From contig JBLIRF010000003.1 of NCBI GenBank assembly GCA_049472175.1, positions 1-32,240 of the forward strand: 32,240 bases of DNA, in the 5' to 3' direction. This DNA comes from Thermoplasmatota archaeon. Lineage in GTDB: Archaea > Thermoplasmatota > Penumbrarchaeia > Penumbrarchaeales > Penumbrarchaeaceae. The position numbers and the translations under genes are program-made. How positions within the stretch are numbered: position 1 is the stretch's first letter; each line of letters opens with the position of its first letter. Below are positions 1 through 32,240 of this stretch, piece after piece. The notes under the pieces are model-generated. The model was not told where the DNA came from, made no database searches, and saw nothing but the letters and a program-made list of their open reading frames with translations.

Positions 1-1977
1 GGAAAGGACAACGGGTCGAACGGCAGGACCGCAGGAGACGGCATAGGAGATACCGACCTGCCCTTCCTTGCAAGGGACCCTTATCCTCTGCTCCAGGACA
101 GATACTGGGAAATGCCCGAAATACCTGACCTGCAGATAAGATACGAGACCGGCTCCGACCGGGTGGACCTCAGCTGGATGGGAGAGGGTAAACGCTACAT
201 CGTACAGAGGTCAACCTCGCCGGATTTCTCCACCAGACTGGTCTCATGGTCATCGGCCGATACCGCATTATCGGTGTTCGGCAATGAGAACACGACCCTC
301 TTCTTCAGGGTCAGAAGCTTCAACGATACTGGGTCGAGAGGATGGAGTACATCCTGCTATGTCCATGTGGACCAGCGTCCACTTCCCCCTAAGGTCATCT
401 GGCTGGAGCCTGTCCCCGAGGGGAGAGCCATAAAGGTCTCCTGGGAATGGGAAGGTGAGGACATCTTCAGGGCATTGATCTACTATACCCTGGGATTTAC
501 CGATTACAACCCTGTGGCGGTCTATTATCCAGAATCAAGTACGGTCATCACGAACCTCATCAACGGGAAGGAGTATTCCATTCATATGATCACCAAAGAC
601 CATTCCGGGCTCACCTCGGAAAGCTCGATCTCTAAAAAGGAGACCCCGAGGGACACCGTTCCCCCGCCACCACCCAGGGATATTGTGGCCAGAACAAAGG
701 ACAATGAGACCATCGTGATCGAGTGGAGCCCGCCCTTGATGCAGGATATCTCGGAGTACATCCTTTACCGCCGTGAACTGGGTTCGGATGGGTTCATGGA
801 AGTTACGAGGCTCTCCAAATCTGTACTGTATTACGAGGATGAGGGTCTTTCGGACAATACCACCTACGAGTACGTGATGGCATCCGTTGACGATGACGGT
901 CCGGTCTCGGACCTTTCCTACCCTGTTCGGAACACCACGGCCCATCACAACCAGAGGCCCATATTCGCAGGCTCCGAGCTGATCATCTACTTGATGGAGG
1001 ACAATGGCCCTTACCAGAGCGGGATACTGGATGGGTTCTCCGACCCGGACGGTGACACATTGAGCTTCAAAGTGGCGGAATATTTTCCCTTCAAGGCCAC
1101 GATCGCGGACGGAATATTGTGGCTTGTCCCGGAACCTGATCAGGCTGGAGAAGGATACGTACAGGTCCAGGTTTCGGATGGTGAAAGCTACGCATTGTTC
1201 CTGATAGGCGTCCTGATCGAACCCGTGGAGGACCCTCCAAGAGATGTTCGCATTATCAACCCGACCAATGGGAGCATACTGCTTCCTGGAAACCCCGTGA
1301 CGCTCGAAGCTTCCGGATACGATCCCGACGCTGCCAACGGGGATATCATGAACGTCACTTGGACCTCGGACAGGGACGGCCTTCTGAACACGAATACACA
1401 GTCGATAATGAGAGCTGTCAGGGAGCTCAGTCCGGGCAGGCACAGGATCACATTGAAAGTTGAGGACAGAGCTGGTAACTCCGCAGAGGACTCCATCATC
1501 GTGATGGTATCCCTGTGGGGATGGGGGGACACACCATGGAGGGCTTCTTTTTCCGACCCGGAGCGCAGTATAGATCCCGAAGCCCCGTTCCTGGAGATAA
1601 TCATAGAGAACGATTCCCCTCTCGTACTTAAGTTCAACATACAGGGAAAGGTAGAGGAAGTACCTCTTCCGGGAGAGAGGAATGTCATGATCGGACCGAG
1701 GTCAAGCGGCAGGATCATCCTTGAGATAATGCCCGGGCTGAAGCTGGAAGAGAATGTCCAAGTCGAGCTCGAGATAGAGGCGGCCACCCTGAACGATACC
1801 TACGCTGGCCAGATGGAGATCTCCGATAATTATCGGATCCTGTCCGGAAACGATGCGTCTTCCCCCGAAAAGGGGACCGTACTGGCGATCGTTGTATTAT
1901 CCGTCCTTGCCCTGATCGGTGTCGGTTCATACCTGCTCTATACCTTCAGGTCCAGGACCTACCGCAAAGGTGATTAG
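1..1977 (+). CDS. Large membrane-anchored surface protein (5'-truncated): fibronectin type III repeats, cadherin/Ig-like and PKD-like domains, C-terminal TM anchor
   Basis: Frame 1 is open from base 1 (GKDNGSNGRTAGDGIGDTDLPFLARDPYPL...), so the ATG at 112 is probably internal. The DGIGD..P....D.YPL motif is typical of the end of NosD-like beta-helix domains. Fn3 signatures include LSW..YIVQRS, ITNLINGKEYSI and YEDEGLSDNTTYEY. DPDGDTLSF and WTSDRDG..G.HRITLKVED indicate Ig/PKD-like domains. The hydrophobic C-terminus VLAIVVLSVLALIGVGSYLLY is followed by a basic tail. Confidence 0.8.
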   Translation, partial: GKDNGSNGRTAGDGIGDTDLPFLARDPYPLLQDRYWEMPEIPDLQIRYETGSDRVDLSWMGEGKRYIVQRSTSPDFSTRLVSWSSADTALSVFGNENTTLFFRVRSFNDTGSRGWSTSCYVHVDQRPLPPKVIWLEPVPEGRAIKVSWEWEGEDIFRALIYYTLGFTDYNPVAVYYPESSTVITNLINGKEYSIHMITKDHSGLTSESSISKKETPRDTVPPPPPRDIVARTKDNETIVIEWSPPLMQDISEYILYRRELGSDGFMEVTRLSKSVLYYEDEGLSDNTTYEYVMASVDDDGPVSDLSYPVRNTTAHHNQRPIFAGSELIIYLMEDNGPYQSGILDGFSDPDGDTLSFKVAEYFPFKATIADGILWLVPEPDQAGEGYVQVQVSDGESYALFLIGVLIEPVEDPPRDVRIINPTNGSILLPGNPVTLEASGYDPDAANGDIMNVTWTSDRDGLLNTNTQSIMRAVRELSPGRHRITLKVEDRAGNSAEDSIIVMVSLWGWGDTPWRASFSDPERSIDPEAPFLEIIIENDSPLVLKFNIQGKVEEVPLPGERNVMIGPRSSGRIILEIMPGLKLEENVQVELEIEAATLNDTYAGQMEISDNYRILSGNDASSPEKGTVLAIVVLSVLALIGVGSYLLYTFRSRTYRKGD

Positions 1978-2010
1978 GCAGTTCTACATGGTCTTTCCGA
2001 GGCGTCTTCG

Positions 2011-3099
2011 ATGGACGATGACAGGAAGATCTCACTGGGGGAAGGTGCGGGTGGTGAGCTCATGCAGAAGATGCTCGGAGAGCTCGTCATACCGCTGTTG
2101 AGAGAGGCTGATATCGATGATGATCCCGCAGGTCTTTCCCCGGGGCTTCTGGACGATTCGGCTGCCGTGGACGATGTGGCGATCACCATCGACGGACATA
2201 CAGTATGGCCTTTGGAATTCCCCGGGGGGGACATCGGCTCCCTATCCGTATACGGTACTGTGAACGACCTGTGGGTGGTCGGAGCGAGGCCACGAGCCCT
2301 TGCCCTGTCCATGGTCATCGAGGAAGGACTTGACCGCTCGCTCCTTCGCAGGATATCCTCGTCCATTGGCTCGGCCTCGAGATCTGCGGGTGTGATCATC
2401 GCAACAGGGGACACGAAGGTGGTCGAACGGGGAGGGGTCAAGGGAATGATCATCTCCACTGCCGGTATCGGCATCAAGCATCCACTCCTTGACGAGAACT
2501 GCAAGAGGGCCTCCTTTTTACGTTCCGGATCAGGGGAAAAAGCTCCAGTATCCCCATGGCTGAGGGATGACGGGGTGCGCAAGGGTGATGTGATAATCCT
2601 CTCCGGGTCGATCGGGGACCACGGCATATCACTGCTTTCCTTCAGGGAAGGATACGGTTTCGACACCGAACTCGTATCAGACCTCGCTCCACTTGGTGAG
2701 GTCATCGAGGCCGCCCTTCGCATCGGAGGGGTCATCGCCGCGAAGGACCTTACCCGCGGAGGTCTCTCGAACGGACTCAACGAATGGTGCGGAAAGAGCG
2801 GACACTCCATCCATGTATCGGGACCAGATATTCCGGTCAAGCCTGCAGTGGCAAGTGCCTGTGATATGCTTGGATTGGACCCTTACGAGATAGGGAACGA
2901 GGGCAAGGTCATCCTTGCTGTTGCTCCCGGCAGCGAGGAGGAGATACTGGAGGCCGTGAGAAGGACCAGGACAGGTAAGGATGCGGCCATTATCGGTCAC
3001 GTGGGTGCAACGGGAAGGAACGTCATCCTCGAGACCGAGATCGGAGGGAATAGGATCATGGACCCGCCCTACGGAGATCCGGTCCCAAGGATATGCTGA
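2011..3099 (+). CDS. hypE: [NiFe]-hydrogenase maturation protein HypE (carbamoyl dehydratase)
   Basis: N-terminal GEGAGG, FPGGDIGSLSVYGTVNDL, TGDTKVV, DLTRGG, GLDPYEIGNEGK, and the diagnostic C-terminal PRIC with the catalytic terminal Cys. Confidence 0.96.
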   Translation: MDDDRKISLGEGAGGELMQKMLGELVIPLLREADIDDDPAGLSPGLLDDSAAVDDVAITIDGHTVWPLEFPGGDIGSLSVYGTVNDLWVVGARPRALALSMVIEEGLDRSLLRRISSSIGSASRSAGVIIATGDTKVVERGGVKGMIISTAGIGIKHPLLDENCKRASFLRSGSGEKAPVSPWLRDDGVRKGDVIILSGSIGDHGISLLSFREGYGFDTELVSDLAPLGEVIEAALRIGGVIAAKDLTRGGLSNGLNEWCGKSGHSIHVSGPDIPVKPAVASACDMLGLDPYEIGNEGKVILAVAPGSEEEILEAVRRTRTGKDAAIIGHVGATGRNVILETEIGGNRIMDPPYGDPVPRIC

Positions 3100-3136
3100 A
3101 TGGGATCATGTCAAGGAGACAGAACACCCCCAAATG

Positions 3137-3144
3137 TATTAAAT
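3137..3144 (+). promoter_or_regulatory. Putative TATA box for the SBBP surface protein gene
   Basis: TATTAAAT lies about 30 nt upstream of the ATG at 3174 in a short intergenic gap. Confidence 0.4.
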
Positions 3145-3173
3145 GACCTCCTCATTCCTTTCAGAGGATAGGG

Positions 3174-6100
3174 ATGCGGATAGAAATGAGAGCTTCGACG
3201 ACGTTCCTTCTTGGTATTGTCATGCTATTTTCAATATTCTCGATATCGCCAGAGCCTGAAGGCCCGCAGGACATTGTCCAGGCCATTGGAGCCAACAGCC
3301 ATGAAAATGGACAGGAGGAGGATCTTATCCTAGACTCTCCCGGCAGGGATTTCTTCATCGAGAACAGAGGTCAATGGGGGCAAGATGTCTATTACATGGC
3401 AAGAACGGGGTTCGGAAGCATTGTGCTGGGAGACGGATTCGTCTCATACCGCCTCATCAGGATGACAGGAGAGGAAGATGAGGGGCTGGCGGGGACTTTT
3501 AGATATCCTCTTGGCCCATCTCCGGACCCCTTTTCTGTTGCAGAGATAAAAGTACAATACGCAGGTTCCGATCGTCCAATTCCCACAGGTTGCTGCAGGA
3601 TGGATTCCTACTCGAACTATTTCTACGGCAGTGACCCGGATGGATGGGTTTCGAGAGCTGGACATTTCGAGAGAGTGAGATATTCCGGCCTTTGGGATTC
3701 CATCGATATCGAGTTCTACTTCGGTACCGATGGACCGAAATACGACATCATTCTGCATCCCGGAGCTGACCCTGACATGATCTCCCTGAGGGTCGACAGG
3801 AATATCGTCCCTGTGATCGGAGAGCGTGAGGTGGGATTCGAGGTCGATGGTGAGATCCTCCTGACTGACGGCGCTCTCAGGACCTTCTACATGGACAACG
3901 GTGAGGAGATCGTATCCAGTTTCGAGATGAGGTCAACGAATACGATCGGCCTCCGCCTCGAGGGATACCAGGAATCAAGGACGGTTGTCATCGATCCTCT
4001 GGTATATGCAACATTCATCGGCGGTCAGAGATACGACCACTGCTACGACTGCGAACTGGATTCATCGGAGAATGTTCTCGTATCGGGTGACACGGCATCA
4101 GAGGATTTCCATGCCGGGGTCGGAACGTTCGATACCACATACAACGGTGGTTACGACCTGTTCGTGATGAAGTTCGACCCGTCCGGCAAGAACCTTATCT
4201 TCACCACCTTCCTGGGGGGGGGATATTCCGAGACCTATGGATACATCGAGATCGACAGCAACGACGACATATTCGTTCTGGGAAGCGGAGGCGGAGAGGA
4301 CTTCCCGGTAACCCCGGGAGCTTACGATACCAACCCCTACGGAAGTGACAGGATAACCTTGAGCAAACTCAGCTCTGACGGGACCAAGCTGCTCGCTTCG
4401 ACCTTCTTCGGGGGATCCAGTCTGGATCTGGGCTTCGCCATGATGCTGGATGATATGGACAGACCGTATATTACAGGGTACAGCTGGTCGAAGAACCTGC
4501 CAACGACATCCGGGGTCCTGCAACCAGAGTCTCCCGGCGGCCATCATGATGCATTCGTTTCCTGTTTAAGCTCCAACCTCTCCGATCTGGTCAGATCCAC
4601 CTATATAGGAGGAGAGGGCCGGGATGAGGGTTACGGACTGAACATCGATACTCAGGGGAATATTATCGTCACTGGACAGACGGACTCCACAGATTATCCA
4701 ACGACGGTGGATGCGAACGTGACCCAGCATATGGGCGGATCGGACGGATTTCTCATGGTCCTTGACCCGACGATGACGAATATGTTATATTCCACATTCA
4801 TAGGAGGCAGCTCGGAGGACAGGGGATATGATATCGAGATCGGCAGCAGGAACAGATTGTACGTGACCGGGTTCACGGGGTCATCTGAATTCTACGTTAC
4901 ACCAGGGGCATACCAGAAACCGAATTCACCTGTCGGATATGCTTTCGATGTCTTTCTCATGAAGTTCGACCTTTCCAGAAATAGGCTCGAATATTCAACC
5001 GTGATCGGCGGCTACGAGAGGGATTACGGTATTTCCATGAAGGTTGACGACAGGGAACAGGTCTACATAACCGGATTGACCGAATCTCCCGACTTCCCCA
5101 CCACATATAACGCTGATTACAACGTTCACAACGGTAACGAGGATATATTCTTCACAATGTTCAACCTGACAACGAACAAGATACTCTACTCAACGTTCAT
5201 GGGAGGGGCCGCCCAGGGGAACGATGAAGGCCATGATCTGGAGCTGACAGAGGACCTCGATGTCTGGATAACAGGTTACTCGAGCGACTATCTTTTCAAT
5301 ATAACACCTGATGCTTTCGACAACGTGGACCCCGGAGGGGATGAGGGCGTTCTCGTGAAATTCCATGTCCCCGACCCACCGAGTGCCCCTCGCGGTCTAG
5401 GTTTCGATCTGAGGAAAGGTTCGATAGGCCTGGAATGGTTGCCGCCCTCCGATGAGGGGGATGAGATGTTGACAGGGTACATGATATATCGCGGGTTGAA
5501 CGGTTCCAGACTTTCCCTTTACAAGACCATTGGAAAGACGACAAGCTACGATGACCTGAACATCGATAATCATTATACATATCAGTATCTCGTAACGGCT
5601 TTCAGCTGGATAGGTGAATCTCCTCCGAGCAACATCGTCACCGTTAAGGATGACCAGGACCCATATCTGGTCTCCGACCTCACATCCACCACTGGGTTGT
5701 CGGGAGAGGCGCATGAGTTCAGGTCGAGGGTAAATGACAATGTCGGTATTTCCAGGGTTACCCTTCATCTGGATATCGAGGGCAAATGGTCAGATCACGA
5801 AATGATGAACCAAAGCGGAACCGATCACTGGTCCTATATCCTCAGGATCGATCCAGAATTCTCGGGTGATATCAGGTACCGGATCGAGATCGAGGATTTC
5901 AGCTCCAATATCATATTCACAGTATGGAGAACGGTCAAGATAAGTGATGAGATCCTCCCATTCGTCACAGAGGACATCAGTGATGCCCTGGCAGTGGCGG
6001 GCTACATCTTCAACTTCAGGGTCAAGGTGAATGACAATCTCGCTGTCCGGAACGTATCGGTCGAATACTGGTACTGGGGAGGAGAACATACGAATGACAC

Positions 6101-7430
6101 CATGGACCAGATCAACAGTACAACGTTCAGAAAGAACATAACAACAGAATCCCGTACAGGGACGATAACGTACAGATATCATCTGGAGGATGTTTCCGGC
6201 AACTGGAACAGAAGCATTCCTTTCTCCAGGGAGATCGTGGATGACGTACCCCCGGTCTTCGGAGGTGACCTGTCCACAAATGACGCTGGGACCGGTGACA
6301 GGTTCGTCTTCAGGGTCAGCGTGTCCGACAATCTGGAAGTAATTGGTGTTTTCGTCGAGTACTGGATGGGTGACATCCCCCATAACAACAGGACGATGAT
6401 GGGTGATGATGAACCCACCTGCAGCATAGACCTGCCATCAGATTCGCTCCTCGACCTCGAGTTCTTCTTCTCGGCCCAGGACGTTTCCGGCAACTGGGCC
6501 AGGACAAAGGTCTTTCGGAGGACCGTTCTGGACAATGATCCGCCAGTGCTCTCAGCCGGTTGGGAGCCCCCAAAGACAGTTGGCACAGGGGATATTCTAT
6601 CCCTAAATGTGCCCATCAAGGACAATATCGAGCTCCATGAGGTCATTGGCCACTATTCCTTCGATGACGGCAGCTCCACGGACGTCCCTCTGCTGGATGG
6701 TGACGTTATATGGTTGCTCAATATATCCATCCCGGAAGACCGTCTCGGGACCGTTCACATCATGTTCTCGGGCAAGGACACCTCCCAGAACTCCATGCAG
6801 TCCACGACATTCAATGTCACCATAGTGGATAACAAGAAACCCACAATACTGCCGATCGAGAACATCACCGTTGATGAACGAGCGCAGTTCACGATACAGG
6901 TCCTCTCCTCTGACAATATCGGTGTCGTATCCATCGAATGGAATGGATTTCCGGTCTCCCACTCGGGTGATGTGTTCAACGGTTCCGTTGACAGGCCCGG
7001 AAGGTATCAGGTCAAAGTGGTGGCCACGGACGGGGCGGGGAATTCCGCCTCGGCGTCTTTCATCCTCACTGTAATAGATATCAAGGAGGACGGCCCTTCA
7101 CATCTTTCAACAACAGCAATGATAATGATCGGAGCCGCTATCCTGATAGTGGTCATCCTGTCGATATCATTGATGATCTTCCTGCTTGCGAGGAGAAGAA
7201 AGAAGAGCGCACCGATATTCCAGGAGAAGACGGAAGAGCCTGTCGAGGAGATCAGCGCACCGGCAGAAGAACAGAAGGAAGGGATCGAAGAGCCTCTCCT
7301 GAACCCTCTGCCTCTGACCGAAGAGCAGATAAACTTCCTCAACTACACCGAAACATCAGGAACATTCGAAGAACCTCACACCCAAGAAGAGATGATGAAC
7401 GATGAGGAGAAAACAGGTGCCCTCCCATAA
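3174..7430 (+). CDS. Large surface protein: signal peptide, SBBP-associated N-domain, SBBP beta-propeller repeats, Fn3, ~5 Ig-like 'DNDPP' modules, TM and acidic cytoplasmic tail
   Basis: FIENRGQW...SNYFYG...VRY..LW..ID..FY...KYDIILHPGADP is the N-domain typical of SBBP proteins. Repeated YSTFIGG..D.G..I..D....YITG.T.S.DFPTT marks SBBP blades. PPSAP...WLPP..G...TGY.IYRG is an Fn3 domain. TM is MIMIGAAILIVVILSISLMIFLL followed by RRRKK. The start could also be ATG 3186. Confidence 0.88.
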   Translation: MRIEMRASTTFLLGIVMLFSIFSISPEPEGPQDIVQAIGANSHENGQEEDLILDSPGRDFFIENRGQWGQDVYYMARTGFGSIVLGDGFVSYRLIRMTGEEDEGLAGTFRYPLGPSPDPFSVAEIKVQYAGSDRPIPTGCCRMDSYSNYFYGSDPDGWVSRAGHFERVRYSGLWDSIDIEFYFGTDGPKYDIILHPGADPDMISLRVDRNIVPVIGEREVGFEVDGEILLTDGALRTFYMDNGEEIVSSFEMRSTNTIGLRLEGYQESRTVVIDPLVYATFIGGQRYDHCYDCELDSSENVLVSGDTASEDFHAGVGTFDTTYNGGYDLFVMKFDPSGKNLIFTTFLGGGYSETYGYIEIDSNDDIFVLGSGGGEDFPVTPGAYDTNPYGSDRITLSKLSSDGTKLLASTFFGGSSLDLGFAMMLDDMDRPYITGYSWSKNLPTTSGVLQPESPGGHHDAFVSCLSSNLSDLVRSTYIGGEGRDEGYGLNIDTQGNIIVTGQTDSTDYPTTVDANVTQHMGGSDGFLMVLDPTMTNMLYSTFIGGSSEDRGYDIEIGSRNRLYVTGFTGSSEFYVTPGAYQKPNSPVGYAFDVFLMKFDLSRNRLEYSTVIGGYERDYGISMKVDDREQVYITGLTESPDFPTTYNADYNVHNGNEDIFFTMFNLTTNKILYSTFMGGAAQGNDEGHDLELTEDLDVWITGYSSDYLFNITPDAFDNVDPGGDEGVLVKFHVPDPPSAPRGLGFDLRKGSIGLEWLPPSDEGDEMLTGYMIYRGLNGSRLSLYKTIGKTTSYDDLNIDNHYTYQYLVTAFSWIGESPPSNIVTVKDDQDPYLVSDLTSTTGLSGEAHEFRSRVNDNVGISRVTLHLDIEGKWSDHEMMNQSGTDHWSYILRIDPEFSGDIRYRIEIEDFSSNIIFTVWRTVKISDEILPFVTEDISDALAVAGYIFNFRVKVNDNLAVRNVSVEYWYWGGEHTNDTMDQINSTTFRKNITTESRTGTITYRYHLEDVSGNWNRSIPFSREIVDDVPPVFGGDLSTNDAGTGDRFVFRVSVSDNLEVIGVFVEYWMGDIPHNNRTMMGDDEPTCSIDLPSDSLLDLEFFFSAQDVSGNWARTKVFRRTVLDNDPPVLSAGWEPPKTVGTGDILSLNVPIKDNIELHEVIGHYSFDDGSSTDVPLLDGDVIWLLNISIPEDRLGTVHIMFSGKDTSQNSMQSTTFNVTIVDNKKPTILPIENITVDERAQFTIQVLSSDNIGVVSIEWNGFPVSHSGDVFNGSVDRPGRYQVKVVATDGAGNSASASFILTVIDIKEDGPSHLSTTAMIMIGAAILIVVILSISLMIFLLARRRKKSAPIFQEKTEEPVEEISAPAEEQKEGIEEPLLNPLPLTEEQINFLNYTETSGTFEEPHTQEEMMNDEEKTGALP

Positions 7431-7473
7431 TTTGGGCAGGCAGTAGGGAATCCCTTCAAGATCATTTACCGCT

Positions 7474-8460
7474 TCACTTCTTTCCCCCGAGAAGCTGCAG
7501 TCTTGCAAGGAGAGCCTCCAACTGTATCCTCTCATCGGCACCCTCCACAAGTCTGAAATCCGCCTCCCCTATCGCGTCCAGAACCTTCACCCTTATCTCT
7601 TCTTCCATGGGGATGTTGAAAAGCTCCCTGTGAAGCTGTGTCAGGATATCCTCCCCGGCAAGTCCGCCCTCCGTCAGTAATTTTTCGAGCTTGCTCCTTG
7701 CCTGAGAGAACTTCCCGTTCAGGGAGAGCTCTATGAGCTCACCTATATCCTCCGGCCTTGCCATCGCCGAACTCTCGTAGAGGTTCTCCGAATCTATAAC
7801 CTTCGAGAAGGAGGCCGCGACCTGGAGAATGTTCACGGCCTTTCTCAGGTCTCCCTGGGAGACGTACAGGAGGGTCTCGAAACCGGATTCGGTAACCTCC
7901 ACACCCTCACCCTTCTCTATCCTCATGATATAGCTCCTGATCTCCTCCTTCCTGAGAGGGGAGAACCTTAGAACCGAACATCTTGACTGGATGGGCGGAA
8001 TGATCCTTGAAGAGTAGTTGCACGAGAGAATGAACCTGCAGGTGTTGGAGTACCTCTCCATGGTGCGCCTCAGCGCAGCCTGTGCATCAGCGGTCAGCGA
8101 ATCGGCCTCGTCCAGGAAGATCACCTTGAACTGGGCTCCGCCGAGAGGAGCTGCCCTTGCGAAGTTCTTGATCTTGGTCCTGACGATCTGGATGCCCCTC
8201 TCGTCGGATGCGTTGAGCTCCTGGAAATTGTCCCTCCAGGAATCCCCTCCGAAGAGCTCCCTGACCATGGCAAGAGCACAGGTCGTCTTCCCGGTTCCTG
8301 CCGGACCCGTGAACAGGAAGTGAGGGAGGTTCCCTGTCGCTACTATCGCCCGTAACCTCTCGATTATCTCGGTCTGTCCGACCACCTCATCAAGGATCCT
8401 GGGCCGGTACTTCTCGGTCCATATCTCCTGAAGGCGGACCTCACCTGCATCCTCTGGCAA
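7474..8460 (-). CDS. rfcS: Replication factor C small subunit (clamp loader)
   Basis: WTEKYRP, GPAGTGKTT (Walker A), ELNASDERG, FLDEAD (Walker B) and the SRC motif (IQSRC). No intein. The start is uncertain: TTG at 8460 follows GGAGG, whereas the ORF track uses ATG 8490. Confidence 0.96.
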   Translation of the reverse strand: MPEDAGEVRLQEIWTEKYRPRILDEVVGQTEIIERLRAIVATGNLPHFLFTGPAGTGKTTCALAMVRELFGGDSWRDNFQELNASDERGIQIVRTKIKNFARAAPLGGAQFKVIFLDEADSLTADAQAALRRTMERYSNTCRFILSCNYSSRIIPPIQSRCSVLRFSPLRKEEIRSYIMRIEKGEGVEVTESGFETLLYVSQGDLRKAVNILQVAASFSKVIDSENLYESSAMARPEDIGELIELSLNGKFSQARSKLEKLLTEGGLAGEDILTQLHRELFNIPMEEEIRVKVLDAIGEADFRLVEGADERIQLEALLARLQLLGGKK

Positions 8461-8875
8461 CCTTCTCCCTCCGTCTGATGTACTTCTCATCGTTCATGGT
8501 CGGGGTCTCCAGGAACACTCTCGAAACATCCCAAGCCAGCTCGTCCCCCACCACCCTGGCACCAAGGCAAAGCACGTTCGCATCATTGTGGAGCCTTGCC
8601 ATCCTTCCCATGTACTCGTTGGTGCACAATGCTGCAATGATCCCCTCCACCCTCGAGGCTGCATTGCACATGCCAACACCGGTCCCGCAGATGAGGATGC
8701 CCCTGCACCCATCAAGCACGTCGGCAGCCACCTTGAAGGCGATGTCGGGGTAATCCACTGGTGAAGGATCGAAGGAGCCTCGGTCCAATACACTGTAACC
8801 CGCTTCCGAGAGTCTTCCTTTGAGGAATTCCTTCAGGTGGAAACCCCCGTGGTCCGCCCCTATGCTGACATTCAT
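8441..8875 (-). CDS. rpiB: Ribose-5-phosphate isomerase B (RpiB/LacAB family)
   Basis: GADHGG, VDYPDIA, GILICGTGVG (catalytic Cys), ARLHNDANVLCLGARV. Confidence 0.93.
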   Translation of the reverse strand: MNVSIGADHGGFHLKEFLKGRLSEAGYSVLDRGSFDPSPVDYPDIAFKVAADVLDGCRGILICGTGVGMCNAASRVEGIIAALCTNEYMGRMARLHNDANVLCLGARVVGDELAWDVSRVFLETPTMNDEKYIRRREKVARGCR

Positions 8876-8970
8876 GGGAACACAGCTCCAAGATGGACGG
8901 ACAAGGATATCTCGATATTTTAATTACACTCCGGGGGGGTGGATAAAAGAAGTGGGTCAACACATCAGGT

Positions 8971-9312
8971 TCAAGTTATCTGTGCGACGTTCCAGACCTC
9001 TTCCTGCTCCCCGGTTGGACCGTTCGTCAGTTCCAGAAGGGCCTTCAACCTACCGTTCTCGAATGTCAGGTATGCCGATTTCAATGTTGACTGATAAAGG
9101 CTGACCCTCTTTCCCCTGGGGGTCAGGATCTTTTCCATTATATGGAGCAAACCCAAGTTCTCGAGCTCCCTTATCCGTCTGTAGCATGCCGCGATGGGAA
9201 TGTTGAATTTGATGCTCAGATAATTGGCCGACCTGGGTATCCTGTAGGTAGCCGTAAGTATCTTGACGGTATGCTCGTCACTCAGAAGCTTGGTAACTGC
9301 AAGAGGATCCAT
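8971..9312 (-). CDS. Winged helix-turn-helix (ArsR-like) transcriptional regulator, archaeal type
   Basis: LLSDEHTVKIL...PRSANYLS..FNIPIAACYRRIRELENLGLL...GKRVSLYQS is a typical small archaeal wHTH. Confidence 0.85.
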   Translation of the reverse strand: MDPLAVTKLLSDEHTVKILTATYRIPRSANYLSIKFNIPIAACYRRIRELENLGLLHIMEKILTPRGKRVSLYQSTLKSAYLTFENGRLKALLELTNGPTGEQEEVWNVAQIT

Positions 9313-9336
9313 CCGTTGAACACCATCTGATAGTTA

Positions 9337-9379
9337 GACATACATGTCCAGGTTTGTAAAAGTCCGCCATTATTTAAAA
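9337..9379 (-). promoter_or_regulatory. TATA box and short palindrome (candidate operator) upstream of the wHTH gene
   Basis: TTTTAAATA on the minus strand at 9379-9371. GACAT-AC-ATGTC inverted repeat at 9337-9348, near the expected transcription start. Confidence 0.4.
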
Positions 9380-9469
9380 CCTTTTGGTAATTCCTTCAGT
9401 CCAGGTTCAGACCGATGGACAATCCATCAAAAAACTAATCTACGGCAAGAGGGTTCGAGCCTTGATATA

Positions 9470-10273
9470 ATGGACAGATCTGGCCTGACGGGTTCGAAGG
9501 GAACGAAAAAGAGTGAAGGGCAAGCCCGTCTGGGAGCCATTCTCGTCTGGTCGAGCATCTGCGCTCTCATTCTATCCCTTGCGGTCCTCTTCTCATTCGC
9601 GATAGTGGACGCAGGCCGGGAGCTTACGGAGGACGACTTCCAATACTCGGGCCCCGGTACATGGTCCTCCGAGATACATGTTGACGGTCTCGGCACTATT
9701 ACCGGTTCGGTCAGGAGCCATGACAATGATTTCAGTAATCTCAGGATCACTGTCACCATCTATGACCCGTCAGGGGATGTCGAGGAAGAATACGACCAGA
9801 GGACCCCGGTGATCATATCCATCCAGGTGTTCGACCCAGGAACATACAGGATAGAGATAGAGATAAAGGACCAGGAAAGGTCCATCGAGAACCTCGACAT
9901 ATCGATCTCCTCGACCGGCATGGACATAATCCTGGTCTGCTGCGGTGCCATGGGGGCAGGCCTCGTCTTCCTGGCACTGTTCGTGACCGGATTCGTACTC
10001 CTCATGGTATCGATCTTTACAAGGAATAGGGAGCTGCGTCCGCCAAGACCCAGGTTCATGTATGGATATCCCCCACCCTACAAGAACGATCAGTACGGAT
10101 CTGATCCTCGCTTCGGCCCCCGGTTCGTTCAACCATATGACGAAACATACCAGGAAAAACCCCAAGCGAACCAGGGTATGGTCTGCAAGGGTGAGTTGTA
10201 TGACGGATACGACGACCCTCCACGGAGCCAAAAAAGGCCGGAGGACGAAAATGAGGGGGTGAGGCCATGGTGA
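9470..10273 (+). CDS. Two-TM membrane protein with extracytoplasmic beta-sandwich domain and Pro/Tyr/Gln-rich C-terminal tail
   Basis: TM1 LGAILVWSSICALILSLAVLFSFAIV; beta-rich region (ITVTIYDPSG...PGTYRIEIEI); TM2 IILVCCGAMGAGLVFLALFVTGFVLLMVSIF; tail RPPRPRFMYGYPPPY. Start moved from 9344 to ATG 9470 because the upstream part overlaps the AT-rich divergent promoter. Confidence 0.75.
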   Translation: MDRSGLTGSKGTKKSEGQARLGAILVWSSICALILSLAVLFSFAIVDAGRELTEDDFQYSGPGTWSSEIHVDGLGTITGSVRSHDNDFSNLRITVTIYDPSGDVEEEYDQRTPVIISIQVFDPGTYRIEIEIKDQERSIENLDISISSTGMDIILVCCGAMGAGLVFLALFVTGFVLLMVSIFTRNRELRPPRPRFMYGYPPPYKNDQYGSDPRFGPRFVQPYDETYQEKPQANQGMVCKGELYDGYDDPPRSQKRPEDENEGVRPW

Positions 10274-11157
10274 ACCCCCTCCTCGGGACCTTCTACGGTA
10301 TCCTGGCAGCGGTTCTTCCCGTGATCTCGCTTATGGCCTGGACGTTCATATTCGCATTCTTCTTCCCGTATACAAGAAGGGAATTCAGGAAGGTGGTCCT
10401 CTTCAAGGGAACGGACAGGACCCTGCGATATATCATGATCGGAATGACCCCGATATTCTTCATGGCAGCGTCCATGGTCTCCGCAGGCCTTTCGATAATG
10501 ATGGAGGCCTTCTTCATGGTCTTCATCTTCCTATTTGACAGCTCGATGTCGGCATCCTCCCAGATACTGAGCCTGATGTCGGCCGGGCCCATCGAGGAGA
10601 CCATGAAACTTCTGACGGCAGGCCTCATATACATGACCATATACCTTATCTGGAGGAAAGCCCCAAAGAGCAGGCAGCTCGAGGTGAAGCGGGACCCGGT
10701 AAAGGACGGAATGATCATTGGATGCTTCGCAGGGGCCGCCTTCGGATTTTTGGAATCCATCCTCTATCTGTTCTCGAACTTCACCGTCCTGGCCGTACAG
10801 GGACCATCCTTCGGCTCTATCGACCCCATTCTGTGGAGGTTCGTCTTGGGTGTAATGGTCCATGCCCTCTATACTGGGATAGCCTCGGCAGGGCTCGGAA
10901 GAAGGACAATAACAGGAAAAGTGATCTACTCCTTCGTTTTCTTGACAGCATCCGTGGTACTTCACGCTCTCAATAACGGGATCCAGGGGTATATCATACT
11001 GGTCCTTGAAATGGACAACCCCACAGGATGGCTGATATCCGACGCACTGCAGACCCTTCTCATCCTGATCGGGATCACCATCTTCATCCTGGCATGGAAG
11101 ACATCCGACAGATCCTCTCCGAGGCCGCAAAATGATTTTATTCCAGGAAATTCGTAG
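10267..11157 (+). CDS. prsW: PrsW-family glutamic-type intramembrane protease
   Basis: Multi-pass hydrophobic protein with the four family motifs: GPIEETMK (EExxK), GAAFGFLES (FxxxE), VHALYTG and LHALNN. Overlaps the upstream gene by 7 nt. Confidence 0.88.
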   Translation: MVNPLLGTFYGILAAVLPVISLMAWTFIFAFFFPYTRREFRKVVLFKGTDRTLRYIMIGMTPIFFMAASMVSAGLSIMMEAFFMVFIFLFDSSMSASSQILSLMSAGPIEETMKLLTAGLIYMTIYLIWRKAPKSRQLEVKRDPVKDGMIIGCFAGAAFGFLESILYLFSNFTVLAVQGPSFGSIDPILWRFVLGVMVHALYTGIASAGLGRRTITGKVIYSFVFLTASVVLHALNNGIQGYIILVLEMDNPTGWLISDALQTLLILIGITIFILAWKTSDRSSPRPQNDFIPGNS

Positions 11158-11164
11158 GGAGCAC

Positions 11165-14128
11165 ATGGAAACCGGCAGTTGGATGATAACTGCAGTTGCG
11201 CTGGTCCTGTTGTTGCTCTGCACCGTAAAGATCGATCTCCATGCTGCTGGATCTGATCTCCCCCTGTTGCAGGAGGACAATGACCCCCCGACAGTGACCA
11301 ACATTTATCTATCCGGCAATGTGACGACCGGTGACCCCGTGAGCATATACGTGCTCCTTTCCGACAACGTCAACGTCAGCTCGGTCTGGCTCGTCCACAA
11401 CTGGACCGTTCCTCGACCCTCGAGCTGGAAGAACGTCTCGATGACGGGAACATCCAACAATTTTTCGGCAGCGGTCGTTAACCCTGCCAATTCCACTGAC
11501 CCTCTATGGTTCAGGATAGAGGCGAACGACACCTCCGACAACTGGCTGGTGACCCCGTGGTACTCGAGATCGGTCGTGGACAACGATCCTCCGACCTTTC
11601 TTTACGATATTTCTTCCGCGAATGCGACCACGGGTGATCCATTCACTTTTTCGGCAGTCATGGACGACAACATCGGAATAATGAACGTGAGTGTGAACAT
11701 CACCTACAACTTTCACAGGATCTACATCTACAACATGTCAGGGTCAGGCAACTCCCGGCAGCTGCAACTGGTCCTGCCTTCAGATGCAAGGGGAACCCTT
11801 CACTACTGGTACTTCTTCAAGGATGCCGCCGAAAATGCCTTTGAAAGCCCTCTCTTCAACAGGAGCGTCATTGACAACGATCCCCCCGTCTTCCTGGAGG
11901 ACCTGACGAAAGGCCCGGCAACCACGGGAGAGTTCTTCGAACTCGGGTTCGTTGCTGTGGACAACTGGGAGATCGATAAGGCCTGGGTGAAGTACGAGAT
12001 GATAGGCCTTTCCGATTCAGGCCCCGCGAACTATTCGCTTGGACGCCTTGGCAACAACTTCACCCATGTCATAAAAATTCCAATCAACTGGGCCGGTGTG
12101 ATGAACTACAGCTCCTTCTTCATGGACGGATCCGGCAACATGGTAAAGGGCGGCAATGCATCCATCGAATCCCTGGACAATGACCCTCCAGGACTTTCCG
12201 AGGACCTCACGATGAGGATCGGAACCACCGGGGAGAACCTGACTTTCTCGATAAGACCAAAGGACAATATCGGCACGCAGCAGGTCCTCATCCATTACAA
12301 CATCTTTGGAAAGGGGTATTCAAGCTCGTCGATGCACCGTATGGAGGATGGGCAGCTGTTCAACTACACCATGAGAGCGGCTGACCATGAGGAGGGGGCC
12401 ATCGATTACTACATGACCTTGGAGGACGGGGGTGGTAACCGTTTCATAACCGAGCCGCGGCAGGTGAATATCTTCGACAACGATCCGCCCTACATGATCT
12501 ACGAGAATTCGGACAGCTTCGCCAGCACCGGTGAGATCTTCACTTTCAGGGCGGCATTCCGGGACAATATCGGAATGGACTATGTGGAATTGGATTATTC
12601 TTTCCCTGGAGAAAAGGAAAAGATCAGACTCACAATGGTCGAGGAGCTCAGCAAGGGAGGCATCTATGAAACTTACATTAACATTCCCGCAGAAACCATA
12701 GGCAACATCTCATTTCGCTATATTGCACGCGATGGTAGGTCCAACGCTTTCTATTCCGATCCCTATCAGGTGGAGATCGTTGATGTGATAATTCCCGAGA
12801 TCATTGGAGTGAAGTTCTTCGACAACAGAACATGGGAGATCTCTGAGCGATTGACGACCGGTGATGTGTACATCATGGAGATAGAGGTCAGGGACAACCT
12901 GGAGACCACGGAAGTGGAATATCGCTACTGGTTGCAGGATAGTTGGTTTGATGTTGAAGGCTCCACGAGTAAGGGACCCAGGTTCGATACCACGAGGATG
13001 TACTATATCTGGATCGAGATGCCATCAAACCTCACGGGCGAATTGAGATATGAGATCACCGTGATCGACAGATCAAGCGCATCGATCGTCACATCGAGCG
13101 GTTCGATCCCGGCGATCGACGACGACCCGCCTACGATATGGGGTCTAAAATTCAACGATCCCATCCCCCTTGTCGGTAGACTCGAGTTGGAATTCAAGGC
13201 ATGGGACAACATAGGGATCAAAGAGGCTTTGGTATACTTCCAATACAACGATACATACATGCGGACGGAACATATGGAGGACCACATCTACAGGCTCGTA
13301 GTGGAATATTCACTGAAGACCATGGAAGGACTCCGGCTGAGGGTGACGGTCTCGGATGGAAATACCGAGACAGTCGTCCCCCTGCTCATCAAAATCACCG
13401 ATAATCTGCCTCCCCAGGTGGTGGTGAGCCTGACGGAAAAGAGCAGTTATCCAGACGATTCCCCGATACAGGTGATCGTGAATGTTTTCGAACATAGCGG
13501 ATGGAACGTCACGAGCATCAGCATCGTGAAGGGAACGGAAGGTTTCGAGATCATGGACTATGAACTGTACCACGATGTGATCACGTTCTCCTTCTTCCCT
13601 CCAGAACCGGGAACATGGGTATTCCAGCTTATGATCGAGGACAACAACGGCCTATTTACCTACATGAGGAGGAACTTCACGATATATGACCACACTCCCC
13701 CGTATTTCCAGGTGGACCATCCTGAAAAGGCTTTAAAGGGTAACCTTGTGAACCTTTCCGTTACCAATATTTCCGATTATTCTGAGATCATGTGGGTCCA
13801 GTGGACCATATATGGTCCTGAAGGTGAGATATTCACCTATCAGGGTTCTCTGTTCATAGAGTTCAGGCCAAGGTCTGCGGGTTCGTACAAGGTCACCGTA
13901 TCCCTGAGGGACCAGAACGGTAATGAGAGGGAAAGGGGCTTCTGGTTCCAGGTGGAGGATAAAGACGGGACGAGCAGGGACCTGGGGCTCTCCTGCCTCG
14001 CCGTTATATTGGTCATAATGACCGTGCTGATTGGCCTCGGGGTCCTGTTCCTCACCTTCAGGGAAAACATGACAGGAACCTGGGACAGGATCACATCGGC
14101 AATGGCCCCTGGAAAGGACCGGAAATGA
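11165..14128 (+). CDS. Surface protein of ~9 tandem Ig-like 'DNDPP' modules with signal peptide and C-terminal TM
   Basis: Signal peptide METGSWMITAVALVLLLLC (ATG 11165, 7 nt after the prsW stop). Repeated DNDPP-x~12-TTGD/E-x-F-x-F...DNIG...D-x-x-G/DN units, a last PKD-like unit (WTIYGP...AGSYKVTVSLRD..GN), and TM CLAVILVIMTVLIGLGVLFLTF. Confidence 0.85.
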   Translation: METGSWMITAVALVLLLLCTVKIDLHAAGSDLPLLQEDNDPPTVTNIYLSGNVTTGDPVSIYVLLSDNVNVSSVWLVHNWTVPRPSSWKNVSMTGTSNNFSAAVVNPANSTDPLWFRIEANDTSDNWLVTPWYSRSVVDNDPPTFLYDISSANATTGDPFTFSAVMDDNIGIMNVSVNITYNFHRIYIYNMSGSGNSRQLQLVLPSDARGTLHYWYFFKDAAENAFESPLFNRSVIDNDPPVFLEDLTKGPATTGEFFELGFVAVDNWEIDKAWVKYEMIGLSDSGPANYSLGRLGNNFTHVIKIPINWAGVMNYSSFFMDGSGNMVKGGNASIESLDNDPPGLSEDLTMRIGTTGENLTFSIRPKDNIGTQQVLIHYNIFGKGYSSSSMHRMEDGQLFNYTMRAADHEEGAIDYYMTLEDGGGNRFITEPRQVNIFDNDPPYMIYENSDSFASTGEIFTFRAAFRDNIGMDYVELDYSFPGEKEKIRLTMVEELSKGGIYETYINIPAETIGNISFRYIARDGRSNAFYSDPYQVEIVDVIIPEIIGVKFFDNRTWEISERLTTGDVYIMEIEVRDNLETTEVEYRYWLQDSWFDVEGSTSKGPRFDTTRMYYIWIEMPSNLTGELRYEITVIDRSSASIVTSSGSIPAIDDDPPTIWGLKFNDPIPLVGRLELEFKAWDNIGIKEALVYFQYNDTYMRTEHMEDHIYRLVVEYSLKTMEGLRLRVTVSDGNTETVVPLLIKITDNLPPQVVVSLTEKSSYPDDSPIQVIVNVFEHSGWNVTSISIVKGTEGFEIMDYELYHDVITFSFFPPEPGTWVFQLMIEDNNGLFTYMRRNFTIYDHTPPYFQVDHPEKALKGNLVNLSVTNISDYSEIMWVQWTIYGPEGEIFTYQGSLFIEFRPRSAGSYKVTVSLRDQNGNERERGFWFQVEDKDGTSRDLGLSCLAVILVIMTVLIGLGVLFLTFRENMTGTWDRITSAMAPGKDRK

Positions 14129-14142
14129 TCTTGAGAAGGGAG

Positions 14143-15942
14143 TCATCGCTTCCTCTTGACCCTTTTGAGCTCGTTTCCTCTGACACGTTTCAGGTAACCG
14201 AGGTCTATCGCCTGCTGGAACCTGTCAAGTTCCGAAAAGGCTATGGTAATTTTGTCTCCGGCCCTGTATCTGGTCTTGGTCCTCCAGTCCGTGAACTTTG
14301 ATACGACGCTGTAGACCTCTGCCTGTTCCACGAGCGAATCCAGGTCCCGCTGTCCTATCGCTTTTGAATAGTTCCCGTTATATGTCCTCAGGACACCGTC
14401 CTTGACGAAACCTATCTTGTTGCACAGATGGTCCAGAAGATATCGGTCATGGGTCACCATGACGATCGCTCCCCTGTAGATGTCGAGAGCTTTCTCAACC
14501 GCCGTTCTCGATCTGATGTCCAGGTAGTTGGTGGGCTCGTCCAGGATCAGGAGGTTCCTCCTGCTTGCTGTAAGGTGTGCAAGCGCGACCCTTGCCCTTT
14601 CTCCCCCCGATAATGTCGAAATCTTCCTCTCCACGTCCTGACCTCTGAGCTCAAACCTCGAAAGCTGCCTCCTCGCTAGACCCTTGTTATCCCTTCCCAG
14701 GTCCTCCATTAATTGCTCCTCCGCGGTCAGTTCGGGATCGAGATCATCATGACCCTGTGCAAAGTATCCAACCCTTGCACCAGGGGCCACCCACAGATCA
14801 CCCCTGGTCTTCAGCCTCCCCATGATCCCGAGGATGAGGGTCGTTTTGCCCGACCCGTTCGGGCCAAAGATCCCGAGCTTGTCCCCCAGCTCCACATCGA
14901 GTTCCCCCTCCCTAATCACGGCTTTCCCCTCCCTGAGCACCATCAGGTCCGATGCCATGATGAGGTTCTTGCCTGCAGCCCCTTTCTCCCTCAGAACTAT
15001 ATCCAGCTCGGTGCGCCTGGCCGGACCTTCCATATCCCCCTTTCCCTCGGCGGCCTTGATCCTTGCCTTCGATGTTGGGATGTACTTCCATTTCCTCTTC
15101 TGCTCATCGATAACGCGGGCCTGTCTCTCCTTCTCGATCATTCTCCTCCTTGCTTCTTTTGAAAGCCTTTCATACTCGATATCGGTCTTCATCAGGAAAT
15201 CGGAGAAGTTCCCATCATACTTCCTCGTCCTGCCCTCCCTGATCTCGATGATCCCCGTAACCACATTGTCAAGAAAGTATCGGTCGTGGGATATCACGAC
15301 CATGGCGCAGTCCAATTCCAGAAGGTAGTCCTCGAGCCATTCGATGGTCTCTATATCCAGATGGCTGGTCGGTTCGTCAAGGAAGAGAATGTCCACATCC
15401 TTTACCTGAACGAGCACCCTGGCAAGCATGACCTTGGTCCTCTCACCACCGCTGAGCTGATCAAGGGTCTTGCCCAGGACCTCCGCTTCCAGTCCCACCT
15501 CCTCCAGGGCCCCTTCGGAGAACGATGAAAAATAATGTCCCCTGGAATGGCTGAACTCCTCCTGAAGGGTGGAGTACTCCTCTCCGATGGCCGTCCAGTC
15601 AACATCATTCCTCGAATGATCGGTCATGATCCCCTCGAGCTCGGATATCCTTCTCGACAGCCTCGATATCTGTCCGTAGGGAGCCCCGAGGATATCCTTG
15701 ATCCTGTGGTCCGGCCTAAGCTCAGGGAACTGTGGAAGATATCCCAACTTCTCCGTCCTTGCCTTCAACTCGCCTGAATCGGGTCTGAGCTCGCCCATGA
15801 GCATCCTGATCAGGGTTGTCTTCCCGGACCCGTTGTCCCCCACGAGCCCGATGCGGTCCTTCTCGTTGATCTCAAGGGTGGCGGACCTGATCACGTCCTT
15901 CCCTCCGAAGGATCGTGTCAGCCCCTCGGCGCGCAAGAGCAT
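14143..15942 (-). CDS. ABC-F family ATP-binding protein (ribosome-associated, no TM domain)
   Basis: Two NBDs (GDNGSGKT / LSGGE / FLDEPTSHLD / ISHDRYFLD and GPNGSGKT / LSGGE / ILDEPTNYLD / VTHDRY). Helical arm insertion in NBD1, charged inter-ABC linker after Y.GNFS.F, no TM segments, no adjacent permease. TATA-like ATTTAAG ~22 nt upstream suggests a leaderless mRNA. Confidence 0.92.
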   Translation of the reverse strand: MLLRAEGLTRSFGGKDVIRSATLEINEKDRIGLVGDNGSGKTTLIRMLMGELRPDSGELKARTEKLGYLPQFPELRPDHRIKDILGAPYGQISRLSRRISELEGIMTDHSRNDVDWTAIGEEYSTLQEEFSHSRGHYFSSFSEGALEEVGLEAEVLGKTLDQLSGGERTKVMLARVLVQVKDVDILFLDEPTSHLDIETIEWLEDYLLELDCAMVVISHDRYFLDNVVTGIIEIREGRTRKYDGNFSDFLMKTDIEYERLSKEARRRMIEKERQARVIDEQKRKWKYIPTSKARIKAAEGKGDMEGPARRTELDIVLREKGAAGKNLIMASDLMVLREGKAVIREGELDVELGDKLGIFGPNGSGKTTLILGIMGRLKTRGDLWVAPGARVGYFAQGHDDLDPELTAEEQLMEDLGRDNKGLARRQLSRFELRGQDVERKISTLSGGERARVALAHLTASRRNLLILDEPTNYLDIRSRTAVEKALDIYRGAIVMVTHDRYLLDHLCNKIGFVKDGVLRTYNGNYSKAIGQRDLDSLVEQAEVYSVVSKFTDWRTKTRYRAGDKITIAFSELDRFQQAIDLGYLKRVRGNELKRVKRKR

Positions 15943-16041
15943 GCACCTGGTATCGATGATCGGCTTAAATCGTTATTGCCCATGGGTCATTGACCAGAAA
16001 TGTCTGATTAGTAATATGCTTCCGACCCCTCGATATGACCT

Positions 16042-16057
16042 GGAAAAACCTTTAATC
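16042..16057 (+). promoter_or_regulatory. BRE/TATA-like promoter for the GNAT gene
   Basis: GGAAAAAC-CTTTAATC lies ~25 nt upstream of GTG 16079, consistent with a leaderless archaeal transcript. Confidence 0.45.
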
Positions 16058-16078
16058 CATATGGGATGCTATTCCATC

Positions 16079-16630
16079 GTGAACATCCAGGCTCTGGAAA
16101 CGGAAAGACTCCTTCTCTTCCCCATATGCAGGGATGATATGGGGGAATTGCTCCGTGGTAAAAAAATGAGAATCTCCGGATATCAATGTCACGAAGAATG
16201 GCCTGGCGATGAATTATTGGAAGCACTCCCAGTCATGATGAACGACCTTCAGGACGACCCTTCATCTCTGGGATGGCACGCATGGGCAATGGTCGAGAAA
16301 CGTTCATCCACCATCATCGGGGACGCGGGTTTCAAAGGTTCCCCCGACTGTCATGGATCGGTTAAGCTCGGATACTCCGTCGTTGAGCCTTTTCGAAGAA
16401 AAGGATATGCAAAGGAAGCTCTACGGATCCTTGCATGTTCGGCTCTTGAAACAGGGGAAATTTCAGGGATGATCGCTGAGATCGACACCAACAATCTGCC
16501 CTCGAAAAAGCTCCTAATCTCCCTAGGCTGGGAACAGAAAGAAGGACATGAAGGTTTCGATGTCTGGGCGCTCGAGCGGACCGATATCTATGATCAAGAT
16601 GAAAAGAAGCGGAAGATCATCGAGAAATGA
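16079..16630 (+). CDS. GNAT N-acetyltransferase, RimJ/RimL-like
   Basis: LETERLLLFP N-terminus, IIGDAGFKGSPD..G.V.LGY.V...FRRKGYAKEA (acetyl-CoA-binding motif A), N.PS.KLL..LG. The first ~125 aa of ORF 15698 are antisense to ABC-F and spurious. Start is GTG 16079 or ATG 16061. Confidence 0.88.
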   Translation: MNIQALETERLLLFPICRDDMGELLRGKKMRISGYQCHEEWPGDELLEALPVMMNDLQDDPSSLGWHAWAMVEKRSSTIIGDAGFKGSPDCHGSVKLGYSVVEPFRRKGYAKEALRILACSALETGEISGMIAEIDTNNLPSKKLLISLGWEQKEGHEGFDVWALERTDIYDQDEKKRKIIEK

Positions 16631-16637
16631 AATAACA

Positions 16638-16662
16638 GCGGGAGGCCTTGTGATCCTCCCGC
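16638..16662. terminator. GC-rich hairpin just after the GNAT stop (terminator-like)
   Basis: Perfect 8-bp stem GCGGGAGG / CCTCCCGC with a 9-nt loop. On the minus strand it is followed by TGTTATTT. Confidence 0.5.
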
Positions 16663-16830
16663 GACGACGGAGCAAACAATGGAAGGATGGATGCTTGCCT
16701 GAAAGGATCTGAAACCACTCGACTCCGTCTGTAACGATGATAACAGATGGAGCATATATAACAAGTATTGTAACCATTTTGTCAATGTATAATACCTTTT
16801 TGGGCGTTCTTCACGGGGATCCCATTCAAT

Positions 16831-16860
16831 TCCTTTTCATGATATATAAAATGAAAAGGA
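16831..16860. promoter_or_regulatory. Perfect 10-bp inverted repeat enclosing a TATA-like spacer
   Basis: TCCTTTTCAT-GATATATAAA-ATGAAAAGGA. Confidence 0.5.
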
Positions 16861-16948
16861 TACAAAATACGAGATATCCTGAAAGTATCTCACGGTCCGA
16901 TGAGATGGACCACGTTGATCGGACAGAACGCCTTCTCGGACCGGGACC

Positions 16949-17446
16949 TCATCTCTTCTTAATGAGTATGACGACCCCTATCATGCCGAAGATCATTAGG
17001 GCACCAGCGAGCATGACACCGCCACAGATACCATCGCTGTCTTCCTCTATGACGTTTACATAATATTCAATATCAATCTCGGACCATGAGTCAGAGCGGG
17101 CAACGAAGTACCACATCTGCTGGTATGGGATCGTTGTCGTTGCTTCGCGCTGCCTAACCTGGTACTGGACATCCCATCCGACGAATGTCTCCAAATCGGA
17201 TGTGAAAGCTGCATAATTTGTGGAATCCATAAAGGCGAGATTGACAGATTCATCCTGGGTAGTGACCCTTATTCCGTATTCGATCTCCGTTCCCTGGTCC
17301 AGTGTTCCGATCTCAAAGTAAAGCCACTGGTCCACATAGAGATGTTTTGCCTCCCAGTTGGGAGCAGCATCCGTATCTTCCGGTATCAGAGCAACGATCC
17401 CGGTGCAGAGCATAATTCCGATAAGTATCAACGGTAACGGCCTCAT
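16949..17446 (-). CDS. Small secreted protein with beta-sandwich domain and C-terminal GICG-TM-KKR anchor
   Basis: Signal peptide MRPLPLILIGIMLCTGIVALIPEDTDA (ATG 17446), beta-rich core, C-terminus EEDSDGICGGVMLAGALMIFGMIGVVILIKKR. Confidence 0.75.
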   Translation of the reverse strand: MRPLPLILIGIMLCTGIVALIPEDTDAAPNWEAKHLYVDQWLYFEIGTLDQGTEIEYGIRVTTQDESVNLAFMDSTNYAAFTSDLETFVGWDVQYQVRQREATTTIPYQQMWYFVARSDSWSEIDIEYYVNVIEEDSDGICGGVMLAGALMIFGMIGVVILIKKR

Positions 17447-17605
17447 AGTATCAATCCCTTGTACCCCGCCCGGGAATGAATCCTGTGAATATAAATAAAT
17501 GTCGAAAATTGTCATACGTATCACGAAAAAAGCTATTTACTAACATTCGGTTATATTAATAGTTCGATCGGTGTTTTCGGTCGTTTCCTGATAGGGGGTT
17601 CCAAA

Positions 17606-18511
17606 ATGGTGTCCAGAACGATATATCTCTTTTCCATTGGTATGAGTGTATTACTATGTTTCGCATTGGTCCCTTCCGGGGCACAAGCCGAGACGGAGAT
17701 CGATGTGGAAAGCCTGGCAGATGTTACTTTCACCAACTATCTCGAGTGGAGCATCTACTATCTCTTCATCTCACCTTCAGATAGCGAATATTATGGCGGT
17801 GATGTTATAGATACAACGGGAGCTACAATAATGGCTCCTTATGATTCATTGCTGCTCTACATGGTCCCGGGTGATTATGACATTCTGATCCTCGACGAGG
17901 ATTACGACATCTGGACCGGGGCATATTCCCTTGTTGACGGTTCGGAGATATACTTTGACGAGCTTTCATTGACCTACGAGGGACCCAGCGATGCGGGCGG
18001 ACTTATCAACATCGACGTATATGTGGACACGACCGCATCGGTTGATTATCTTTTCCTCTCACCAAATGATTCCGAGAGTTGGGGGGTTGACCTTCTTGGA
18101 ATGGGGTCACTTGACAACGGGGATGTACTTACGATAACTCTAATCGAATACGAGGAGACCGTAGACTACGACCTCCTGGCGATCTTCGATGACGGGGACC
18201 AGGTGACCGTGGCAGTGGAAGCCTACGATGGAGCGGAATTCTATCTTGTGGATACGGTCCCCGGTGATGATGATGTTTCGGACGACGATGATGTGGTCCC
18301 TGATGACGATGACGTGATCCCTGATGATGATGATATCGTCACGGACGATGATGATGAACTTCCTCCCGAGCAGCAGCCCGGAGGGGTCTCCGGGAACAAG
18401 GATGAAATCGAGGGTGAAGAGAACAAGGATTCGAGTGCCCTTGGTATTATTGCCATTATAACCACCATGACATTATTTATCGCCATAAGGATGTACAGAA
18501 GAAAGAACTGA
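17606..18511 (+). CDS. Acidic secreted protein with two tandem ~95-aa domains, Asp-rich linker and C-terminal TM
   Basis: Signal peptide; two similar units (YLFISPSDSEYYGGDVI...YDILILDED and YLFLSPNDSESWGVDLLG...YDLLAIFDDG); PDDDD linker; TM ALGIIAIITTMTLFIAI followed by RMYRRKN. Confidence 0.82.
   Translation: MVSRTIYLFSIGMSVLLCFALVPSGAQAETEIDVESLADVTFTNYLEWSIYYLFISPSDSEYYGGDVIDTTGATIMAPYDSLLLYMVPGDYDILILDEDYDIWTGAYSLVDGSEIYFDELSLTYEGPSDAGGLINIDVYVDTTASVDYLFLSPNDSESWGVDLLGMGSLDNGDVLTITLIEYEETVDYDLLAIFDDGDQVTVAVEAYDGAEFYLVDTVPGDDDVSDDDDVVPDDDDVIPDDDDIVTDDDDELPPEQQPGGVSGNKDEIEGEENKDSSALGIIAIITTMTLFIAIRMYRRKN
18260..18361 (+). repeat. Coding low-complexity tandem repeat (~21-nt unit, [P/S/T]DDDD[V/I/E]x)
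   Basis: Sequence reads ccc ggt gat gat gat gtt tcg gac gac gat gat gtg gtc cct gat gac gat gac gtg atc cct gat gat gat gat atc gtc acg gac gat gat gat gaa, about 5 units. Confidence 0.85.
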
Positions 18512-18525
18512 ACAACGAGGTTCAT

Positions 18526-18533
18526 AAAAAAAA
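18526..18533 (-). terminator. Oligo-T archaeal terminator for the minus-strand metabolic cluster
   Basis: A8 on the + strand (T8 on the minus strand) ~28 nt past the stop at 18561. Confidence 0.55.
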
Positions 18534-18560
18534 CCGATCATTGACCTGTCACATATGGTC

Positions 18561-21500
18561 TTACGAAGCTTTCCTGGCGGCCATCATCTTGCGATGGAGC
18601 CTGTCCGCCTGAAGGCAGAACGCCTCGAAGTTCGCCTCTATTATCTGAGGGAAAGGTCCACCGTCGCTCTCGATGGACAGGAATGGCAGGTTCTTCGTGG
18701 TCCCTAGGACCTTTTTAACAACTTCATCATTGGTGATCTCGAGCTTCCCCTCGTCCGTCATTGTCTCGCTCAATATTGCCTCACATACCCTGCTCGGCAT
18801 GCACCCGAAAGGTCCTATCGATATCACCCCGCAGGAGTGGTCGACGATATCCGTCATCGACACTCCCGTGGTCAATATCGCTTCCCCGGCCATTTCCGGG
18901 GGGATGAGGTGTTTCGCATTTCCGATTATATGGTCCATATCGACCTCTTCGTAATGGTACAGGCCCGTGCTGGCAAAGAGCTTCTTGATCTCCCTCTCGT
19001 ACTTCCTCTGGATCGTGTTCTTTGCCTTGTTCTTCATTATCTCCGTCATGGGATGGGGGGTCACATTGTACCTGTTCTGGATCATCCAGTCAATGTAGTA
19101 CATCCACTCGTGGACCGGGCTGACCTTGGTAACGAAACCCTTATCGGCCAGCCTCTCGGTGATGTACCTTCTCGAAATCGCATCGTGCCGAACGAAGATC
19201 TCTCCCACAAGCGAAATGACCTTCGCATCCTTGATGGTCCTCTTTACAGGGACCTTCCTGAGCGCGGCCATGACCTTATCAAGGGTCTCCCTGATAACCT
19301 TCCAATCCTTGTTCACGGTCTTCACGGTGGACCTGAAACCGCCAAGCTCACCCCTGACACCGGTCCTCATAACAGCATCCAGAATCCTCTTCCATTCGCG
19401 TTCAAAGACCTTCAGGGCCTCCTCCTTGTCGACCGCATTTGCCATCAGCATGTTCCTGACATCCTCGAGGACGTCGGAGATTATCACAAGGAACCATATC
19501 TTCAGAAGCGCGGCATTTCCAAGGCCGCCGTACCCGTCCTCAGAGGTCAGTGCAAGGACGGCAACGTTCTCGATCTCAAGGTTTCGGACGAGAAGCTGCA
19601 GGTAGACATGATACTGCCCGAACCTGCATGGACCGTTCGCGGTTGGCATGAAGTAGACCATGACCTCGTCGGTGCCCGGGTCCCGGTACTTGAGGTACTT
19701 CAGCATGCTCCCGGTCGTGACCATCATGGGAAGGCATTCCTTGCCGCTCGTGTTGGACTTTCCGAGCTTCAGGACCTCTTCGTCGGCCGGTGGCAGCGCA
19801 AGGGAGTTCACACCGACGGATCTCAGGAACTGGGCTGCTCCTTCCGTTCCGAGATCACCCATGGAGGGGAAGACTATCCTGACCCTTGGATCGAACATGT
19901 CCATTTCCTCCCCGGCCGAGTTCGTCACGATCATCTTTTGGTTGACGATCTCGGCCTTTGCCTGCCTGAAGAGCTTGCTCTTCTTCAGGATCCGCTCCTG
20001 CTCCTTTAGCTGCCTGTAGCCTCTGAATATGTCGATGGCCGCCTCTATCCTCGTCTCGAGACCCGCATCAGCAGTGTGGCTGTCGAGCTCAAGGGTGAGC
20101 GAGGGCTTCATTCCCATGATGTCCCTGAAATATGTGATCACATATGAGTCGGGGCCGCAGCTGAAGTTGGTGATGAACGTTCCGAAGAGCTGAGGATGTT
20201 CCTCAACGATCCTGGCGGCCTTGAGGATCATCTGCCCCATGGACCAGTACATATGACCGTAGACGGGCTCCTCTTCGTACGGAAGGAAATCATAGGGGAT
20301 CACCATCAGTCCTCTTGATGCGATCTTCTGGGGAATTCCCATGTTGGCCTCTTTTACGAAAGCGTTGTAAGGTCTGCCGAATAGAACGATGGCCGTCTGT
20401 GAGGGGTCCTTTTCGAGATCTGCAAGGGCCTGGCGGCCAAGCTCCTTGAACTTTCGAAAGAGCGATCTCTGTTTCTCCAACGCCAGTTCGAAGGCAGAAT
20501 TCGCCTCCTTTGCCGAGTATCCAAGGTCCCTTGCTATCTTCACCATCGCATTCCTGGCCTTGTCGAGACCTCTCATCATGTTGAGCGTTTCCGTTATCAG
20601 CTTTACCCCGCTCCTCTCTATACGCTCCTTGAAGGTCTGTCTAAGATAGAACGGTTCGCACTGGGTCAATGGGCACGCCTGGGAAGCGTGAAAGCCTTTC
20701 TCCACATGGATCCCTCTGATGTGTGGAAGGAAGAGGTAGTCAGGACGCTTCTTCAGCAGGTTCATGAACATCCCGTGGGTGATCTCGGCCGGGTAGCAGA
20801 AGGGAGCACCTATCAGATCAGTTCCCTCCTCGTCCACCTCATCCGACAGGACAACCTTCATCCCGAGTTTCGTAAAGAAGGTGTGGAACATGGGATAATA
20901 TGTGGTCATCAGGTAGGTTCTGTTGATGCCGATGGTCTTTGCAGGATGTTTTGGGGCCTCCTTCGTGTCCGCGAATTCTGTGAAAACCGATCTCTCCCTG
21001 AGCGAGACGAGGTTCAGCTTCTCCAGATCATAGCTGACCGAATGCCTGAGATTGTAATATCGATTGCAGGCCCCTCCGAAGGGGTAGACCTTGTCTCCTA
21101 TCTTGATCCTGGCCACCTCGCATCTGAGGTCGCATTTCTCCTTTCCCCCCTGACAGGTGAATGGATCGAGGTATTCGACCTCCCTGTCCGCCAGCTCTGT
21201 AAGGTCGAAGGAGCTTTCCCTGATCAGTCCCCTCTCGATACGCTCCTTGATCGCAAGGGCAACACCGTAGGCTCCCGCCAGGTGTGGCATCGGAGGAACA
21301 ATGACCTCCTTGCCGGTCAAAGATGCCATCGCAATGGGAACTGCCCTGTTCAGACAGACCCCTCCCTGCATGAACACCTTCTCTCCAACCGGTCTGCTCC
21401 CCTTGACCCGGTTGGTGTAATTGATACAGATGGAATAGACCAGACCAGCAACGATGTCCTCCCTGTCCATACCTTCGTGGGATGCTCTCTTGATGTCGCT

Positions 21501-22919
21501 GCTTATGAACGCTGCGCACTGGTCATTGAAATTGGGCGGGTCCTGCCCTCTCATCGCCACATCCGCGATGTCCTTCATTTCAATCCCAAGGGTCTCCTTG
21601 GCGGATTCCTCCAGGAACGATCCTGTCCCCGCCGAGCATGCCTCGTTCATCGCGTAGTCAGATGGGACACCGTTGGTGATGTAGGTGTATTTTGCGTCCT
21701 GGCCCCCTATCTCGAAGATGGTATCGACATCCCTGTCGAAGTGAACGGCGGCTGTCGCATGGGCGATTATCTCATTAAGTATCCCGTCCGTCATCGCATG
21801 GAGCCCAGCTATCTGTCTGCCTGAGCCGCAAACCCCGAGACCTACAATGTTCAGAGGCATATTGACCTGATCTGCAAGTGCCGAGTAACATTTTCTGGAA
21901 GCACCGACGGGGTCACCCAGGGTCCTGAGGTAAATGGACCCAAGTACCGCATTGTCCTCGGTCCTGAGCAAAACGGCCTTCGTCGTCGTTGATCCAACGT
22001 CCAGACCTATGATGCAGCGGTCATCCTTCCTGGCTTCCTGAAGGTTCATATCCTTGAACCTGACACGGTCCTCGAAAAGGGACAATCTCGGAAGGTGATC
22101 GAAGGACGACCGGTCCTTGAAGAATAGCCTGTCGATACCCTGGTAAGGTTTCGTGTCATGCTTGAGCGCCCATAATGCTGCTCCCAGGGCTTCGAAATAG
22201 GGAGCCGTATCCGGAATGTACAGACCATCTATCTCTTTCCTCAGGAAACCGGTCATGAGGTGGTTCTGGGAGGTGCCGCCCACCATCATTATGTCCTTTT
22301 TGGGTATCTTCTTCAGAAGCTCTATTACCTTGTGCCCCATCATCTCGCACAGACCCGAAACGACCTGCCCCTTCGGGACCCCCTTGTTGGTGGCATGGGT
22401 GCAGTCGCTCTTGCAGAAGACCGTGCATCTGCTCGAGAGCCTGTGGGGCTCCGCTTCCTTTCCCTGCTCCATGGCCTCCTGGATCGTAAGGCCCATCCTC
22501 CTGATCTGCTGGAGAAAGAACTCCCCCGTTCCGGAAGCACATTTGCTCCCGGTGTGAACATCGATTATCTTGCCGTCATCATCAAGTACATAGACCATGA
22601 AGGTCTCGCCGCCTGCACTCACGATGGCATTGTATCTCCTTCCTTCCCTGTTCTCCCACTCAAGGGCATGTTCCACCGCCTCGGGTTCGCTGATGGAAGA
22701 GAGGTTGACCAACTTGCGGAACCTTCTCCCTGTCACCGCGACCCTGTTGAACGATGACATGTCAACCGACCTGATGTTCCCCGCAAGCACACTCTTAGGG
22801 TCCCCTTCATGAGGTTCCAATATGACGCTCTCGACCTTGGGTCTCGATCCCTTTCCGCTGTCAGAGATCTCGACCAAGGTGACCGTGGACCCGCCCAGAC
22901 ATATTCCCAATGCTCTCAT
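18561..22919 (-). CDS. Multidomain acyl-CoA dehydratase activase-related Fe-S protein (two BadF/BadG/BcrA/BcrD ASKHA domains, DUF2229-like and dehydratase-like C-terminal domains)
   Basis: Domain 1: GICLGGST, SKCASGTGEF, RCTVFCKSD. Domain 2: GLDVGSTTTK, EIGGQDAK, NEACSAGTGSFLEE, QCAAFISSD. Then a C-x6-C-x3-C...GGAC cluster, FCYP, NFSCGPDS, KECLP, GPCRFGQY and GPFGCMP. Start uncertain (ATG 22919 or GTG 23009). Confidence 0.9.
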   Translation of the reverse strand: MRALGICLGGSTVTLVEISDSGKGSRPKVESVILEPHEGDPKSVLAGNIRSVDMSSFNRVAVTGRRFRKLVNLSSISEPEAVEHALEWENREGRRYNAIVSAGGETFMVYVLDDDGKIIDVHTGSKCASGTGEFFLQQIRRMGLTIQEAMEQGKEAEPHRLSSRCTVFCKSDCTHATNKGVPKGQVVSGLCEMMGHKVIELLKKIPKKDIMMVGGTSQNHLMTGFLRKEIDGLYIPDTAPYFEALGAALWALKHDTKPYQGIDRLFFKDRSSFDHLPRLSLFEDRVRFKDMNLQEARKDDRCIIGLDVGSTTTKAVLLRTEDNAVLGSIYLRTLGDPVGASRKCYSALADQVNMPLNIVGLGVCGSGRQIAGLHAMTDGILNEIIAHATAAVHFDRDVDTIFEIGGQDAKYTYITNGVPSDYAMNEACSAGTGSFLEESAKETLGIEMKDIADVAMRGQDPPNFNDQCAAFISSDIKRASHEGMDREDIVAGLVYSICINYTNRVKGSRPVGEKVFMQGGVCLNRAVPIAMASLTGKEVIVPPMPHLAGAYGVALAIKERIERGLIRESSFDLTELADREVEYLDPFTCQGGKEKCDLRCEVARIKIGDKVYPFGGACNRYYNLRHSVSYDLEKLNLVSLRERSVFTEFADTKEAPKHPAKTIGINRTYLMTTYYPMFHTFFTKLGMKVVLSDEVDEEGTDLIGAPFCYPAEITHGMFMNLLKKRPDYLFLPHIRGIHVEKGFHASQACPLTQCEPFYLRQTFKERIERSGVKLITETLNMMRGLDKARNAMVKIARDLGYSAKEANSAFELALEKQRSLFRKFKELGRQALADLEKDPSQTAIVLFGRPYNAFVKEANMGIPQKIASRGLMVIPYDFLPYEEEPVYGHMYWSMGQMILKAARIVEEHPQLFGTFITNFSCGPDSYVITYFRDIMGMKPSLTLELDSHTADAGLETRIEAAIDIFRGYRQLKEQERILKKSKLFRQAKAEIVNQKMIVTNSAGEEMDMFDPRVRIVFPSMGDLGTEGAAQFLRSVGVNSLALPPADEEVLKLGKSNTSGKECLPMMVTTGSMLKYLKYRDPGTDEVMVYFMPTANGPCRFGQYHVYLQLLVRNLEIENVAVLALTSEDGYGGLGNAALLKIWFLVIISDVLEDVRNMLMANAVDKEEALKVFEREWKRILDAVMRTGVRGELGGFRSTVKTVNKDWKVIRETLDKVMAALRKVPVKRTIKDAKVISLVGEIFVRHDAISRRYITERLADKGFVTKVSPVHEWMYYIDWMIQNRYNVTPHPMTEIMKNKAKNTIQRKYEREIKKLFASTGLYHYEEVDMDHIIGNAKHLIPPEMAGEAILTTGVSMTDIVDHSCGVISIGPFGCMPSRVCEAILSETMTDEGKLEITNDEVVKKVLGTTKNLPFLSIESDGGPFPQIIEANFEAFCLQADRLHRKMMAARKAS

Positions 22920-23066
22920 CTTGCTAACATCCTGTCCATTCTTCTTAACACCAGGCAGCGGATGGGACCTTCCCGTGGAGGGATCCCGCAGCACCGAACA
23001 AGGGGCCACTTCGTTGTTTCCTTGACCTTTGGACTTGCTAACTAAATAAGGACCTCCGTGGTGCTG

Positions 23067-23098
23067 TCGGACCGGATAGTCCGAATTCTTATATTAAA
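23067..23098 (-). promoter_or_regulatory. Internal promoter (TATA) with adjacent palindrome upstream of the large activase
   Basis: TTTAATATAAG on the minus strand (23098-23088), followed by the inverted repeat TCGGAC-N6-GTCCGA (23067-23084). Confidence 0.5.
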
Positions 23099-23100
23099 CC

Positions 23101-23874
23101 TCACTGTCGAGCTTTGTTGGGGTCCTTTACGTGTCTTGCGCCCAGGGCGCCTATGGCCCCCATGTACTGGGACCTTTCAGGCACGAGCACTTCCACGGAG
23201 AGGAAGTCACTTATCGTCATGACGAGCCCCGAGCATCGGGACACCCCTCCAGTGAACACTATTGTATCACACGGGAACATCCTGAGAAGGGGGCGGACCC
23301 TCTCGTAGACCGAGTATATGACACCCTCTGCAAGCCTTTCCTTTGTCGCCCCCTCCACCATCAGTGAGATGAGCTCTGTCTCCGTGAAGACCGAGCATAT
23401 CGATTCCAGTATCTTACCCTCCCCTTTGTAGGACCCGAGCTCGGCCACGCTCATTCCAAGCATGGCGGACATCTTCTCCAGGAACCTTCCGGTACCGGCA
23501 GCACATTTATCGTTCATGTGGAAATCCTTGATGCCCTTTTTTTCAACCCTAACGACCTTGAAATCCTGTCCTCCCATGTCAAGAAGTGTGAAGTCCTCGA
23601 GGCCTGTGCTCTTCATGACACCCAGTGTATGGGCCCTGATCTCCGGAATAGGTCTTGCGCTGGGTATCATCTTTCTACCGTATCCGGTCGATACTACATC
23701 CAACCCAACCAGGTTTTCCGCGAACTTCCCATATATGAAACGGGAAGTGTCCATTATCGAGGTCATAAGACGGTCATCCTTGCGGAATGCGAACTTGGTG
23801 GATGTTGAACCTGCGTCCACGCCCAGCCTCTGCCCTTTCTCCATTTCTTTCAGGAAGGAAAGTTCCGGTATCAT
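23101..23874 (-). CDS. 2-hydroxyacyl-CoA dehydratase activase (HgdC/HadI/FldI-like ASKHA [4Fe-4S] ATPase)
   Basis: GVDAGSTSTK, STGYGR, EIRAH, DMGGQDFK, MNDKCAAGTGRFLE, SICSVFTETE, FTGGV. ATGA overlap with the upstream gene. Confidence 0.92.
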   Translation of the reverse strand: MIPELSFLKEMEKGQRLGVDAGSTSTKFAFRKDDRLMTSIMDTSRFIYGKFAENLVGLDVVSTGYGRKMIPSARPIPEIRAHTLGVMKSTGLEDFTLLDMGGQDFKVVRVEKKGIKDFHMNDKCAAGTGRFLEKMSAMLGMSVAELGSYKGEGKILESICSVFTETELISLMVEGATKERLAEGVIYSVYERVRPLLRMFPCDTIVFTGGVSRCSGLVMTISDFLSVEVLVPERSQYMGAIGALGARHVKDPNKARQ

Positions 23875-24857
23875 CCACCCTCCTCCAGAACATCGATGAA
23901 CGACTCGAGGCGTATCAGGGTCCTCTCGTCCATTGGACCGGGCAGGTTCCCCTCAAGGGTCAGGATCGGCACATCCAGCTTATGGCGGAATATGATGTCA
24001 TCTATCTGCCTGTGGCAGAAGGATTGTACATAATGTACGAGCCCTTCTATGCGCCGTCTTTTTACCTCTGCTTTGATATCCTCGACCCTTCCTGCTATAT
24101 CGTAAGGATAGGTGTAATCGAGATACCTTCCTATCCAATCACCGGTCTTCGAGGGCATGGCGAACTGCCTCTGAACCTCGAAGAGAACGGTCCTTGCCCC
24201 CGAACCCTCGATCCTTGTAAAGATATCGGTGATTATCGGAGGTACCCCTATGTACCCCAGCCTCACGCCCTCATCCTGAGGACTGTTCGTCCTGCCTCTC
24301 TCGAGTATCGACCTCAAATGCCTCTCCCATCTTTCCGGATCGGAGCACAGGTCGGAGGTGGAGACAAGGGAAAAATGACAGTCCTCGGCGGAAATGCTGA
24401 GATCTCTCCATCTCTGCTCATCTATGCTAAGGGCGATGTTCCTGAGCTCCTGAAGTCTGCCCGATGTCTGCTCCGCCTCCTCCATGGTGCATCCGAGGAG
24501 GCTGCACAAATCCTCGATCTCGGCGATGATGGCATCCCTTGAGCGGTCGTAGGGATAGGAGAAAGGGTGAACGGGTTTTCCCTCGCTCCCAAGGGTCTCG
24601 AGAAGAGACTCTGTGTTCGAGCAGTCGCCCCGTACAACGCCGACCACCAGGTCCACATCTGCCGATGCGGTGTAGAGCCCTTTTATCCATGTGCAGATGT
24701 TCCGTGGGAAACCTCTTACCTGGGCTTCCTCGACGTGCTGGATGGGGCTTTTGGAATCCATGAAGAAATTGTTCAGGTCGACCGGTACCACTGAAGCTGC
24801 CACCAGCGGCTCCAGAGGTATCGTTGTTGTTATTCCGATCCTACGATTTCTTGCCAT
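23871..24857 (-). CDS. 2-hydroxyacyl-CoA dehydratase family (HgdA/B, 'D-component') Fe-S protein, single short subunit
   Basis: IGITTTIPLE.LVAA...PVDL N-terminus, GFPRNICTWIKG, GDCSNT, IEGLVHYVQSFCHRQ, VPILTLEG and IRLESFIDVL C-terminus typical of the family; sits next to an activase. Confidence 0.85.
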   Translation of the reverse strand: MARNRRIGITTTIPLEPLVAASVVPVDLNNFFMDSKSPIQHVEEAQVRGFPRNICTWIKGLYTASADVDLVVGVVRGDCSNTESLLETLGSEGKPVHPFSYPYDRSRDAIIAEIEDLCSLLGCTMEEAEQTSGRLQELRNIALSIDEQRWRDLSISAEDCHFSLVSTSDLCSDPERWERHLRSILERGRTNSPQDEGVRLGYIGVPPIITDIFTRIEGSGARTVLFEVQRQFAMPSKTGDWIGRYLDYTYPYDIAGRVEDIKAEVKRRRIEGLVHYVQSFCHRQIDDIIFRHKLDVPILTLEGNLPGPMDERTLIRLESFIDVLEEGG

Positions 24858-25455
24858 GGGTCTCTTTGTAACCGATGTCGAAGGCCTTAAGGTTTACTTC
24901 AAGGGACCTGTGTGGAACGATCTTCTTGATGGCGGACATCATCTCCTCGTAACTGAAGGGCAGAACATCCGTGCCCATAAGAGCCCCAAGCATTACAACG
25001 TTCGTCACCCTTTCGTTCCCGGCGGTCCTTGCATGGGCCTTGGCGGAGACCTGGAACACGCACTCGAGACGCTTTCTGATCTCCTCGACGACGGTATCCG
25101 GCTCCGGATAGCTCCTTCCTCCGGAACTGACGGAAACCGGTCTGACCGGGTCCGTGGACATGACCACTATAGTGTCCTTGGTCAGCTGGAACCTCGCCCT
25201 GTAGACCTCCAGGGGTTCGAAACCCACCATGACGGTCACGTCCTGTCCGAAGGGTAGAGGGGATATCGTCTCCCCCAGCCGTATCGTGGTCTGAACAACG
25301 CCCCCTCTCTGGGCCATTCCATGGATCTCGGATATTATTATGGATATCCCCTTCTTTACAGCAGCAGCCCCGATTATCCTGGACACCGTGAGGGCTCCCT
25401 GGCCGCCTACCCCCACTATCTGGATCGTGCAGGTATCCCTGTTGATCTGCCCCAT
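24841..25455 (-). CDS. iorB: Indolepyruvate:ferredoxin oxidoreductase beta subunit
   Basis: IVGVGGQG, SEIHGMAQRGGVV, FEPLE.YR, NVVMLGAL, NLKAFDIG. ATG 25455 follows GGAGGTGA and lies 1 nt after the iorA stop. Confidence 0.93.
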   Translation of the reverse strand: MGQINRDTCTIQIVGVGGQGALTVSRIIGAAAVKKGISIIISEIHGMAQRGGVVQTTIRLGETISPLPFGQDVTVMVGFEPLEVYRARFQLTKDTIVVMSTDPVRPVSVSSGGRSYPEPDTVVEEIRKRLECVFQVSAKAHARTAGNERVTNVVMLGALMGTDVLPFSYEEMMSAIKKIVPHRSLEVNLKAFDIGYKETHGKKS

Positions 25456-25456
25456 T

Positions 25457-27370
25457 TCATTCACCTCCCTTCTCTTTCCCGATGGGACCCATCGCCCCGA
25501 AGGGGCAGACCTGGGTGCATACACCGCATGACCAGCACAGGTCCGGATCGATGTAGTGTTCATCCCCGATCTTGTAGAATGCCGGACAGGCGAAGATCTT
25601 CGTGCAAGTATCACATCTGGTGCATTTGTCCTGGTATACCTGATATTTGGTCCTGACCACGTTCCTCTTCCTCAGCTCCCTCTCGAGCTTGAGGGCGCAG
25701 GGAGATCTCGTAATAACGACGGAAACCCCGTCATGGGCAAGGGCTTCCTCGAAGGCCTTCTGTGTCTCCTTCACGTTCAGAGGGTTGACCGTCCTCACGA
25801 ATTCGACCCCCACACCCCTGCAGAGCTTTTCGATGCTGATGGCGGGTGCTTCATCCCCCATTCCGTCCACCGGGAGTCCGGGATGGGGCTGGTGCCCGGT
25901 CATGGCGGTGGTGGCGTTGTCCATCACGTTCAACACGAACCTGTGCTTGTTGTGTACAGCGTTGACAAGAGGTGCTATCCCTGCATGGAAGAAGGTCGAA
26001 TCCCCGATGAACGCTATCACTGGCTCGTCCACGACCCGTGAGAGTCCGCCTGCCGATCCGCCGGAGCTTCCCATACAGATGAGAAGATCTCCCGTGGACT
26101 GAGGGGGCTGTATCCCGAGCGTATAACACCCGATATCGTTGGGATACACCGCCTTCCCCTTGGTCGCCCTCCTTACGGCAAGGAAGGTGGCTCTGTGGGG
26201 GCAGCCGGCACATAGAACGGGTGGACGGGGTGGCTCAGGAAGTGTTTCCCAATCTATGGTCTCCTTTTCTGGAAGGTCGATCTTCATACCTTCACCTTCC
26301 AGCGCTGACACTATCCCTCTTAGAACAATATCCGGGTTGTATTCCATCGGTCTCGGGAAATGACCGTCCCTCTTTCCCAGAACGGTTGTGGGAACATCCC
26401 TTTCCTTGAGAACGACCTTCACGTGTTCCTCGAGATACATCTCTCCTTCTTCCACGGTCAATATCATATCGCATTCGGAGGAGAACTCGGATATCATATC
26501 GTCTGGCAGAGGGCTCGTCATTCCGAGCTTGAGCACCCTTGCCTCTACACCTAGATCGATATTATCAAGCACCTCCATTACATAATTGTAAGATACACCG
26601 GAGGTGATGATGCCAAGCTTCAAGGCCCCGGCAGTGTTCATCTTCTTCGGGGCGATGACCCGGTTGAAAGGCGAAACCTCAGATTCCTTTTCCATCTCCG
26701 GAATTATCTCAAGAAGGGCGAGATGCCTCTTCCTTGCGTTGGCGGGTACGGTCACGAACCTGCTGAGGTCCTTTTCGAAATGGACCCTTCCGGAGGGCTT
26801 TCGTATCTTTCCAAGTTCGATGACGCCCCTGACATGGTTCAATCTCGTGGTGGTTCTGAAGAGGACGGGCATCTGGAACTTCTCCGACAGCTCGAAGGCG
26901 TAGTGTATCATCTGCCTTGCTTCCTCGGGAGATGACGGCTCCACCATGGGTACGCCGGACATCTTCGCATAGAAGCGGTTGTCCTGCTCGTTCTGCGATG
27001 AATGACAGCTCGGGTCGTCCGCGGAAAGCACGACATATCCGCCTCTTACTCCAGTATATGCAAGGGTCATGAAGGCGTCAGCGGCCACATTCAGACCAAC
27101 ATGTTTCATGAAGGAGAAGGCACGAACCCCGGCAACGGCTGCGGCCGCTGCGGTCTCGAACGCGACCTTCTCGTTCGTCGAGAACTCGAAGTAGATACCC
27201 GCCTCCTTTGCAACCCTATGCATTGTGTTTCCGATCTCCGATGATGGTGTACCGGGGTATGTGGCGGCAACGGTCACTCCCGCCTCGATGGCGGCGCGTG
27301 CTATTGCCTCGTTACCGAGGGCCAACACCTTCTTTCCAGGCTTATCTTCCATTATGGGGTGCATGTTCAC
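25457..27370 (-). CDS. iorA: Indolepyruvate:ferredoxin oxidoreductase alpha subunit
   Basis: LGNEAIAR, YPGTPSSEI, NEKVA, MKHVGLNVAAD, SSQNEQDNR, LCAGCPHR, DIGCYTLG, IGDSTFFHAG..DN..TAMTGHQPHP (TPP-binding), and C-terminal 2x[4Fe-4S] motifs CTRCDTC..CP / CWSCGVC..VCP. Confidence 0.96.
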   Translation of the reverse strand: MNMHPIMEDKPGKKVLALGNEAIARAAIEAGVTVAATYPGTPSSEIGNTMHRVAKEAGIYFEFSTNEKVAFETAAAAAVAGVRAFSFMKHVGLNVAADAFMTLAYTGVRGGYVVLSADDPSCHSSQNEQDNRFYAKMSGVPMVEPSSPEEARQMIHYAFELSEKFQMPVLFRTTTRLNHVRGVIELGKIRKPSGRVHFEKDLSRFVTVPANARKRHLALLEIIPEMEKESEVSPFNRVIAPKKMNTAGALKLGIITSGVSYNYVMEVLDNIDLGVEARVLKLGMTSPLPDDMISEFSSECDMILTVEEGEMYLEEHVKVVLKERDVPTTVLGKRDGHFPRPMEYNPDIVLRGIVSALEGEGMKIDLPEKETIDWETLPEPPRPPVLCAGCPHRATFLAVRRATKGKAVYPNDIGCYTLGIQPPQSTGDLLICMGSSGGSAGGLSRVVDEPVIAFIGDSTFFHAGIAPLVNAVHNKHRFVLNVMDNATTAMTGHQPHPGLPVDGMGDEAPAISIEKLCRGVGVEFVRTVNPLNVKETQKAFEEALAHDGVSVVITRSPCALKLERELRKRNVVRTKYQVYQDKCTRCDTCTKIFACPAFYKIGDEHYIDPDLCWSCGVCTQVCPFGAMGPIGKEKGGE

Positions 27371-27420
27371 ATCAACTCCCTGAGAGCGTGAGTCCTTTAC
27401 CCGTCATATTACTGGGGCCT

Positions 27421-28338
27421 TCACCTTTCGACACCCGCTGCCCTCTCCTTCGTGATCTTCTCGAGGAAAAGGAGATCCTCCCATTTCCGGTCAAGATCGA
27501 CCTCTATCTCATCAATAAGCGACTGGGGCATATGCTTGAACCTGCCCTGCTTCAGCAGATAATCCTTGAGAGGGGTCTTTTTGGGTTTCATATTGATCGT
27601 ATATTCACCGTTCTCTATCTCGTAAAGGGCGAATGCCCTTGAGGACAGCGCTTCCTTGCATATCTTCACCGTCTGTCCCGGGTCCATCTTCCACCCGGTC
27701 GGACAGGGGGAGTATATCTGGATGAACTTTACCCCTTTGATCGATAGGGCTTTTTTCACCTTTCGTATCAGGTCCTCCGGATAGGCGACCGCTGCGGTCG
27801 CAATGTATGGGATACCGTGGGCGGCCATGATACCAACCATGTTCTTCTTTGGTGATTTCTCCCAATCCCCGTGCGTTCCGACCGGTGTTGTCGTGGTCCA
27901 TGCCCCGACAGGTGTCGATCCGGACCTCTGGATGCCCGTGTTCATGTATGCTTCGTTGTCGTACATGATATAGAGTACATCGTCTCCCCTGTCGGCCGCC
28001 CCGGAAAGGGCCTGGATCCCGATGTCCGCGGTTCCACCGTCCCCCGCGAAACCGATCACATTGATGTCCGTCTTGCCGAGAGCATCAAGTGCGGCCTTGA
28101 TGCCGGAGATGGACGCTCCCGTGGTCTCGAATGCTGTATAGAGTTCGGGTATCTGGAGGCAGGTGTTGGGCCAGACTCCTGGCATGACAGCCCAGCAGCA
28201 TGCCGGAATGGAGATGATGGTCCTCCTTCCCGCAGCCTTGAGGACGTACCTCATCGCCATCGTGCCTCCGCATCCCAGGCATCCCATATGTCCGGGAGAC
28301 ATCAACTCGTCTTCTGGTATCGTGAGCTTGATCATCAT
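27421..28338 (-). CDS. vorB: 2-oxoacid:ferredoxin oxidoreductase beta subunit, 2-ketoisovalerate (VOR) type
   Basis: GH.GCLGCG, GDGG..DIG, YDNEAYMNTGIQRS, SPCPTGW. RYVLKA.G..TI..IPACC and TAFETTGA.ISGI resemble Pyrococcus VorB rather than PorB (from memory). ATG 28338 follows AGGAGGTGA. Confidence 0.85.
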   Translation of the reverse strand: MMIKLTIPEDELMSPGHMGCLGCGGTMAMRYVLKAAGRRTIISIPACCWAVMPGVWPNTCLQIPELYTAFETTGASISGIKAALDALGKTDINVIGFAGDGGTADIGIQALSGAADRGDDVLYIMYDNEAYMNTGIQRSGSTPVGAWTTTTPVGTHGDWEKSPKKNMVGIMAAHGIPYIATAAVAYPEDLIRKVKKALSIKGVKFIQIYSPCPTGWKMDPGQTVKICKEALSSRAFALYEIENGEYTINMKPKKTPLKDYLLKQGRFKHMPQSLIDEIEVDLDRKWEDLLFLEKITKERAAGVER

Positions 28339-28346
28339 ATCACCTC

Positions 28347-29549
28347 CTAAAGCTCCACCTCCGGAGTGTTCCCGTCGAGCAGACCCCACCAGTGGACCTC
28401 TCCCTCATGATCATATCCGCTCTTCTCCACGTTCATGAGGTCCCTGAATATCCCCTTTACGTGCTTAGTCCTCACATCCCTTCCACCGACCCCGATTATG
28501 TAGTTCTTGGTAACCGGTCTGTTCCCGTGATTGTATATCTGTCCGTTGGTCTCGTTGTAGAGGGGGCCGCCTCTCCCAAAGGTGAAGGTGCGGTCGAGGA
28601 CCCCGATCGCATGGGCCCGGTCAGCAAGATACCTGACCTCCTCGAACGGGAAAGGTCTGAATACCCTGAGCCTGGCGACCCCGACCTTGTAGCCCTCCTT
28701 CCTCATCTCGTCCACTGCGTCCTTCGCGGTGGACATCATGGTCCCTGCACCGAACAGAATGAACTCGGCATCCTCGCATCTGTACATATCCATCATTCCA
28801 CCGTACGAGCGCCCGGTCAGCTCTTTCCATTCCCTGTCAGCCTTTTTAATGACCTCCCTTGCCTTGTCCATGCTCCGTGCCATGTGTGCCCTGAACTCCA
28901 TGTACTGGGGCGGCATGATGAAGGAACCGAAGCCCTTGGGGTCGTCCACGTCGAGCTTGATAGGGGTCTTGAACGGTGGAAGGTATCCATCGACCATTTC
29001 CTGGTCAGGAATGTCCACGGGTTCATTTGTGTGTGACAGATAAAAAGCATCCTGGTTGATCATTGCCGGGAGCAGAATATCATTGTTCTCGGCAACCTTG
29101 TATGCCATTATCACGGTATCCAGGATCTCCTGGTTGTTCTCGCACCAGAACTGCATGACCCCGGTGTCCCTCTCTGCCATCGCATCCTGATGGTCGGCAT
29201 AGACGGACCAGGGCGGTGCCATGGCCCTGTTGACGTTGACAAGTACGCATGGGGTCCTCGCACCTGCAGCCCACATCAGCACCTCATGCATCAGGGCAAG
29301 TCCGTGAGCGGATGTCGCCGTGAATGCCCTTGCTCCGGTGTTCGAGGCTGCAATGGTGGCCGCCATGGCGGAGTGCTCGGATTCCACCTTCACGAACCTG
29401 GCGTCCCATCTTCCCTCCGATATGAGATCGGCTATCCTCTCGACTATTGTGGTCTGGGGTGTGATCGGGTAAGCTGCAACCACCTGAGCTCTGGCGAGCA
29501 TTGCACCGTAGGCTGTCGCTTTGTTGCCGGCCATAAGTTCCTTTACCAT
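28347..29549 (-). CDS. vorA: 2-oxoacid:ferredoxin oxidoreductase alpha subunit, VOR type
   Basis: AAYPITPQT, VESEHSAM, TATSA.GLALMHE, NRAMAPPWSV (VorA-like), RVFRPFP. RBS GAGGAGGTGA. Confidence 0.85.
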   Translation of the reverse strand: MVKELMAGNKATAYGAMLARAQVVAAYPITPQTTIVERIADLISEGRWDARFVKVESEHSAMAATIAASNTGARAFTATSAHGLALMHEVLMWAAGARTPCVLVNVNRAMAPPWSVYADHQDAMAERDTGVMQFWCENNQEILDTVIMAYKVAENNDILLPAMINQDAFYLSHTNEPVDIPDQEMVDGYLPPFKTPIKLDVDDPKGFGSFIMPPQYMEFRAHMARSMDKAREVIKKADREWKELTGRSYGGMMDMYRCEDAEFILFGAGTMMSTAKDAVDEMRKEGYKVGVARLRVFRPFPFEEVRYLADRAHAIGVLDRTFTFGRGGPLYNETNGQIYNHGNRPVTKNYIIGVGGRDVRTKHVKGIFRDLMNVEKSGYDHEGEVHWWGLLDGNTPEVEL

Positions 29550-29561
29550 ACTTTCACCTCC

Positions 29562-29831
29562 TCACTTGCTCTCAGGGACCATCTGTATGCATTTCACGGG
29601 GCATTCATTGGCACAGATGCCGCAGCCCTTGCAGTGGTCATAATCGAATTTGGGCCCGTTCTCAGTAATGATCACGGATACATCCGGGCAGTACTTCCAG
29701 CAGATCCAGCACTTTATGCACTTGGATCGATCGCAGACGGGTCTGAACGCCCTCCAGCCTCCGGTCTTGATAACCGAACTGTCCTGGACGTTCAATGGTG
29801 TTGGCGGTATTTCATCCAGTGTCTGCGGCAT
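29562..29831 (-). CDS. vorD: 2-oxoacid:ferredoxin oxidoreductase delta subunit (2x[4Fe-4S])
   Basis: KTGGWRAFRP, CIKCWICWKYCPD, DYDHCKGCGICANECP. Confidence 0.88.
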   Translation of the reverse strand: MPQTLDEIPPTPLNVQDSSVIKTGGWRAFRPVCDRSKCIKCWICWKYCPDVSVIITENGPKFDYDHCKGCGICANECPVKCIQMVPESK

Positions 29832-29832
29832 C

Positions 29833-30393
29833 TCATCTGCCTCCTGCCATTTTTACAGCCTCGTATGCTTCCTTGGCCGCCTTTGCATTCCTCTCGGCAT
29901 ACAGCGGCAGGGTCAGTATCGCCTGCTCGACGGACTCTATCGAGACAAGTCCGGATGCCTTGGCAAATGCCCCTACTATCCCGGTGTTGACGATGGGCTG
30001 GACCTTGCTCCCGAGCTTGTTTTCAAGGGCTATCTTTGTAGCATTCACGGTGGCCACATTGTCGAAGCCTATCTGCTTTGCGATCTTTTCAGGCTCCTCC
30101 CCCGTATTGACCAGGACCATCCCGGTCTCCTTGAGACCCTCGGTCACGTTCACTGCCTGGATCAGTGAAGCCTCAAGGACAACGACATAATCGGGGGTAT
30201 AGATCATGGACTTGTCCCTGATGTGTCCGTCATCGATCTTGGTGAAGGCGGTCACAGGAGCACCTCTTCTCTCGACCCCGAAGTAAGGGAAGGCCTGAAC
30301 GTCCTTCCCCTCTCGGAAAGCCGCATCTGCCAGGACCTGGGAAGCGACGACCGCTCCCTGTCCACCTCGTCCATGGAACCTTATCTGTATCAT
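29833..30393 (-). CDS. porG: 2-oxoacid:ferredoxin oxidoreductase gamma subunit (PorG/VorG)
   Basis: [31 protein letters not shown] 30393 follows GGAGGAG. Confidence 0.92.
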
Positions 30394-30537
30394 TCTACTC
30401 CTCCATTTCATCGAGTGTGAAAACCTTTCTGCAGGATGCACCCCGGAGATGCCAATACGCGTTCCCCGGCAATTCGGCAACAAAGGACCTACCCGGATAT
30501 CTTGAAGGTAGGGGCTTTTCTGTATGATGAGGGCACA

Positions 30538-30595
30538 TTTTAAGGTTATGGTCAGGTAAAAGGACCCATTATATATATATTCAAAGTTGATGGGT
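30538..30595 (-). promoter_or_regulatory. Promoter region of the vor-ior operon
   Basis: (TA)n tract at ~30570-30581 flanked by the inverted repeat ACCCAT (30564-30569) / ATGGGT (30590-30595). A second TATA-like CCTTAAAT lies at ~30545-30538. Confidence 0.45.
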
Positions 30596-30600
30596 TCTCT

Positions 30601-32199
30601 TCATTCCTTTTTCAGATCGAACTTGCTGATGCCCATCTCCCGCAGCCTGAACTTCTGAATCTTGCCCGATTGGGTCATCGGGAACTCATCGGTGAACCAT
30701 ACATATCTCGGAACCTTGAAGTTCGCAAGGTTCACCTTGCAGTAGTTTATGATATCGTCTGCGTTCGCTTTCTCTCCTTCGGTGAGCTTGATGACGGCCA
30801 TTCCCACCTCTCCGAACCTGGGATCGGGAACACCCACAACAGATACGTTCTCTACCGCTTTGAGCTTGAAGAGGAACTCCTCTATCTCTCTGGGGTATAC
30901 GTTGAAGCCACCGCATATGTACATGTCCTTCTTCCTGCCGACTATCCTGAAATACCCCCTCTCATCCATGATCGCAAGGTCCCCTGAATGGAGGAACCCC
31001 TCATGGTCGATGGCCTCTGCTGTCTCTGCAGGTTTCTTGAAGTAGCCTTTCATCACGTTGTAACCACGGACCACAAGTTCACCTGTCCTGCCGGGTGGAA
31101 GTACGTTGTTGTCATCGTCCACTATCCTGACCTCTTGCTCGGGGAGGGCTTTTCCGACCGTCTCCACCCTGTCCTTGATGTTGTCGGTCAAGCTGGTCAT
31201 GGTGATGACGGGGGAAGACTCCGTCAGACCATATGCGATCACTATATTGGCTCCCATATTCTCGGTGGCACCCTTCATCACCTCCACAGGACACGGTGCT
31301 CCGGCCATGACCCCTGTCCGTACGCTCCCGAGGTCGTAACTCCTCTTCTTCATGGCCTCAAGGTAGCCGATGAACATCGTCGGGACGCCATGCACAATCG
31401 AGATCCCGAACATCTCCATGTACATCAGACCCTGCTCTGCGTCGAAAGATGGCATCGGTACGATACCGCTCGATGCAGATACGCACGCAGATATTCCAAT
31501 AACGCACCCGAAGCAGTGAAAGAAGGGGACCGCTATCAGCGTGACGTCGTCGACATTCTGTTCCATCACATGGGCTATCTGCTCCGCATTCTTCGATATG
31601 TTGAGATTTGTAAGCATGGCACCTTTCGGTTCTCCCGTTGTACCTGAGGTGTACAGAATGAAGACCGCATCGTCCTCATCGATGTCCTTTTCGATATTCT
31701 CAAGCACCCCGCTCTCCCGGTGATCGGCCCCCAGCTCCATCAGGCTTTCATAGGAGTCCATCCCGTCAGTCATCCGCACTCCAAGGACCACGATCCTCCT
31801 CAACGCTGGTGTCCTGCCCCGGAGATCGTCAAGGATCTCGATATAGTCTATCTTGAGGAAATCGGAGGTCATGACCAGACAGGTTGCCTCGGAGTTGTTC
31901 ATTATGTAGTCCACTTCCTTGGCCTTGTATCTGGTGTTCATCGGGACTACGACTCCCCCCATTCTGGCGATCCCGAAGAACGCTACGATCCATTCGGGAT
32001 AGTTCGGCATGTAAAGAGCTATCCGGTCACCTTTACGTATACCCATCTTCAGCAGTCCGTTGGCGAACCTTGATGCCATATCGTCGAGCTTTTTATAGGT
32101 TATTGCCCGGTCCTCGTAGAAGATCGCGATCCTTTCAGGGTTTTCTTCCGTGGCTTTTCTCAGAAGTCCACTGAGGGTGTATCTTCGGTTCATCGTCAT
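30601..32199 (-). CDS. AMP-forming acyl-CoA synthetase (ANL superfamily, fatty acyl-CoA ligase-like)
   Basis: ILYTSGTTGEPKG (P-loop), VPFFHCFG, AYGLTESSP, GFLHSGDL, GRKKDM..GGFNVYPREIE, SGKIQK (catalytic Lys). Confidence 0.93.
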   Translation of the reverse strand: MTMNRRYTLSGLLRKATEENPERIAIFYEDRAITYKKLDDMASRFANGLLKMGIRKGDRIALYMPNYPEWIVAFFGIARMGGVVVPMNTRYKAKEVDYIMNNSEATCLVMTSDFLKIDYIEILDDLRGRTPALRRIVVLGVRMTDGMDSYESLMELGADHRESGVLENIEKDIDEDDAVFILYTSGTTGEPKGAMLTNLNISKNAEQIAHVMEQNVDDVTLIAVPFFHCFGCVIGISACVSASSGIVPMPSFDAEQGLMYMEMFGISIVHGVPTMFIGYLEAMKKRSYDLGSVRTGVMAGAPCPVEVMKGATENMGANIVIAYGLTESSPVITMTSLTDNIKDRVETVGKALPEQEVRIVDDDNNVLPPGRTGELVVRGYNVMKGYFKKPAETAEAIDHEGFLHSGDLAIMDERGYFRIVGRKKDMYICGGFNVYPREIEEFLFKLKAVENVSVVGVPDPRFGEVGMAVIKLTEGEKANADDIINYCKVNLANFKVPRYVWFTDEFPMTQSGKIQKFRLREMGISKFDLKKE

Positions 32200-32240
32200 G
32201 GTCCAACCTCAATTGATCGGTCCGATCTAGGGAACGATGG

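Follow-up and report, generated by a model that had tools for sequence, protein, structure and literature searches.

A single-subunit HGD-D family protein and its activase beside IOR and VOR genes in a Thermoplasmatota archaeon

In the hydroxyglutarate operon of Acidaminococcus fermentans, the gene order is reportedly gctAB, hgdCAB. Known 2-hydroxyacyl-CoA dehydratases, such as HadBC/HadI (PDB 3O3M/N/O and 4EHT), HgdAB/HgdC and FldBC/FldI, have two HGD-D genes; those of HadBC encode paralogous subunits of ~375-410 aa, for which a three-Cys pattern is described (PMC7317905). The class I benzoyl-CoA reductases (BzdNOPQ and MbdONPQ; PDB 8S02 and 9GAI) are four-subunit enzymes, with two distinct ATPase and two distinct HGD-D subunits, and use ATP-driven electron transfer. 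The double-cubane cluster protein DCCP, with its own ATPase reductase DCCP-R (PDB 6ENO and 7YYL), has a catalytic component encoded by a single gene and is an orphan as to its physiological substrate; its description in PMC7317905 gives a 7-Cys motif that supplies six cluster ligands. Here we describe a locus of a sediment archaeon in which one HGD-D gene and one activase gene stand beside iorAB and vorGDAB. It offers, for the first time, a setting in which a widespread family of uncharacterised enzymes can be tested, and not a textbook dehydratase pathway.

Gene order and junctions of the locus

We analyzed a stretch of 32,240 nucleotides, here called the window. According to its ORF listing, positions 18561-32199 hold ten consecutive ORFs, all on the minus strand, which encode an AMP-forming acyl-CoA ligase, VorGDAB, IorAB, a 328-aa HGD-D protein, a 257-aa activase and a 1452-aa protein. 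The preliminary description had reported these ten minus-strand genes, and the coordinates confirmed them. Its assignments of VOR, IOR, ligase, HGD-D protein and activase also held by Pfam/NCBIfam profile matches, with the exception of the 1452-aa gene.

The ligase (532 aa; 30601-32199) matched PF00501 (AMP-binding; 330.7 bits) and PF13193, and its best NCBIfam models, PRK12583 and PRK06187, both scored below their cut-offs. Between the ligase start and the upstream end of the contig, where the window stops too, lie 41 nt; the window therefore cannot reveal genes further upstream. An AT-rich box follows the ligase stop codon, and the spacing to vorG contains ATATATATATAA. Lying ~207 nt upstream of vorG, the ligase is probably its own transcription unit. 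Its position upstream of vorG is conserved in six loci.

The four-subunit 2-oxoacid:ferredoxin oxidoreductase begins with vorG, the gamma subunit (29833-30393; PF01558 125.9 bits; TIGR02175 212.3 bits, cut-off 81.1), which has 186 aa when counted from the ATG behind GGAGG; the longest ORF extends to 30483. The delta subunit vorD (89 aa; 29562-29831) is 2x[4Fe-4S] ferredoxin-like and matched TIGR02179 (99.4 bits, cut-off 60.05) and Fer4 families. The alpha subunit vorA (400 aa; 28347-29549) matched POR_N (235.3 bits) and PFOR_II, and the VOR-alpha and PorA models scored nearly equally on it (474 and 470 bits), both below cut-off. The TPP-binding beta subunit vorB (27421-28338) has 305 aa from Met18 of a 322-aa ORF, the longest ORF reaching 28389. 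It exceeded the cut-off of NF008818, the model for 3-methyl-2-oxobutanoate dehydrogenase beta (407.6 bits, cut-off 405), and the PorB model reached 376.1, below 405. Further downstream, iorA (25457-27370; 635-637 aa) encodes the alpha subunit of indolepyruvate:ferredoxin oxidoreductase (TIGR03336 800.8 bits, cut-off 650.9) and iorB (204 aa; 24841-25455) the beta subunit (PF01558 115.8 bits). IOR-beta models ranked best for IorB, yet below cut-off (NF005323, 199.4 of 238 bits).

The iorB gene starts with an ATG 1 nt past the iorA stop. The gene for the single-subunit HGD-D family Fe-S protein (328 aa; 23871-24857; PF06050 91.5 bits) shares its first 17 nt with the end of iorB, and the gene for the ASKHA-type activase, an archerase ATPase (257 aa; 23101-23874; TIGR00241 175.3 bits, cut-off 125.4), overlaps the HGD-D gene by 4 nt (ATGA). 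All three junctions had been noted before and were reproduced from the coordinates. The 1452-aa gene starts 181 nt downstream of the activase stop (91 nt if the longest ORF, to 23009, is taken) and is preceded by a TTTAATATAA box just past that stop. Because the locus has two wide gaps, between ligase and vorG and between the activase and 1452-aa genes, the tightly coupled unit is vorGDAB-iorAB-HGD-D-activase.

The 328-aa protein and its superfamily

An AF2 model of the 328-aa protein (pLDDT 93.3) matched DCCP, BzdN/O, HadB/C and MbdN/O in Foldseek at E-values of 4e-14 to 1e-9 with TM scores of 0.70-0.81. At the sequence level, the protein is approximately equidistant from DCCP, HadBC and BzdNO (12-19% identity). 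Three Cys (positions 55, 79 and 281) are the only invariant Cys across 24 archaeal and bacterial homologs.

The likeness to HadBC/HadI, HgdAB/HgdC and FldBC/FldI lies in the fold (Foldseek E ~1e-12, TM 0.78-0.79), the three-Cys pattern and a separate ASKHA activase encoded next to the HGD-D protein. In contrast to HadBC, a single HGD-D gene is present, its product is only 12-16% identical, and the family profile reached HadC at E 9.5e-8. In an NCBIfam scan no dehydratase model matched the protein; the sole match was double_cubane, at 21 bits. DCCP was the best match of both the profile (E 1.2e-12) and Foldseek (E 4.3e-14), and both systems have a one-gene catalytic component with its own ATPase. 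However, the clade is ~90 residues shorter than DCCP, has three invariant Cys, and its 21 bits stand against a cut-off of 350 for NF040772. Class I benzoyl-CoA reductases share the fold of their Fe-S subunits (E ~1e-12, TM 0.70-0.81) and the ATP-driven mode of electron transfer but have two subunits of each kind where this locus has one, and the profile reached BzdN only at E 1e-3. We rejected a canonical 2-hydroxyacyl-CoA dehydratase for the 328-aa protein, since there is one gene, no dehydratase model matches and the profile lies nearer to DCCP. The HadBC/FldBC-type assignment made earlier, which supposes an alpha/beta pair, was thus not sustained. Judged by sequence comparison, the protein is a member of a broadly distributed, uncharacterised clade of the benzoyl-CoA reductase/2-hydroxyacyl-CoA dehydratase/double-cubane superfamily, present in at least 596 species genomes.

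Conservation of the locus and readings of the pair

The HGD-D gene adjoined iorB in 20 of 20 Thermoplasmatota genomes in which the junction was visible, co-directionally in 15 and convergently in five. The 15 belong to the taxonomic family of the window, and start/stop overlaps of 11-17 nt were retained in most of them; the tight coupling to iorAB claimed in the preliminary description is therefore confirmed here and recurs in same-family relatives. In the five other Thermoplasmatota loci, the HGD-D gene and iorB overlap at their 3' ends. The same description had made ior/vor linkage in relatives its test, and this linkage held within Thermoplasmatota. In one further archaeon (G029), the ortholog pair (47% identity) lies among unrelated genes, and neither ior nor vor was found near the orthologs in 69 bacterial loci (42-50% identity). 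Recurrent bacterial neighbours were genes for glutamate racemase (murI; 27 loci), GerM (22), RNase PH (rph; 22) and Ham1 (rdgB; 20), and further a metallophosphoesterase gene, queD, a QueE-like radical SAM gene, recG and an ABC-F gene. The recurrent neighbour-gene clusters that were scanned held such housekeeping genes and no CoA-transferase or acyl-CoA dehydrogenase. Accordingly, the conserved function may be unconnected with acyl-CoA or amino acids. The 20 archaeal sequences grouped together in the tree (SH-aLRT 98), and, as they form a single clade, their linkage to iorB may be one inherited event and not repeated selection.

Pairing with the activase extended further. The activase gene adjoined the HGD-D gene in 42 of the 69 bacterial loci and in all same-family archaeal loci with a downstream flank except one (G008). 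Eight of nine longer homologs were fusions of the clade HGD-D protein to a BcrAD_BadFG domain, and in the convergent group each of the four genomes searched had one unlinked activase.

In relatives, acyl-CoA genes stand on the same contig as the HGD-D gene, 10-12 kb upstream of it and just past the point at which the window stops: an acyl-CoA dehydrogenase, thiolases and two GctAB-like CoA-transferase genes; the GctB-like gene was so placed in seven relatives. The two transferase genes matched Acidaminococcus glutaconate CoA-transferase (1poi_A, E 7.5e-44; 1poi_B, E 1.5e-52) and share a co-directional block with the HGD-D/activase pair, as in the A. fermentans operon. Unlike in that operon, they lie ~10 kb from the pair, with thiolase, DUF35, ligase, vor and ior genes in between, there is only one, divergent HGD-D component, and the co-occurrence does not extend outside the window's family, where 3 of 24 ortholog-bearing genomes had a GctB-like gene (0/5 in the other Thermoplasmatota with the ortholog). 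ETF and acyl-CoA dehydrogenase were each present in all five near-complete relatives. A family III CoA-transferase, as in the HadBC system, was found neither in these five nor in the window's own genome, which has one D-2-hydroxyacid dehydrogenase. All five relatives had one other HGD-D gene. That of G011 is DCCP (NF040772, 354.9 bits), the only one scanned with this model; the other four, of the same size, were assigned to DCCP by size and PF06050 score only.

The reading that we favour is tentative and, as a whole, falls a little short of an even chance: a two-component archerase pair joined lineage-specifically to an IOR/VOR operon. The core would be an eight-gene operon, vorGDAB-iorAB-hgdX-actX (hgdX and actX being working names for the 328-aa and 257-aa genes), whose co-transcription is suggested by the overlaps and the absence of intergenic space. 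Reduced ferredoxin from VOR and IOR would reduce the [4Fe-4S] cluster of an activase dimer, and ATP hydrolysis would push that electron onto a [4Fe-4S] cluster of the 328-aa protein, probably a homodimer. The latter cluster would be held by the three Cys, so that one Fe would be free to bind a carbonyl or thioester oxygen for ketyl-radical chemistry, either elimination or reduction. In this archaeal family, the most plausible substrate would be one of the CoA thioesters belonging to the acyl-CoA island around the pair. The pair would have entered a Thermoplasmatota ancestor once and stayed beside iorB. The functional tie would be co-expression and a shared ferredoxin/acyl-CoA pool, and not an obligatory partnership with IOR: IorA was over the cut-off in 50 of 61 relatives and the HGD-D protein was present in 24, and most IOR-bearing relatives, including several at 94-99% completeness, lack the pair.

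A doubtful alternative, following the Stickland-like module proposed in the preliminary description, is that the pair is a minimal homomeric (R)-2-hydroxyacyl-CoA dehydratase acting with VOR/IOR, the ligase, the Gct-like CoA-transferase and acyl-CoA dehydrogenase/ETF, so that one fermentation module would combine an oxidative and a reductive branch. The fold, the three Cys, the dedicated activase and the coupling to iorAB suit such an enzyme; the single HGD-D gene, where the only other in relatives is DCCP (scanned in G011), the lack of a dehydratase equivalog match and a profile closer to DCCP than to HadC do not. The search for missing parts supplied Gct-like genes, the acyl-CoA dehydrogenase beside them, ETF and the D-2-hydroxyacid dehydrogenase, and the fld cluster of Clostridium sporogenes is said to hold an AMP-forming ligase as well. 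Against this stand the absent family III CoA-transferase, the ~9 kb of other genes before the pair, the rarity of GctB-like genes outside the family and the housekeeping neighbours in bacteria.

Those neighbours, together with numerous polar residues that archaeal and bacterial members share without exception, the single archaeal clade and the unlinked G029, fit the view that the adjacency is functionally meaningless, the pair performing a conserved housekeeping reaction that is common to many anaerobic bacteria and has no part in 2-oxoacid or acyl-CoA metabolism, and having landed behind iorB in one ancestor. The convergent group, moreover, cannot share a transcript with iorB. We consider this unlikely: the overlaps with iorB are retained across several genera, and the adjacency has outlasted an inversion as well as sequence divergence to ~50% identity, while on its other side the HGD-D gene has variable neighbours in the five convergent loci. 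Very improbable is an ATP-driven injector of low-potential electrons into IOR/VOR, by which arylacetyl-CoA or branched acyl-CoA from the ligase would be reductively carboxylated to 2-oxoacids that serve amino-acid synthesis. Translational coupling to iorB, the upstream ligase that activates free acids and the very low-potential electrons supplied by archerase systems (PMC7317905) speak for it, but the superfamily members known from that source include no pure electron carrier to another enzyme, the pair was not linked to any OFOR in the bacterial loci, and IOR often occurs alone. For such an electron system, the alternative offered in the preliminary description, we found no positive evidence.

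The 1452-aa protein downstream

The preliminary description had counted two ATP-dependent activases; the second is a 1452-aa fusion (18561-22919, minus strand) of two activase domains (PF01869 x2, BcrAD_BadFG), DUF2229 (PF09989) and a C-terminal region of ~570 further residues. PDB matches covered residues 98-562 only, all to activators. The gene follows the activase gene in 5 of 11 loci with a downstream flank and is a separate gene, probably with its own promoter. DUF2229 profile matches also occurred in Thermotoga maritima, Lactococcus lactis and Bacteroides thetaiotaomicron, whose genomes served as controls.

Plasmalogen synthase (PlsA/PlsR) and glycerol ester reductase (Ger) are described as single polypeptides of ~1415-1640 aa with the order Act1-Act2-Red1-Red2 (PMC12838417). 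By described architecture only, the 1452-aa protein resembles them, as one polypeptide with two BcrAD_BadFG domains and DUF2229. Unlike theirs, its host is an archaeon, in which ether lipids are made by another route, and the archaeal groups that PMC13159169 names for Ger homologs do not, in the part consulted, include Thermoplasmatota. Homologs at 46-52% identity were same-length fusions, and the closest source-named non-archaeal ones came from Desulfobacterales/Deltaproteobacteria/Syntrophales. Desulfatibacillum alkenivorans presumably belongs to Desulfobacterales. Ger itself was verified in this species (PMC13159169), a further likeness.

Gene organization of the cluster

The genome that contains the window is a 1.30-Mb metagenome-assembled genome with a completeness of 62%, and the best protein and DNA matches assign it to Thermoplasmatota. 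Ten open reading frames lie in a row between positions 18561 and 32199 of the window, all on the minus strand. According to Pfam and NCBIfam models, the row starts with the gene for an AMP-forming acyl-CoA ligase and continues with vorGDAB, which encode the four subunits (gamma, delta, alpha, beta) of a 2-oxoacid:ferredoxin oxidoreductase; next come the genes for IorA and IorB, a 328-aa HGD-D protein (23871-24857), a 257-aa activase (23101-23874) and a 1452-aa protein (18561-22919). IorA scored 800.8 bits with TIGR03336 (cut-off, 650.9), and a POR-gamma-like beta subunit is encoded directly downstream; the top matches of this iorB product were IOR-beta models, yet below the cut-off (199.4 vs 238 bits). 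We assigned IorAB as an indolepyruvate:ferredoxin oxidoreductase. The vorB product scored 407.6 bits with the VOR model NF008818, just over the cut-off of 405, and 376.1 bits with the PorB model, under its cut-off of 405. The vorA product did not discriminate between VOR and POR, as it scored 474 bits with the VOR model and 470 with the PorA model, both under the cut-off.

The tight junctions claimed in the preliminary description all agreed with the coordinates: a single nucleotide separates iorA from iorB, the end of iorB shares 17 nt with the HGD-D gene, and the HGD-D and activase genes overlap in ATGA. The remaining gaps among the ten genes are 8-50 nt, with two exceptions. The gap between the ligase gene and vorG is ~207 nt and contains ATATATATATAA, and 181 nt, starting with TTTAATATAA, separate the activase gene from the ATG of the 1452-aa gene. 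These two AT boxes are candidate archaeal promoters. If they are read as such, the tightly coupled unit would be vorGDAB-iorAB-HGD-D-activase. Part of the stretch was present in seven sequencing runs from two studies; these were of DNA or of unspecified type, and none was of RNA.

The 328-aa protein and its activase

Members of the BCR/HAD/DCCP superfamily (DCCP, double-cubane cluster protein) catalyze some of the hardest reductions in biology, and the substrate is established for few of its clades. The 328-aa protein matched PF06050 with 91.5 bits (cut-off, 28.4) and thus has the HGD-D fold. When its AlphaFold model (pLDDT 93.3, pTM 0.91) was searched with Foldseek, DCCP, BzdN/O, HadB/C and MbdN/O were about equally similar (E 4e-14 to 1e-9, TM 0.70-0.81, identity 12-19%), with HadBC (3O3N/3O3M) at E ~1e-12 and TM 0.78-0.79. 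An alignment of 24 homologs had a mean column identity of 48%, and its profile weakly matched the solved structures of DCCP (7YYL/6ENO; E 1.2e-12), HadC (3O3M_B; E 9.5e-8) and BzdN (E 1e-3). The only invariant cysteines in this alignment were C55, C79 and C281.

These features set the protein apart from the families with which it shares the fold. According to a superfamily review, DCCP has a 7-Cys motif that provides six ligands of an [8Fe-9S] cluster (PMC7317905), in contrast to the three invariant cysteines here, and the 328-aa protein scored 21.1 bits with the DCCP model NF040772, far under the cut-off of 350. This was the single match in the NCBIfam scan; no curated dehydratase subunit model was matched. 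In dehydratases of the HadBC/HgdAB/FldBC type, the catalytic unit combines two paralogous HGD-D subunits from adjacent genes, whereas the cluster has one HGD-D gene. Class I benzoyl-CoA reductase has four different subunits, two of HGD-D type and two of ATPase type, whereas the window encodes one of each, and its genes scored far under the cut-offs of the BzdQ, BcrA and BcrD models. HadB and HadC, as the same review describes them, each have three cysteines and one [4Fe-4S] cluster with a free iron (PMC7317905). By analogy, C55, C79 and C281 could hold one such cluster, and in having three conserved cysteines the protein resembles the HadBC type. Since it lacks the 7-Cys motif, scores 21 bits with the DCCP model, matches no dehydratase model and is encoded by a single gene instead of those for two paralogous subunits, we concluded that the 328-aa protein is a member of the BCR/HAD/DCCP superfamily outside every characterised family of it. 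The preliminary description had named it a 2-hydroxyacyl-CoA dehydratase; the fold, the three cysteines and the activator fit the HadBC/HgdAB/FldBC type, and the two-subunit unit and the match to a curated model are absent.

A search of a 5.8-billion-protein collection found relatives of similar length in 3665 protein clusters at 90% identity. The nearest relatives were from Thermoplasmatota (85-57% identity), and bacterial proteins came directly after them at ~45-50%. The clade is large, with relatives in at least 596 species genomes, and its archaeal and bacterial members are strongly conserved. We found no paper on the three-Cys clade or on its linkage to ior in the open-access literature and bioRxiv. 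The parts of the superfamily review that describe clusters I-IV do not include a three-Cys group of ~330 aa (PMC7317905), and the COG1775 protein reported in the proteome of Syntrophomonas wolfei is of 47 kDa, unlike the 36-kDa type described here (PMC3582634).

The activase scored 175.3 bits with TIGR00241, and its ATGA overlap with the HGD-D gene marks it as a dedicated ASKHA activator. Further, eight of nine longer homologs of the 328-aa protein were fusions with a BcrAD_BadFG domain, which shows that the clade works with an activase. An activase gene was located within 2.6 kb of the HGD-D gene in 42 of 69 bacterial loci, and five of the other 27 had no downstream flank. One 672-aa homolog (P0244) was fused to an OMP-decarboxylase-family domain (PF00215) in place of an activase; this fusion was seen in one sequence, on a contig of 3 kb, and may reflect faulty gene calling.

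Exactly two PF06050 genes were present in each of five near-complete relatives, one of the 328-aa type and the other, unlinked, encoding ~440 aa. The ~440-aa protein of the one relative scanned (G011) passed the DCCP model NF040772 (354.9 bits vs 350), and its gene lies in a second archerase locus (L102, 3316-7373) with a NapH-like polyferredoxin and two different activase paralogues. The window's genome has, besides the 328-aa HGD-D gene, a truncated one on another contig, C29 (locus L083, 1474-3322), where the second archerase locus is cut by the contig end and adjoins an ADP-forming acyl-CoA synthetase alpha-subunit gene. Neither the window's genome nor the five near-complete relatives yielded a canonical two-subunit dehydratase or a benzoyl-CoA reductase.

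Linkage to iorB in relatives and possible roles

Gene neighbourhoods were compared in one genome per prokaryotic species. Among 599 candidate stretches, 596 proved to be relatives. Of these, the 80 best-matching loci were searched with the ten proteins of the window (tblastn, E <= 1e-8); the bacterial sample is thus drawn from the top 80 among at least 596 loci and covers the closer members of the clade. Within these 80, the HGD-D gene adjoined iorB-iorA-vorBADG in all 11 Thermoplasmatota loci, six of which were co-directional like the window and five convergent. With the loci of further relatives added, the co-directional arrangement was seen in 15 genomes of the taxonomic family of the window, the window counted, and in most of them the HGD-D gene overlapped iorB by 11-17 nt and the activase gene by 1-4 nt. 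In the convergent loci (L009-L013), the 3' ends of the HGD-D gene and iorB overlapped by ~20 nt (for example, L009, 3737-3756), the proteins were ~50% identical to those of the window, and no activase gene was located near the HGD-D gene; each of the four genomes searched in this group carried one unlinked activase gene. The convergent loci belong to another Thermoplasmatota lineage, whose assemblies are small (1.0-1.3 Mb for the four genomes searched), and the gene on the other flank of HGD-D differed from locus to locus.

In contrast to these 11 loci, tblastn detected no ior or vor gene near the HGD-D gene in any of the 69 bacterial loci, and the ortholog pair of G029, a genome of another family of the same class (47% identity), was located among Ras-like GTPase genes and unannotated genes, away from ior. 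Thus, the linkage that the preliminary description had proposed to look for in other genomes was present in all 11 Thermoplasmatota loci of the sample and absent from G029 and the 69 bacterial loci. The recurrent bacterial neighbours were genes for glutamate racemase (27 loci), GerM (22), RNase PH (22), Ham1/RdgB (20) and a metallophosphoesterase (16), and smaller groups had metH/MTHFR, queD with a QueE-like radical SAM gene, rtcA, recG or ABC-F. These contexts are housekeeping blocks. No consistent pathway emerged from queD, the QueE-like gene, murI, ABC-F and rtcA. Bacterial gene context is almost silent on the function of the 328-aa protein.

We placed 85 sequences in a quick maximum-likelihood tree, for which a distant, long-branched archaeal paralogue served as the root. 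All 20 Thermoplasmatota orthologs formed one clade (SH-aLRT 98), whose branch lies among those of bacteria. The 14 co-directional sequences formed one subclade of it (100) and the five convergent ones another (99). As the archaeal orthologs form one clade in the tree, the linkage to ior may stem from a single event. The 20 linked genomes, like the counts across relatives, are accordingly not independent observations.

The contig of the window ends at 32240, 41 nt upstream of the ligase gene. In six relatives with enough flank (L089, 2936-9645; also L087, L088, L090, L091 and L093), the gene block extends beyond the ligase gene: with increasing distance upstream come a pair of DUF35 genes, a pair of thiolase-like genes, the genes for both subunits of a family I CoA-transferase and a divergent acyl-CoA dehydrogenase gene. 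The transferase subunits matched glutaconate CoA-transferase of Acidaminococcus over their full length (1POI_A, E 7.5e-44; 1POI_B, E 1.5e-52). Given this conserved block, the window's cluster forms the downstream half of a ~17-kb island of acyl-CoA genes.

We propose tentatively, as the reading we prefer, a lineage-specific operon fusion in which the two-component archerase system of an orphan clade came to be co-expressed with VOR and IOR. In this scheme, the reduced ferredoxin needed by the activase would come from VOR and IOR, which would also feed the island's acyl-CoA pool. By hydrolysing ATP, the activase would drive one electron onto the putative three-Cys [4Fe-4S] cluster of the 328-aa protein, probably a homodimer, which would then perform ketyl-radical chemistry on a bound carbonyl compound. 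The overlap with iorB and the acyl-CoA island of Thermoplasmatota are the only context found here that points to a substrate pool, and a substrate, if found, would refine metabolic models of protein-degrading sediment archaea. It is doubtful that the 328-aa protein is instead a true but minimal 2-hydroxyacyl-CoA dehydratase, as in the Stickland-like amino-acid fermentation module suggested in the preliminary description. The strongest point for that idea is the GctAB-like transferase: a search with the B subunit located a GctB-like gene 10-12 kb upstream of HGD-D on the same contig in seven genomes, and such a gene was present in 19 of 23 genomes of the window's family. However, only three of the 24 ortholog-holding genomes outside the family (five Thermoplasmatota and 19 bacteria) had a GctB-like gene, and none of the five Thermoplasmatota did. 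The window's own genome (62% complete) had one D-2-hydroxyacid dehydrogenase, and a family III CoA-transferase, acyl-CoA dehydrogenase and ETF were not found in it; the window itself encodes no CoA-transferase. Five relatives of 95-97% completeness all had ETF and four to five acyl-CoA dehydrogenases, and none had a family III CoA-transferase.

The housekeeping blocks that surround the gene in bacteria bear on another reading, in which the 328-aa protein is a housekeeping enzyme and its position next to iorB a historical accident; we consider this unlikely. A more far-reaching idea is that the three-Cys single-subunit proteins represent a functional class of their own, new among ATP-driven Fe-S radical enzymes, and work directly with IOR and VOR in Thermoplasmatota, either in an as yet undescribed ketyl-radical conversion of their arylacetyl- or branched acyl-CoA products or by providing ATP-boosted electrons for reductive carboxylation. 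The operon would then add to archaeal amino-acid metabolism an energy-coupled module that had so far escaped notice; we regard this as very unlikely, and the role of an electron booster for reductive carboxylation, taken by itself, as highly improbable. Co-occurrence with IOR was examined in the window's genome and 60 relatives. IorA exceeded its model cut-off in 50 of these 61 genomes, and several genomes of 94-99% completeness had IOR without the HGD-D-activase pair. The 328-aa protein was detected at E <= 1e-30 in 24 of the 61. These comprise the window's genome, 19 of 23 genomes of its family and others, three of which were distant (29-36% identity). A complex prediction of IorA with the 328-aa protein gave scores of 0.00 and 0.00, which count neither for nor against direct interaction.

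The 1452-aa gene and other genes of the window

The preliminary description had counted the 1452-aa protein as a second activase. Its domains are two of PF01869 (BcrAD_BadFG) within residues ~1-585, PF09989 (DUF2229) at 692-908 of the 1482-aa open reading frame, and ~570 residues more; solved structures matched the activase part only. Its homologs were fusions of the same length, the nearest from Thermoplasmatota (64-85% identity) and the next (46-52%) including sequences named by their source as Desulfobacterales, Deltaproteobacteria and Syntrophales. In the PlsA/Ger architecture, a single polypeptide of ~1400-1640 aa combines two activator domains with DUF2229 and another reductase-like domain. 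PlsA, a single-gene plasmalogen synthase, is described as Act1-Act2-Red1-Red2 with genes of 4.2-4.9 kb (PMC12838417). The related glycerol ester reductase Ger is reported as verified in two bacteria, Thermotoga maritima and Desulfatibacillum alkenivorans, and some archaea are reported to have homologs (PMC13159169). Among control genomes, DUF2229 matches were obtained in T. maritima, Lactococcus lactis and Bacteroides thetaiotaomicron. Judged by this domain makeup, the 1452-aa gene has the architecture of a self-contained PlsA/Ger-like enzyme and not that of an activase for the neighbouring protein. We rejected it as a second activase for the IOR-linked enzyme, as it has its own putative reductase-like half and a promoter-like box upstream, and followed the activase gene in only five of 11 loci with downstream flank.

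The model of the C-terminal 853 aa was poor (pLDDT 63.3, pTM 0.54). Foldseek returned no match at E <= 0.001, and 15 of the top 20 entries were BzdN/O, DCCP, HadB/C and MbdN/O (E 2e-3 to 2e-2), a lead that hints at a weakly BCR/HAD-like fold. Profile comparison between the 328-aa alignment and these 853 aa showed no similarity (probability 1.9%). Another contig of the same genome (C70, ~4900-8700; locus L086) carries a paralogue of ~1420 aa, with an open frame of 1423 aa, that combines DUF2229 (243.6 bits) with two activase domains, so that the archaeon has two genes of PlsA/Ger-like architecture. This raises the separate question of whether these archaea modify ester lipids.

Elsewhere in the window, 14143-15942 (minus strand) encodes a 599-aa ABC-F ATPase (420.5 bits with the 'ribosomal protection-like ABC-F family protein' model; cut-off, 380). 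Few archaea have ABC-F proteins. In loci of Cloacimonadota (L042, L072 and L076), the HGD-D gene likewise has an ABC-F gene as a neighbour. Three large plus-strand genes at 1-1977, which runs off the contig start, 3174-7430 and 11132-14128 encode proteins with fn3, PKD, Big_9, DUF7948, SBBP and DUF4625 domains that are probably secreted or surface-located. The plus-strand gene at 17606-18511, convergent with the 1452-aa gene, encodes a 301-aa protein without a Pfam match; it has a signal-like segment at the N terminus, a hydrophobic anchor at the C terminus and a long region of acidic, Asp-rich repeats.
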